Assembly (NCBI GenBank): GCA_008632985.1
Contig: QPGO01000006.1
Location: 248,001 to 312,000, forward strand
DNA: 64,000 nucleotides
Source: Psammoneis japonica
Taxonomy: Eukaryota
Reading direction: 5' to 3'
A model generated the notes under the pieces. It did not search any database. It saw only the letters and a program-made list of their open reading frames with translations, and had not been told where the DNA came from. Position 1 is the stretch's first letter, and each line of letters opens with the position of its first letter. Of the stretch, positions 1 through 64,000 are shown piece after piece. The translations under genes and the position numbers were made by a program.

Positions 1-741
1 ACGAGGAACAGAGGATGGCACAGGAACTGTCCATGTCCATGTCTTGAGCCTGTGTGAGATCTCCGAGGCTCAGTCGATGTGTGCAGGGGGGTGGAAGATG
101 AGGATTGCAGCGGTCGGTGGCTGCTTAGATGATGAAGAAAAGGGCGAACAAACTTGTCGTGCAGTGACATAATCAGAATGTAGGCTTTTTAGCCAGCATC
201 TTTATCTTTTTCTCCTCTTCATCTGCCGTTTGTGTCGTCATTTTCCTCCACCAATTGTGCACTGGATCAAAAGATCTATTCGCGACACTCTACCCTCCAG
301 TCCTGGGGGTTGCGAGAATTGTGCCATGACTCATGACCGCCATTCTGCATCGTGTCTCGCTCATGCGACACCTCGTAGCGGTAGTTATGGGTTGCCATTC
401 GGTCAACAACATGTGTTCGAGTAGGGCCCTAGTCAGAACCGCAGCGCCACTCGCTCTAGTAAACGACCTGTGCTATTGTGACAGAAGCACACTTATGACT
501 CATTCTAACGAGAATTTCGGCATTGTCGGAGACGGTTACCGTGCATAAAAATATGGTATGGACGAAAGGCGGACGACGATGAAGAGTTCAACTCTGTGGA
601 TTCGCATCTACAGTATCACTCAGAATCTTTTACATTCTTCTAACTTACTGTTTCGGATGCCGGCATATGGCATATGGATGTGTCTCACACAAAAGATATT
701 GCGAAAAACTGTGTGTACAGCAGATGGAATCCATGGGCGTG

Positions 742-1480
742 CTACCACTTTGTCACTCGAGTCTCTGCGGATTTGATGAGACGACACGACACGCATAGCA
801 TTCCGCATCGTGTGCCCCGCGCAGGTGAGAGACTTGGACGACGAAAAGAATGCAAATCACAATAGAATAGACCACTCGTAGTACATACCTTGTGGAAGTC
901 GATCTCGCAAATAGTACAGCTTCGCTCGCTTAATTTTCTTTTTACCTTTGTGTACAAAATTCTCCTCCAGCACCTTGAGAGACTTCAAGAGCGGCGAGTG
1001 CAGAGGTATTTTGCGTTCAATGGTTTCTCCAAACACAACGTCCCGCAGAATCACAGAAGACCCCAAGCCACGATTCACTCGTCCCAAGACAACACCACGA
1101 ATCTTTTCGATATCCTTTCCATTCACGCCGCCTGTAGCAACCATTTCAATCTCAATCGCATCACCCACCCGAAAGGGCACCTTGAGGACGGACGGATTCT
1201 TTTCTGTAGATTCGAGAACTGATTCTTGGTTGAGAGTTTCAAATAGTTTCGAAGCGCGTTTACGAGGCGACTTGAACTTGGGTGAGGGATATCGAGGGCG
1301 TTTCCCGTGATGAAAGTACGGCATGTCTCGAGGAGCGACACCGCCGGGAGGAGAAGTACTGGTTGAAGTCGTGCTACTCATACTAGCAGCCACGGTGTTC
1401 ACGGCACCGCCTGTATGACCATTCATGAGGGATCTCCATGGCCTTGTGATTGTTCCAATGGACAAGGTGGGACGCAACAT
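742..1480 (-). CDS. MRPL19: Organellar (probably mitochondrial) ribosomal protein bL19; 2 exons (1480-889, 764-742)
   Basis: FRVGDAIEI...RGVVLGRVNRGLGSSVILR...ERKIPLHSP...KRAKLYYLRD is the bL19 signature, preceded by a Ser/Thr/Arg-rich presequence. A GT..AG intron at 765-888 joins to the last exon ETRVTKW*. Confidence 0.85.
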
Positions 1481-1585
1481 GTCTACGATTCAGTTCTAAG
1501 GACTCCCTCTCACCCACTCTCTACCACAGTACGCTACGCGTGTCGCGATTGTTTTTGCGATGCGTGATGTATAGGGCCCTAGGTA

Positions 1586-4500
1586 TCTGCGTCGTGCGTG
1601 CTTCCTCGTCGTCTGACCCGTGGCCACCACGCACCGCTGACGTGACAGAGCATCATTTTTCAAAGCGCACTGTGAGAACAATTTTTCATGCAGAATTGCC
1701 AAGAAGATGGATGGGGAGGATGGAGGTCGCTGCTGTTTTCCATCGACTCAAAACTCCTGATCACTGCCTCCTTCTGTGAGCAGAAACTCTGTGCAAAACA
1801 CCAAAGCAATCAATGAAATGGAACAAGAAGGGGAGCTGATGGATCCTTTGAAGACACAAAAGCTGTCTGGAGGTGTTTGTCCTCAGTTGTTCAAGAAGAC
1901 AGATGAGCTTGTTTTTGTTGGATGGAGGAGCTGCACTGTCCAAACAACCACAAAAAACTCACACCCTCCAAAGCTGTCATGGGCAGCTTTTTAAATGTGC
2001 AGAAACACTGGCACCAGAGAGACAATGCGCGGCTTGACTTTGACACCAGCAACTTGAAATCAAGGGCAGGGTGCAGAAGCCAGCTCTTGTTGCTTTTGTC
2101 AAATTCACTCCAGAGAACCTTCTTGTTCAGCAGACAGCAGAGCGTGCAAGACAACATCACTTTGGGGGTGTGGGTCCTTGACAAATCAAGCTTGGCGATG
2201 AGGCGAGAGGCACTTGAAGGGTGAAGAGCTTGTCGTCAACCACAAAGCACGTCATTTGTCTGATCCCTGGCATTGTTGAAGAAGTTGTTGACCCAGATTC
2301 CCAAAATTTGCGCACACAATCACTGGAGTTTGTGGAGTGGAGAAAGAGGCATGCCCACACTCTGTCTTTGCAGCGGAGCCAACAATGCAGACAGCCTGCT
2401 CCTTGTCCTGCACACCAAGCGATGTGCAGCAAGAACAGGGTGTCTCCAAAAATGTGGTGATTCGCTGGTGCTTGACAATGCCTCAACTCATCTCCATTGA
2501 GAATCAAAATCTCTTGATGACTGGCTTTTTGATGAACTTGGCATTTTGCCTCATGGAGATGTGGCACGCACTGGCACAGCAGCTCAAGAGCTGGGGCCTT
2601 CATGGCTCACATTCAGTGTGGGGAGTGCACTGGCAAAACATGCTGCTGTGCAGCACTCATGGGCTCACTTGCCCACATGATCATGTTGCCATGCTGCATG
2701 TGTGCTCCACATTGCTGAGTCAGCCAAAGTGGGCGCTGGCGCTGGCAACAACAGACTCCAATTTTTGACATTGGTCAACTGGAGTGCAAGAAAACATCTG
2801 TCTGCTGGAGCTGCTGGTTTTTGCAAACAACCTTGTTGCCCAGGTGGTGGCAGCAGCAGCTGAAACACTGTGTGGTCTTTGGCAAATGCGGCAACAGCTG
2901 GGCTTCTGATGGAACAGTGTGCTGCATCACTGATGCTGATCCATTTCAAGGAACCAAAGTTCCACTCATGACTTGGCCTCACACCATCTGCCAAAGAACA
3001 CTCAACCTCATTGGAAGCTGGCTCAACACCCAAAAGCAAAAGAGTGATGAGAGCAGCCATGACATTGAGGCCCAAAGGTGCACCTGCTGATGCTTGGCAT
3101 GTTTCCAGAGAGCTTGTTTCAGCCACACACACGCAACAGCATGAGCAGCAGTCTTGGGAGCCACAAGCTTCCCCAGTGCCAATTGACTGCCAGTTGTTGA
3201 TGGATGACAAAGTTTGCTCTGACTTGCAGCTCTGGTGTCAAACACATCCCATCTTGGACAGGAGTGGAGTGGAGACAAAGGCTCCAGGTCACAAACAAAA
3301 AACAAAGCCAGCACAGCTGAAAAAGCCATTGGTTGCTTGGCTCTCAAACTGCTGGTCTGTTTTGAGTGTCATTTCACTCTGCTGTTTGCCACCAATTTCA
3401 GAGACAAAACCAGCACTTGATGTGGTTGCAGCCATCCTTTGTGCCCATGGCTTTCAACAAAGTCAATTGCACAAAGAGTTGTCCAACACATTGAAGAACA
3501 TTGTCAAGCAGAGAGCAACGTGGGGAAAAGAACCTGTTTGCAGCACAGACAAGCAAACTTCATTGACTTTGCAGGAAGCCAACAACAACTTGCACTTTGT
3601 TTTGCCAGCCCTCTCTCTTAAAACATGCACTGCAAGCTCTTTTCCATTGCAGCTTGGTCAGCCACACAAATTTGCAAAATGCCCTGGGTGTCTCTGGGCA
3701 TGGCCTTGTTGCCAAGAAAACACACCAAGAAGGGGCCGGAGTGGAAGTTGCTGACTTCCACAAAAAAAGCTTTTTTGTGTGGTGGACAACAAGTGTTGTG
3801 TGGGATTTTGCACAGATTCATTCCACATGATTCCCTGTGGACATGAGCTCAGAGCTTGCAGCCAGCATTGGCATTTGAGCAGATCAACCTGCCTCTCAAC
3901 CCACTTTGCCATGTGGCATGGTCTGGAGCTGCAGTTGCAGAGCTGAGTGGGTTGGGGGTGAAGCAGTCTGCTGGTTTTTGTGCAGCACCCATCTGCAAAT
4001 TTGTTGAGACAGTGCACAGCATGGCATTTGAAACAGTGCAAGCTGGTTGCTGAGTTGCTCAGCTGCCAGTGTGCAAACTTGGTTTTTCTTCAAAGTGGGT
4101 TTCTTGAATCAAAGTGAAATGAGTGGAGCCAATCCAGCGAATGTGGAAAGAGGAAAGATGCTTCTCAGATGCTGTCCAAGGAGGAGCCTCAACAATGGGT
4201 GTTTTTTCATCCTGCACAGGTGAGAAACTTTTGGACCAGCGCATGTTTCTGGGTCTTCTGCTGGGTCTCCAGACAATGATTTTAGGAGCAGGCACTCAGC
4301 AATGGCAGCCCCTGTCTCATTTTCAAGCAACACGTCTCTGTGGTTGTTTTCAATCAATGCCCCTTAGACAGCGTGGTTATCTGCTGGGCTGTTTCTCAGC
4401 TCAGACGCTCGCTGAGCTTGCCCATCATCTGTCATCATGCAGATTCTTGGCTGGCATTTGTCTCTGTTGTTTTGCAGGCTGCAGCCTTGTGCATGTCTCC

Positions 4501-5444
4501 TTCCTCCAAGCCTGCCAGTGTTTTCTAAAAGCCTTCTTGCTTTTTCCCCAAGGGTTGTTTTCCCAAACATGCTTGCCACAGCTGGGGTTGGGAGAGCAAC
4601 AAGGACTGTGTGCTTTTGAAAAAACAGCGCTCACAGTCAGGTGTCTTTCACCTGTCAATCTCCTCTTTGCAAGAAATCCAGGTGTTGCACCATGCTTTCT
4701 CTCCACCACAATTCTGCTTTTTGTTGTTGCCAAGCACCCATTTGCAGTTGGCCACTTCTCCATCCTTGTCAAATGTCAGTGCTTTTCCTGCTGCTCCCTC
4801 GCCAGCTTCTGAGCCAGACGCACATGTCCAGCCACCCTGCAAAGCTGCTGTGCCATGGGCAATCCTCTCACAGCCAAGCACGCTGTTGCAACATGAGCTC
4901 AGCAGTGGATTGTTCATCAGCAATGGAGAAACAATGGGCCAATGTTTGGCGCTGTGTGACAGTTCTGTTGGATGAGGTGTCAGCAACACTCTGCTTGCAC
5001 AGCACCAGAACACTCAAACTGCGTGGTGCCAGTGGACTGTTCTCATCCAACCCAGGCCCCAGAGCCTTGAGACTTGATCCTCTGCTGGCAATCAGTTTGT
5101 TGGACTTGACTTGCTTGTGTGACACATCTTGAAACAGCAGCAGCAAAGAAAGCTGCAGTCAATCACTGAAAGGCATTGCATTGGTTGCTTTCACTTCGAG
5201 TGTGAACAGGTCCGTCTTCTTGTGCAGACGCATCCAAGAGCATTCGATGGACACAAAAATTCACCTGGAACAGAGTCAGGACAACAAGCGTGTGCACCAC
5301 AACCCCACAAGAGGGAACGTGATCAAGCAAAAATTGCCAACATTGGCAAAGAAGAGAGAAGAAGAGAACAAAGTCAACTTGGATGAGTCTGGCTGTTGCA
5401 GATGCCGCCACAAGAATGGTGTTTTGGAAGTGGCACATGCAATC
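1586..5444. other. Hypermutated tract A: TpA-erased and CpG-depleted decayed sequence
   Basis: Manual scan finds only 6 TA dinucleotides in about 3.86 kb (1992, 3619, 4283, 4365, 4378, 4526). CG is sparse and TG/CA abundant. ORFs in all six frames are Tyr-free and Cys/His-rich. Confidence 0.92.
4251..4837 (-). pseudogene. Hypermutated internal fragment of the frustulin-PhoX gene (paralogue of about 8280-8840, intron included)
   Basis: GGWTCASGSEAGEG..DGEVANCKWVLG..NCGGEKAWCNTWISCKE matches the intact GGWIYVSNSEASKG..DGEVTDYKWLLG..NCGGGKTWYNTWISCEE. NETGAAIAECLLLKS matches NETGTAITEYLLLKP. Confidence 0.9.
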
Positions 5445-5513
5445 TATGTGGCAACTCTGTGAATTATTTACAGGAGCAGCTAATCAGTCAGCATTGATGC
5501 ACGCAGTTGCTGT

Positions 5514-6905
5514 TTATAGAGATTGGAAGAAATGTTGCCACGACGGGTCCGCCAACACCTTGGCTGCATCAACGTTGCAGAATTTGCTGCCTTGGCTAGC
5601 CTTGGCAAATTCCAACTTGTGCTGAAGACATAATCCATCATGAGATTGATCAGGAAATAAATGGCCTTCCAAGAAGAGAGATCGGTTGAGCAGTGAGGCT
5701 TCCTCCTCTACAGTCAGACAAACGAGATCGGTTGTTGCATTCAACGGTTGGTTCCGCAATCGATTCATGACAGCAAAGGATGCCTGACGTCTCGTAAGTG
5801 TTTGATTCCTTAACAAACCATGGTTGCGAGCGGCTACTGCAAGCATGTCATAGTCTAGAATCATCGACAGGTTGGGCCTTTCTTGGTGGTGATTGTTCTG
5901 CTTCTTTAGAAGTTCCTCCATGTCTGGGAAGATCTGCAAAGCAAAGTTTGTCGTCAATGGGCCCTCTTGATGCATGTTGAAGATTATAACATCATCGAAA
6001 TGTTGACCAAACAGATTCTTCAAGTACTGTGCTGGGTGTAGATCCCTGTACTCGGCATTCCATTGGTAGCTTCCAGGTATGTCATGCCTGTTGTTAGGCT
6101 CACGGAGCTGGTCGCTGAGTTCTTGATAGAAATCTGAAAATGTTTTCATGACTTCTCCACCTTCGCCAGGCCATTTGAGATATTTCGTTCTTCGAATCAA
6201 TGGCTTGTATTTCTCGTTGTGACTACTGAGTAACCAATCCCAATAACGCCGGTACACAATCACCACTTGGACTCGAAAGAGCCTGGACAAGGTATCGGAT
6301 AAAAGTTGCAAATTAGAATCTGTGGCTTTGATTCGAGCAAATGCCTCATCGGACAGAAAAACATCTCGTCTTTTTTTTGAAAGATCTTTCAAGGTCGATT
6401 CAAGCTTTTTCCAGGCTCCCGTGGCATTGCAGGGAGATGATTCGTGTTTGTCAAGGCATGTCACGAGACTGCGAGTGTCGATTGCAGCATAGACCAGCTG
6501 TTCTTCTTGGCAAAGGCATTCGCGATAGAACCTTCCAGCGTATTCGTGAGTAGTGTTTTGATGAAGAGTCTCCATGAGGGATGTCAACTCGCATTGAATT
6601 GTGGAGCTTGCCGTTTTGTGAGGCCCAATGTGCAATGTTAGCCTTGGCTTGGTGTACGAACTCGAGTACGATGTATTCTGCGCAGTGCGCAGAGCTGTCG
6701 ACCTGACACTTTTCTTCTTGATTGTCCGTGTCGCTTTATTGAAACTGTGATTCGATTTAACTTCATATTCAAAAGCTGACTTTGTAAGCTTCTTCTCTTG
6801 TTGTTTCTCGTCATGCCAAACTAGAAGTACATGGTTCCAAAGAAGAATCAATAAGAGTGCAACCGCTGCGGAAACACAACAGAGCCTAGCAAACAATTTC
6901 CTCAT
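5514..6905 (-). CDS. Type II membrane P-loop/sulfotransferase-like protein
   Basis: N-terminal TM helix, LHIGPHKTASSTIQ (5'-PSB-like loop), VFLSDEAF and VVIVYRRYWDWLLS. Long uninterrupted ORF; start taken at MRKLFARL. Confidence 0.7.
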   Translation of the reverse strand: MRKLFARLCCVSAAVALLLILLWNHVLLVWHDEKQQEKKLTKSAFEYEVKSNHSFNKATRTIKKKSVRSTALRTAQNTSYSSSYTKPRLTLHIGPHKTASSTIQCELTSLMETLHQNTTHEYAGRFYRECLCQEEQLVYAAIDTRSLVTCLDKHESSPCNATGAWKKLESTLKDLSKKRRDVFLSDEAFARIKATDSNLQLLSDTLSRLFRVQVVIVYRRYWDWLLSSHNEKYKPLIRRTKYLKWPGEGGEVMKTFSDFYQELSDQLREPNNRHDIPGSYQWNAEYRDLHPAQYLKNLFGQHFDDVIIFNMHQEGPLTTNFALQIFPDMEELLKKQNNHHQERPNLSMILDYDMLAVAARNHGLLRNQTLTRRQASFAVMNRLRNQPLNATTDLVCLTVEEEASLLNRSLFLEGHLFPDQSHDGLCLQHKLEFAKASQGSKFCNVDAAKVLADPSWQHFFQSL

Positions 6906-7199
6906 TTTCAATTCAGACTGCAATGAGTTGAGGCGGTCACCGCAAAAATTATCTGTTGTCCCTCTCAAGTTGGGAGTCGGGAGGTGCTATCGCTACATGT
7001 ATTACATACAGCTGAGCTGAAAATGATGCCGATCGATTTGTCAAAATTTCATCTCACACGCGACCCGCCCGCCCGAACGCTCACCCCGCCTGGTCAGGGG
7101 TGACTCCTCACTCATCCTCTGTATCCGGTGGTGCTATCCCTCTATCGGTACATTAGATAAAGATATAAGGGCCCTACAGTACATATTGCGATAAGTCGG

Positions 7200-7290
7200 G
7201 CCCTACTACATGCTACCGTGTAGTCTCTATCTCTCTAGCTAAGCCCTACACTACATACTACCGTGTAGTCTCTATCTCTAGTAGCTAAGC
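7200..7290 (+). repeat. Short tandem duplication (about 45 bp x2)
   Basis: CCCTAC..TACATRCTACCGTGTAGTCTCTATCTCT..TAGCTAAG occurs twice. Confidence 0.8.
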
Positions 7291-7773
7291 TCTAGAGCTA
7301 CAGTCGTGCTCTGGGAGTAGAGGTGAGAGGGTTGTATGAGGATACTCCATTGTCTTTCGTGCAACACTGTACAATATGCAGCATCATGGAATTTGAAACA
7401 GTACGAATTAATCGCCGAGTTATTCAGCTACCAGCATGTTGACTTGACCTTTCTTCATGTTAGATTTCTTGCGTCAAAGCTGGTGACGTGACACCTCTGT
7501 CTCTCTCTCTCCAGGGCATGTGATTTTTCTAGGTGTTGCGGAAACAAGTGGAACCAATCCATTGCATTGACAACGGTGGCTTGATTCATCTAGCTCATTC
7601 GCTCGAAGGACAGGTCATTGTTAAGTTTGAGTTTCTCTATAACGAATGCTGAAAATCTACAATCTGAAAGTTGTCAGAAGGGCATGCTCTCTTGTGAGCA
7701 TAATGTGCCGCGTAAGGTACCTGACGAGTGCTCGGGCGCTGCCCTTCGTCATCGCGGCCTGGCATTATCAGCT

Positions 7774-10700
7774 TCATTGTTTGGCAAATGGCTTGTCTGT
7801 GTGATACTTGATATCCAGTCTCTGGCCACCAAACGGGTGTCCGTCTTTTCTTGTGATTTCGAATATTAGACCCGGGGCTTGAAACGACAGGTACATTCGC
7901 ATATTATCCGGTGAAAAGGCTAAACCTGATGTCTCATCCTCCAAAGCTCCAGACGACTCGAGGACCGTGTAGTAGTTGCCCTGCTTATCACGGCCGTGAA
8001 CACCACATATCTTTCCACCTTCTTCACAAAAGTACAAGATGTCGTGTGCGTCTCCATCTCCCAGGATTCTAGCGACCTGATCAGGCCCATTATCAAACGC
8101 ACCAGATCGCGTCGAGCTCCTTCTATAGGTTTGCTTGTCAAGGTCGAGAATAAACAAGTGCCGTCTCTTTTTACAAGTGAAGTATAACATACCGTCACGC
8201 ATATCGATGCCTTCACAATGGTTGTAATTGGCACTAGCATTCTCCCTGGCAACATTGATCCTGTCTGTCCACGAAAAGGTTCCTTCCGTTGGGTCCCTAG
8301 ACGATGGTTTGAGGAGCAGGTACTCGGTAATGGCAGTCCCTGTCTCGTTTTTGTGCAACAAGTCTCTGTAGTCGTTTTTAACCAATGCTTCTCGGACGGC
8401 GCGGTTGTCTGGACTGTATCTCAGCACAGGTCCATCGAATTTATCTGTCGTCACAAAGATTTTTGGTTGGCGTTTATTCCTATTGTCGTAGGCTGCAGCC
8501 TCGTACATATCACCTTCCTCTAAGCCAATCAGTGTTTTCCGAGCCTTGTTTTTGTCCCAAGGGTCGACTTCCCAAATGTGCCCACCTGTAGTTGGGGTTG
8601 AGAGGATAATGAGGACATGGTGCTTCTGAAACAATACTAACAGCTAGGGCTCTTTCACTTACCTTCGACCTCTTCACAAGAAATCCAGGTGTTGTACCAC
8701 GTTTTCCCTCCTCCGCAATTCCGCTTTGTGTCGCCAAGTAGCCATTTGTAATCGGTCACTTCTCCATCCTTGTTGAATACCAACGCTCCTACACCACCTC
8801 CTTTGCTAGCTTCTGAATTCGATACGTATATCCATCCACCGGTCTTCTCATCCTTGAAGATTGCGGCGCCATCCGGATCCTCGTGCATTTTTCGTTTTGA
8901 TAAAGTACCGTCAGCTAAGCGTACAGGTTTCTTCCATTGCGCAAGCACGCGAGATTGCAGTCCGGTTGAAAGCAACAAACCATTTTCTACCTGCGTTGCA
9001 TCACCAGGAACATAGGTAACCTTGCTACAATAGCTCTTTCCGATAGAATCACCTGACCCACCGGGTTCACACCCTGGAATGGGGGATTGTCTGGAATTTC
9101 GTGGTACACACACGGTTCCACGTCTACAATTTCTGCTGTTGTTCTTACAGTCACCCTGACAAGCGTCGCAGGGAGAAGACCGACTGCAACTCTTTAATAC
9201 CAAAACATTTTCCTTTGGAGGTGCTAGGAATGGCCTGTAGCAGTAATTCTTTTTCAGTATCCCTTTGCCTTCGCAACCTAACACTTGATTTCCGGTTCGT
9301 TGCATGCATAGAAGCCCAGGCTGGCAGTCGTTTTGGGACTCACACTCTCCTTCACACATGCCCAAAGGAAACGCTGATCGTGGTTGATGATTCATTGCTT
9401 TGAGCACATGCGTACCTTGTGGAGGCTCGTAACAGTATCCAACTCCTGGAATTCCAGCACCTTTGCAATTTGGAACTGGCTCGGTCCCCTTTCGACGATA
9501 ACATGACAGACCTAAATCGCAATCTGCGTCCGTGCTGCACTCGCCACGACATGCGGCGAGCGGAAACGATGAACTAGACTGTTGTCCACCTATCTTTGAG
9601 ACGAGAACTCCCGCGGGAGGTTTGTAACAGTACTGTACACCCTTCTTTCCCAGCGTTTTACACCCGGGCACGCGCTCCAGGCCTCGACGCTTGTAGCACG
9701 AGAGGCCGATGCGGCAATCCTTGTCTGATGAACATGGGCCTCTACAAATAGGAAATGGAGCAGTGCCAACTTCTGCTAGCTCGTCGAATTTTGGATTTGT
9801 AGTCTCGACGGGAGTAACGGGCAAGGCCTTTTTAGGGTAGCAATATTTTCGTCCTGCGACACCGCGACCCTTGCAGAAGGGATCATCCTTTCGACCTTTC
9901 TTTGTGAGGCACGACAATCCCTTCAAACAATCCTCATCCGAGACACATTCACCGTGGCATAGTCTCAAATTGCCTTTCTTTCCCCCGGGTGGCGACGTAA
10001 TTACAAAATGTCCAGATGGAGGCACATAACAGTAGTCTTTCCCGTGTACGCCTCTCCCGGAACATCCCGGTAGTTTCTCGGTTCCGACGAGGCGTTCTGA
10101 ACAGGCCAAACCCAAATCGCAGTGACGATCGGATGTGCAGTCTCCTTGACAGTTTGTTAAAAGAGTCTTTCCGCTTCGGATAACTGAAACAAGTTCAGCG
10201 GGTGGTGGAACGTGGCAGTAGCTTTCGTCACTGATTCCTTCACCAGAACAACCGGGTATTTCTGCCTTTTTCTTGCGGTGGTAGCACACCAGCCCTGAAG
10301 CACAATCTAAGCTACTTGTGCACGATCCTTCACACTTTCCCAGGGGATAAGCTGCTTTGGGGCTTCCTTTCACTCCTTTTACAACAAGTTGTCCAGGCTT
10401 TGGGAGCGTACAATAGTCATCGCCTGGTATTCCCCGGCCTTTACAGTGCGGAACAGCTTCTGTTGCATTCCTTTGATAACAAACTAGCCCTAGCTGACAC
10501 TGCTTGTCCCCATCGCAATCGCCGCTGCATAGCTCGAGAGGAAAGACAGACATTGGCTCACCGCCGTTTCCAGCATCAATCAGTTGTCCATCAAAATGTT
10601 TTGGCTTCTTCTGCGGCCGTGGTTCTGAACAGTAGGTTTCACCTACATCGATTTTTCCCTTTTGACAATTTGTGACCTCTCCTCTGGTTCGCTTGTAACA

Positions 10701-10856
10701 AGAAAAGCCTATTTGACAGTCATCGAAGCGTTTGCATCCCGTCTCACACCGCCCGAGAAGACGAGAAGGCCCGTCGACATCACCGCGACCAAGAGTCAAT
10801 ATTTGTGTTGCACATAAAAGAGCGAGGGTAATATTGAGCCGTCGGGGAGGCGTCAT
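7774..10856 (-). CDS. Secreted protein with 9 frustulin-like Cys-rich repeats fused to a PhoX-family (DUF839) alkaline phosphatase; intron 8586-8662
   Basis: Signal peptide followed by CxGxC..C..GL.C..R.....PGC.G.G..G..YC repeats. PhoX motifs: PDGAA, YVSNSE, NCGGGKTWYNTWISCEE, EGID, PDQV, ETSGLAFSPD. A phase-1 GT..AG intron joins the two ORFs in frame. Confidence 0.85.
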
Positions 10857-12676
10857 TGTTACTACACGTGTTTGGGCGAACTGGTAAGAGTAAAGATAGA
10901 TAGAGAAACGCACATCGCTCGGAGCTCAGACGTTGCGACGAACGACCAAAGTTTGCATTTTTGGTTCACTGCAATGGTTCGCATGACCAGGTTAGACGGG
11001 ACATTTCTTATACAGTATGTGATGTGTACCGCCATGTTGTACTTCATCACACAAATTGATATATTTGGACATAAGCCCCTATTCTGTCATTTAACAGTCC
11101 CGCGACGCATCGCGAACATGTGTGATCGTAAAAAAATACAGTAATTTAAAAATGAGGAGTCGTACAAACCCCAACGAATAGAGTCGTAGCCCTAGCCGAG
11201 GCCACTCTTGCGCAAAACCCTCTCTCTAGCTAGTGGGGGGTGGGGGCCCTATCTAAAGCGTACTGCAAGATCTTTGAGCCATGCGCCGAGGTATGGCCGG
11301 AAGAGTCATTTCTTTTCTGACTCAGGCCCGAGAATGTCCTCTGCGCGGGGGATTGGGTTCATGGACTCAGCCTCACATGATACCTACTGTACTGTAATGT
11401 GAGTTGGATTCTCGAAATCTCATTACTCGTATAATAGCTTCAATCATTAGTGTTTTCTACATGGGAGGTGGGAGAGTTGCTCCACTTTTCCCCCAACTGA
11501 TAGACTACTCAGATACACATAGTACATAGAGTAGTTTTAGTCACCATAAAGCCATACTACGAACACGGAAACTAAGCCGTACTATGACGATTATCAAAAA
11601 ATCGGATACTGTTTGAAGTCTTTAGTGCAGTTTTGAGCGTTTCGCTGGATGCTGAATAAAGTTGGTGGCAATCTTGCCAAAGTTGTCCTCACTAGAGTCT
11701 GACGTATTTGCGGTATGACAAAGAGACGATACAAACTCTTGAGTGGCGCCTTGGTCCCCTAAATGAGCACTGTTAAGAAAGGAAACTCTTTGTGCCTGTC
11801 GTCTTGAATCAATTCGAGTGCCCACTGCACTGCTGCCTGCTCTGCATGCTCATGAAGGACAGAAAGAAAGGTATTCTAGTGCCGGCGTTGCCATCGGTTG
11901 CCCTCCTTGACGATGCAGTGACATTGCCTGGAACCCATTATGATTGTCTTGGTGACAAAGTGTTGTTTGACCCTGCTCTTCTTGTCGACAGCGTCACCAA
12001 TCTCGTCATGCCAAAGATTTTCTAGATCGGGTTGTCCTTCGCCAACAGAGGGAAGCTCCTGACATGCTTTTTCCAGCTTCCAATGCTCAATTAAAGCCAT
12101 CACAAACTCAAGATTGCCATGCGTTTGGCAATGAAATCGTCAGGCTGCACATCTTTCGACAAGACTCGTAGCGACGTGTTTTTTCGTCATCACAGGACAC
12201 TTGTTCAAACATATTGGAAAAAAAGTTTCAATCAGCGTTCCGTGGATCCAATATTCGGCACAAATCTGCAAGATCCACGCAGCCGTCTCTCGAGATTTCT
12301 GGTTTGGACGCGACATTTTGTCGAGAAGAGCACTGATTTTTGTGTCGAGCGTGGAGAATAAGAATACAAGGGTACAAAATAAGAAAGGAAGACGGTGGGG
12401 TGATCGAGGATTGAGTAGTAGGGTGCCAATGCACAGCTCGCAATAATAAGTTATTTCTAAAAATTGTGTATACTTACGAGGGTTATGATAAGTTCACTTT
12501 GGGGCGTTGGGCAGTGAATGCGGAGGTTGGGCAAACCGCAGTGCTGATAGTAGGCTCCAATCCACTCTCGCAACACTGAGGTTGGTCGTTGGTCCTATCC
12601 TAGACTGTAGTAGTGGTACAATGTTCAATTTTCTAACTTACACGCTCCAAAGATTGCAGTGTATACTTCCCAAATT

Positions 12677-14143
12677 CTATTTCATTTTCCTGTCGTGTTC
12701 TTGATTGTTTCCCACCTTGTGCATGTACCGGATGGTGGAATACAGATTGTGCAAAATGGTTGGGTAGTACGTGTATTGAACATTATGTTTCTCACAAACC
12801 CGTCGCACAGTAGGTGCAATGTACGGATACCACGCCGAACTCATTCGCGGAAACAAGTGGTGCTCGATTTGATAATTCAACCCACCCGTCAACCAACCGG
12901 CAACACAACCACCATAGGTACACGATGTTTCCACCTGACTGGTGAACCAACACGATTTTGCATTCTGGGCAACGGGTTCCCGTTCGACACCGCAAAAGTT
13001 GTGACTGAGTGAAAAGGGAACAGCCAGAGCCAAACTACCCGCCACACCCATGATCCAAATGTTCCACAATGTTTCAAAAGTCCAACCGCGATTGACCAAG
13101 GGAGTCATGACGTGAATCAAGAGGTACATGATTCGCATCGACAAGGCATACTTGCGGCGACTCTTGACGTAACCAGAAGCAAAGTTCATACCTGCACCAT
13201 CCGTCCCCTCGTGATTCAAATGCCAAACTTGCTGTAAATTAAACGCCGTCGTAAACCAGTAAAAGCAAAACAGCGGTAGGAAAAAGACAGCTTGAAACTT
13301 GTGAAACCAACTCCTCGAGGCATGCTTGGCGTGGTAATTGTAAAAGATCATGGCGGGTTCACCCGCAGAAGCGTCGGGATCCTTCTCAACATGATTGGTA
13401 AAGGCGTGGTGTGTCCAATGTTGCTCCAACCACAAATATTTGCAGTAACCAATAAAATCGGCAAAGAGACCAAACATGTCATTGATCCACGGCCGACGTT
13501 TGGAAATGGCACCGTGATTGGCATCGTGCTGCACATTGAGTCCCATGGTGGCTTGTGAAATTCCAAACAAAATAGCAAGCGCGTAGCTATTGTCCCTGAC
13601 AGTCACCCAATGATACATGAGAACAAAGTAAATGGACGTGTACACTGCCAACCGAAAATAAAAGCCAGTGGTTGCAAACTCTTTTCCACGACGCACAATT
13701 TGAAAGACCTCCTTTTTCATTTCCACTTCAAAGGGTGTGCCGAATTCATATCTGTGAAAAGTGAGAAGAGAGAAATACAGAAGCACAGTGTAAGACACTG
13801 CACACTGCGACTCGCAAAGACGCGATTTTTTGTGTCGATCAATTTAAACTTACTCGCTTTCCTGATAATCTTCAATCTTGCCCACTCGAGGCAAGGCCCG
13901 TTCCAAAGACGTTTTGGTCGAATGTGGATGAATCATTTTGAACGGAACAGTCACATCGTTTCCACCAAACATTTTCATTTGATCTCCACCGGGATGATCA
14001 AAGTTGGAAATGTCGTATACTACACCATCAATCACAACTTGATCATCCTTGACGTCTTGCATAGTACTGTAACGAAGAAGATCATTGGAAGACGATGACG
14101 ACGCCACGTCGAATTCACGCGACTTGTTGGCGTCCGGAGGCAT
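12677..14143 (-). CDS. Front-end (cytochrome b5-fused) fatty acid desaturase, delta-5-like; intron 13752-13853
   Basis: HPGG heme motif and His boxes HDANH, QHWTHH and QIEHHLFP. The C-terminal RMSSAWYPYIAP resembles diatom delta-5 desaturases. Confidence 0.9.
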
Positions 14144-14703
14144 ATTGATAAACAAAAATGTGCAAAAGCAAAAGCGCAAAGACGCAAAAACAGCTACGGC
14201 GAGAGTGGTTTTATGACAACAGTAAACGAGGGATTGGAGGGTACTGTAACTGATGATGCGGCAACGTCGAACGATGAACGATGTAGAGCAGCTCACAGCT
14301 CAGCTTTTGGATGCATGACGGAGAAGCATGAATGAGCGGGCGATACGGTACGGCAGGATTGCGGTTTTTTTCGGACGACGTGGTGGTACACTTTTTACGT
14401 AGAATTTTACGGCGGTTTTTTACCCGATTGCCACGTCATCTTCGGATCGCGCGTCGCTCGTCGTTGCCTGTGCGCACTTCAACTGTCGGAGGGAGGAATC
14501 AAAATTCCAAAAAAGGGCGCGAAAAAATATCTAAAGCTACATACGGTAAAAGAAAATATGACTTCTCTTTGTCCGATGCCAAATTCCCCAACGGAAGACC
14601 ACATCTACAAGCAGCAAGGACGCATGCAAAAAAAAAATCTCATCACCACTTCTTATGTTATGATGCCCATTTTCAACATGCTGATCACTTTGCAAAAACG
14701 CAG

Positions 14704-15929
14704 GGCGATCCAGGAAACTTCGAAGTTTCGAAAAATGTGCTAGAAGATTCCTAATCCCTATCGACATATCTCTACGTGGACCTCGTGTAGGATAGACAAA
14801 AGCTTCGAACATTCTGAGGTTTCTGTCTCTATTGCCCTTAATATTGCCCCAGTGAAAGTTCGAAGTGTTCGAAGTTGTTCGAAGTGTTCGAATACTTCGA
14901 ACACTTCGAAGTACTTCGAACATTTTCGAAGCTTTATATAATATCAAGTATCATATATAATTCATACTTTCTGATTTGTCAGCTTCCTCCGTATAACGTG
15001 GTAATGCTTCTACGAGTACGATATTTTTTGTGTGCGAACGCGACCCTGACAGCGCTCGCACAAGCTCGGCACAAAACCATGCCGCCATGACCGAAATGCC
15101 GCCGCTTCCGACGCGACAACATGTTGACACTACTGTGAGATGCCCCTGACTTGTCAATCAACCCACGAGGGATTGTGTGCCGTGTTGTAATGACATCGTT
15201 CGACCCGTTTTTGCATTGACATCGTTGATGGAAGCTCGTCATTTTTCGTTTGTACGGGGTTTCACGTGGTTTGTCTCGACGACAATGGTGGAGCGGTTCT
15301 ACAGACGACAAAATTGGATTTGAGGTGCTTCATCGTGGCATTTTTGACCCAAGTGGTCGACAGAGGACCCATGTATTGCTTGTAAGCGTCGAAATGAGTG
15401 GTTTTGGGCAATCGGCTTCCGAATTCCTGCCACCATGGTCGTGAAGCACGGCGTTGCACCATGACGTGATCAAAATCAAGCCAATACAGTATTGATAATG
15501 TACAGTGCCGAATAAATAATACGGGATAGATGATGTCATTTTTTTTCGTCCTTTATGTGATTGGGCAATACTGTTCCATTGTACAGTAGGTACGTACTAT
15601 TCGAACACGTCGAACTTGTTCGAACAAGTTCGAACTTTGTTCGAATAAGTTCGAAGTGGGCAAGAGGGCAATAGTAATTGTTCGAACAATTAGGCACTTA
15701 GAATCAAAAGGATAAGAGGGCAATATGTTACCGACAAATATTCGAACACTTCGAACAATATTCGAAATTTTCGAACAACTTCGAACACAACAAATATTTG
15801 TTCGAACTTTTATCTATTGCCCCTTGTTTAACTTGTACCAACCAGGTACGAGCTCTGCGCGTAGAATATTGTACAGAAATGTCATGGAATATAGAATCTT
15901 TCGAAGCCTTTGAAGTTTCCTGGATCGCC
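14704..15929. mobile_element. Non-autonomous DNA transposon (MITE), PIF/Harbinger-like
   Basis: TIRs of about 30 bp (GGCGATCCAGGAAACTTC.../...GAAGTTTCCTGGATCGCC), flanked by a 3-bp CAG duplication (14701-14703 and 15930-15932). Subterminal TTCGAA arrays at about 14800-14930 and 15600-15810. No transposase ORF. Confidence 0.8.
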
Positions 15930-15935
15930 CAGCTG

Positions 15936-18083
15936 ATGAAGGGTCGAATAATCATCGTTATCCTCTTGACTGTCACTGTAGATCGGTTTTGGAGAAATCT
16001 GTCGAGGGACAGTCTTTCGAAGAAAACTGCAAAGGCAGTCACTCAACAGCAACGTGCGCCAACTGCCAGTCAATTCGATGTCCATTGGCCACTCTTTATC
16101 CTTCACGTGGGGCCTGCCCAAGCGGGTGCCACCTCGATTCAGCAATTTGCAGCAAAATGCCCAGATCTCCTCAAGCAAAACGGGGTTCATTATCTTGGAG
16201 GCAACAACGATGCAATCGACGGTGTGATCTCTGCGTGCCACAGGACAAGTGCTCAGGACAAGGACGAAAACAAGTGCAAACATGCGTGGGACGAGTTTGG
16301 GACGCTGTTGGAAAATCATCGCGAGCTTAACCACACGGTATTTCTTTCTCAAGAGAGCTTTTCTGACTTTCCTAACGAAGAGCTCGAGGAGACTCATCTT
16401 TACGACTTTTTGCTTCCGCAACTGGAGAAGTGGAGGGTGCAAGTTGTATTCACGTATCGACGCCGTTATGAAATCTTATGGAGTCTATATCACCAACTGT
16501 TCGACCCTAGGCAACCATCTCAACAAACATGGCCTGCCAAGGGCAAAGCGGCCGTTCCGTCCTTTCCCGAGTTTGTAGAACAGCAAGAAAAACAAGAAAC
16601 CTTCAAGCACCCGGAAGCTATTGTTTCTCGCTTGCGGCATCATTTTGGAAACCAAAGTGTCGCCGTGTTGAATTATCACGGGGGTGATTTGTTGCAGCGC
16701 TTCTTTTGCGGTTATATGCCACAAGCTCGCATTGTTTGTCGGTTCCTACTCGATGTAAACCTGACGACGCAAGAGAGCAATCCGTCAAAATCTACATCTA
16801 GAAGCCTTTGGCACGACATGATTGCTGTCGAAGCCTACAGACGAGGGCTTCTGTTCGGTAAACGGTTTTCCAGGAAAGATATTGCTGATTCAATCGAAAA
16901 GCACTCGGCTGTGGTAAAGAAAGCGGATCTCAAGGAGTATCCTGTGGTGCGCCTGTCTGCGAACCAGACGGAAGCTCTTCTTTTGCATTCCCACGCTGTG
17001 GAAAAAACCCTCGTCCCCGACTTTTATTCAAAGGATGATCTCGATGTTGGGTTTCAGCAGTTTTTAGATGAAGGACGGCTGGTGTCTGTGGATGCCAACG
17101 CTGTCTTGAGAGATCCTCAATGGAAGAATTTCTTTTCAACACTCGTATATCCGAATCCGCAGATCACATGGCTCATGTCATTCCCGAACTCTGGAACTTC
17201 CTATACGATGACGATGGTATCAGGATCTAGCAATCGGGCTTTTGCAACGAACAGTTGTGATGAAGTAACGCCGCCTGGAGAAGAATGCTTGTCGATTTAT
17301 CCTGAACGACCAGAAGGACCGTTTTGGGTGGGCAACAGGTCGCAAGACATTGAACCCCGTCGACCTTTGCCAGACAAATACGTGATAACTAAAACACATT
17401 GTGGTTTCCGGTGTTTGGCTTGCGGTCCCGATAGGTACGTCGGAACACCAGCCCCCTTTCTCAAACAATGTGCGAGTGGACATGCTCGTGTGCCACGGAG
17501 CGAGGCTTCCCACGGTCTGCGTCGCATCGATGTGGACTATCCCCCTGAACGTGTAGCCAAGGCGATACACTTGATTCGAAATCCCTTTCACAACATCATT
17601 TCGCGTTATCATATGGAACGTCGTAATCGAGACAAAAGGAATGAGACGGAATGGTTAGAAAGACATGGCAATGACGCAGCCGGGTTTCAGGCATTCTGTC
17701 GAGATTTGGATGGGGACTACAAGGATCAGGATGAAGAATTCTTTGGCAAGGATAAGATTCCCAAGGCACCATGTCATGGAGAATTTTACAAATGGACGCA
17801 GTGGCATAATTTCGTGCACGAAGGACTGGAATTGATCGGGTCGCAAGACGAAGTTCCCGTTCTCACGTTGTACTACGAAGACTACGCGAAAAAATTGAAT
17901 GCGACTGTGGCTAGCATTCTTGGCTTTTTGGAGCTAGAACTCCAAGGAGAGATAAGAGAGTTCTCGCCGCGATCGGACTATGATGTCTACTTCACCAAGG
18001 AGCAAGAAAGGGACGTGCAAGATTTGATCAAGAGTGTTGCAAGTGAGAAGACATGGACACAAGTCAAGCACTACTTTGAGTAG
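15936..18083 (+). CDS. Protein with two sulfotransferase-like domains
   Basis: N-terminal hydrophobic anchor. Domain 1 (LHVGPAQAGATSIQ...VFLSQESF...VDANAVLRDPQWKNFF) is paralogous to 5514-6905. Domain 2 has WLMSFPNSGTSY...ITKTH...IHLIRNPF...LYYEDY. Confidence 0.75.
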   Translation: MKGRIIIVILLTVTVDRFWRNLSRDSLSKKTAKAVTQQQRAPTASQFDVHWPLFILHVGPAQAGATSIQQFAAKCPDLLKQNGVHYLGGNNDAIDGVISACHRTSAQDKDENKCKHAWDEFGTLLENHRELNHTVFLSQESFSDFPNEELEETHLYDFLLPQLEKWRVQVVFTYRRRYEILWSLYHQLFDPRQPSQQTWPAKGKAAVPSFPEFVEQQEKQETFKHPEAIVSRLRHHFGNQSVAVLNYHGGDLLQRFFCGYMPQARIVCRFLLDVNLTTQESNPSKSTSRSLWHDMIAVEAYRRGLLFGKRFSRKDIADSIEKHSAVVKKADLKEYPVVRLSANQTEALLLHSHAVEKTLVPDFYSKDDLDVGFQQFLDEGRLVSVDANAVLRDPQWKNFFSTLVYPNPQITWLMSFPNSGTSYTMTMVSGSSNRAFATNSCDEVTPPGEECLSIYPERPEGPFWVGNRSQDIEPRRPLPDKYVITKTHCGFRCLACGPDRYVGTPAPFLKQCASGHARVPRSEASHGLRRIDVDYPPERVAKAIHLIRNPFHNIISRYHMERRNRDKRNETEWLERHGNDAAGFQAFCRDLDGDYKDQDEEFFGKDKIPKAPCHGEFYKWTQWHNFVHEGLELIGSQDEVPVLTLYYEDYAKKLNATVASILGFLELELQGEIREFSPRSDYDVYFTKEQERDVQDLIKSVASEKTWTQVKHYFE

Positions 18084-18452
18084 TAAACGTCCTTCCAACA
18101 ATCGCAGCAAATGAAACATGAGATGAAACTATGATTCCTTGAGCCGCTCGTTGCTCTGCTTTGTAATGTCTCTTATGAGAATTCTTGTATCAAAGTTGAA
18201 CTCGGGTCTTTCGAAAGAGAGACTGAGTGGCTAGATGTTTTGAGATGCGGATAGTCGTAGAAAAGCTAGAAAATATTCAGTATTGCGTATTTGAACTATG
18301 ATCGCAACCGTTTCGATCCCTAGCAAATCTACCTTCTTCTCCTCGGATACAGTCTGCGGTGTGGCAACAGATATAAAGTACAGCAGGGCACTCTCTCCGA
18401 CACTTCGTTCTGAAAATTTCTACCGTACACCCGATCGCCCATTTGACATTAT

Positions 18453-18980
18453 TCAGTCATTTTTATCATGCCGTTGACTGGGCCATTTCAACCACATTGC
18501 GTTCTCCATAGTGTACATTTTAGCCGTAGTGTTGTAGGCCAACAAATCATTGCCTCGAATCATGTTTCCCGCATCGCAATTGAGGGGTGATTCAGCATCG
18601 TAATCACTCAGCAAACACAAAACCGCCCGACACGCCGCTTGCAGTCCCCAAGCCGGACTCCACTCTTTTTTCAGTATATCCAAACACACGGCACCGCTCT
18701 GAAAGTGAATGTTGGGATGAAAGATCCTCGTCTCGAATACCATTTTGGGTGGTGCCAGCGGATAATCCGTGCCGCAATCTATTTTCAACAAGAAGATTCC
18801 TCCCTCATACGGAGTGTCGGGTGGACCTCGCAACAACGCCGTCCACTGCAAGATGCTCTCCTGAACATTGGTGGGACGCAAGTAAACGTCTCGTTCTTCT
18901 TCGCCCTGTAAATGGGTGCGTTCAAGATTCTGTAATTCCTTTCGGAGGCGCTTTGCAGCAGCCAAGTTGTGTAATGCCAT
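18453..18980 (-). CDS. PEX4: Ubiquitin-conjugating enzyme E2, PEX4/UBC21-like
   Basis: GPPDTPYEGG, FHPNIHFQSGAVCLDILKKEWSPAW and SPLNCDAGN. Confidence 0.8.
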   Translation of the reverse strand: MALHNLAAAKRLRKELQNLERTHLQGEEERDVYLRPTNVQESILQWTALLRGPPDTPYEGGIFLLKIDCGTDYPLAPPKMVFETRIFHPNIHFQSGAVCLDILKKEWSPAWGLQAACRAVLCLLSDYDAESPLNCDAGNMIRGNDLLAYNTTAKMYTMENAMWLKWPSQRHDKND

Positions 18981-19441
18981 TATATTTGTTGGTGTGTACT
19001 GACTGTAAGACTAATACAGAGCGCAAGTTAAAGTTGTTGTTGCTGTTGTTGTTGATTTTACCGTCCTGTAGTTATTATAGTTGTTTGGCAACACCTAAGC
19101 TGACAACAAGAAGTATGGTGCAGTTTGGTGGTTGTGTTGAGCGTACTGTACGGTATTGTCACATTGAGGTCTCGTGCAGATTTATCTTATGGCGACCTCG
19201 CAAGGTCTCTTTGAATGACGTGTTGTGCGTGTCCTCCCATGTTGTTTGCTTTTTTGAACTCACGTAGAATCTACGCAAACGTAGTACCGTGATGGCGGCG
19301 ACTTGGCCAGTTCATTTTTCACCGCATATCCTCTCTTGTGTATTCGTTGTTGTTGTGGAAGACATCGCTTCTACGTAGCTGTTTCCATCAGTCAGTCTCT
19401 TTTGTATTCTCATCACCTCGATATTATTCTTTGTGAACACT

Positions 19442-20017
19442 ATGAATCAACTTAGGCAAACCTTTCTTTTGGTTGCAATGGCAATCGTCGCGCTAACGAG
19501 TACGAGTGCCTTTGTTCCTGTTTCTCCGGTTCGTGGTAGCTCGCTTCCGACAACAGCCTCGAGTAGCATCAGTACTACTCAGTTACACGAACGGCAATGG
19601 AATTTCAACGAAGGACGCAGTCCATGGGGTCTCAAGAAAAATGCCGAGATTTGGAACGGACGTGTCGCACAGGTATGTGTTGATTGCAAGAAAGGATACG
19701 TCCTTTTGATCAAATGCTGCAGTACACGGTGAATAAAACTAGCGCAACAGGACACGTTGACATGTATCTTGGGCAATTTCGCTCTTGATCCTTCTTCAAA
19801 CTTACCCATATTATTTGTGTTGCTTCTCGTCATTTAGATGGGCTTTGTGGTTGTCTTTCTGCAGGAACTCGTCACTGGCAAGGGTGTGATTCAAGGAGTA
19901 CAAGAAGGCAACCCTCTCAACTTGGCCATGCTTGGCCTTACTGCCTTGTCAGTAGTTGGCTTGACGGCTTGGTTGGCTATCCAAGGAGTTGATGACTATG
20001 TTGATTTGGAAGAGTAA
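19442..20017 (+). CDS. Plastid-targeted LHC-like stress protein (HLIP/OHP/SEP family); intron 19673-19837
   Basis: Signal peptide ending TSAF-VP. The chlorophyll-binding helix AEIWNGRVAQ|MGFVVVFLQELVTGKG spans a GT..AG intron, and a second hydrophobic helix follows. Confidence 0.85.
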
Positions 20018-20334
20018 AAGCGAAACAGCTAGAGCTATGTGTGAGCAAATGATATTGACTACTCAGCCGAGCAAACGATAACCATGTGCTTGGATATGTC
20101 TGTGAGTGACTGTAGAGGGCCGTTAATGGCGTACCACTGAGTAAGGATAGTTTATGTTTCCTCTGTCTTGCGTACTGTGTGGCCTTGAATAGTTTTTGTA
20201 AAACTTAGTATCGTGTCGTCAGCTTCTTGCCTTAGGATCGATGGTTTGCCTTTACTTTCGCTCGTCGTCTTGGACCACTCCACTACCCTACTTTACTGCA
20301 CGATATGCTGGATCCATTACATACTTGTCACACA

Positions 20335-20387
20335 AGAAGAATTGAAACTGAGAATTAGAGAAGAAGAATCGAAACTGAGAATTAGAT
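20335..20387 (+). repeat. Short direct repeat (about 25 bp x2)
   Basis: AGAAGAATYGAAACTGAGAATTAGA occurs twice. Confidence 0.75.
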
Positions 20388-20658
20388 AGTGTATCGGAAG
20401 GACGAAGAAGTTCGAACAGTTGCTTTGGAGAGGCTGGAGGCCGAGTTCAGAGTAAATTCCTTTTCTTTGGAATCCGCTATTGCACACTATAGCTAGCCCA
20501 ACGCATTCGGCCTTAAAATATATCTTTGTAGACTTCTCTTACAGCAACTCTAGATTTATAGTTCGTTGTTAAACACTAGCGACTACCTTACGGTGCCCAT
20601 CTGCCAACTCCTGTTGCATTATTCTTTCGCTTGAAAGCCTGGCATAGTTCCCGTGATT

Positions 20659-21246
20659 TCAGACAAGCACAATACTGCATTCTTGCGCCTTGACCACGCA
20701 TGCTCTCTTTGTTTTTTTGACTTCCTCTGCCTTGCTTTGACTCGATTCGCTTTGGCCTCCACGCTTTAAGACCACCGCAATGTAGATGATGCAAAATACG
20801 GTTGATACGCCAAATACGGTGCCTGTCCAGATTGCCGGAAACTCCATAATGTGGCAAAAAGAGCAAACTAGGCCTGAAAACATGATGGGGGACGACAGCA
20901 AAATAACTGCTTCCACCAGACCATTATTCGCCTTCTTTGTCAGGCAGCGAAGAAGTGCAAACCAAATCGAGAATACAGACAAGGTCACCACAAGGCTTGC
21001 AAGAATCACAAAGGGTATCCAAGCAGCGTATTGACTTGGCGTCAATCCATTCGACAGATTGTTTGGATCCGCAAGCCGGAAATACATGGCCTTGACACTG
21101 AAACCGACAGCAATTGGAGAAATTGCACCAAGAACAAATCCCACAATCGCACTCCACACCTTCAACCACGCAACGGCACCGTCCGAAAGCCTCGAGACAT
21201 CCTTGGCTTTTACTGGAAGAAGAGGAGTACTGAATTCGTTAGACAT
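20659..21246 (-). CDS. Multi-pass membrane protein of unknown function (paralogue of 22096-22812)
   Basis: About 4 TM helices. N-terminal PLLP...LKVWSAIVGFVLG is shared with the neighbouring gene. Confidence 0.65.
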   Translation of the reverse strand: MSNEFSTPLLPVKAKDVSRLSDGAVAWLKVWSAIVGFVLGAISPIAVGFSVKAMYFRLADPNNLSNGLTPSQYAAWIPFVILASLVVTLSVFSIWFALLRCLTKKANNGLVEAVILLSSPIMFSGLVCSFCHIMEFPAIWTGTVFGVSTVFCIIYIAVVLKRGGQSESSQSKAEEVKKTKRACVVKAQECSIVLV

Positions 21247-22095
21247 GGTCTCTTTTATTGTTTCGCTCTGCAACACGATTTGTCTGTCGTTTTTGTGAGC
21301 GATTTGGTTTTCCGTGTGTCAAACGTTCGAAAAATGAGCGATGAAATGAGCGATGCAAAGCACTTTTAATTGTACTAATTGTTTCTGAAGATGTTTGAAC
21401 GCTTACCGTTATGATTTATTATGGGGTATATATAGTTGGTCATAAAATTTAATGAATAGATATTTAGTTGCGTATACATCATTAATTCGCGTGCGCGGCT
21501 GGTGTCTGTCTATCTGTCTGTCTGTCTTTTTGTCGGCTGCAGTCGTGGACGACGACTCACTTCAGCCAGCAGCCAGCAGCCAGGCTGCTTTCAAGTTTCA
21601 AGCCACAAATAATACAGTCATAGCCTTTGCTGTGTGCCCTCTATAGTACAGTATCTCTACTCTAGAGTTCGTTACGAGTACGACAACGTACTAGGCTAGC
21701 TAGTAGAGTAGACTACTAGAGCCTAATGGTATCGGTAGTCGAAATAAACAGGGTTCAAGAGGAAGTCTAAGAGTGGAAGAGAGTGCTAGACCTACTCGAA
21801 CTCCACACTTTTGGCCAGAGGGTTGTAACTACGTACCCAATACGCGTCCCTGGTAAACCAAATGTGATGTCCCTGGTAAACCAAAAAATAAAAAATGTGA
21901 TGTGCGTCATGTGCTGTATATTATGGAACTTGGAGTGATCAACATGATGTGATGCAGAATCCCTGAGGAGCAGGGTGGTTTAAGAAGGCACTCAGCTACT
22001 GCTGCGACGAAGAATCACTCTAGCTATAAGTTCAAACGTAGGCACCAGCTGAGATGCGATATGACTGAACATCGAAAGCTAACTATTATGAATTC

Positions 22096-22812
22096 CTAGA
22101 CAAGTACGACACCCTCTAGAGGGCCATCAAGCTGCTTGACTGGCTGACGGCTTCTTGCATCGCGAACTTCTTCCTCATAGACATCTTCTGGCCTCAAGGC
22201 GGCGCAACACCAAAGAGAGTAAACACAGTAGGCAGCACAGAAGCTACTAATTGCCACCACCATGCCATTCCAAAGAGGGAATCCCAAAATGTAGCACGTC
22301 GCGTGCCACGACAACAAGACACCCGTAAGGGTTGCAAGGGACGACCTTAGCACCAAACCTTCGACAATACATTCCATGTAACGACTTCCCGTGCTTTCTT
22401 CATATGGTTTGAGAACAAAGTGCAAGAATAGATACTTTGAGCTAAAGACCAATAGCGTCACCAGAAGTCCCCAAGCAAGACCTCTTTATCACAGAAAAAA
22501 TGGATCATCAGACAAACGTGAAATTAGAGAATCGCATCAGAAAGAGCCATACCAGATCCATACACAGTATTCCAATATCATATGAACTTACAATCCATGC
22601 GAGACGAATTCGTTCTCAAGATCCCAATGGAACTTGAGTCCCATTTTCACCGTAAGCACGACGGAAGCCATAATGGCAAACGGAGCAAGACATCCCAAAA
22701 CAAATCCGAGAAGCGAGCTCCAAACCTTGAGTCGCGAAAGGTCTGATTCAGGAATGCGATCTAGTTTGACAGACTCTGGAAGAAGAGGAACATTGATATC
22801 AGAGGAAGGCAT
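22096..22812 (-). CDS. Multi-pass membrane protein of unknown function; intron about 22485-22591
   Basis: PLLP...LKVWSSLLGFVLG. A GT..AG intron joins the two ORFs in frame (HGL-GLAWGLLVTLL). Confidence 0.6.
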
Positions 22813-23258
22813 CTTGAACAAATAAAATTGGAGAAGCAAGAGGAGGTAACGCAAGTACTGTATTATGAATGATGTGAACAACAAAAATACCGCCAGTGTA
22901 GTTAAGTTGTGAGAGCGATGTTGGGAAAGAAAGAGGCAGGGTCGTTTTCTTTGTGGTGTCAAAACGACGGTTTGTGTGAGCTGGGCGGCGGTCACAAGGC
23001 AACGTTCAAACGACAAAAATTCCAAATTACTTAGGGAATCATGAAATGATGCATCTGTAAATGAATAAGTAATTCAATATATACTCCTTTAACCCTCTAA
23101 TAAAGGTCCTCTAATTTCGTGATACAATAAATGTTTGATAGAATATTTTAGGCATACTGGTCAAATCAAATCATATTTCATATTCGTTTTTGATTTAAGC
23201 AAATTCAACCATCAATGACTCGGACTCGTGACTCGAATCCATCATTGAAATCTTTGCA

Positions 23259-23700
23259 GACAATGTGAATGGTTGCGTTGCGGCTGTGTTTTGTGAGGAT
23301 GAATGATGAGAAATGAGATGAGCCTGTCGATGTTCTTCCCGCTCCTATTGACTGACGATTGATTTTGTTGTCAATTGCTTGGGTCTACAAGTTGCGCCTG
23401 CTTGGCTCTCCAGAGTCCAGAGAGGGGGGAGGGACTGTCGAAAATCGAAAATAAGAAATGGTGCTCTTGAGCAGACAATTATACAGTTCGTTACTACATT
23501 CGATTTGAAAGACCAAACTCTACGTCGACAATACCGGGCTCTATACAATGTTAGAACTTCCCTTGCAACGTTTGTTGATGCATTGATTCTTGCACAATGC
23601 GACGGCCGCAGTTGAAATTCCGTAAATAACCGCTGCAATCACAAAAGCAATCGCCATCCACCAGAGTCTACCTTGAATTCCAACAAATTTATCCAAGGCA
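23259..23700 (+). repeat. Dispersed direct duplication of 26799-27207 (3' end and 3' flank of the 27049-28002 gene)
   Basis: Long collinear matches, e.g. GTGAGGATGAATGATGAGAAATGAG, TTGTTGTCAATTGCTTGGGTCTACAAGTTGCGCCTGCTTGGCTCTCCAGAG and GCCGCAGTTGAAATTCCGTAAATAACCGCTGCAATCACAAAAGCAATCGCC. Confidence 0.9.
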
Positions 23701-23704
23701 GGAA

Positions 23705-24780
23705 CTTAAACCTGTTCCGGGATGAGATGGAGACGGATCCAAGAATACTGGTTATTGTTATGATCCCGACAGCGATGCCGGATCGACAATCCCATCATAC
23801 TTACCGTTACGTTGGGCAGGCAATGATCCCAGTTCTCTATTGGATCGTTGCGAGGGAGAGTAAGTCTTTGTCTTTTTTCAATACCAGTGCTTTTGTCTGT
23901 GCTTTCCTCACTCACTACTGTTGTCATGGTCCCATTATTTGATGCAAATTTGTACTTGTAGCTGCGACAACGATTGCCGTGGAGATCTTGTTTGCTTTCA
24001 GCGTGATGGAGGGAGTGCTGCTCGCATTCCAGGTTGTGATGGACAAGGAATTGTTGGTTCTGACTATCTTTTGTTATGATGCCTAGGACTACAAGATTGT
24101 GTTGCAACACGTAGCAAACCCCCCTCTTGCCCCGCTTTGTCGTTGTCAAGGTGATTGCGATACCAACCTGGAGTGCGAGGGCTCTTTGAAATGTTATCAG
24201 CGCAGCGGTATCTATAATGAAATTCCTGGTTGCCGAGGCTACGGAGCGCCAAGCTTTGATTATTGTTATGATGATTCCGACCACGATCCTTTAGCTTTGA
24301 TTAAAAGCTTCGGTGCCAAAGATCCTTTTTTCCTAAAGCTCTTTTGGGAGCAACGTTATGGTTGGCAAGATCATTATGCCGAAATTCCTTGGTGCATGGA
24401 CTGTGATCCCTATTGTCGTGTTGGCGCACTCGTTATTGTGGACGAGTGCGGGATAACTTCAACAGAGTTTCTCTTTTTACCTCAATCGGGCGGCGCCGTT
24501 CAAATCCAAATTGTCGGAACCAACTTTTGTTTGGAGCGTGTCAACAATCTCAAATCGCGATGTCGAGGTTCAAATCTGCAGATCCAACAACCGACGATTA
24601 GGGAAGGGCCAATTTGGCGAGCCCTGATTTGAAATCAATGCCAAATGCTTTGCCGGTTGTTTGAGTCAGCATCATCATCCCAAACTAAGAGAAGAAATCT
24701 ATGTGGATGAATGTTCGGACGCGCATTCGGCGAAGACTGGCCATTCCGTGAATTCGTCGAGCGGCGCTGTAATTTGATGT
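23705..24780 (+). pseudogene. 5'-truncated gene with frustulin-like Cys repeats and a C-terminal ricin-B-like domain
   Basis: PVPG*DGDGSKNTGYCY (in-frame TGA), DCRGDLVCFQR..IPGCDGQG..SDY (frameshift) and CQGDCDTNLEC..IPGC..DYCY, followed by LKLFWEQRYGWQ..WCMDC..NFCLER. Confidence 0.55.
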
Positions 24781-25210
24781 GAATGAAAAATGGTGACGAA
24801 GTTTAATTTATTATTGCTATTGATTTGGATTGTCCTATTGCTGCTGTACTGCAGAGCGGTCCTTTACCAACTACGGTAGAAGTACTTGCTGTGTAATACA
24901 GGAGCACCGTTTCCCTTTCACATACATGATTTGCCCTTGATGGTATGTTGGCAATTATGAATACGGCGTACACAAACAACTCGCTAAAGGGTGGCTTTCA
25001 CTCCTAGCTACCATAGTCTGCTAGCTCTCCTCTGACTCGGTAGAGCTATAGCTACACGAAGTGGTGTTAGGTATGGTAGTCGAAGTGAAAACTCTACGGT
25101 AGAACCAACGATGATGATTAATGTGTTGTACTATACTTTCTGCTCAATGCTAACTAATAACATATACCCCCTTGATTGTCTCCCAACTGACATTCTAATG
25201 CTTCCAGGTA

Positions 25211-26272
25211 CTAAAAAGCACCGATTCGAAAGGCGAGCCTGATTTGTTTCAATGTCGTGACCCAACTTCCAATGGCAGGTGCCAGAACCTCAACACCATT
25301 CTTGGTTTCTTCGCGGGGTTTCATAAACGGCACAGAATCTTGAAAAAAGTTCATCACATGAATCAACGTATCTAAAACTCTCGTTCCCCAATATTTGGCT
25401 TTCCACTCCATTGTAGAGCGACAGTCAGACAAAATTGGGTTCCGAAAGAGCGACACCTTTTCAAAAAGCAGGGTCGCCCGAGTCTTTGCAATCTCCAAAA
25501 CTTTCTTCCCCCAATGTCCAACACTCGATTTGATCTCAGAGAGATGGTTAGACAAGATTGGGTTCCGAAAAGACAAAAAAGTATCGCGTTCCTGCAGAAC
25601 GCGAGCCTGAGTCTGGATTTGCGCGACAACGTCGTTCGAGAATACGTCTACAAGTCTCCACCAAAGCTGAAACACTTCCGACTTGGCTTCCAAAAAAATG
25701 CTGTGCGTGTCCGACAAGAAGGCCGACTGGATCTCCAAAAATATCGTGAACGTATCTTGGAACGGGACTGCCTTGGTCTGAATCGTGCCGTCGGGAGTAG
25801 TGTTGAGAAAAAGTTGCTGGAGGCTGCCGTTGGAGTCGCCATTGTTGTCCGGTACAAAATAGTCATAGACACAATACTCGTTGGTATCTTCTTCTGGTAC
25901 AATCGTGGGCGTGGTATTGCGTAGGAGGTCTTGGACGCGACTCGGAGACTTGTCGCCGTCGTCAAAATAGACGCAAAAACTGGAAGTGATGATGGCGTTT
26001 TCGAAGGGAACTGTGCTGGGAGCAGCATTGCTCATAATGTCATGGTAGTAGCTGGAGGTAGTATCGATATCTGAGTAACTGTTGTTGTCCAAAAACTTGC
26101 GTAGGAGCTCTTGGTTGAACGTGGCGATACTGTCGGTCGCCGTGGTAGCCTTGATCGACAAGGCGCTAACGCAGCGCTTTGTCGTATCAACAAACGAGGC
26201 AGAGAGAGGGCTGATGATGGCACCAGCGCTCATGGCGGCAATGATGGCAAGGACAAAGTTCATGATTTTCAT
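25211..26272 (-). CDS. Hypothetical secreted or targeted protein with a duplicated motif of about 40 aa
   Basis: Long ORF with a hydrophobic N-terminus. FRNPILS....WG..VL occurs twice. Confidence 0.55.
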   Translation of the reverse strand: MKIMNFVLAIIAAMSAGAIISPLSASFVDTTKRCVSALSIKATTATDSIATFNQELLRKFLDNNSYSDIDTTSSYYHDIMSNAAPSTVPFENAIITSSFCVYFDDGDKSPSRVQDLLRNTTPTIVPEEDTNEYCVYDYFVPDNNGDSNGSLQQLFLNTTPDGTIQTKAVPFQDTFTIFLEIQSAFLSDTHSIFLEAKSEVFQLWWRLVDVFSNDVVAQIQTQARVLQERDTFLSFRNPILSNHLSEIKSSVGHWGKKVLEIAKTRATLLFEKVSLFRNPILSDCRSTMEWKAKYWGTRVLDTLIHVMNFFQDSVPFMKPREETKNGVEVLAPAIGSWVTTLKQIRLAFRIGAF

Positions 26273-26517
26273 GATGGACTGTGAACTGACGAGCAATTCA
26301 GAAATTGTGAGAGCACTCGAACGAGAAGAGATTCTGTCTGCAATGGCTGCGCCGTGGTACAAACCTCGTAGAAATCTACGTGGCGTCAGCCGTTATCGCG
26401 TTGAGTTGATGTTCCAAGAAAGTTTCGCGAAAGTTATTTCGGCGCAGTTGGCGCCCCTATCGATCTTAGCCGATCGTACTTTTAAAATTTTCTGTCTAAA
26501 ATCTGTGCTTTACTTTA

Positions 26518-26863
26518 TTTTCACTTCATTCCTGTTGCAGTCAAATCGAAAACAACATGGCGTCAACGACACCTCGACAGTGCCACCACAGCCCACTGCT
26601 GCAATGTCTCCTGCAGTTCCAGAGAAAAAGGAGGATGAGTTCAAGAAGCCACCCGCCACCCAGCGGGGGGCATTGGGGGCGCTCTTCTCGGAGAAGTTGA
26701 GAAACAACAGCTCTCCCCATGGCACTTTGTTTTGGCTCCAGTGTGATTCTCTCTGTTGCAAAGACTGAGTTTGAAGCTGTGGGCTGATGAGCATCTTTGA
26801 CAATGTGAATTCGGTTGCGGCTGCATTGTGAGGATGAATGATGAGAAATGAGAGAACCTGTCC
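26518..26863. other. Small TpA-free patch (CpG largely retained) over an apparent gene-start fragment
   Basis: No TA in 346 bp, while about 9 CG remain. Contains AAAACAACATGGCG followed by protein-like, disrupted sequence. Confidence 0.6.
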
Positions 26864-27048
26864 TAGTGACTGACGATTGATTTTGTTGTCAATTGCTTGG
26901 GTCTACAAGTTGCGCCTGCTTGGCTCTCCAGAGAGAGGGAGCGTAAGAACTCGAAGGAAAATGGAAAACGGGGCTCTTGAGCGGACAACTCTAGTTCGTG
27001 ACTATATTCGATTTGAAAGACCAAACTCTACATCAATAGTATCGGGCT

Positions 27049-28002
27049 CTATACAATGTTGGAACTTCCCTTGCAACGTTTGTTGATGCATTGATTCTTA
27101 CACAATGCACCGGCCGCAGTTGAAATTCCGTAAATAACCGCTGCAATCACAAAAGCAATCGCCATCCACCAGACTCTACCTTGAATTCCCACAAATTTAT
27201 CCAAGGCACACCACATGGTACACGTTCCAAAAAGAGCGCCACCCAGAAACAAGTGATGAAAGCTTTCCCTTGAGTCACCAACAACTTTGACAATGAGGTG
27301 CAGAATTCCAAAAATCTGGCTCGTAAAATACAGAGTGCATCCAATAGCAAGGCCAGTGGCCATTGCTTTGGAATGAATATCAACTTGTACAGGAGAAGCA
27401 CCTGGAATCAAAAGAAAGGCTTGCAAGCCAAAATCCGCAAGCACCGAAATGCCGCCCACCAGAACACCAACGAGCAACACAATGCGTCCCATATACTTGC
27501 TCTTGTCTGTCCCGTTCCTCGCTGCAATCTCGGAAAGCAATCCAAGGAGGAAAAAGAGTACCGTAGTGACAATTGCCATGCATCCATTCGCAAGGTAGTA
27601 ATAGTAATTGTCGGATGGATGAGATTTCCAATGATGAATCAAGTTTGCGGGAGCGCTGTCACGGAGAATCAAGGCCGTGTGTAACCCACATTCGGCAAGA
27701 ATTGACATGGTAAACAAGATTACGCTCAACACAATCACATAGAGCCAAGTCTTCTTTTTGTCTTCTTCCTCCGAGACATCGTCCTGCGCCTCGTCGTTGT
27801 CGAGAAGCACCACGATTGCGGTATCCGCCTCGAGTGGTGGTTCGCTACCCGAGTCGTGTTTTACCTCCACCATTCGAAAGCGGTTTCTCTGCATACCACT
27901 CTGCTGATACGGAGCAATGAGAGCATCAGATTCGTCGTGGATCAGTGCGTACGTTTCGTCAAAGGAAGGAGTGTTCGAGTCAAGGAGTTCGTAATGCGAC
28001 AT
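27049..28002 (-). CDS. Multi-pass membrane protein of unknown function
   Basis: 317-aa ORF with an acidic N-terminus and about 6 hydrophobic helices. Confidence 0.7.
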   Translation of the reverse strand: MSHYELLDSNTPSFDETYALIHDESDALIAPYQQSGMQRNRFRMVEVKHDSGSEPPLEADTAIVVLLDNDEAQDDVSEEEDKKKTWLYVIVLSVILFTMSILAECGLHTALILRDSAPANLIHHWKSHPSDNYYYYLANGCMAIVTTVLFFLLGLLSEIAARNGTDKSKYMGRIVLLVGVLVGGISVLADFGLQAFLLIPGASPVQVDIHSKAMATGLAIGCTLYFTSQIFGILHLIVKVVGDSRESFHHLFLGGALFGTCTMWCALDKFVGIQGRVWWMAIAFVIAAVIYGISTAAGALCKNQCINKRCKGSSNIV

Positions 28003-28423
28003 GGTGGTGAAAGGCAGTCGAAGAATAACAGGGTGTAGTTGTTTGCTTGGGACAAATGAAATTTGTGAGCTCTAGAGGATGATGTACTCCGTCTTGCTAT
28101 CGGAGTGTTATAAAGTCGACTCGTAGCTGACAGTATTTGACTTTTGTCAAAGTGTCGAAACATGTCATATCCACGCTCAGAATAAACATTTTTCGAGTTA
28201 CGATGAGTCGTGGATCGGTCACATACAATCATGAAAAGGATTTCGTGACGTGGATTCTCCGAAGTCATCCCTAAACATTAAAGACGAACGCTAAGTTTTA
28301 AGAAACTAGTAAACATGCCTATCAGTAAACAGGCGCTTACATTCGAGAGCCGCCGTTTGATGGTTTGTATTGATTTTCACCAGAATGAGGCATTCTCGCT
28401 GTCACAAAGATACTACTACACTA

Positions 28424-30153
28424 TTACTTGCTGTATCCCCCACCCATCAACGACAATCGTCCTTGCAATTGCAGCAAATGTGGAAAACTCTCCACCCGTT
28501 CTTGAAGCAAATTCCGCAATGGCCTTAAACTTTGCATCTTGACCGACGCACCACCACCTTTACTACACAATATCAATTGCAACCACGTCGACAGGTCTTG
28601 GGCTCGTGTCGGTTTGCTGGCAAATTTAAAGGTAAGTTTTTGCAAGAGTGTTTCCACATGACTCGATTCCAATTCAGAAATGGTTTGTTCCATCACCTTG
28701 GTGTTGCGCACTTGGAGTGCCAATTCCAGCATGGCATCGTCGCCGCTTGTCAGGGCTTGTTGCAGCAATTTGGAGAGCGATTCGGTCGTTGCCTTTTTGA
28801 CATTAAAATCAAATTCGTTATTGACAGCCACGTCGTCATCATCCTCTTCTTCTTCTTCTAACATTTCTTGTGTCAAACGCTCAAGACGTTCTGCAATGGT
28901 TTCGTCCTCCTTTTCTTCTTCAACTTCTTCCTCTTCCTCCTCCTCGTTGGGTTTCTTGCGCTTGGCTTGTGGCTCACCATCCGCCATTAAGGCTTGTGTC
29001 TCCATTCCAGCCTGTCCGGGTCCCAGCACTTGGACGGGTGCTGCAGCCTTGCGTTTTTTATTCATTTCCGACTCGTTGCTTGATGCAGCCGATAACTCCA
29101 CCCCGAGTTGGGATATCACATTACCATTATCATCCATATAATTGAATTCACGCAAGACTGTTTCCTCCTTGCCGTTGGTAACGATGGTGGCAGCCACCAG
29201 GAGCGTTTCTGATAGCATAAAGTATCGACAAGACTTGGCCGTGTCCTCACAGGATAGGCTGCTTGCCAGAGTGGTGGCAACGTCGTTGCTGTCTGACTTG
29301 ACTTGGTATAAGTATGCTTGTTGCGTATTGGCGGTTTCCACCAAGAGCATGTACTCCTCCGTATCCTTATTGCTGACTACAAACTCCATCTTGGTAACGT
29401 GATCTGCTGCTTGGATTGTAGTAGTAGTGATTGCATCCTTGTCGCCTTGTACATTGATAATTTCAATACTTGTTTTAGACGCTACAGCCAACAGGTTGCC
29501 ATTGGAAGAAAATTCCAAGATTGAGTCCTTGTTGCCGTGCATGGTTTTGAACTTGTTCAACTTGGATCCATCCTGCAACGACACAAGCTTGATTTCAGCC
29601 GTATGGTGCTTCTTTTTCTTTTTCTTTTTTTTTTGTGATTGTCATTGACTACTAGGAGAGCCACGACTTTCTCCTGAAATACCGCAGCAGCCACGGCTTG
29701 TGAGTTTTTGCCACACTTTATTTTCCGAATGCACTTGCCACTTTCCACATTGTACAACAAAACATAGGTCTTGTTTTCTTGAGACGTTACAAACAAACTC
29801 AAGGTTGTTGTTGTGGATGACGTGGATGAAGATGTTTGAATGCTCTGCGTTTGGTACGTGCTTTCGTCTACTTGAATAGTATGCTGAAGGACTCCACGCA
29901 TTACATTCCAAACCACTACACGGTTACTGCTCAACAAGACACAGCAATAGGCGGAACCACAAAAGGCTGCGTCTCCAACAATATGTTCGTCGGGACTTGA
30001 TTTGGGACATGTTAACGTAAATTGCAGCTCTTTCGAAGCAACCTGATAAATGGGAATGGACAAGAACCGACTATTATTGTTTGTTGTTGTGGTAGACGGT
30101 AAAACCGCCAGTAGCGATTCGTCCGGTGATAGAATAGCCGATAACAAAGACAT
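28424..30153 (-). CDS. UTP5: WDR43/UTP5-like SSU processome protein; apparent frameshift in the poly-T run at about 29610-29635
   Basis: Degenerate WD repeats (VVVWNVMRG, LEFSSNGNLLAVAS), an acidic tract, and a C-terminal Utp12/Dip2 domain (SLSKLLQQALTSGDDAMLE...LQLQGRL). Confidence 0.75.
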
Positions 30154-31057
30154 GGTAGACAGTGTGCTCTTTGTAAAGGATGAGGCCAACAATGTTGATT
30201 GCAGATCGCTCGATTATTGCGGATTTCAGATTTCAGTGGTCCTCGTGTTACCATTGACAGATGGACGGACGCATGCGGCCACTTCGCTCCAACGTCCGTC
30301 CGTTGTCAATCCAAATTTTCAAACTCGCGTAGACACCGTAGAATTTGTACCAGAAATCAAATTTTCAAAATCGGACGGACGGTACGCGCAAAACAACGCA
30401 CGGATGAGCGCGAGCGGGCGGACGTGTAGGCAGGATTTATCTCTCAGTACAAAATCCTTGCGTGTAGGTACGCCGTGTGCTTGATTGATGAAGCGGAAGC
30501 GGGAGCAAGATGAGATTGCACGTGACATTGCAACGCAAATCGACACAATGACAGATACAAGATGAGCATGTGGGGTAGTAGTAATCTCTCTCTAGAGAGA
30601 GAGGGGCTTTCTTGTTGTTGACTCGAGGAAAAGGGGGATGCTAGAGTCGCTAGTCTCTAGAGAGAGAACAATAAGTGTGATGTGTGGTGAACCAGCAACA
30701 CTACTATGTCATCGGCAGTCTTGTTTTGCTGGTGTGTAAATTTAGTAAGGTAGACATTCAGTACAAGTGGTTGATGGATTGGAGTCGAGGTATCTAGTAT
30801 GATGTGACTATGGCAATCTGAGTATACCAACAACTTGTTCCTTCGTTCTCGATTGCTGCTTTTTTGTTTCTTCCCCGTCTCTCTGGCCGCCAAACGGGAA
30901 CGTTTTAGGCCCTTGCAATATCAGCGAACAGATCTGATCCTTGATGGTAGGCATGTGTTGGACTGAAAGGTACAGGTGAGACTGGAGGAGGAGTGCATCC
31001 AAAGAAGGTTGGCAAGTCAACTTCTTCTTCTCTCCAATAGATAACTGTGGGGTGGTA

Positions 31058-33514
31058 TTACATTGCATGGTATTTGATGTCGAGACGTTGGCCTCCGAAT
31101 GGTTCGCCGTCGAGTCGAGTAACGTCGAATATCTTCCCATCTTCTTGAAACGAGACATAAGATGCTTGTCATCAGGCGAAAAGGCCAAGCCTGTTGTCTC
31201 GCAAGCTTCTCCGGTCTGAAAAAGATGAATGCAAGTGATTGGTAAGGAATGGAGAGAATAAATCAAACCACACACAACAATCATTCCACTTACTTGTATT
31301 TTTCGAGAATGGTATAAAACCGTCCTTGCGAATCACGGGCATGCACGCCACACGACTCCCCGCCTTCTTCGCAAAAGAATAGCAAATCTTTGTTTCCCAC
31401 GAGCCGAGCCACCTGGTCCGGGCTACCGTCAAAGGTTCCTGATTTTGTCGAGCTTCGAACGTACGTCAAATTGTCATGTCCAGGATAAAGAGGAACTTTT
31501 CCTTTTTGCATGTAAGGTAAATTTTGCCATTTCGAACGTCAATGCCTTCGAGTTCTTTCCATTCAAAATGTTCAAGACAAAACAGTAACGTAAGCAATGA
31601 GCTCTAGACACGACAACAGTACCAAGAAACAAAAATCAACGAGTATCAAACGCTTACCTGGTAGTGCGCCGACGCGCTTGCTCTGCCTTTTCGATTCGAT
31701 TTGACCAGAAAAATGTTCCTTGGTCTCCAGTTGGATCTGGTTTAAGAACCAAGTACTGCGTCTTTCCAGGGGTGTGCAGCAACTCAGAGTAATCGTTTGT
31801 AGATTGTGCTCGAATAACTGCATCGTCATCAGGAGAAAACATGAGCACTGGCCCATCCGCACTATCTGTGTAATAAAAAATTGGGCTTCTTTTGGTCTCT
31901 GTTGTCATAGGCAGCACTTTCGTATTTATCACCTTCACCACCAATTAATGTTTGTCGGCCTTTCACCTTTCCAGATGGATCAACTTCCCACACTTGACCA
32001 CCTACAGGTTAGTTCCATACAAGATTGAGCCAACTCGAGACGGCCAATGGTATCGCAGGCATAAGTACGGGGAGCTTACCTTCGACCTCTTCACAACTGA
32101 GCCATGTTCCCCACCACGTCTTGCCCCCTCCGCAATTTCGTCTAGTATTATCAAGAACCCGTTTATAATCAATCACATTTCCGTTGAGTCAAAACTAATT
32201 GCACCCACACCGCCGCCTCGCGACGTTTCGGCGTTGGAAACGTAAATCCATCCACCAGTGCTCGGATCCGGAAACACGGCTCCGCCGTCGGGATCCTCAT
32301 GCATAACATCCTTCGATTCCATTCCTCCTTTGAATCTTACTGTTTCATTGGTTTTTGCAATCAACTTGGCGGTTAAACCGGTTGAAAGTATCAGGCCATG
32401 TTGAACAACGGAGGTCTGGCCGGGGACATATGTTGGTGATGGCTGAGTCCCTGATCCGGCTCCACCTTGATTCTGAAACAAGTGTTCGGGATCAAAGCAA
32501 TAATCCATGCCTCCGATTCCTTCGCCACGACATCCGGGGACACTATCAGTAGCTCCCTCTCTTCGTTGAAAGCACCAAAGTCCTGCATCGCAATCGTCGC
32601 TTTGCGAGTAGCATTTTGCAAAAGATGGAAATGTCAGACACACACACACACACACATGGAGCGACAGAGCTTTTCATTATCCGTCAGTTGTACTCACTTT
32701 CGATCGCAGTCTCCTTGGCAGCTCTTCAAGGGAAAGGCATTAATTGGTTTTCCCTCGTCAGCCATAAAGACGAGACGATTCTCCTGCGGCCTGTGACAAT
32801 AATCTTGCCCAGAAATTCCTGTCCCGTCACAATGAGGAACTTTTCTATCGTCACGCCGGAAGTAACAAGATAACCCACGTTCACAGTCATTGTCGGTGTC
32901 ACATTCGCCTTGCAATTTCCTAGAGGGAATGCAGACGTTGGCATTCCACCGTCTCCAACCTTGACAAGAACTCCCGTAGGAGGTCGGTAGCAATAAGGAA
33001 CGCCATCAATCCCACCACCAGAACAGCCTTTCACCTCTTCATCTCTTTGTCGTTCTAGCATACAAGATAACCCAAACTTACAATCCTCGTCCGTTTGACA
33101 AGCGCCTTGGCACTCATCAAGTGGATACGCTGTTTCGGGCTTGCCACCTAATCCATTCAAGACGAGTACCTTTTCTTGCGGCTCTGGCCTAAAACAATAG
33201 TCCTTTGCATACTGAGATTTACCAAAACAATGAGGCACCGTTTCATTTGAGTTGCGGTGGAAACATGAAAGGCCCAAATCACATTGTTTATCCCCATCGC
33301 AGTCGCCTTTGAGATGAGCGGAAGGAAAGGCAGATAATTTAGTTGATAAAGAATTGAAAGGTGCTTTCTCAATCTTAGTCTCCTTACCTTCACACTCTAA
33401 CAGAGGATATAAAGATGGATCGTCGGTCGCCTCACCAACATATGCCAGTCGCAATGCTGTAATCGGGATGCATGCAGACAACAGAAATAATGTCGTTCGG
33501 GATAGCAGATGCAT
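31058..33514 (-). CDS. Frustulin-repeat/PhoX fusion, copy 2 (multi-exon, with several apparent frameshifts)
   Basis: Signal peptide and about 4-5 CxGxC repeats, then HEDPDGGAVF, YVSNAE, FDGSPDQVARL, FFCEEGG, ETTGLAFSPD and GQRLDIKYH. Confidence 0.7.
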
Positions 33515-34092
33515 CGGAACGGAACAATACAAGTACAATTGATGCCTTGTGCTTCGGTCAAAAGTAACGGTATTGCTAAATTGATGTGTGAAGCAACCGA
33601 CTTATGACGACGCGACGAAATGAAGCAGTAATACATAATGTTCGTGCGGTCTCTTTTTTGAAAATGTGAAGGGAAGGGGGGTGTTCGGCACACCGCAGAA
33701 AGATTTTGTGGCGCGCACATTAATCACCATTAGTTTCATGTGCTACAGTCGTTTCATGTGCTCCATCCAGCTGCGGCGCCATCCAGCCATCCAGCCAGTC
33801 GTGGTCAATCCATCTATTGATCGACGGTCGGGTCCCTGAGGGAGTCAGATTTTAGATTTTGAGGAGTCGTACCGGTAGGGCTAATAGTACTCTCTACTCT
33901 AGCTAGTAGCTAGATAGCAAGTAGCTAATCTACTCTAGAGGCGAGAGTAGCTAGCTACTAGAAACGATGTTGTGTCTCATTGTTCATTATCCGAAGCTGC
34001 TAGTAGCTAGCTATGGTAGAAGCTAGTAGATGCAGCTAGCTAGGTAGAAGTACATGACTTCCACAGAACGGTGGTAAATGAAAGCGTTTCAG

Positions 34093-36767
34093 CTATTTAA
34101 TCTTTGCAACTGGTGAACTGTGGTACTTGATATCCAGTCTCTGCCCACCAAAAGAGTACCCGTCAGTTCTTGTAACATCAAATATCTTTCCTGCTTCTTG
34201 ATATGAGACGTACATGTGAAGATTGTCAGGACTGAATCCTAGTCCCGTTGTTTCGCCACTGAATTCCTCCCCAGTTGCTTCAAGGATTGTGTAATAGTTC
34301 CCTTGTTGATCTCGCGAATGAATGCCAGTGACGTTGCCCCCTTCTTCACAAAAGTAGAGCATGTCATTTTCCCCACCTACCAACCTTGCGACTTGGTCGG
34401 GACTGCCATCGAATGCACCACCTCGTGTTGAAGATCTCGTGTATCGGCGGTTGTCAATGTCAATGATGAAAAGATGCTTATCTTGCTTGCACGTAATGTA
34501 AAGCAAGCCTTCTCGAAAATCGATTCCTTCGCAGTTTTCTGAATGATCCAGTGCACTTTGCTGTCCATCTAGCAAGATGGGCGACCAACTAAACTTACCA
34601 CGAGAGTCGTTAAATTCGCTAGGCTCCAACACCAAATAGTCAATCCTAGCGGTGCCCGTTGCATTTGAATGCAACAGCTCGCTAAAGTCATTTGTTCGTA
34701 GCGCCGTCTTCACGGCATCTCTATCCGGGGTGTACCTCACGATTGGCCCGTCCGATGCATCTGTGGTAATGAAAAATTTTGGTTTTGTGGAGTCTCTATT
34801 ATCATATGCAGCACTTTCATACAAATTGCCTTGACCACCCATTAATGTCTTTCTACCTTCACTTCTACCCCATGGATCTACCTCCCATACTTGTCCATCT
34901 AACGCAAGTATTGTGTAGAAAGAAAATACTAGGAGATTAGTGAAGTTCAATAGCATACCGTAACACAGGTTGATATCTTGCACTTACTCTCGATTTCTGA
35001 AAATAGTTTTTGAACAAGGAAGAATGTTAGGAGTTTGCGATTACCAACAGTGAAATTTATATGGTCAGGTTATTTTGGCACATTCGCTCTCACCTTCACA
35101 AGTCATCCATGTTCCCCACCATGTCTTCCCCCCACCGCAATTCCGGACAGTGGATTTCTCCTTCAGTACCATTTTGTAGTCAATCACTTCCCCATCAGGA
35201 TTAAACGTAATTGCACCAACGCCTGCAATGAAGAAAAAGCGCGTTAAATTATCAAAAACAGCTCAATGCGTCAAGGCGGCTGGGCAAAGGGGCCCCAAGC
35301 GCTTACCTCCATAGTTTCGAGACTCGGCGTTGGAGACATAGATCCATCCACCCGTCTCTGTATCTGCAAACACTCCCGCACCATCTGGCGCCTTATGAAA
35401 TCGTTCTTCGGACTCACCGCCTCCAAAGAGTGGTACTCGAACACGTTCCTCGGCAATAACGCGAGCCGTGAGACCTGTAGAAAGCACGAGACCGTTTTCG
35501 CGCACAGTAAGCTCGCCAGCTTTAAACGTCTCTGGACCTTTTGGAGGTTCATAACAATATGAGACACCCTCGACACTGCCAGACCCGGCATTGATACAGC
35601 CTGGAACAAAATGAGTGGTACTGGATCGTTCAAAGCAGTAGAGCCCCTTTCCACAATGGTTATCTTTGCCACCACAGTCGCCTTGGCACTTTCCACACTT
35701 GGAAGAACGACTGCAAGTGCCTGTGTTTTGGAGGGAAATGGTTGATTTGGGGCGCTCCTCAGGTGCAGGAACAGAAGCTGCTTTCTCTTGTTGTTGCTCA
35801 ATGCAGTATCCAATTTCCTTGAATCCATAGCCACTACATCCAGGGACGATACTATTACTATCACCGTCGCCACGGTGACACACAAGTTCCGATCTGCAAT
35901 CTGAGTCCACTGTGCAGTCTCCTTGGCAAATCCCAAGAGGGAACGCATCCTGTGGTTCTCTATCCTTCGCAACCCTGACGAGGACCTTTTCACTTTCATC
36001 GGGAGCATAACAATAATCAATGCCGGCTTCTCCTTTGCCAGAACAACCATTTACCTCTTCATTTTCGGTTCGACTCTTGCAGGACAAGCCCAACTGGCAT
36101 TGCCTGTCGCTATCACAGTCACCCTCACACAAGCCAATAGGATACAATTCAGGATCTGTTTTCTTGTCGCCCACCACGACAAGTTCCGGCAGCTCTCCAA
36201 AACAGTAATTCTTCCATGGCAAACCCACCCCGTTGCAACCGGGAATAGGGTCGTCCCTATAGCGGTTATAACACTGCAGTCCGGCTTTACAGTCAGAGTC
36301 TGTATCGCAAGTACCCTCGCAACGCCCAAGGGGATAGGCGTCTCGAGGTTTCCCCTTTTCCGCCATGAGCACCAACGTCGTTCCCTTGACTGGTCGATAG
36401 CAATAATCCTTGCCTGTTTCGGCGTATCCTTTACAACCCAAAACATCTTCATTATTATATGAAAGCAACGGCGGCAATTGGCAATGTGAGTTAACAAGTG
36501 AGAGAATCGATTTTGGCAACCTCTCCCTTAAAGAGAGAGAGAGAGAGAGAGAAGATTTGTCTCCTCACCTTCATCGCGGCGGCGCTGGGCACACACCAAA
36601 CCATACTGACAGTCACTATCGTCATCGCAGTCACCTTGGCACAAGCCCAACTCGTGTGATCCGCCTTCGACGTTGCCAATCATGTCAAAGTCAACGTCTG
36701 CGGCAACCGTTGCAGCACCAGGTGCGATGTGCAGACAATCAAAGCACATTTTAACAAAAGTTGACAT
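34093..36767 (-). CDS. Frustulin-repeat/PhoX fusion, copy 3 (multi-exon; 5' end uncertain)
   Basis: 5 C(E/Q)G(D/T)C repeats, then HKAPDGAGVF, YVSNAE, YESAAYD, CEGID, ETTGLGFSPD and GQRLDIKYH. Confidence 0.75.
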
Positions 36768-37228
36768 TGCTATCGTTCTTATTATGATTGTTGATACTGT
36801 TAGTGTTGTGATGATTGCAACAGTGCAATTCTGGTATTGCTGGCAAAGCGGTGGGGTCTTTTGTTGTGGTTGCGGGGCGATTTTTTTGTGGAGACCAAGA
36901 AACTTTGCGAATGACCGGGGGCATAAATCAAAAACGTACAATGTCCCAAGAGTCATTGTGACCACATAAAAATAATCTTCGCAAATGAATAACAAAAATA
37001 TGCAAAATTCGACCACACGTAGATTTAATACCAAGTCCCACGAAGTCGCGTTGTCGGACGACGTGAAGACACGACGGAAGCGAAAAGATCGCGAAAGATC
37101 CAACAAAGCGCGACCACAAAGAGCATTGCATGGGACTTGCGTCTTCTGGTGTCGCTATCGTTGTTTGATCACTACACCCGCTCTCTATAGAACGCTCTCT
37201 TCAGTTTGATAATACATATTGCATCAGC

Positions 37229-40200
37229 ATGACTGAAACAGCAACAGCCATGGACACGACGACGGCGTCGGAAGGTATGTTATTCGTGAACATCATTCGT
37301 CACGTAGATTTTGTACTGGAGCTCACGTAACGTCTCGTTCCTGAATCGTGCGCGTAGTCGACGAGAAGCTCTATTCTCGACAGCTCTATGTCATGGGCCA
37401 TGAAGCACAGCGCCGCATGATGGCGAGTCGGGTAGTCATGGTGGGAGCGTCAGGACTTGGCGTCGAGGTGGCCAAGAATTGTGTGCTTGCCGGCATTTCG
37501 TCGCTCACCTTGGTCGATCCCAGTCCAGTCACGAGTTATGATTTGGGAGGGAATTTCTATCTTTCGGAAAATCAAATCGGGCAGAGCAACAAGGCAGGTC
37601 TGATTCAATCGTCACTCTCCCAACTCAATCCTCATGTCGAAGTCAATTTGGCTACCGTGGCAGACTTGTCGGTCGAATCGCTCTTGCCTCTTATTGCTGA
37701 TAAGGCTGCTCTCGTTGTTTCTGTTCCTCTAAGTGAAGACACAATTTGCGCGCTTGACGAAGCTTGCCGTCAACAAAAGTGTTGTTTATTTACGCCACAG
37801 TCGCGGGCGTCTTTGGCAAAGTCTTTTGTGACTTTGGAGAAGGATTCACCGTGTCGGACAAGGACGGAAATCCTCCAGCTACATCTCAAGTCGAGTCGAT
37901 TCTTCCAGAGAATCCAGTCGTGGTCAAGGTGTTGGAGGATGCGGGACGTCACGGTTTGGAAACGGGCGATTCCGTAAGCTTTTCAAGACTGGTCGGTATG
38001 GAATTTCTGCAAGATGGTGTCCACAAGGTCAAGGTGACGGGGCCCTTTACGTTTGAACTCGAGGGCGTTGACGGTACGGCTTGTGCTACACCCGCCACAC
38101 AGGGATACATTTCTCAAGTCAAGCAGCCCACCACAGTCTCCTTCAAGTCGTACAAGGAGGCGGTCGAGAATCCTGGTGAAATGTTGCTGTACGACTTTGC
38201 AAAGATGGATCGTCCGCCTCTGTTGCATTTGGCATTCAAGGCTTTGCAGAAGTATGCCGAGTCGCGCGGAGCCGCTTTGCCGACTCCCGGCAATGCGCAA
38301 GAGGCGCAGGCCGTGCTGGAGATTTGCAAGTCCATGGACAAGGAAAATATCGTATCGACTCCCGAAACGGAACGCCTCGTTCTGCAATTGGCCTCGGGCT
38401 CGTCGGCCATTCTGTCACCCATGTGTGCCGCTCTGGGTGGTATTGTTGGACAAGAAGTTTTGAAAGCTTGCAGTGGCAAATTTACGCCAATCAATGGTTT
38501 CTTTTATTTTGATGCTGCTGAGTGTTTGCCGACGACCTGTTGCCGCCTGACGAGGTTCCCCGACCAATTCAAGATATGATTCTCAGATTGCCTGTTTCGG
38601 CAAGACGGCACAAGAAAATCTGATGAAACTCAATTACTTTTTGATTGGAGCCGGAGCGATCGGTTGTGAAATGCTCAAGAATTGGGCGCTCATGGGCGTA
38701 GCGTGTGGACCCAGCGGTCGAGTCCATGTAACCGACATGGATCGGATCGAGAAATCCAATCTCTCGCGACAGTTCTTGTTTCGCAATTCCGACATTAATG
38801 ATTCAAGAGCACCACGGCATGTCGTGCTGTGCAGGAAATGAATCCATCCTTTCAAGTCACGGCGTATCAAGAAAAAGTGGCTCCTGATACAGAATATCTG
38901 TTTGGGGACGACTTCTATGACAAACTTCACGGTGTTTGCACCGCTCTGGACAACGTGGAAGCTCGTCTCTATGTCGATCAGCGTTGTCTCTTTTACCGAT
39001 TGCCCATGTTGGAAAGTGGTACGCTTGGTACTAAGGGCAACACCCAAGTAGTGGTTCCGCACTTGACGGAAAACTATGGAGCTACTCGGGATCCCCCGGA
39101 AAAATCGATTCCGGTGTGCACGTTGAAGAACTTTCCAAATCAAATCCAACACACGTTGCAGTGGGCGCGTGATTATTTCGAGGGAGAGTTCAAGCAGAGT
39201 GCCGAAGAAGTGAATTCGTATTTGAGCACACCGCCGGATGTGTACGCAGAAAACCTGGAACCCAACACCAAAGTGGAGACGCTGCGTACGATTCGTCGTA
39301 CGCTGGTCGACGAACGGCCCGTGACCTTTGACGATTGCATCGTGTGGGCACGTAACAAGTTTGAAACACTCTTTCACAACCAAATTGCTCAGTTGCTTCA
39401 CAACTTTCCGGAAGATCAAGTCACTTCGAGTGGAGCCAAGTTCTGGTCGGGATCCAAGCGTTGTCCGAAACCTCTTGAGTTCAATTTGGACCACGTCTGT
39501 GATGATGCGCAAATGCGGAACCACTTGGATTTCATTGTCGCGGCTGCCAATTTGCGTGCCACCATGTATGGGATCAAGGGACGAACCGACGAGGAGTACT
39601 TTCGCGGTGTTTTGAAGGATGTCATTGTTCCAGACTTTTCGCCGGCAGAGGGTGTGAAGATTGCTGCCAACGATGCCGAAGAAGAACAATCGAAGAACAA
39701 GGACATGACGGAGGACGACGACGTGGAAGCGGATGACTTGTGGAACTCTCTTCCCAAGCAGGGTGAACTGGCAGGCATGCGTTTGCAACCGATCGATTTT
39801 GATAAGGACGTCGATGACCATATGCTATTTGTAACTTCTTGTTCGAATCTACGTGCGCTCAACTACTCCATCCCCACGGAAGATACCCACCGCTCCCGTG
39901 CCATTGCGGGTCGTATCATCCCGGCTATTGCCACCACGACGGCGCTCGTGACGGGCCTCATTTGTATGGAGTTGTACAAATTGTCGGCACGGCTCGCAAG
40001 GAACTCAAGATTGATGCCTACAAGAACGCTTTTTGCAACTTGGCCATCCCCTTCTTCACGCTGAGTGAACCCCAGCCACCCGCCACGACTAAAGCCATGC
40101 TACAGGGCAAGGAGTGGAACTGGACTGCGTGGGATAGTTTGGATATGAACGAGGAGATATTACCATGGGCGAGTTCATGTCTCTTTTTGAGAAAAAGTAC

Positions 40201-40434
40201 AACCTGGAAATCTCCATGCTGAGCTACGGCGTTTCTATTCTGTACTCGTTCTTTGCCAACAAGAAAAAGGTGGAGGAGCGAAAGCAAATGAGAATGTCCG
40301 AGGTGATTACCTCCATTACAAAGAAGGAGTTCCCTCCAAATCAACTCTTTATCATTCTAGAGGTGATAGCCAATGACATGGACAACCCAGACGAGGAAGT
40401 CGAGTTGCCCTACGTGAAGTTCAGGTTTCGTTAG
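37229..40434 (+). CDS. UBA1: Ubiquitin-activating enzyme E1; intron 37275-37357; at least 5 apparent 1-nt frameshifts
   Basis: [42 protein letters not shown], catalytic [19 protein letters not shown] and a C-terminal UFD. Confidence 0.95.
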
Positions 40435-41073
40435 ATAGTGGGGATTTGACATCTGTCGGCTGGTGTTGTTTCGACACCGATAGGGACATTTTGTGGTACT
40501 GTAGGGATAGAAGTAAAGCGATAAGCACCAGTCTCATTGTCTGCGCTCAGGATAATGATATGGTCTGAATGCCGTCTCTCGTGCCACTTTGCATCAGCAA
40601 CGCTAAGATCAGCATTCTCGAACAACACACACAAGCACACCTAGTAGTCTCGGACGACCTACGATAATTTCGACATAAGTGAAGAGTTGCAGTGGATACG
40701 GACTAAACGTTGATCATATGCTATTATCCAGACAACCGAAATCCAACGTGGGCGAGGAGATTAAATCGAGGAAATCGAACTGCGGTCAACAACCTATACC
40801 GAGCTCTCGGGAGGTTAACTAAACAATGCCCTGTTCCTACCGTATCATGCAACCAGAGGCCAAGAAGAATGCCTCGGACCGACCAGAAGTTTCAAGTTCA
40901 TTTTAATGTCCTCTTCATGCCGTATATCCTTATTTTATGTTTATTGTTATATAATTACCTAAATATATATAAAGTTACAACGCATCCTACCCAAAATTTG
41001 AATTTCAAAAAGTAGAGAAGACAACACTTTCTATTGTTTTGTTGCTCTGTTGCAATCACACAACCGCCACAAC

Positions 41074-42407
41074 ATGAGGCACCATTTGACCTCTATTGTG
41101 TGCAAACTCGTCATGGCAGGCTTTGCCGTGCGACATGTTGCAGCTGCGTCAAACACCATCACGATCGTTCGCTCACGTGCATTGAATGAAGGCGACGGGG
41201 CTACCCTAGGTTCACCGGCTGCTACTGCAGAAGTGGATATAGATCCGTCAGGAATCAAAAACGTGCCCTCTATTACTCTTCAAGGACTAGAAGATGACCA
41301 ATCAATGGTTTTCAGCCATCAGACACTTGGTGGTGGCAACGAGAACTACTGGTACGGCGAAATGGACGGAGAACACTCCGGGTCCGCTACACTTATTCAA
41401 GATCCGGAAGGTAAAATTACAGGATCATTCTCGGATGAAAATAATGTCTATCAAATGAATACATTACCTGACGGTACTGTCAAAGTAGACACATTCTCAT
41501 ATGATCAGTTCAAAGACGACGGAAATTTTGTTAGTTCTGGAGGACTCACACTTGGTGGCGGCAATCGTCACCTTTCCAACTTGCGAGGAGCTGTTCAGAA
41601 TAAGACAAAAGCTCGCGAGCTTCGATCGACAGTTGTGGATGTGCTTGTTGTTTACACGAGGCAAGCAATGTGCGCTGAAGCAGGGAAAAGAAAGAAGTGC
41701 AAAAACAAAAACAAGGGGGCAATCGAGGCTCGCATCAAACTTGCTGAGGCTGAAACGAATCTTTCGTACGATAATTCCGGAATCGATGCAAGAATCAATG
41801 TCGTACACATGCATCTTGATGAGTCTGATTTCAACGAGCTCAACGGTGATTTGGAGAAAATGGTCTCTGCACTGGAGGATACTGACGGATATTTAGATTA
41901 TGTTCAGGATTTGCGCAATAGAGTAAAAGCAGACCTTGTGACCATGATTGTCGAGTCCGGAGAATATTGTGGATTTGGAAACGTAGGAAAACCTTTCTCT
42001 GTTACAAAGCGCATATGCTCTACTGGGTATTTCAGCTTTGGCCATGAAATCGGTAAGAGATGGTTGGAGCAATTTTAAAGAGAAAGAAGAGTGAAATGAA
42101 CGAGATGTCTTTCTTACTTTCTCCATTTATTCGTGACAACTTTCTTTCAATAGCGCATAACATGGGATGCTATCACGATCGTCAGAGCTCTCAGGGTTTT
42201 CAGCACGTGTTCGCACATGGATACCAAGATCCAAGCGAGAGGTTTCGTTCGATTATGGCTAGCGACTGTTTGAGCCGCAGCTGCAGACGTGTGCCCATGT
42301 ACTCAAATAGGAGTCACAAGTACAATGGCAGTTCTATCGGTAATTTTTTTAATGATTGTGCACGTCAAATCGACCTTAATGCTCCAACGGTTGCCGCATG
42401 GCGATGA
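41074..42407 (+). CDS. Secreted metzincin zinc peptidase (reprolysin-like / M12-M72 type), copy 1; intron 42053-42153
   Basis: Signal peptide and prodomain, VDVLVVYT, HEI|AHNMGCYH spanning the intron, and Met-turn FRSIMA. Confidence 0.85.
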
Positions 42408-42781
42408 CTTGTCATCCGATATGTGTTAAGGTAAGGTAGCGATAATGTAAACGAAGAAATTTTGCTTTCAGGTCACGTGGTCGTAAGAGTCATTCTGCCA
42501 GCTGATTTTGGCGGTTTTGCCAAACACTCGTGTTCGAGTTGCTCTATTCAAACGTACACCGCGGACGACATGCCTCATTCTACAAGTTAGTATTGACGCA
42601 GTTATGGGTGGAGCCAGGTTCTGTTGGCTGTCCGTGAGTCAAAAACTGGTTCTTCAGCTGGAGAGGGAAAAGTAAATACCATATTGGCCGTCTTAATGTT
42701 TACGGTGACCTTAGGAGAGACTTCGCATGGTCTCTAGACTACGACCACCACTCTTGATCTCGCACAACACACGGTACATGC

Positions 42782-44586
42782 CTATCGCCATTCAGAAATG
42801 AATGCCTCATACGTTGAAGAGCCAACATTGGTTTGTTTCATGTCGACGATGGGTTCTTTCCAATCCACGTGACCTACGCTTTGCGATTCTTCCCAAGTAA
42901 TTGATTTTCCAGCTCCACGACATCCGATTTCTACCTCCAAGGTACTCGATTTGAGAACCACCAAGAAGAAAAAGAAGGGGTAGCTGACAATTACGCTCTC
43001 GCCTGGAGCCAATGTGAGTTTGTAGACTCGACACTTGTCTCGCGTCTTTATGAGTTCGTGGTGCTCGGCTACAAGTGGGATTGCTGCCACAACGGGTGGC
43101 TGCTTCAAGACTTCGGCATCGATACATAGCATTGTCTTTGATGTCTTGTTTGTAATCTTGTGAACAAGTGGCTTGTCCGATTTGTGTGTGCCGTAACGAA
43201 CCTCTCCAAATTCCATACAGTCACAAGCTGGATCCGAACCTTTCACATGATTGACAACTTCTAAGCCTCCCTCCACTAGAAAGAAGTACAAACTATCTTC
43301 TGCATGACGATGTGCCAGAGTCGTGTCGTTGGGAGGGAACGACACTCGAAGTGCTCGAACGTATTCATTTGAGATCACCACGTTGTGTCGGGGCTCATCA
43401 CCAACCTCCAGAATTTCTTCCTTAGTCCCATCACTCATATGCCAGAAATCGCCCACATTATCACCCTCCTGACGTGGCTTGTCGCGTTTTTTCCCTACTG
43501 GAACGCCCGTAACTTGTTCGTAAACCTTGACAACTTGTGAATCATCCTTCCTGCCGTAACCCATGCTTTGTCCAGAAATAAACTGCTGCAACGCGGCGCT
43601 GGCCACAGGAATGGGAGATTGCAATGCCTTGGCTTCCTTGTATACAATATCCAAATCCTTCACAAAAATAGCTAGTGCACTCATCACGTCCGGTTCGTCC
43701 CCGCAAATCATTCTGCAAGCCAGACGGCAGCATTGTAAGCATTAGAAGTGATTGGGTAGAGAGTGCAGTAGTGAATGCTGGTTTGTTTGAATTTATGTTT
43801 TAAGCACGTACCTCTTGCCGCGATCTGTAAACATCCAACTCGCTCCAGCAGCGCCATTGACAATGTCGTACATTTGTTGAACGTCGAGTCCAGCCTTGGC
43901 TGCCAGCGCTAACGCTTCAGCCGCACAGCAAATGTGTACTCCCGCCAGCAATTGATGAACCATCTAGAAGAATGCGACAATAGTAGAGAAGTATGAGTGC
44001 TTGTGAACGAACCATGCAGCTAGTCGACAAGTTCCTACCTTGACTGTGGACGCCATGCCAGCTCCACCGGGAACAACATGCACGTCACTTCCTAAATCAT
44101 TCAAAAGGGGCATGACTAGCTCAAGACTTGAATCCTCTCCACTAGTCATGATTGTGAGATCGCCTTTGGAAGCACGGACGGGTCCGCCGCTAATGGGACT
44201 GTCGACAAAGTGAATATCTCTCGTCTGAAATTTGGCATGGGCCCGTCTGACAAATGTTGCTGTCACTGTAGAGCACAACACAACACATGAGCCTTTGGGA
44301 AGCAAATTAAACAAACAGGAGTCTGTATCCCCAAAGCAGACCTGATCGCATTGGTCTTCATTCACCAGCACCAAAAATACAACGTTGGTTGTTTCTCCAA
44401 CAGCATCGCTGAGCGTTTTGGGCGGCCTTTGACCCGCCTTGCCAATTGCTTGGGATTCCTTATGGAAAGTCTCAACAAGAGCCTCGGATCTATCATATCC
44501 CATGACGACTCTGTAAGAGATGATTTTAGTAGAGATTTTGCCATGCCTCCGCCCATGGCGCCAATGCCAACGACCGTAACATTCAT
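42782..44586 (-). CDS. LtnD/YgbJ-like beta-hydroxyacid (L-threonate) dehydrogenase with a C-terminal cupin-like extension; introns 43964-44038 and 43713-43811; one frameshift at about 44505
   Basis: GIGAMGGGMA, DSPISGG, KMVHQLLAGVHI..AAEA..AAGASWMF and IFVKDL. The C-terminus has TLAHRH..SLYFFLV..HKITN. Confidence 0.8.
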
Positions 44587-45106
44587 GACGACTTGGCTGA
44601 TGCTTCTTCGATTCCTTCGGTCAACCTTCTACAGCATTTATTGGACTCCAAGATGAACTAGGCAGACAGTCGAATTCGATTTTGCTACGTTTCTTCGGGC
44701 GCCATTCGTCTTGCTTCCTCAGTCCTCAGTCTCATCGCTTCTGAACACATCAGCATCACACCGGTATCAGTACTGTACCTACCGGTACTATGAATACTCT
44801 ATTGTGTTGTCGTACGTGTATGTACCTCTTTTTTTGAGGCATGGAAATTTCCAAAAATATTTTTCCCTAAGTGCTCCATAAAATGCATCCTCCATTCATT
44901 AGGGTTCATATGAATATTTTAGCTCAATGTTTGCAACAGTAAGATAATTGAATCTATTAGGGATTGATTATGCACTAACAATTGCATTTAGTGACAGTTT
45001 TGTATGTGCTATGTATAAAACATTTGATTACAAAATTTTTTGAATTTGAGTCAAAAATCTGATCCCGGCCCTCTTCTTATTTCTTGTCATCACAAGTTAT
45101 CACACC

Positions 45107-46445
45107 ATGAGGCTTCTTTTGACCTCAATTGTGTGCAAACTTGTCATGGCAGGCTTTGCCGTGCGACACGTTGCTGCTGCGTCAAACACCATCACCATTG
45201 TTCGCTCCCGTGCATTGAATGAGGACAACGGGGCAACCCTTGGTTCACCAGCGGCTACTGCAGAAGTGGATATCGACCCGTCAGGAATTGCAAATATCCC
45301 TTCTCTTACGCTGCAAGGTCTTGAAGACGACCAGTCCATGGTCTTCAGCAAGCAAACACTTGGCGGTAATAACGGGCACTACTGGTACGGCGAAATGGAC
45401 GGAGAACACTCCGGTTCTGCAACTCTCATTCAAGATCGACAAGGCAAAATTACTGGGTCATTCTCTGATGAGAATAATGTATATCAAATGAACACTTTAT
45501 CTGATGGTACTGTAATCGTGGACACATTCTCATATGACCAGTTCAAAGACGATGAACTAGTCGATGAGAATGGGTCTGAAGACGTCGAAGGACTCACGCT
45601 TGGTGGTGACAACCGTCAACTTTCCAAATTACGTGGTACTGGCATAAATGAGACAAGCAGTCGTGAACTTGCATCCGCAACTGTGGATGCGCTTGTCGTT
45701 TACACGAGACAAGCAATGTGCGCTGAAGCAGGAAAAGGCAAGAACTGTGACGACAGCCACAAGGGGGCAATCGAGGCTCGAATCAAACTTGCCGAGAGTG
45801 AGACGAATCTTTCGTTCGAAAACTCTGGGATCAAAGCGATAGTCAATGTTGTACACATGCAGCTTGATGATTCTGGTTTCAGCGAACTCAACGGTGATTT
45901 TCTGAATATTCTCGATGCGCTCCAAGGTACTAGTGACGGATATTTAGACTACGTTCACGATTTGCGCGATAGAGTGAAAGCAGACATTGTGTCCATGATT
46001 GTTGAGTCAGGGGTTACTGTGGTTATGGTAACGTTCAAGAGCCTTTCTCCATTATAAAGCGCATATGTTCCACAGGTTACTACAGTTTTGGCCATGAAAT
46101 CGGTAATGCATGGCTGGAGTGTTTTGATGGAATACCGCAATACAAGTTTGTGCTCATCTTTTTTCTTTTGTTCCTCGTCACGTTCACTAAATAGCTCATA
46201 ACATGGGATGTTACCATGATCGTCGAAACTCTTATAAACAGCATGGCTATGCACATGGATACCAAGACTCAAGCCAAAGGTTTCGATCAGTCATGGCATA
46301 CAACTGTCGGAGCAGAAACTGCAGACGGGTGCCAATGTACTCAAGCAGGAACCTCAAGTTCAAGGGAAATAAAATCGGCAATAAGAGTAATGACTGTGCT
46401 CGTCAAATTGATTTTATGGCCCCAGAGGTTGCCAAGTGGCGATAG
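45107..46445 (+). CDS. Secreted metzincin peptidase, copy 2; intron 46103-46194; frameshift at about 46010
   Basis: Close paralogue of 41074-42407, with HEI|AHNMGCYH and FRSVMA. Confidence 0.8.
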
Positions 46446-46822
46446 ATTGACGTTCCGTATGTGCTCTCCAGCAAACTACGCAAAAGCCCAATAAAATGAA
46501 AAGTAATCCTTCGCGTCGGGTTGACGAACTCATCTTACTCGGTTCTACGATAGGAGCCGACAGATACTTAAGTTCTGTTTATAACGAGTTGCAAACAGCT
46601 AGTCCAACAATATAGGGGTCCATTATATTTCGGGCCATCGACTGGGACATGTGATCAGGCACAATCTAGTAGCTCCTGACTACTGCATCGCACACGGAAA
46701 ACAAGAATCCAACACTGAATTGTATGCCTAAAGGAATTCGATTGCACCCCCTACAAAATACCAAATCTAGCATTTTGCAATTTTCGACATGTACACCAAC
46801 AAAACCAGATCATTCACGACCC

Positions 46823-47612
46823 TCATTCTGTGGGTGCGGCAGCTTTCACGACGCTAGCAGAAGATTCTACGGGAGCCACATTACTAGCTACCCACTCCTT
46901 CATTGGTTCTGCAATAGATGTCGATGCTCCATTTGCTGCAACTCGACTCCAATCTTCGCTTTACGAGCGAAGAGGAGTTCGTTCCACAGAAAAGTAGAAC
47001 TTTGCCTCTGCGAAACGGTAAACGAGAGGGTGTGAGAGGATGCAGCCAGAAATCGAACCAATGTGAACATCTAAAACAGAATTTGAAACCGCATCGTGTA
47101 ATGGTTCTGAAAATTTGGGCCCAGTATTGATACCAGCCTCGGCCTTCCTTCGCTCTTCTGGGGTCATTTGGCAACATCATCAAGAGCATCCTAGCAGTCT
47201 GGCAATTCGGTTTTCGGAGGATTCTCAATTCTCTCTGCAGTGTGCCTTGACAGCGACTGATTGTGTCAGCGTGAATACATTCAAGGTGAGCCAGTAAATG
47301 ATGGTCATACCGGCAGGCACCTGGAGCGAATTGTATCCAATCAGGAGAGGCAAAACTTCAGCATATGTCGCGACTCCTTGTCCTCGTCAGACTTTTTATC
47401 ATCAGGCGGCTGCGACAGCACACTCATGGTGAAGCTCTGACCCAAGACGACAACAATCGGCATCACGAGGTAAGCAATGGCGGTTCCCCATCCAATTGGA
47501 AGAGTTGGGAGAATGAACCATCCGACACCCAACCACTTGTGAGCCCCGCCATTGCACGATAGGTGGGAGCAGTATCAGGACCTTCTAGAGAGACGGGATC
47601 CAAAGAAATGCA
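46823..47612 (-). pseudogene. 5'-truncated ALB3/YidC insertase fragment
   Basis: FLWIPS-LEGP, IGWGTAIAYLVMPIVVVLGQSFTMSVL and LPLLIGY..LQVPAGMTIYW. Frameshifted, with no N-terminal half upstream. Confidence 0.65.
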
Positions 47613-48099
47613 GAACCATCTCAATTTCCATAATTTCGAGACAAATGCCGCGCCCTCGGAAAACGCCTCACTTTTCGTTTTGGCTCATAGGTGGAGATGA
47701 AATCAAATTTTGACTTCAAAATTTTGAATGCCTCGAACATACTTGCCTCCACCTGAAACTAAAACAATCGGCCTTAGCTGGCACCTTCGAACGTGGTATC
47801 CTAATATGCATGATTGAATGTTTTACGTGGGAACGGAAAGATAATATCATTGTTGGTGATCACAACGGAAAATTTTAAATGTGACTTTACAAAAGTCATT
47901 TAGATATTTTAGCTGAATACCTCGAGTATATGAGTCATATTAAATGATTCTATCCTTCAGATAATATAGAAAAATTGCCGTTGAATTTTTTTGAAAAAAT
48001 CAACTCCCTTTTTTTTTTTCAAGAAAGATCTTCCCTTCATCTTTCCTAACTCTCTCATTTTTCCACGTTGGTGTCTTGAACGAAACAAAACCACTCAAC

Positions 48100-49714
48100 A
48101 TGAAGCTGCTCTCACCCTCCGTTCAGCTTCTTGCTGCTACCATCTTTGTATGGAGCAATGAAGCTGCAGCTGAAAACACCATTACCATTCGTCCATCACG
48201 TGAGTTGCAGGGTGGCACTCTGGGTGGATCTCGAGAGACTGACGTGGATATTAATCCGGATTTTCAAAACATTCCCTCTCTCACACTTGAGGGTACCAAC
48301 GGAGGCGAAACCGTGGTTTACCTCAAGAAAACACCCGGTGGGTCTGCTGACGGCACCATTTGGCATGGGGAAATAGAAGAAGGAGACCAAATAGGCGATG
48401 CTACGATACTTCAGGACGACCAAGGCGGTGTAGCTGCATCTTTTAGTGACAACAACGGCATCTATCAGATGAACACTCTACCAGATGGGTCAGTCGTGAC
48501 CGAATTTGTATCCTACGATGACCTTCAAGATGATGTTGGCGAAGAGTTTGAAGAGGAAAGACACGAAGCTGAGCGTCATTTCGAAGCGCAAGGACAGACT
48601 CTCGGAGGAAGTGAAAGGATGCTATCGTCGGTAAGGAAGCAACTCCGTGGTGCCTTCAAGGTGAATGAAAACGATCCCGAAGACTTTTCTCCACTGGTTG
48701 ATGAGGATCAAGTTCGCAAACTGGGTGATGACCGAGAAGTTCACGTGCTCGTCCTCTACAGCTGGGATGCCATGTGCGGAGAGAGCGGTGGTAGCTGTGA
48801 GAAGGGTCCTATTGAAAGGCGCATCAAGTTGGCTGAGGAAGAGACAAATGGAGCCTATAAAGCGTCGGGTATGAAAACAACAATTAAAGTTGTTCATACG
48901 GTGCTTCTCGACAACGATTTTGACGAGTTGGGTGGTGACTTTCGAAAAATGCTCTCTGCTCTTGGACGTGCTAAAGAAGGCCTTGAAGATGTTCCCCAAA
49001 TGCGAAATGACTATGGCGCTGACCTCGTTACCTTGATTGCGAACAAGGGTGGTTATTGTGGGTATGGAAACATCCGAGGCCCGTATTCCGTTACGAAACG
49101 AAACTGCATGACTGGATACTATAGCTTTGGCCATGAGATTGGTAAGTCACGGTGTGGTCATTTTCTACGAGCTTGATGAATAAAGATGAGATGCTCAATC
49201 GTTCTCGTTGTTCCTCTCCATGTTACCTAAAACAGCACATAACTTTGGATGCTTTCACAATAGAGGCAGCTCAAATCGGCAGCACGAGTTCGCCCATGGC
49301 TACCAGGATGAAAGCGGAGATTTTCGTTCCGTCATGGCGTACGATTGTCCAACTCGGCGGTGTCCACGAGTCCCAATGTACTCCAATCCCAACAAAAAGT
49401 ACAGAGGAAAAAAGATTGGCGACCGCGACAACAATTGTGCTCGTCAAATAGACGACTTTTCGATAACAGCTGCAGGCTGGAAGGACCCATCGACTTCAAC
49501 ATCGACACCAGCACCGACGCCACCGCCTACTCCAGCACCGACTCCAGCACCGACAACCTGTACAGACTTCCCCAACTGGCATGATGCAGACGGGCATTTG
49601 TACAACTGTGCTTGGTACGCGTCGAGATCAATTTATTGTGGCTTATACGGTCATCGATTTCGCGGCGTAGGGGACTTGGTTGCAAATGAGGCGTGCTGCG
49701 TCTGTAAAGTGTGA
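48100..49714 (+). CDS. Secreted metzincin peptidase, copy 3, with a Pro/Thr linker and a C-terminal Cys domain; intron 49142-49235
   Basis: HEI|AHNFGCFH, FRSVMA, a TPAP linker and CTD...NCAWY...ANEACCVC. Confidence 0.85.
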
Positions 49715-50209
49715 AGACCTTATACCTGGTTGGCATGAACCGTAGCCATTACACACTGCGCCGCGTTGTGGAGGTGGAAAATGCACCTTCGCTGTAGAGA
49801 ACGCATTGGTTGCCGGACCATTCTTCTAGCCTCGCCGGTACCATTCAAAAGTTAGTGATATATAATAGATAATTGTTAGGAGAACTCATTTTTTGAAGTT
49901 TGTTTAGACAGATGAGTATTGACGCATAATACGCATGACTTGTGCATAGAGCTCGCTTCACTTAGCTGGCGTTTACAACTTGTAATTCCTAGTCTAAAAT
50001 CAAACTTGGAGGAACCTTGTAGTCTAGCGTCATTTCAGCACGCACTGCACTAGTCTAGATCTACTCTGCTGAGGACAAACTACCGCCAGTAGCTTGTTGA
50101 ATCAATCTACATACTGGCACCAGGTAGCGTTTTAAAAGTTGTTCTGCGCTAAGCAAAGCAATGCGGCAAGATCCGTACAGTACTTGTACTCTGGGAGAAA
50201 CATTCGAAA

Positions 50210-50302
50210 GCTCGCACCTACTCTTTATGCTGACGAATCCTAAAAGTCTACCTAGTATGATGCTCGCACCTACTCTTCATATTGACGAATCCTAGAAGTC
50301 TA
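50210..50302 (+). repeat. Direct repeat (about 41 bp x2, 52-bp period)
   Basis: GCTCGCACCTACTCTTYATRYTGACGAATCCTARAAGTCTA occurs twice. Confidence 0.8.
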
Positions 50303-50575
50303 GTGTTGATTCTTCCAACAGAGGCCGTGCAACTCTCTCTCATGAGAGATTCTCGCACTCGAGTTTGTAGTATTCTCTAGAATAAAAAAACAAAAAGATC
50401 CAAACTAAACACCGAAGAGGACACTCACAACAACAAAACCCAACCCCTATATCAGATTCTATCTATAAAAAATGTAGCAAAAAGTGATACCAAGGCCAAG
50501 TCCCAATTCTGTTTCTTTTTCGTTTCTCCTCCATGATTCTTAATGCTTTTTGAAAAAGCACGTAAATACCAACAA

Positions 50576-50989
50576 TTAGAGTCCACCACCACGTCCGAAC
50601 CCTCCTTCGCGGGAACGGTATTCACGATCTCCACCACGAAAGGCGGGAGGACGGTCTCCTCCCATTTTATCCTCTTCACGATCACGGGCTTCGGGACGTC
50701 CGGCAGCCTTCTTGTGCGTCGCGGGGACAATCTCTTCGGGAAGAGCCAAGTAATGACGCAGGTATTCGATACCCTCGGCCGTCAAGTAGCAGTAATTGTA
50801 CTGCCAGTTAAAGGTAATACGGACATAACCGCGACTCTCGAGGGACTTCATCAGCATCATGACTTCGAGGTTGGAAGGTCCTTCAATCTGAGGGTGAGTC
50901 GGGGAAACCGTGTCCTTCTTCACGACGCAGACGCCCTCCTTGAAGAGGTACGAAAAGACAGCAATGCGATTGGCCTTGGGGATAAACAT
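50576..50989 (-). CDS. RPS10: 40S ribosomal protein eS10
   Basis: MFIPKANR..YLFKEGV..NLEVMMLMKSLESRGYV..FNWQY..LTAEGIEYLR..EIVPAT, plus an RGG tail. Confidence 0.95.
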   Translation of the reverse strand: MFIPKANRIAVFSYLFKEGVCVVKKDTVSPTHPQIEGPSNLEVMMLMKSLESRGYVRITFNWQYNYCYLTAEGIEYLRHYLALPEEIVPATHKKAAGRPEARDREEDKMGGDRPPAFRGGDREYRSREGGFGRGGGL

Positions 50990-51377
50990 GGTGTCAAGGT
51001 GATGTATATCGTATTTTCAAACAAACACGAAAAGCATGCAACAAAAAGTGAGAGCCACAGCGCAACGAAGTGCTGGAACTGGCGCACCGCACAAGTTTCT
51101 GCCGTAGACCGTCGTACTGAAGGTACGTGACGGGAAAGTAAGCGGTAACTCCACTTCCGGGTTCGCAATCACTGATTCATTCGATCAACCCACTATTCAA
51201 GCTTTGAGTTATTGAGCCCGCGCTTCTTGGTTCTGAAGAAAAACTGCCACCTTCTGGTAAGGTATGGTACATTCTGAATTGTCTCCAGCAAAAATAGGTA
51301 TCCGTATCGAATTTTTTTGCGGCCCATGCATCTCTACTCACTTGTAATGTAGTTTCTAACTAGCCTACTCGTTCTTT

Positions 51378-53412
51378 TCATCTTTCCATTTTCTCTAGTT
51401 CTTCCAAATGAATCTGATACCTATCCGCATTGGACATTACGTAATGTGCCACTGTTCGCTTATTGGTTTCGTCAGGAGGACTGTCACCTTCCTCTAGTAC
51501 GCCCTCAAATTTTTCCTCGCTTCGACAAGACACATTACAAGCACGAGCCAACAATCCCGTGGCGGCGTCTTCCCATGGCAGATAGTCAAGGTCCGCCATT
51601 TTGGATACGGCACATGTGACCACGTCTCGTGACAGCGCGTATCCGCATCCGCTCGCATAGGGTGGAAAACTGCGTTGTGGATACAAACGCCTAGAGGTAA
51701 ACCATGAATAGGACGTGTCACGTTTGACAAGTCGCGCCTTTTCCGACATGCATTTGCCCCAATATCAGGTTTGTGTTTGGAAAGAATGCGAGAAATCTCT
51801 TGCACACCAATGTACGAATCGTCGTCCGTTTTGAAAACATAATCATAGTCATCGTCGTCGTGCTGCAATATGGTATCGACTGCTTGGAAAAAGATTTGAG
51901 TCTTGAATGTCAGCAAGAGATAGTCTTCCATCATGTCGATCCATAGCAAGTCACCGTATTCATAAAACTCATCCTTGATTTCCTCCCAGAGACCACTCAC
52001 GATAAACAACACAACATGGTGGTCTGTGGTGGCTGCCCATGTGTTGCGAATCGAGTGTCGGGTATTGGGTGTCGCTGCATTCGATAAGACTCCAAAGATA
52101 ATTTTCAAATTATCTGAATTATGTTGTTGTTTGGTTTCTCTTTATCCAAGTGGGATACCGATAGGTGAATGTCTTGGAGGAAACAACTGCCCGACCTTGT
52201 CCATTTCGATAGCTTCATGTGGCTCTGCAGTCATGTGCTTTTCAACAGTCATGGCTTCCCTGATGAGAGACTGGACAAACAAGGAATGGGGATGATCCGG
52301 AAAGACAATCGACTGAGCCACGGCCAAGTTTTGCAACTTGCGCTCCAAATCCTTCTTGGAATAATACTTATTGAGGTTGGATATCGCCTTTGTGGGTCCT
52401 TGACAAAGTCGTCATGCTTGATGAGATCGAAAATCCTCCATGTTTAGGCTCGATGGAAAGGGACCAAAGGAGTCTTGGTAGAACGAGTTGTCGTCCACAA
52501 TGACGGGAATGCATCCTGCACGAATGGCATACAAGAGCGGATTTGAATGCGGTGGGTCACCGGAAAGAAACAAGCAAAACTTGGACGACAGCAAGCGCCG
52601 TTGCCATTCTTTGGGTGGCAAGTTGTTTTCCAAACTTATTGGTTCGAGACGGATCTTTCTGTCCAGCTCGGGTAAAGACGGCAGAGTGAAGGGTTCGTCC
52701 GGAATACTCGTGTTTCTGTGATAAAACAAAACGTACTTGGAGTTGTTGTACTTCTCCAGAGTTGGTTCTTGTATATCAAAGGGCGCGTCCATACCTAGAC
52801 CTGTAGAAAAGCCCTTGGTTATTGGTCTCATATCGCCCAATAGGCTGGGGTCAAATAGCTCGCTACAGTCACATTGGCGAGAAGTTTGTAATGCCTCGCA
52901 AGCGCAGGAACGTAGCTTGCGTACTTTGAATTGAAAAAATACGATCCATGCGAAAGCAACACATGATTGCTTCCATGCGTCTTTTGAAACAGTTGGTGAT
53001 GTCGTAGAGTGTCAAAGGACTTGTCGTACGAAGTGCACGTTTCGTCCTGACAGTCATAGGCAAACAATTCAGAAATCAGAGTCGGAACAATGTAGAGCTC
53101 CGCCTCGTTGGGATCTCGTGTGCGGAGCGGATGCTTTTCGAGCGCCTCCATCATGATGCGCTCCGCCTCGGCGTTTCTTAGAATATGATCCAAGTGAGAA
53201 CAGGTTCGTGAGAGTTCAGCGTCTCTGCGGAGTCTCTTGAGGGAAATCGTGAGCTCGTGGGAAATTTCGTATTCATCGTAAATGTAAAAGCGCGTGTTGA
53301 CGTTCTTGAGATCATCAATTGATATAGCTCCATAACAGTAAATATGGCATAGAATGAGCAACGCTGTCGTTAAAAAGAAGAGTCTGTGCCGCCGTCGTTG
53401 AAACATCGTCAT
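51378..53412 (-). CDS. Probable exostosin (GT47) plus beta-1,3-galactosyltransferase (GT31) fusion glycosyltransferase, with several apparent frameshifts
   Basis: TM anchor. GT47 motifs: FYIYD, RTRDPNEAELYIVP, SKFCLFLSGD..YAIRAGCIPVIV. GT31 motifs: RHSIRNTW, EDY..LTFKT, FKTDDDSYI, PPYASGCGYALS, EDAATG. Confidence 0.65.
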
Positions 53413-53614
53413 GGTCGATCCTGTTTTGTGCTCCTCTAACTTATGTGTTTTGGCCTTTTGTGCTTTTAACTGTCCGTCCTTCAGCCGGCGATGGACTAAT
53501 TTGTATTGCCCTTTGTGGCGACAGGCGCGCGCCCGCCCTTGCCAAAATTCCAAAAAAACGATGCGAATCATCCAAAACATCACCCATCCACATCACACAA
53601 CAGACGTATCAGTA

Positions 53615-54604
53615 ATGACATCAAGGTCACTGCTACGCACTCATGATTTCGTTTCCTACATATGCACTTTATGCTTATGCCATATTCCCTTTTGTAGCTG
53701 GAGTGTAGCGTTTCTCTATTCGAAACGCTACAAAATATGCCCACTGATCAAGTGCGTTCGACCCTTGGCAAAATGCCTCAAACAAGACGCCTGCATGGTA
53801 GTTCTCGAGTGTCTCACCGAGTGCGACAAGGAACATTCCGAGGCCAGATTACAAGCGCAACGTGATTTTTCACATGTTTTCTTTCCAAACGATCCGTCGC
53901 TGTGTCGGTACCAGTGTTTTGATCAAATCACAACCATGACGGCCGAATACTTTTTGAATTGCGTGGGGGGTTCGGGTTGTCTCGAGCCATCGCCACCCGA
54001 ATTTGCAATTCCGCCTGCACCAAACAACATTACTAATGTGCTTCCCTTTGACACTATTGAATCGGTACTTGCGGGAAAATGGATGAAACTGTATACCAGT
54101 GGTTGGGACATTTGGCCTTGCCAAAAGAGTCAATTTCATCCGCCCCACTCGAGCGAACCGCTTCCGGAAGCGTACATGCAGTCATGGCCACACGAGCCAA
54201 ATGTTTGGCGCATGGATTTGCGATGGAAACTACATCAAGATAGCAATTATACCTTTCACATGTCGAACGAATTCTATCCTGGCCGACAATGGGAGGGCTT
54301 TGCGGGTCAACCACAAGACGCGATCGCGACACTCAAGACACGAGCCGTTATGTGGGGAACCGAGGCGCATGAGAATTGGTATCTGCTGGATTACAATGCC
54401 GATTTGCAAACGATGTTGGTGTATTATTCTGCTTTCACAGAGGCGGTTCAAAAGATGGACAATATTGTCATGGTGTTGCGAAAAGAAGGCAGCGGTCCCT
54501 TTACCAAGGAAATGGCAGCAACTATTGAACAAACGGCTCGAAACGCGCTGGGAGACAGATTTGGTAAATTATATCGCATCAAGGACTGTAATCAAACTAG
54601 CTAA
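53615..54604 (+). CDS. Violaxanthin de-epoxidase-like/related protein (Cys-rich plus lipocalin domains)
   Basis: C..KC...LAKCL....C....CL..C...C..QC..FLNCV....CL, followed by GKW and WDIWPCQ, and ENWYLL. This is the VDE-family architecture. Confidence 0.6.
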   Translation: MTSRSLLRTHDFVSYICTLCLCHIPFCSWSVAFLYSKRYKICPLIKCVRPLAKCLKQDACMVVLECLTECDKEHSEARLQAQRDFSHVFFPNDPSLCRYQCFDQITTMTAEYFLNCVGGSGCLEPSPPEFAIPPAPNNITNVLPFDTIESVLAGKWMKLYTSGWDIWPCQKSQFHPPHSSEPLPEAYMQSWPHEPNVWRMDLRWKLHQDSNYTFHMSNEFYPGRQWEGFAGQPQDAIATLKTRAVMWGTEAHENWYLLDYNADLQTMLVYYSAFTEAVQKMDNIVMVLRKEGSGPFTKEMAATIEQTARNALGDRFGKLYRIKDCNQTS

Positions 54605-54723
54605 CTCTTTTTTCTTGTTCTTTTCATTATGGAGGCGCGAATAGTACGAGCTCTTGTGTGAGACTGTTTTGTAGCAACGATAGGCTTACATTGCAAAATC
54701 GTGTGCTCCACTTCTCATCAGCC

Positions 54724-54804
54724 GCCCTCAAGGTTTGAACTGAATTCTTGTTTACCCTAGTGCTTTGATTACTCCCCTCAAGGTTTGAACTGAATTCTTG
54801 TTTA
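54724..54804 (+). repeat. Direct repeat (31 bp x2, 50-bp period)
   Basis: CCCCTCAAGGTTTGAACTGAATTCTTGTTTA occurs twice. Confidence 0.85.
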
Positions 54805-55738
54805 CGGTAATGTTGTGATTACTCCACAGCGCTGGCCGGTGGTTGGCTATCAGAATAGGAACGCAAAGGCAGTCTGTGTACTGTCCTCCCTCTTTGAAGC
54901 TCCTTAGCTTCTTCGCAATGGCGGCAAACAGCAAGGCGTGTACGGCTTGCTTGGGAGTTCTCCACGACAGTGGCAGGTACAGGCGATGTCCTCTCTGTAT
55001 ACCAAAGCGAGCAACACAACGCACATTAATGTCGAAGCTAAGGCAACTTGATGCGAGCGGCTCGGTCGCTGTTGTTGCGGAGGTCGATTGGAATCACTAG
55101 GAGCAAGACGTTTGGAAGATTGCTTTGAGTTTTCGGATGGACGTTTAATGGTGGTGCATGATGGTGGTGCAAAAAAAAAAAAAAAGGTGTCTATGGCGAA
55201 ATATGCTCAGACCAGAATACGTGCGTTTGTACGACCAGTTTATTGCTCTTCTCGGCACCAGGCGGCGCGATGTCGGCATGACACCCCTTCAAGTCACAAT
55301 GGATATTCTATACAAAGCAGCAAGAAAAGTGACATGGACGGTTACTTAAAATTTGCTCTGTTGTAACCGAAGGCACTGGTTGAGGTTTTTGCAGCGGGAC
55401 TCAAAGAGTGCATCGTGTTGGATTATAACGTGTGGTCTGTTTTTTCAACTTTGCGGCGTTGGATGAACACATGCTAGAGTGATGAAACTATGGTCCTCCA
55501 GAGGTGGAAAGCCATGCCTGCGAACTCTCTAGATACTAAGGATGCCTACTTTTTGTGTCGCGACCATCTCTACTTCAATTCAAGGACGAGATAAGAAAAC
55601 GTCAGACCTTAGATAGTTAAAACAGACAATTACAGGTATTCGATGATGCTATGAGTGTGGAGAGAAAAATGACTGCACCGCATGGGGATGTGAACCCCAG
55701 ACGGCTCCATTGCTCGTTGCATCATCGAGCTGAAGAGA

Positions 55739-56904
55739 CTAAGACGACGAGCTTCCGGAACCATTGCCACTGTGGGAACTCCCGCCGCTGCTGCTGTCGG
55801 AACTACCACCTCCGCCGTTGTCAGAACTGCTGCTCCCTCCGTTTTTCTTGTCGCCGTTTTTCTTCCCACATTTTTTGCGACTGGTAGTGTAGAGCGTAAC
55901 CTTGCGGCCGTTAAGATCCTGGACGGGGCGACTCGTGCTTCCTGTCTTGGATGCGGCAGTTCCTAACTCGCAAGTCTCCTCGTCAATGTATCCCAACACC
56001 AGATCAGTAAGTCTCCTGTACTGATTGACGGAGATCAAAAGAGGTTTGTCGGAAACGCTCCAGAATACGTTCTCCGTGCAAGGTGGAGTCGTAAGACCCC
56101 CCTCATAGAAGAAGAATGAGGAGTCATCAGGGACGAAGTCGTACACGTTGAACTCGTCGCCTCGGTGATTGAGTTCGCGTTCGCCAGGTTCTGAATTCTT
56201 CTTTTCTCCAAGGAGTTGGCGTCCCTTCAATTTACACTCCTTCTTCGTCTTCAGGGCGTCCAACTCTAATTTCAGAAGAAACTTCTCGAACAATTCATTT
56301 GTTTCCGGATTACCTGACTTAACGAAAAGTCCCACCACGGCGAGCATACCATCATCAAACTTTCCTGGCACCCTCTCATGGACAATATGCATCTCCCCTC
56401 CGAATTGCTCCCCATCAAGGGTGTGCTCTGAGCTGAGATGGACGTGAACCTGAGCGGGCGTGAATCTACCCCAAATTCCGGGTATTTTCAACCTGTCACC
56501 ACAGTCCTCTTCATACTCGCCCTCGATGACGTGATTATTGGTAAAGAAATCCAGGTCTTCCAAGGTACAATGGCCATTCTGAACAGAGGAAAAATGAACA
56601 AGATGATCATGTGAGTAGAACTGGGTTTGGCTGTTGTCGTGTTTGAGAGCCAAAACATCACTAGTCGTACCTGGAATTTGTACTTTCCACGCTTCTTCAC
56701 AACGCTACACGTATCGATCGCGATCGGACTGTTCTTCTTGCCATCACAAACATCCCCGTCAATGCACAGGTTGGCCCAATTGTCAGGTCCTAAAGGTTCC
56801 GAGGGGTCGTACCTGTAGTCAGCGCAAGGACGACCAGCACCAAGGATGCGAAGAGGAAATGCAGCAGCCAACAAACCTGCAAGTGAAAGACGACAGAAAT
56901 GCAT
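55739..56904 (-). CDS. Secreted alpha-carbonic anhydrase; intron 56579-56670
   Basis: Signal peptide, GPDNW, NSPIAI, QVHVH..SEHTLDG...[18 protein letters not shown] and RPVQDLNGR, with a Gly/Ser tail. Confidence 0.92.
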
Positions 56905-57481
56905 CCTGACTTTTATCGTTTTACTTTTTTGTGCGCTTCGAAACCGAAATGTGATGACAGTCGGCTTTGCAGGAATATCACCGATTCTGGTTATGTTGAA
57001 GGAAGACCGTTGCCATTCTCGATTTTGTTTATCTATAGCCCTTTAAAACCATAGTATGGAGAGATAATTGTCTTACGAATGTGTCGCAGTGAGTCTTCGG
57101 CTGAATTTACTTATTGTAATGTCCACATTGAATTTTCCCCTCTGGAAACAAGGCATTTTAACATTTATGCCTTGCAAACACTACTTAACCGCAATAGTTG
57201 CAATAGCTTATCAATGTCATTTTTGCAAAACAATGTTTAACGAAAGGCTACGGGCCTCTTAACCGTACGGTGGAAAGGTACGACCCATTGCCCATTACAT
57301 TCTCGTTGATCTGTGTTGGTTGCGCGATGACATGCCCGCCCGGGGTGGACTGACAAAAAATGTCAAAATGAAAAAAGAGAATCCGCATCACAAGTGTTTT
57401 GTACCATGGCGACTTGCACTGACAATGCAGCTGATCCACTCCCGCAGAGGAGTGGTGTTGACATTTTTTTCACGTGGTCTA

Positions 57482-60400
57482 GCTTGCATTGCCAGCTGTG
57501 ACCTGCAACTTCACTTCCCCGCTGGGCCTGGAGAGAGTGTTGACATCCGCCCATCTGTTTGTGGCTGCGTCACGACTGACAACATGTGGGCATGTGTGAA
57601 AGCTGAGCAAGGGCCCAAAGCAAGAAGATCATCATGGGCTGGTGGGCTCAAAGCCAACGATGTGGATTGCCCTTTGTGCGGTGCTGCGGGTGACTGACAG
57701 ATGCTCTGTTGTCACACAGCTTCAAAAAAAAAAGCTCTGCAGCAAGATTTTTTCAGAGAGCCACCCTGTCACACAGACTTTGTGCGTGCCATCACAGCCA
57801 GCACAGCCTCCATGACAGATGCCTGGCAGGAATCCAAAAATGTGCAGAAGCTGAAAACCCAAATGCTCAGAGGATGGCACACTCATTGCAGCAGCTCTCA
57901 ATCTGCACTTCAACGCACTCCTCTCACCTGGCTGCAGGAGCACTGGGCTTTTGCAGTCAGGCCATCTTTTCCAGCCTCACGGAGAAGCAGAGTCAAGCCA
58001 CTGTGTGCAAGGGTCAGCTTGGCTGTGCTGTGTGAATGACTCCAGCTGTTGCAAAAAAACTCAAACCCAATTTTAAGTGCTGTTGCACCTTTTTGCCCAG
58101 CAACACTGGCACCGGCTGACCCACACTTCCAGTGCACCCTGCAAGGGGTGCGGAAGAAGTTCATGCAATCAGCCGGTTGACACATTGCTTTGCAGCAATG
58201 CACACTGGAGACAACATGCCAAGGAGAAATTGCACAAGAATGAGGCCATTGCTTTCTTTTGGAGAAGATTTAAAGCACCAAAACTGCTGCATGCAAGCCA
58301 CAAGGTGTTGATGCCAGTCATTTTCCACTGAAATTGTCTCACATCACAGTGAAATGAGGGTGTGCCAACAGCAGAAGGGGCCAAAAGGGTGTGGGGTCCC
58401 AGCAAAACACCATCTGAAAAGGGCAACATCAGCATGAGATCGCATGCAGAAACACATGCAGGGGCTGTGAGTGGGTGGCTGATGTCAGGAAGTGACTCCA
58501 GCTGTCAGAGCTTCAGCTTGGGACAATCAACTCCCAAGCCAATTGCTCCATGATTGTCCATCAGATGCACAAAGTCCTGTTTGCTGGTGTGTGCTGAAGA
58601 GAGCACAAAACATGAGACCAAGGAGAACAAAGACCATGCACTGGGTGCATTTGCTGGTCTGGTGGAAATGAATCTAGAGTGTGATGAGCATGACACACAC
58701 ATCAAGAAAAGACACTTGAGAGCTTCTTGTTCAAAAGCTTTGTCCAGCAAAAGTTGTCAATGAGGCAGGCTTCAGAGGCTGCTTGATGCTGGGGCTGCAG
58801 AGCCCAACTCATGCAGCACACAAGCCACAAGCAAATCCACCAAAACACGTTCAGCCAGTGGAAATGGTGCAGAAGCACAAGTTGTTGCACTTTGCTTGGG
58901 GCAACAGTCTTGCTGGCTTTCTTGAGGTCCAACAGGACAGCGCTCTGGTTGTTGGCAGCACACAATGTCTGGGAGAGTAAAATTCTTGCTTGCACCATTT
59001 TCTCATGGTGCAAGAAATCCTGCACACCTGCATTGCTGAATTTCCTGCACCCTCAGTTCTGGATTTTCTGTCCAGCAACACAGGCTCCCCATGCACATTT
59101 GCAGGAATTCCTGCACACAATGTGAGTTGTCCTTCTTGGCCAACCACACAGACAAAAGATCCAAGGATTGGGAGGGTTGCAGGGTGCAGGTTTGCTTTGG
59201 CTCACAAGCACTTTCACCCAGCGTGCCTCCTGAGTGGATGGATCCACATGTCTTGTTGCCTCCTTCTGTCCATCTCAAGTGCTGTCTTGCTCCACCCATC
59301 TCATTGCCTCCATCCATCCACCCTTCCATCTAAAAGCCAACTTCTGCTGACAGGCAAAAAGAGCCATCACATGTGGTGCAACCACCGCTGCACTGCAAGC
59401 CAGTGCAAGCAATGTGCTGCAGTTTAGAGAGTTCAACTCAAATCAGGTGGCACTTGTTTTGAGTGTGCAAAACACTCTTGTTCTTGTGCAACCCCATCCG
59501 CTGACTGTGTCATGGCTTCAGCAGCTTGAGGAGGGGGCTTCTCTGTTGCTCATGCCATCCTTGGCTTCAGCGCACAATTTGCCAGTGCCCCACACCACTT
59601 GTCCCATTGCACCATTTTCACCTCTTTTGCAACAAAAGAGTGGTGCTCACATCATTTCTGCCTGAAGCAGTGCTCTTCAGTTTCTGGGTGCTTCTCTCAA
59701 TCTGTCTTGACTTTCTTGAAGAGCACAACTTGCTGAAGCAAGTGAAGTCATCATGGCGCCTTTCACAACTTCCCATTGAAGGTGTGCTTCCATGGGTCAA
59801 TGGTCTGGAATTTCTTCTTTGGCCTTTCCACATTCTTTGGTGGTGCCCTCTCTCATTCTGCAGCAGTGCTCTTTGTCAAGTGCTTTCTGGCATTGAGCAG
59901 GTGAAAGCTTCAGTGCTTGGCATCATCCACACAGACAGCATCTCATGTTCTCAAGGCTGCTCAAGCTCTCAGCAAGATCCCCTCTTTTTGTCATTTTGGT
60001 TGTAAACACAAGGTGAGGGGCTGGCTGCATCAACCTCATCTGCAAAGTGTTTGACAATGGCATGCTGCAGTTTCCATGCTTGTCCCTGGCACCCCCACCC
60101 TCACTCTTTCCATTGTGTTTGTCTCTTTCCAGCCAGCATCTTGCTGACTCTGCCTCCTTGTTGCCTTGTTCTCCACCAAGTCTCATTGCGGGGCTGCACA
60201 AAAACTCTTTTCTACAACTTTGGCCCACACTCCAGTTCTGTGTCTTTCACAATGAACATTTTGTGCAGGAAAATTTCTCTGGCAACATCACACTTGGTGA
60301 TCTGTTGCTGAGCAAACCTTGCCTGCATTGCATCAAAAGAATGTCAATGAGTTGCACAGCAGGTTTCAGCATGACAATGTCACTCTGCACTGCCAACAGT

Positions 60401-63400
60401 GGTCCTGGAAGATCTGGTCATTGTCTGCTGCTCTTGTTTTCAAATGTTGGCATTGGTGTGATCATGACTCTTTTAAGCTCCCCACCAGTTCCCAGCAGTG
60501 TTTGTGTGTTTTTTTTTTTGAACATGCAAAGCATGCACACTCTCGTGACCCCATCTCTCAATGTGCAATCACTTGCATTGCTGGCATTTGCATCTTTGAG
60601 CACACAGATGTGCATTTCATCAAGAAGATCCAATCTGGCACACCACTCACCTGCTGTTGGGCAGACACAAATTTGTGTTGTTTCACACATGCACAAATTG
60701 CTTGTCATGTGTGCCAACCCAGGCACAGCAGTGTCCATGCAAAAGAGCTTGGCACTTTGTGTTTGCAGCCAACCACACAATGTGCAGCTGTCTTGTGAGA
60801 CTGGGATCCACTTCAAAGCACTCATGGTGTGCCCACACATGTGCCTGTTGTGCAAACTCAGTGCAGAGAACACTGTGACAGTCATTGAGGTTGGTTCTTT
60901 GTGGCTGCCAATGCACCATTTTCACAGACAACCACACCACACAATGCATGGCTGTCTCAAAGCCCCGCTCCACTTTGTGGCACTCCTCTGCACATGTTTG
61001 CACTTGCACAAATTCATGCAGAAAACATTGGTGCTTGCTGAGCTTGGGTCTCAATGAGCACTCATGTTTCCCCTGTGCTTCTGCCCAATGAAGCGGCGCT
61101 GCTGCAATTTTGCAATGCAGCACAACATCAACCCACAGGGTGTCCTCATCCAACCAACTCACCCTGCCATTTCTGCAGTCTGTCTCCAATGCAACAATGA
61201 GGCAGGCCTTGATGGGGAGGACTTTGAAAAGCCTTTCAGACATGGGTTTGAAACATTTCTGGTGAGACATCTCAAAACAAGAGCTCCTTTGCAGCACAAG
61301 TTGAGACAGGTGCAAGGTGAAATTTGCCACAACGTGTCAGACAATCAACAACACATCAAGCCTGGAAGATGATGACACATCACTTGTCAGTGATGTCAAC
61401 CATGAGGTTGCAAAATGCCAGGGTTTTCCTGCACCCACAATTTGAGTGTGTGGTGCACCAATGGAGCTCAGTGGTCAAATTGAGGCTTGTTGAGTGATCA
61501 ACCCCACCTCAGGCAATCCTTCCCACATCTTCTGAAGACTTCAAATTTGCAGTCAACAATGCAAACATTTTGCAGGTGTGAAGAAAGAAAACAGAGCTTG
61601 GCAGTTGCTGTTCCATGATGACATGGATGAAATTGAAAAGACACGGTGGCTGGCAGACCATGGGGTGTCAATGGAGCACAGATCACAAGCTTGCATGTCA
61701 CAATTTGGCAGCAGAGGAGTGAAAGAAAGGGAAATGGGCAAGCTCCCAGCAGCCTGCATTGCCCCCAATCACAAGCTCCAATGTTTCTGCTTTTTGCAAT
61801 TTTCTGTTCTTGATTTTGCAGACTCAACTTCCTTGCTTTTTTCCTCAAACAGCAGTCTCTCTTCACACTGAAATCAGCGCGGCTTGACTCAGCTGAGCTG
61901 TGATGTGAACTCTGCTTTGCCAATGCTGCCATTGATTCTCAGTGAGTCAACAAGCGCTGCAGCACAACATGGGGATGCTGTGTGCCAATGACACACTTGC
62001 ATTCCATCTTCTTGACCACATCAAGATGATTGAAGATCTGATGGTTGAAGCACTCAGACAAAGCTTTGGAGACACCACCTTGATCAAAACCTTGGAACCT
62101 GTGCCAGCTGCTGCCAACATGTGGAAGTGTGCCACACTGAGATCTTTGTGAGCTGGAGGGAAGAGTTGCCAAAGAAAAATCTGTGCAGTCTTTGCCAGAG
62201 TGGGAACTCAAAAGTGAGAGCTTCCAGAGACTTTTTGTCACTCTCAACATCTCCAAGAGCACTTGAGTTGCAAGTGTCTGGTTTGGTCATGAAAAGCACC
62301 ACAGAACCAAGAAAATCCTTGCAGCCCCCAAAAAAGTCAGCTGGACATTGATTTTCTCTTTTGGCAATTCTTGGTTGAACCAAAAGTTGAGACAGCTGTG
62401 ATGAAGCTTGACTTCATTGTGGGCAAGGTGCTGGCAGCAGTCAGCTGGGTTTTGTGCTGAGCTTTTGGGTTGGCAGCATCAAACTTGTGGAGATGGTCTC
62501 AAATGAACTCATGACCTTGATGCCAGATTTGTTCTTGACATTGTGGGGCAAGACATTTCTTGGCAATGACCTTTTTCCAGTTCTTGGGCAGTTTGGATGA
62601 AACAATCCTTGCCCAACTCATCAACAGAGGTGTGTAAAAAACCAAGTTGGCTGCTGAACTTGGAAGTCATTGCAGAAGCTTGTTGATGTCAACAAGAGCA
62701 TTTGATTGAGCCAGTTGCTTCCAGGTGGTGTGGCACTGTGATGCAAAGCTGCAGGCAGTCGACAGACTCTTTTGCTTGCAGCTGCCATCTGATGTGGAGT
62801 GACCAACATGACAAGTGGCATGAGGCAAGTGTTGGACCCTGCCATCAAAGAACCCACAAACTTGGAGTTGCAGCCATGGCAGCCATTGCTGGCTGCCTCA
62901 ACACTGGCATTGAAGACACTGGGGCTTTTGTGCTGTGTCCCTCACATGGCAGCAGGGTGCTTTGGCAACAACACTGTGCCCAACTTGTTTCCGGGCTCAA
63001 AGCAAAATGGTCATTTGCGGTGATGACCTTGTGAGGAGAGCTGCGGGCTGTTCAGCTGAACACTTGATGTTCCTGCTTCTGAGCTGGAGTTCACCACACC
63101 TCCATGCAAGGGTGAATGGCAGCACCAGCACCAATTGGTTCAAAAATTGTGGTCATTGCTGCAGTTGCATCAAAAAGGCACCAATCTTGAGACATTGTCA
63201 AATTGAATTGCAGCCAGCCCCAACACTCTGCACATCACTTGTGCTGTCTTTCTGCACGCTGCTGAAGCTGTGCAGCCACATTCACACTGTGCAGTGTTGC
63301 AGAGCTGCAGCACCACACTTGCCAAATGCAGTTTTTGAGCTGACTTTCCTCTTCTCACCCAAAACATGCACACAGCACCTTGAAGCTTGCCATGGTCTGT

Positions 63401-64000
63401 GTGCACTGAATCTGCCATCAAGAAATGGGGTCCAAGCACAGAGACAAATGCCAGAGTGTTTTCTCAGAAACACACAAAACAGCCACATCAGAGCCCAGCT
63501 GCTGCCACTGAGCATCTTTGGAAGCCTGGTGATTGGCAAAACAGATGTTCTTGGCTGGAGGTGATTGACTGCAATGTGAGGCCCTGCATGTGACTCATCA
63601 TTCTGTCAGCACTGGTGTTTTGTGATTGAATCACAGCCACCATGGTGGCCGAGTGCTTTTTGAAATGCATGGGTGATGCTTGGGTTGTTTCTCAATTGGA
63701 TGCCACCCAAGCTTGCAATCCCAACTGCACCAAAAACAACAATTTGCAGTTGTGCTTTCATTTGAAACAATTGAACTGGCACCAGTGGGAAAAATGATCA
63801 AGTTGTTCACCAGTGGATTGGACAACATCATCATCCCCACTCCAGCTTCACGAGCCTCTTGCTTCTGGAAAGCACACCGCAGCCAATGCAGCCATGATGA
63901 TTGGGGTTTTCCAAATCAACCAAGAGATGCTCGCATGGCACTCAAGACAAGAGCCATCATGGTGGCAAACCGAGGCACATGTGAAAGTTGGCATCTGCTT
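57482..64000. other. Hypermutated tract B: TpA-erased and CpG-depleted, probably decayed TE or gene sequence; runs off the window end
   Basis: Manual scan finds 10 TA in about 6.5 kb and none between 60476 and 62634. About 40 CG remain. ORFs are Tyr-free and Cys/His-rich. Confidence 0.92.

Follow-up and report, generated by a model that had tools for sequence, protein, structure and literature searches.

What could remove nearly every TA dinucleotide, together with most CG, from several kilobases of DNA and leave the adjoining genes intact? This question is raised by an interval near the left end of the window, i.e. the whole stretch of 64,000 nt analysed here. Loss of CG is well known, but our literature search found no described process that strips TA likewise, and full-text literature outside subscription journals yielded no account of tracts devoid of both TpA and CpG, be it in diatoms or in other organisms. 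To our knowledge, targeted point mutation of silent or duplicated DNA as known so far (RIP, CpG decay) always relies on cytosine to thymine chemistry.

Composition and borders of the tracts

The first tract, T1 (1585–5444), occupies the entire interval separating two intact genes. The initial annotation had reported six TA in 1586–5444, and our exact count for 1585–5444 is also six (observed/expected, o/e, 0.02; positions 1992, 3619, 4283, 4365, 4378 and 4526), compared to ∼168 expected from the background frequency of the window (Poisson P ∼3e-63). CG was correctly described as sparse and TG/CA as dominant: T1 contains 49 CG (o/e 0.21), and the o/e values of TG and CA are 1.77 and 1.81. For the rest of the window (5446–57480) we obtained 0.61 for TA, 0.96 for CG and 1.19/1.18 for TG/CA. 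The share of pyrimidine-purine steps is 23.8% in the tract and 24.2% outside, which is what a conversion of TA and CG into TG/CA predicts. A second, larger tract, T2 (57481–64000, truncated by the end of the window), had not been remarked on before. It contains 10 TA (o/e 0.02) and 41 CG (0.11), with TG/CA at 1.88/1.90. The residual TA level is the same in T1 and T2 and their dinucleotide profiles are nearly identical; the words CAGC/GCTG (3.3–3.6-fold) and TGCA (2.4–3.3-fold) are enriched in both. The TpA/ApT ratio is 0.035 in T1 and 0.030 in T2, compared to 0.66 in the remaining window, at a G+C content of the tracts of 49%.

The borders of the tracts are sharp, as had been claimed for T1. 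The number of TA per 100 bp drops from 7–8 to 0 inside a single 100-bp bin, both at 1585 and at ∼57300, TA is back at 5445 on the right edge of T1, and the tracts end ∼30–100 bp from the flanking genes. At two edges the TA-free zone extends 150–400 bp past the CG-poor zone. In T1 this edge zone (1585–1750) adjoins the 5′ end of the left flanking gene and has no TA, while the 100-bp bins at 1600 and 1700 still hold 7 and 2 CG; its counterpart in T2 (57300–57700) has 6, 3, 4 and 3 CG per 100 bp. With the TA-free zone being wider than the CG-poor zone, the two erasures are not exactly co-extensive and the two processes are not simply one.

Both genes next to T1 are intact. On the left lies a gene with a ribosomal protein L19 domain (857–1480, reverse strand; Pfam Ribosomal_L19, E 3e-17), whose 124-nt intron (765–888) has 6 TA and 11 CG. 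The spliced joint 764/889 (CT..AC ends) is present in a contig of run X2, a sign of RNA-like behaviour. On the right, an ORF on the reverse strand (5514–6968) encodes a protein of 484 aa, with its stop codon 70 bp from the tract edge. The protein belongs to a family found in diatoms and has 27 relatives, including Skeletonema proteins, and TA occurs 16, 17 and 14 times at the three codon phases of the gene. An HMM of this family found nothing in the tracts beyond the gene's own end. Run X2 contigs over the flanking genes cover 889–1556, 5477–7012 and 7276–8622, their ends not being transcript ends; T1 is represented in them by two 43-nt partial matches only, which does not count as evidence of silence.

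Apart from the gene copies described below, the tracts have little recognizable content. Among 50 stop-to-stop ORFs of at least 90 aa in both tracts (17 of them in T1) there was no Pfam family below E 0.01, the seven weak matches (E 0.016–0.09) being at chance level. No Rfam family matched in the tracts, and tandem repeats are limited to two short ones at 2514–2548 (17-nt unit, T1) and 59018–59070. Since the tracts have no terminal direct or inverted repeats either, we rejected mobile-element as well as structural explanations.

A Logan contig from the reads of run X1 (13,302 nt, depth 60) covers 1433–12000 and spans both edges of T1. It differs from the window by two letters and one gap over this range, and one of the two differences is a CG of the window at 2311 that is TG in the contig. 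The longest contig of this run has 315 kb; its platform is unrecorded and it is possibly the sample behind the assembly. A polishing artefact is unlikely as the source of the T1 profile, and so is a base-calling artefact.

Decayed gene copies and the direction of change

Three pieces of the tracts are copies of neighbouring genes, 72–85% identical to them and with many indels. T1 contains a dead partial copy of a PhoX-like gene (4255–4836, reverse strand), which aligns to 8283–8816 with 71.7% identity over 562 columns (BLASTN, E 8e-77), or with 76% over 530 ungapped columns under standard scoring. Homology continues through the short intron of the parent, and blastp against both exons gives 41–59% identity, with Tyr of the parent replaced by Cys in the translations. 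A second piece (4013–4114, reverse strand) is a copy of non-coding DNA downstream of the same gene (7377–7479; 72.5% identity, 102 columns), in which all five TA have become TG and none of four CG is kept; ∼790 bp of the parent are absent between both pieces. The intact parent, together with its downstream DNA, lies at 7357–10913 on the reverse strand and consists of the ORFs 8655–10913 and 7774–8634 with a short intron between them. Its Pfam PhoX matches are collinear and sub-threshold (E 0.022 and 0.0013), and TA and CG are normal by codon phase. In T2 we found a dead partial copy (63604–63999, forward strand) of a violaxanthin de-epoxidase-like (VDE-like) gene, which is intact 9.7 kb upstream (53411–54604, forward strand; Pfam VDE, E 1.3e-16). 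The copy matches 53903–54110 with 75.5% identity (208 columns) and 54307–54387 with 84.8% (79 columns); a transition-tolerant alignment scores 233, compared to at most 36 in 20 shuffles, and blastp gives E 2e-6. Thus both tracts hold duplicates of genes located 4–10 kb off, in unchanged orientation.

Judging from these alignments, the tracts are mutated host DNA and not foreign, since the homology extends into the intron and the downstream non-coding DNA of the parent. Here the initial annotation, which had preferred mutated host sequence over foreign DNA with a natively low TA content, agrees with the three paralogue alignments. Of 10.4 kb of tract in total, ∼0.9 kb could be assigned to a parent; the remaining ∼9 kb have no homologue in the window, and purine/pyrimidine-coded local alignments of the seven remaining segments to both strands of 5445–57300 were no better than reversed controls. 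A copy with intron and downstream DNA also implies a duplicate made at the DNA level. ADAR-type hyper-editing via cDNA was rejected on this ground and for want of strand clustering of TG and CA in the tracts (runs test z −0.98 and −0.94).

The direction of change was read from the 919 ungapped columns of the three alignments with the intact copies as reference; as these have evolved as well, single changes are not strictly polarised. None of the 38 TA in the intact copies is kept in the tracts and 32 have become CA or TG (the chance of keeping 0 of 33 TA is P ∼1e-15). Four of 44 CG are kept and 35 read TG or CA, compared to 467 of 721 (65%) kept for all other dinucleotides. Relative to the intact copies, the alignments show that CG has gone to TG/CA in the tracts and that TA has done so at least as completely, which is the direction originally proposed. 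Changes of A to G are most frequent after T (TAN; 28/65, 43%), less so before a pyrimidine without a preceding T (VAY; 31/148, 21%) and rare elsewhere (VAR; 16/184, 9%), with P=5e-9 for TAN versus VAR and P=0.002 for VAY versus VAR. The alignments thus also show that A followed by a pyrimidine changes to G more frequently. The top single context is TAC (14/24), and within TA the preference for a 3′ pyrimidine is weak (TAY versus TAR, P=0.08). C to T changes affect 36 of 79 NCG sites and 27 of 295 cytosines elsewhere. Both kinds of transition are about equally common: A→G plus T→C versus C→T plus G→A amount to 51 versus 45 in the T1 alignment and to 36 versus 35 in the T2 alignment. Finally, 8 of 116 sites show a double flip between CA and TG, whereas 0.8 would be expected if both changes were independent. 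This excess suggests that the process is persistent or recurrent, in line with the equal residual TA level and nearly identical dinucleotide profile of T1 and T2.

Local confinement and comparison with CpG decay

Outside the tracts, 16 non-ORF segments (13,444 bp) have a TA o/e of 0.78 and a CG o/e of 0.93, and across the codon boundaries of eight intact ORFs the values are 0.54 and 0.97. Elsewhere in the window, both dinucleotides are hence retained in introns, between genes and at synonymous sites, so that the process is local; its confinement to the tract, suspected from the first, is borne out.

Methylation-driven CpG decay is known from vertebrate and plant repeats, and CpG-targeted, RIP-like decay also from basidiomycete transposons. 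The tracts resemble such DNA in the conversion of CG to TG/CA, the excess of TG/CA, a CG o/e of 0.1–0.2 and the restriction to putatively silent DNA, but in them TA is erased as well, which CpG decay does not bring about. Indeed, when we simulated CpG decay alone, TA remained at 0.85 (CA/TG 1.39, G+C 42%), compared to 0.02 observed. We therefore rejected it as the sole cause, and the earlier assertion that 5mC decay is insufficient for the loss of TA stands. Adding a 60-fold rule for TA yielded 0.06 for TA, 0.17 for CG and 1.90 for CA/TG. With a further rule for A before a pyrimidine, AT falls and GC rises toward the observed values; however, G+C overshoots (55% versus 49% observed). Under this model, a TA-specific loss of ∼60 times background is required for the observed profile. 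The indirect TpA deficit that CpG decay can cause (Duret and Galtier 2000, discussed in PMC3829696) is small, and the simulation led us to reject the idea that the lack of TA is such a ‘mathematical artefact’. Among 80 metagenome loci (772,934 bp, fetched with a desaturase gene), zero windows combined a TA o/e <0.15 with a CG o/e <0.4; as only eight of them (∼56 kb, L001–L008) are diatom-like, this has little bearing on diatoms.

Possible mechanisms and consequences

We consider it probable that silent host DNA, in part decayed duplicates, has been driven to a compositional end-state by domain-restricted, context-specific transitions. T1 and T2 would be putatively silent, non-coding host DNA in a diatom chromosome and at least partly decayed local duplicates of neighbouring genes. 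Their CG would have been lost by ordinary deamination of presumably methylated CpG in presumably silenced chromatin, and their TA by a distinct A:T→G:C activity of much greater strength, at least ∼60 times the background transition rate. This activity would persist or recur, e.g. in each sexual cycle, whereas a single old burst would not fit. Its targeting might depend on the chromatin state of the domain or on the duplicated origin of the DNA. A chromatin-state trigger seems as likely as a homology trigger, because the copies are now 72–85% identical and yet the double flips suggest a process that continued or recurred.

As to the chemistry, our leading but tentative guess, which we would not call likely, is adenine deamination in DNA by a TadA/ADAT-like enzyme of the deaminase superfamily with the motif T-A-Y, the resulting hypoxanthine being read as G. 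We know of no natural adenine deaminase acting on DNA, and a Pfam scan of the 26 ORFs of at least 200 aa in the window revealed no deaminase. Bacterial TadA recognizes the anticodon-loop context TAC (UAC), with a preference for the 3′ C. The strict 5′ U/T neighbour for A→G is common to the tracts and these systems, and, according to PMC11156358 and PMC11087585, A-to-I mRNA editing in the sexual stage of filamentous fungi (Tad2/Tad3) likewise prefers U at −1. TAC is the context changed most often in the tracts. However, TadA/ADAT and the fungal editing act on RNA, site by site and in hairpin loops, whereas the tracts are DNA in which, over kilobases, each TA is changed and neither strand is spared. 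Of the TadA-like candidate named in the initial annotation, the 5′ T rule thus fits, while the preference for a 3′ pyrimidine is weak. More doubtful still is the full proposition that diatoms possess a chromatin- or repeat-targeted system of DNA adenine editing at T-A-Y, which together with CpG methylation permanently rewrites silenced or duplicated DNA through A:T→G:C and C:G→T:A transitions.

A rather unlikely alternative is one or several homology-triggered, RIP-like bursts, e.g. premeiotic, by a DNMT4/RID-like enzyme, with the present state as a scar. RIP in Neurospora and other ascomycetes depends on RID/DIM-2 and hits both copies. All its changes are C:G→T:A, mainly at CpA, so that TpA is created and the product is rich in TpA and in A+T. 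Transitions concentrated on duplicated DNA, killed gene copies and sharp borders with intact genes adjoining are reminiscent of it, and so are the nearby, equally oriented duplicates in both tracts; the CA/TG double flips would be expected from a late burst as well. Against this, A:T→G:C changes are as strong as C→T, the TpA/ApT ratio is 0.03 and not high, G+C is not lowered and the intact partner copies are unmutated. Moreover, TA is at 0.02 in both tracts although the copies have diverged so far and carry many indels, ∼9 kb of tract have no detectable partner in the window, and a DNA methyltransferase offers no route from A to G. The term ‘RIP-like’ in the initial annotation is apt only loosely, for the duplicated genes within the tracts, and misses the intact state of their partners. 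Diatom DNMT4 enzymes, whose function is unknown, are possibly related to fungal RID according to PMC9998398.

It is unlikely that a repair bias accounts for the tracts with no new enzyme involved, i.e. that mismatch repair is missing from silent methylated chromatin or that T:G mismatches from 5mC deamination trigger error-prone, polymerase-eta-type patches there, with A:T→G:C changes near methylated CpG as the outcome in both cases. The losses of TA and CG do occupy common domains, the TA-free margin of 150–400 bp would fit patches spreading from methylated CpGs, and G:T replication errors that escape repair typically leave T→C changes after a purine. But the WA motif of polymerase eta, the second candidate put forward initially, fails: A changes to G in 20 of 123 cases after A, no more than after G (15/98), compared to 28 of 65 after T. 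A rate ratio of at least 60 for one dinucleotide also seems above the context effects known from loss of repair. As A after A is no hot spot, the likeness to phase 2 of antibody somatic hypermutation (AID, mismatch repair, polymerase eta at WA), which combines C deamination with nearby A:T→G:C changes in a bounded region, is incomplete; besides, hypermutation of this type is a matter of vertebrate B cells rather than of germ cells. In enterobacteria, very-short-patch repair and the scarcity of CTAG share with the tracts a methylation-tied repair, T→C changes and the erasure of a TA-containing word, but they concern one pentanucleotide genome-wide and not every TA in a bounded tract.

We regard as very unlikely that a TET/JBP-like dioxygenase oxidises the 5-methyl group both of 5mC at CpG and of T at TpA, two symmetric methyl-pyrimidine steps, and that the 5-hydroxymethyl- or 5-formyluracil formed then pairs wrongly with G and causes T→C. 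A single enzyme would account for the erasure of both self-complementary pyrimidine-purine steps; in dinoflagellates, 5-hydroxymethyluracil occurs preferentially at TpA, and 5-formyluracil is a source of T→C changes. However, the mutagenic effect of 5-hydroxymethyluracil is weak, we know of no such base in diatoms, and the effect of A before a pyrimidine is left unexplained. Slightly less credible again is a neutral bias that would turn TA and CG into TG/CA quickly throughout the genome, with selection preserving them outside functionless DNA. While pseudogenes, i.e. unconstrained DNA, within tracts that stop just short of the flanking genes agree with this, the non-ORF DNA outside the tracts (13.4 kb) and the L19 intron keep their TA and CG, as do the eight ORFs, where TA persists even if synonymously removable. 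At a ∼60-fold loss, thousands of sites under weak constraint would need protection by selection.

Modified bases that were mis-called, or foreign DNA acquired from a virus or an organism natively low in TA and CG, are highly improbable. The platform of run X1 is indeed unrecorded and its reads may be identical to the read set of the assembly, but a k-mer contig of this length and depth requires accurate reads, and symmetric mis-calls at palindromic steps should give strand-conflicting calls and not clean TG/CA. Foreign DNA is contradicted by the host paralogues with intron and downstream DNA, by the 50 tract ORFs without TE or viral domain and by the single contig bridging both edges of T1. 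Least of all do we believe in a functional element, e.g. a spacer or a non-coding RNA, that is under selection to avoid TA and CG: the erasure is extremely complete and its profile common to two separate tracts, but what they contain are decayed, indel-bearing genes, Rfam families and repeat structure are missing, and we know of no element requiring 4–6 kb free of TA.

If every TpA were indeed removed by A:T→G:C transitions in the germ line, at a rate comparable to that of CpG decay or above it, this would amount to a mutational force of a new kind. Behind it one would expect an enzyme not yet described that acts on DNA, perhaps an adenine base editor of natural origin, and the silent-chromatin machinery of diatoms, including the DNMT4 enzymes, would gain a possible role. 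Such a genome-defence or pseudogenisation system would have a new chemistry, and its footprint of neither TA nor CG could be used for genome-wide mapping. The footprint is simple to scan for, which makes the question directly testable in any diatom assembly. The annotation of diatom genomes would be affected too, as DNA devoid of TA cannot contain TAA or TAG stops and thereby gives rise to long false ORFs. A T2 ORF of 346 aa (60017–61054) exceeds 298 of 300 Markov simulations in length; its two matches among 1.84 billion representatives are both tandem-repeat junk.

Two tracts nearly free of TA and CG

Within the tract at 1585–5444 we counted exactly six TA dinucleotides (at 1992, 3619, 4283, 4365, 4378 and 4526; observed/expected ratio, o/e, 0.02), where about 168 would be predicted from the TA density elsewhere in the window (Poisson P ~3e-63). 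CG is reduced to 49 occurrences (o/e 0.21) and TG and CA are raised nearly twofold (o/e 1.77 and 1.81); between this tract and a second one (5446–57480) the values are 0.61 for TA, 0.96 for CG and 1.19/1.18 for TG/CA. From the dinucleotide counts, pyrimidine-purine steps of all classes make up 23.8% inside and 24.2% outside the first tract, as expected if transitions turned TA and CG into TG and CA. At the borders, TA falls from 7–8 per 100 bp to zero inside one 100-bp bin at 1585 and is back at 5445. These counts bear out the initial annotation, which had described a stretch of ~3.86 kb with TA nearly gone, sparse CG, dominant TG/CA and a sharp switch; this tract was on its list, but a larger one with the same signature was absent from it. 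The second tract (57481 to the window end, which truncates it) holds 10 TA (o/e 0.02) and 41 CG (o/e 0.11) in 6.5 kb, and together the two cover 16% of the window. Their dinucleotide profiles are near-identical (AT 0.68 and 0.78, GC 1.34 and 1.35, AA/TT about 1.2–1.3) and the same words are enriched in both (CAGC/GCTG 3.3–3.6-fold, TGCA 2.4–3.3-fold); a direct comparison found no sequence similarity between them. At two edges (1585–1750 and 57300–57700) TA is already absent while CG is still there, thus the two erasures do not have exactly the same extent. The footprint is real, very strong and replicated, and it comes from a domain-restricted mutational process.

A base-calling artefact, foreseen at the outset as a possible objection, is unlikely as the source of the tract. 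The stretch is present in two public sequencing runs of one sample, and a Logan contig rebuilt from the reads of one of them (13,302 nt, word depth 60, compared with positions 1–12000) spans 1433–12000 with two letter differences and one gap, bridging both edges of the first tract, although this run is possibly the one behind the assembly (platform unrecorded) and its support perhaps not independent. Accurate reads are needed to build a contig of this length and depth, in a run with contigs of up to 315 kb. Also, by reasoning, symmetric modified sites that were mis-called would make the strands disagree and not yield clean TG or CA. At 2311 in the first tract, the window has CG and the read-based contig TG at full depth, a CpG-to-TpG difference between the two. 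At 466–912 the same run has two contig versions of similar depth (49–56 each), one equal to the window and the other with 17 letter differences and 24 gap letters over 581–912; these are probably two diverged alleles of a diploid.

Decayed gene copies and the changes they record

The first tract carries a dead copy of part of a PhoX-like gene (4255–4812 against 8283–8816; 71.7% identity over 562 columns, E 8e-77), whose intact parent lies nearby on the minus strand (ORFs 7774–8634 and 8655–10913, with sub-threshold, collinear PhoX matches). Homology continues across the short intron of the parent, and a further piece (4013–4114 against 7377–7479, 72.5% identity) copies non-coding DNA downstream of it; about 790 bp of parental DNA is absent between the two pieces. 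It therefore arose by local duplication at the DNA level and is neither a retro-copy nor foreign DNA. In translation, Tyr codons of the parent appear as Cys, and as Tyr cannot be encoded without TA, the copy is dead. The end of the second tract (63604–63999) is a decayed copy of a VDE-like gene situated 9.7 kb upstream (53411–54604, plus strand), with 75.5% and 84.8% identity in two blocks, an alignment score of 233 (at most 36 in 20 shuffles) and a blastp E of 2e-6. Since both tracts carry copies of neighbouring host genes, they are mutated host sequence, as initially proposed, and not foreign DNA with natively low TA.

For the other ~9 kb of tract we could recognise no parent: alignment of it, coded as purine/pyrimidine, with the rest of the window found no homology, and a Pfam search of 50 tract ORFs gave no match below E 0.01. 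We found no terminal repeats and no Rfam family in the tracts, and the only tandem repeats are two short ones. The longest ORF of the second tract is a stop-free frame of 346 aa (60017–61054, plus strand); 298 of 300 Markov simulations gave only shorter ones. It matches no Pfam family, and a search of 1.84 billion representatives gave two junk repeats and no other relatives. The frame may be the remnant of an ancient one that has stayed open, since TAA and TAG cannot arise there.

With the intact copies standing in for the ancestor and alignments scored in the standard way, we could polarise about 0.9 kb of tract (919 ungapped columns). None of 38 parental TA was kept (32 became CA or TG) and only 4 of 44 CG (35 became TG or CA), compared with 467 of 721 (65%) for all other dinucleotides; P is ~1e-15 for 0/33 TA kept and 8e-13 for ≤4/40 CG kept. 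The suggested A:T to G:C change at TpA beside CpG decay is thus what the copies display. With both strands pooled, A-to-G changes affect 28 of 65 adenines after T, 31 of 148 before a pyrimidine but not after T, and 16 of 184 otherwise (after T versus the rest, P=5e-9; before pyrimidine versus before purine, P=0.002). The effect of a following pyrimidine explains the low AT and high GC of the tracts. The top context is TAC (14/24), but within TA sites TAY versus TAR gives P=0.08 only. C-to-T changes occur at 36 of 79 cytosines before G and 27 of 295 elsewhere. TG and CA show no strand clustering in the tracts (runs test z ~ -1), and hence no sign of processive single-strand editing.

Restriction, strength and possible origin of the TA loss

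The erasing process is local. In 16 segments without long ORFs outside the tracts (13,444 bp) the o/e is 0.78 for TA and 0.93 for CG; the L19 intron (124 nt), whose ends are marked by a spliced contig, holds 6 TA and 11 CG; and at the codon boundaries of eight intact ORFs (four of them flanking or parental to the tracts), where both could be removed by synonymous change, the values are 0.54 and 0.97. A genome-wide mutation bias held back by selection outside functionless DNA is therefore very unlikely.

Simulations were started from ordinary window sequence; with CpG decay as the only process (15-fold) they gave TA 0.85, CA/TG 1.39 and 42% G+C. Adding a 60-fold TA rule gave TA 0.06, CG 0.17, CA/TG 1.90 and 51% G+C, and a 2.6-fold A-before-pyrimidine rule moved AT to 0.86 and GC to 1.20, the fit being qualitative, as G+C overshoots (55%). 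Under this model, TA loss must proceed at at least ~60 times the background transition rate, above the CpG effect. As the first simulation leaves TA at 0.85, neither CpG decay alone nor the TpA 'mathematical artefact' of such decay put forward by Duret and Galtier, treated in a passage of PMC3829696, is the cause, in agreement with the early remark that 5mC deamination does not remove TpA. The transversion divergence of the copies from their parents (5.6%, 31/557 columns, and 10%, 42/402) implies that much time has elapsed, yet TA stands at 0.02 in both tracts; this is at odds with one ancient burst and fits erasure that continues or recurs (e.g. at each sexual cycle). CA/TG double changes, at 8 of 116 sites versus 0.8 expected under independent transitions, are the trace of passage via TA or CG, e.g. 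CpA to TA to TG.

We propose that the tracts would be silenced and methylated, with CG loss as the usual outcome, and that a second activity may remove TA. Our leading, though tentative, guess is that a TadA/ADAT-like enzyme with a deaminase fold deaminates adenine in DNA. Such enzymes need U before the target A, and the anticodon-loop context of bacterial TadA is UAC, matching the top context TAC. Fungal Tad2/Tad3 mRNA editing, as described in parts of PMC11156358 and PMC11087585, favours U at -1. The TadA-like candidate named initially agrees with the preference for a preceding T. Homology-triggered, RIP-like bursts on duplicated DNA are rather improbable. Diatoms do have DNMT4 enzymes, of unknown function, which may be related to RID according to a section of PMC9998398, and as in RIP or methylation-driven decay, transitions rewrite silent or duplicated DNA within sharp borders; to this extent the label 'RIP-like' was loosely apt. 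However, the chemistry differs: the changes are not C-to-T alone and the product is not TpA-rich (TpA/ApT 0.03), both at odds with the definition of RIP. Mutation of both copies, a further hallmark of RIP, is not seen where a partner is present, the intact partners being untouched, and most of the tract has no partner in the window. Slightly less probable still is mismatch repair that is error-prone or absent in silent chromatin, for which the rate ratio seems too high and the WA motif fails: adenines after A change to G no more often (20/123) than those after G (15/98), which also speaks against the polymerase-eta hypermutation first considered. A TET/JBP-like enzyme that oxidises thymine at TpA would place TpA and 5mCpG in one class, both being symmetric steps with a 5-methylpyrimidine, but we regard this as quite improbable. 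The tracts do not conform to ADAR-type editing, and methylation-driven CpG decay matches the CG half of the footprint only. In the full-text literature (subscription journals outside coverage) we found no description of tracts without both TpA and CpG, in line with the initial view that no such dual signature had been described. We class the tracts with targeted hypermutation or decay of silent DNA, as a variant whose TA half we did not find described; new enzymology behind the TA loss is a possibility.

Genomic setting

The window is typical nuclear DNA of a diatom and densely packed with genes, with Pfam matches to ribosomal L19, fatty-acid desaturase, sulfotransferase, Utp12, ubiquitin E1, galactosyltransferase, the violaxanthin de-epoxidase (VDE) domain and carbonic anhydrase. 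Among named relatives, those from pennate diatoms match the desaturase best (53–55% identity; no relative above 58%), and the gene to the right of the first tract (5514–6968, minus strand) has relatives in Skeletonema. Intergenic arrays of TTCGAA-containing repeats with 9–10-nt and 19–21-nt units (14858–14931 and 15600–15788), which we take to resemble stacked heat-shock-element half-sites, lie directly upstream of the sulfotransferase-domain ORF 15798–18083. Translation of the PhoX-like parent (8655–10913, minus strand) shows in its N-terminal part many copies of a Cys-rich module of ~60 residues without a Pfam match. Downstream of the two parental genes there are two-copy tandem repeats of 45 and 50 nt (7205–7302 and 54725–54825).

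Follow-up and report, generated by a model that had tools for sequence, protein, structure and literature searches.

Duplicated or foreign DNA can be inactivated by regional hypermutation, which is, to our knowledge, well known only from the fungi, where it takes the form of RIP, and, in a milder form, as CpG decay. In Neurospora crassa and other fungi, RIP introduces only C:G>T:A transitions, mainly at CpA; it raises TpA, lowers the G+C content and hits both copies of a duplicate, takes place in the sexual phase and requires a cytosine methyltransferase homologue of the RID/DIM-2 type. Methylation-driven CpG decay is known from vertebrate genomes and from the CpG or TCG hypermutation of basidiomycete transposons; its usual floor is a CpG observed/expected ratio (o/e) of about 0.2, and TA is unaffected. 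Adenosine deaminases, among them ADAR and the TAD2/TAD3 of fungal editing with U at position -1, act on RNA. Finally, very-short-patch repair bias depletes CTAG in enterobacteria, and the spectra of mismatch-repair deficiency comprise C>T at CpG plus T>C. Here we analyze a 64,000-nt window of the diatom Psammoneis japonica (contig QPGO01000006.1, positions 248,001 to 312,000) containing DNA from which both TA and CG have been erased, a combination for which no description, in diatoms or elsewhere, was found in full-text literature searches (subscription journals lie outside their coverage).

Results

Dinucleotide counts place the erased DNA under study, termed tract B, at positions 57481-64000 of the window (6520 nt), and it continues beyond the window end, probably for about 230 bp. 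Counted over 57482-64000, it contains 10 TA (o/e 0.02), at 58074, 58271, 58675, 58978, 59331, 59425, 60003, 60213, 60474 and 62635, and 41 CG (6.3 per kb; o/e 0.11), together with 793 CA (o/e 1.90) and 749 TG (o/e 1.88); the TpA/ApT index is 0.03 (10/335). The original prediction had listed ten TA in about 6.5 kb, all of which match exactly, a CG density of about 5-6 per kb, close to that counted, and a 2.1-kb run without TA. This run, the longest in the tract, measures 2160 bp (60475-62634), and the probability of such a gap at the background rate of 0.0437 TA per base is about 1e-40. The G+C content of tract B is flank-like (0.49; background, 0.47), and pyrimidine-purine (YR) steps occur at 244 per kb, as against 238 in a second tract of the window, tract A, and 242 in the background. 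In a simulation that randomly converted all background CG and TA to TG or CA, CA and TG reached 121 and 122 per kb, respectively, and the values observed in tract B are 122 and 115. This two-context model leaves unexplained an excess of GC in the tract (80 versus 56 per kb), raised AG/CT in both tracts and a deficit of AT and GA/TC, for which extra context effects, such as A>G at ApY (small counts), are needed. The 41 leftover CG exceed what very fast decay predicts.

The numerous Tyr-free open reading frames (ORFs) of tract B had been regarded as spurious, and the homology searches support this view. Six-frame Pfam analysis (stops as X) yielded no family at E<=1, in a search that also missed the VDE remnant described below and is hence insensitive here, and a 336-aa ORF (60047-61057) obtained only two phmmer matches among 1.84 billion representatives, both to tandem-repeat junk proteins and neither a real relative. 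No three-base periodicity was detected in the tract, and Rfam and tRNA scans of it returned nothing.

The TA and CG arms of the signature differ in spatial footprint. At the left side of tract B, TA thins from 57297 and reaches its edge at about 57481; the intervening transition zone (57297-57480) has sparse TA (11 per kb) and normal CG (49 per kb), compared with 54 TA and 42 CG per kb in 56981-57480 as a whole. At all three visible edges, TA is absent (0 per kb) from the innermost side's first 250 bp, where CG is found at 28-48 per kb; deeper in, CG occurs at 3-8 per kb.

A composition this extreme might be suspected of being an artefact, arising from base-calling or polishing error at modified bases, from a chimeric join or from contamination. 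The contigs of a public DNA run (X1), the sample of which may be the same that gave the assembly, nevertheless reproduce the tract at about 99.7% and continuous with diatom genes, at flank depth (word depth of about 63 in tract B versus about 57 in the flanking genes); a single contig covers 58408-61869, differing by 7 letters and 2 gaps. Furthermore, strand-specific miscalls at modified CG would also make TA, yet TA is absent. Its coverage at flank depth means that the tract did not arise as an assembly artefact or through a chimeric join, an explanation that we regard as extremely improbable, and that it is not multi-copy: apart from two embedded repeat pieces, tract B is real single-copy diatom DNA. 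Among the single-copy differences listed between the window and X1, at least 19 fall within the 6.5 kb of tract, versus at least 4 in 3.5 kb outside, and those in the tract include three TG<->CA double changes and six CG/TG, CA/CG or TG/TA pairs. The presence of such double flips among the differences listed suggests that the mutation process is ongoing.

The first embedded piece (58054-58440) is a high-copy short repeat, with a summed word depth of 4236 (58008-58341) and 767 (58342-58675) versus about 60 elsewhere, that is found in 31 contigs at 58090 and shows loose ends at 58053/58054. It retains 2 TA and 3-4 CG and is younger than its surroundings. At 58092, the consensus of its other copies carries TA and CG where the window shows CA and TG; with these TA>CA and CG>TG changes in an embedded repeat, the process is seen to act on whatever sequence sits in the tract. 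A YR-degenerate pattern derived from this repeat gave no matches in metagenomes. The second piece (62350-62683) has a depth of 386, about 6x that of the flank. In addition, transition-tolerant alignment revealed an old internal tandem duplication (60767-61067, plus strand) with both copies, 60767-60914 and 60930-61067, inside the tract (score 94, where 200 shuffles reached at most 46; 36 transitions, 14 transversions), and 10 of the 32 YR steps shared by the copies are TG in one and CA in the other. Besides one small tandem, the internal repeats of the tract are short, chance-level families only.

Tract A (1585-5444) presents the same signature on unrelated sequence, with 6 TA, 49 CG, 437 CA and 426 TG in 3860 nt; the two tracts flank a 52-kb gene block. 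The recurrence on unrelated sequence had been taken originally to fit a regional process, a reading that holds: blastn of tract A against tract B yields only chance-level matches of at most 31 nt, and weakly constrained DNA outside the tracts is not erased. A passive alternative would make CG and TA hypermutable throughout the genome, with an equilibrium visible only in DNA free of selection. The moderately low TA of the genome at large (o/e 0.5-0.8) and the fact that three of the four differences listed outside the tract are also at CG or TA would be in line with such an equilibrium, but weakly constrained DNA elsewhere keeps both dinucleotides. In 14 long ORFs outside the tracts, the codon 3|1 junctions have an o/e of 0.91 for CG and 0.58 for TA, and in 15.7 kb of ORF-free DNA the o/e is 0.93 and 0.78, respectively; such values cannot be reconciled with the excess rates of more than 10-fold that the tract requires, and 25 TA are present in the 300 bp immediately outside its edge. 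The process is therefore regional, and we consider the passive explanation very unlikely.

The progenitors of part of the tract DNA could be identified within the window. The final 420 bp of tract B in the window derive, as a diverged copy in direct orientation, from the 3' half of a neighbouring VDE-like gene. This hypermutated copy (63582-64000, plus strand, offset by 9.7 kb and continuing beyond the window) was recognized by blastn and by purine/pyrimidine (R/Y) identity to 53881-54387: positions 63617-63824 match 53914-54110 at 71% nucleotide identity (86% R/Y over 243 nt from 63582), and 63904-63999 match 54295-54387 at 74% (90% R/Y). The parent VDE-lipocalin gene (53411-54604, plus strand; PF07137, E 1.3e-16) is intact, presents normal TA and CG and has diatom relatives at up to 63% identity. 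According to an X1 contig, the copy runs on colinearly into a second copy of the segment downstream of the parent (54623-54974, plus strand), located about 230 bp past the window end. The duplicate is 10-14% diverged just beyond the tract (19 letters differ in 133 nt, and 15 letters in 146 nt, the latter with 2 gaps) versus 26-29% inside it. Other diatoms were sampled through relatives of the VDE gene in metagenomic contigs, and these 9 loci (about 40 kb), too small a sample to judge spread, contain no TA-free stretch of at least 250 bp.

In tract A, positions 4254-4836 (plus strand; the coordinates are direct and the gene lies on the minus strand) are a hypermutated copy of 8282-8840, with 71% nucleotide identity over 583 nt, 90.4% R/Y identity over 584 nt and tblastn E values of 3e-18 to 5e-15, and positions 4009-4115 (plus strand) are a copy of 7371-7480 (71% nucleotide and 94% R/Y identity). 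The parent region (7371-8840, minus strand; ORFs 7774-8634 and 8655-10913, both on the minus strand) has normal TA and CG, and the parent gene lies 4 kb from its copy. Across all copy/parent pairs, plain blastn letter identity is 71-74% and R/Y identity 86-94%, and the gene copies in the tracts are decayed, with stops and indels. Of the 10.4 kb of tract DNA, only about 1.1 kb could be assigned to a parent. For about 6.1 kb of tract B, a transition-tolerant scan of the entire tract, in which only the last chunk matched, found no parent in the window, tblastn of 204 window ORFs provided no further one, and the X1 contigs contain no partner at 80% likeness or above, this DNA being single copy. 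Both of the progenitors identified are ordinary host genes. An origin from transposable elements, for which the original prediction had proposed a search, shows no sign and finds no support, with about 6.1 kb of tract B still lacking a progenitor.

Comparison of the tract copies with their parents over 946 aligned bases revealed 197 transitions and 47 transversions, a transition share that may be inflated where the alignment is ambiguous, since transitions were scored mildly; the plain blastn and R/Y identities are independent of this scoring. None of the 42 parental TA is kept (18 became CA and 16 TG), and only 3 of the 47 parental CG are (21 became TG and 17 CA); 13 of the 131 parental CA/TG have flipped to the other form, but only one is now CG and none is now TA. 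Per parental base, the frequencies are 23.6% for A>G, 19.9% for T>C, 22.0% for C>T and 17.8% for G>A. Both strands are hit, without long runs: TA>CA and TA>TG are intermixed, and no strand-coordinated runs of TG or CA outcomes were seen. With a paralogue as outgroup, a noisy test in which all three sequences differ at 17 sites, 64 changes are tract-specific versus 27 parent-specific. The original prediction had asked whether related copies regain TA and CG, and the parents in the window indeed carry them at normal density where the tract has TG or CA. The tract signature arose by mutation. What is observed here is how the substitutions are patterned, which way they run, their confinement to the tracts and the signs that they continue.

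Transitions make up the overwhelming share of the changes, both strands are hit, and those pieces that can be identified duplicate nearby genes in a linked, direct arrangement. These traits would suit a classical RIP-type defence that detects and mutates duplicates in one or a few homology-triggered bursts, for instance premeiotic ones. However, RIP mutates both partners, and here the parents are intact with normal TA and CG; A:T>G:C is as frequent as C:G>T:A, and TA is lost instead of being created. The greater part of the tract is moreover single copy, without a sufficiently similar partner in X1, and the differences from X1 that bear the same signature speak for a process that continues. 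The tract edges, in addition, are set by position and not by where homology ends, given that the VDE duplicate extends past the erased part. In view of these discrepancies, a RIP-type burst seems unlikely. Selection rather than mutation bias might also be invoked, the tracts being functional elements or foreign DNA that avoid TA and CG (to evade CG methylation, TA-targeting transposons or a nuclease that cuts TA) or a structural chromatin element. The absence of both palindromic YR dinucleotides, the sharp TA edge and the position of the tracts on either side of the gene block are compatible with this idea. Against it, the tracts are made of decayed copies of ordinary host genes, share no common sequence and lack periodicity, Pfam, Rfam or tRNA matches and an internal repeat architecture. 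Among the differences listed, tract B also departs more from the X1 contigs than its flanks do, and TG<->CA flips are a prediction of fast mutation; we thus deem selection quite improbable.

Discussion

The signature is probably the product of a transition hypermutation in two arms, C>T at CpG and A>G at TpA, that acts on dead duplicated DNA and is restricted to a domain. Tract B, as well as tract A, would be non-functional nuclear DNA in which dead copies of genes and pieces of repeats are mixed with older sequence that is no longer recognisable. It would lie in a domain with sharp boundaries and a mutation regime of its own, where two context-specific transitions would be far faster than all others. 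The C:G>T:A transitions at CpG would most simply reflect deamination of 5-methylcytosine in silenced DNA, and the A:T>G:C transitions at TpA would imply an adenine-directed (or thymine-modifying) activity with a weaker ApY preference. Both arms presumably act on either strand, turning each CG and TA into TG or CA. Ordinary transitions would recreate CG and TA from CA and TG, to be immediately resolved again, and this re-resolution would keep TA and CG near zero, leave the G+C content and the purine/pyrimidine skeleton unchanged and make TG<->CA double flips. Methylation, the chromatin domain and the enzymes are the components of this explanation that we infer.

More tentatively, it is conceivable that diatoms, or at least this lineage, possess a two-armed DNA mutator linked to genome defence or heterochromatin. 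One arm, a putative and previously undescribed activity, might turn the adenine of TpA on duplex DNA into a guanine-pairing base (or make the TpA thymine pair as cytosine) and, together with CpG deamination, might drive silenced or duplicated DNA to a TA-free and CG-free state; this could be the stramenopile equivalent of RIP, targeted by domain and not by homology, with G+C unchanged. No described mechanism was found by which A:T>G:C transitions would remove nearly all TpA within sharp bounds. If enzymatic, this loss implies a natural adenine- or thymine-directed activity on duplex DNA with dinucleotide specificity, relevant to genome defence, diatom epigenetics and base-editing enzymology. 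From a practical standpoint, such tracts yield long, spurious Tyr-free ORFs that gene callers will annotate, and they hide pseudogenes from ordinary similarity searches; alignment in a purine/pyrimidine alphabet recovers these pseudogenes, as it did here.

With RIP, the tracts have in common a transition hypermutation that makes duplicated genes unrecognisable and stop-ridden, and that operates at the DNA level, on both strands and in a dinucleotide context, producing sharply bounded compositional islands. Unlike RIP, A:T>G:C is equally frequent in the tracts, TpA is erased (TpA/ApT 10/335) with G+C unchanged (0.49 versus 0.47), and the functional parents are untouched, with 47 CG and 42 TA in 946 nt and ORFs still open. 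Regarding the duplicate status that marks RIP targets, about 1.1 kb of the tracts duplicates nearby genes, and for about 6.1 kb of tract B no partner was found in the window. The resemblance to CpG decay, which is concentrated in silenced or repeated DNA, lies in the conversion of CG to TG or CA on both strands, and the similar numbers of CG>TG and CG>CA (21 and 17 from 47 parental CG) are those expected of 5-methylcytosine deamination. In a bioRxiv preprint (10.64898/2026.09.02.747768), AG/CT enrichment is treated as a second-order effect of CpG hypermutability, and AG/CT is likewise raised in both tracts. In contrast to CpG decay, however, the tract o/e falls to 0.11 for CG and 0.02 for TA, and the TA arm has a footprint different from that of the CG arm. 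Deamination of 5-methylcytosine was rejected as the source of the whole signature: the 42 parental TA have all disappeared as well, through A>G or T>C changes, a loss that C>T cannot bring about.

The strong preference of A>G for a 5' T/U is reminiscent of adenosine deaminase hyper-editing. Since these deaminases act on RNA, the trace that they would leave once fixed should be strand-asymmetric, and RNA-level A-to-I hyper-editing fixed by retro-copying was discarded in view of a balanced and intermixed outcome (18 TA>CA versus 16 TA>TG; 793 CA versus 749 TG). This balance argues for an activity on duplex DNA or one that reaches both strands. Very-short-patch repair bias and mismatch-repair deficiency, in turn, are similar in being repair or replication biases that remove TA words or give both kinds of transition, but their effects are few-fold, genome-wide and word-specific, whereas the tracts show a near-complete, domain-restricted loss of every TA.

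Composition of the erased tracts

Tract B, the TA- and CG-erased stretch that occupies window positions 57482 to 64000 and runs beyond the window end, contains exactly the ten TA listed in the original prediction (58074, 58271, 58675, 58978, 59331, 59425, 60003, 60213, 60474 and 62635), as confirmed by recount, for an observed/expected ratio (o/e) of 0.02. CG is reduced to 41 occurrences (6.3 per kb, o/e 0.11), CA (793) and TG (749) reach an o/e of 1.9, and the G+C content of 0.49 is similar to that of the flanks. The longest run without TA (60475-62634) spans 2160 bp; from the background TA rate, a run of that length would have a probability near 1e-40. Tract A (1585-5444) carries the same signature (TA 6, CG 49, CA 437, TG 426) and, as originally noted, is unrelated to tract B, no sequence being shared between them.

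Pyrimidine-purine (YR) steps occur at 244 and 238 per kb in the tracts versus 242 in the remaining window, so that the identity of the steps alone differs. When all CG and TA of the background are randomly converted to TG or CA, 121 CA and 122 TG per kb result; tract B has 122 and 115. Because YR frequency is unchanged and the simulated CA and TG values match, tract B looks like ordinary local DNA that has suffered one transition per CG and TA, with its purine/pyrimidine skeleton and G+C intact. This two-context model leaves unexplained an excess of GC (80 vs 56 per kb) and of AG/CT, and a deficit of AT and GA/TC, in both tracts. A preprint reports that, in vertebrates, CpG hypermutability gives rise to AG/CT enrichment as a second-order effect (bioRxiv 10.64898/2026.09.02.747768). 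Elsewhere in the window, 347 bp (26517-26863) lack TA, and 26690-26811 within them also lack CG, amid normal DNA; this could be a miniature tract or merely biased coding sequence.

Genomic setting

The flanking ORFs encode a VDE-lipocalin protein, an alpha carbonic anhydrase, a fatty-acid desaturase, a sulfotransferase and a Utp12 protein. The relatives of the VDE-like protein are diatom proteins (Nitzschia inconspicua, 48%; Odontella aurita, 38%; the best, unnamed match is 63% identical), and the window is therefore diatom nuclear DNA, its lineage having no close relative in the protein collection searched. The carbonic anhydrase ORF (55739-56904, minus strand) has a long Ser/Gly-rich C-terminal tail; about 580 bp separate the start of this ORF from the left edge of tract B.

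Comparison with contigs of X1, a public DNA sequencing run taken from the same sample, shows that tract B is genuine single-copy DNA, continuous with the neighbouring genes: word depth is about 63 in the tract versus about 57 over the adjoining genes, and a single contig crosses 58408-61869 with seven other letters and two gaps. Two repeated pieces are embedded in it, at 58054-58440 (summed X1 depth up to 4236) and 62350-62683 (depth 386). The core of the former (58054-58160) is a short element of very high abundance in the Psammoneis japonica genome, since summed depth over 31 contigs reaches about 15800 at 58090; a degenerate pattern of this core had no match in the metagenome collection.

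Parents and substitution spectrum

Parents, the normal gene copies from which tract DNA was duplicated, were sought inside the window by sensitive blastn and by a search in a two-letter purine/pyrimidine (R/Y) alphabet. Two segments of tract B, 63617-63824 and 63904-63999, derive from 53914-54110 (71% letter identity; 86% R/Y identity over 243 nt from 63582) and 54295-54387 (74%; R/Y 90%), both within the intact VDE-like gene, 9.7 kb upstream of the copy. In tract A, 4255-4836 corresponds to 8283-8840 (71%; R/Y 90.4%) and 4017-4114 to 7382-7479 (71%; R/Y 94%). Orientation is direct in every pair, and tblastn of 204 window ORFs confirmed these homologies and added none. For the other 6.1 kb of tract B, no parent exists within the window (transition-tolerant scores 49-58 vs 189 for the last chunk), and progenitors were found in the 64-kb window for about a tenth of tract DNA. 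The segments 8282-8840, 31895-32256 and 35018-35208 are mutually paralogous on the minus strand and form a local gene family that matches nothing in Pfam; the tract A copy has 78-81% R/Y identity to the latter two.

Four parent/tract alignments (946 aligned bases, 56 gap columns) yielded 197 transitions and 47 transversions; they penalised transitions mildly, but the contrast between letter and R/Y identity is independent of that scoring. All four transitions are common as a share of parental bases (A>G 23.6%, C>T 22.0%, T>C 19.9%, G>A 17.8%). Only three of 47 parental CG persist (21 became TG, 17 CA) and none of 42 TA (18 CA, 16 TG). By comparison, 100 of 131 parental CA or TG are kept, 13 having flipped to the other form, with one CG and no TA, where independent sites at the observed rate would place about a quarter of these steps in a CG or TA state. 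Transitions per site amount to 0.46 at CG/TA, 0.125 at CA/TG and 0.16 elsewhere, and transversions to 0.04-0.065. Outside TA, A>G is more frequent before a pyrimidine (0.21-0.38) than before a purine (0-0.14), although counts are small, and A>G at ApY may be the source of the GC excess. TG and CA outcomes are interspersed, and therefore both strands were struck in many separate events. Polarising the changes against a paralogue as outgroup assigns 64 to the tract copy alone and 27 to the parent alone.

Edges and regional restriction

Weakly constrained DNA outside the tracts shows no erasure, be it the codon 3|1 junctions of 14 long ORFs (CG o/e 0.91, TA 0.58) or 15.7 kb without long ORFs (0.93 and 0.78), which supports the regional process originally proposed. 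At each of the three visible edges, TA falls to 0 per kb in the 250 bp immediately inside, a zone with 28-48 CG per kb, and CG declines to 3-8 per kb only further in; left of tract B, TA is sparse from 57297 on and CG is normal. The footprints of TA and CG loss thus differ, TA being lost at edges where CG still stands at 28-48 per kb.

In one X1 contig, the VDE copy extends colinearly beyond the window end, where it goes on as a copy of 54623-54974. This part is only 10-14% diverged (19 letter differences over 133 nt, and 15 with 2 gaps over 146 nt) and, among the differences listed, altered at TA and CG in part only. Hence, the erased state seems to end about 230 bp past the window end while the duplication continues. 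The 9.7-kb offset (53881-63581 vs 63582 onward) is compatible with an old tandem duplication whose unit spans the 3' half of the VDE-like gene, the carbonic anhydrase gene and tract B; most of the second unit would lie past the window end.

There is no coding signal in the tracts: they lack 3-base periodicity, six-frame searches gave no Pfam family at E<=1, no Rfam families or tRNAs were found, and a search of 1.84 billion representatives gave no true relative of the 336-aa ORF of tract B. Their long ORFs are, as anticipated, a by-product of TAA/TAG loss.

Signs of continuing change

The embedded high-copy repeat retains a few TA and CG, with TA>CA and CG>TG relative to the consensus of its other copies. 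The two copies of an old tandem duplication within tract B (60767-60914 and 60930-61067) are separated by 36 transitions and 14 transversions, and TG in one copy faces CA in the other at 10 of 32 shared YR steps. Window and X1 contigs show at least 19 single-copy differences inside tract B; the 19 listed comprise three TG<->CA double changes, three CG (window) vs TG (X1), two CA vs CG, one TG vs TA, six other transitions and four transversions. These are best read as alleles, and the process is apparently still running. Outside tract B, three of four listed single-copy differences (54349 TA>CA, 55457 CG>TG, 57403 TA>TG) strike TA or CG, numbers too small to show whether the bias also operates, in a milder form, across the genome.

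Proposed mechanism and comparison with known systems

It seems rather likely that the tracts are a graveyard of dead duplicated DNA under domain-restricted, two-context transition hypermutation. Transitions would arise throughout the domain, CG and TA being transient and giving way to TG or CA on either strand, and any CG or TA newly made from CA/TG would be resolved at once, back or to the flipped form. Such a model would account for near-zero TA and CG on an unchanged skeleton and G+C, and also for the flips between parent and copy (10%) and between the two in-tract copies (31%) and for the allelic double changes. If the tract is stationary, the ratios to CA+TG (10/1542 for TA, 41/1542 for CG) imply decay at about 150 times the rate of formation for TA and 40 times for CG. 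It is unlikely that selection for a TA/CG-free element shaped the tracts, given that they consist of decayed host genes and repeats without common sequence. RNA editing with a 5' U preference does not fit, the strand-asymmetric trace expected of it being absent.

Diatoms methylate repeats at CG, and 5-methylcytosine deamination in silenced DNA would be the obvious cause of CG loss. For TA loss we know of no established mechanism or enzyme; candidates may include adenine deamination in TpA on duplex DNA, a TpA thymine modification pairing with G or, less plausibly, a repair or replication bias limited to this chromatin. Combined TA and CG erasure was not found described in a full-text literature search covering journals other than subscription titles. 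Among known systems fungal RIP comes closest, but the features that define it are not seen here: RIP causes C:G>T:A only and raises TpA, whereas the tracts show every transition type and have TpA erased, and, unlike in RIP, G+C is unchanged and the parent copy in the window is untouched. About 1.1 kb of the tracts duplicates nearby genes; most of tract B has no partner in the window or, at 80% likeness or more, in the X1 contigs. CpG decay, in turn, accounts for CG loss alone. The process would be a regional hypermutation of a RIP-like or CpG-decay-like kind.
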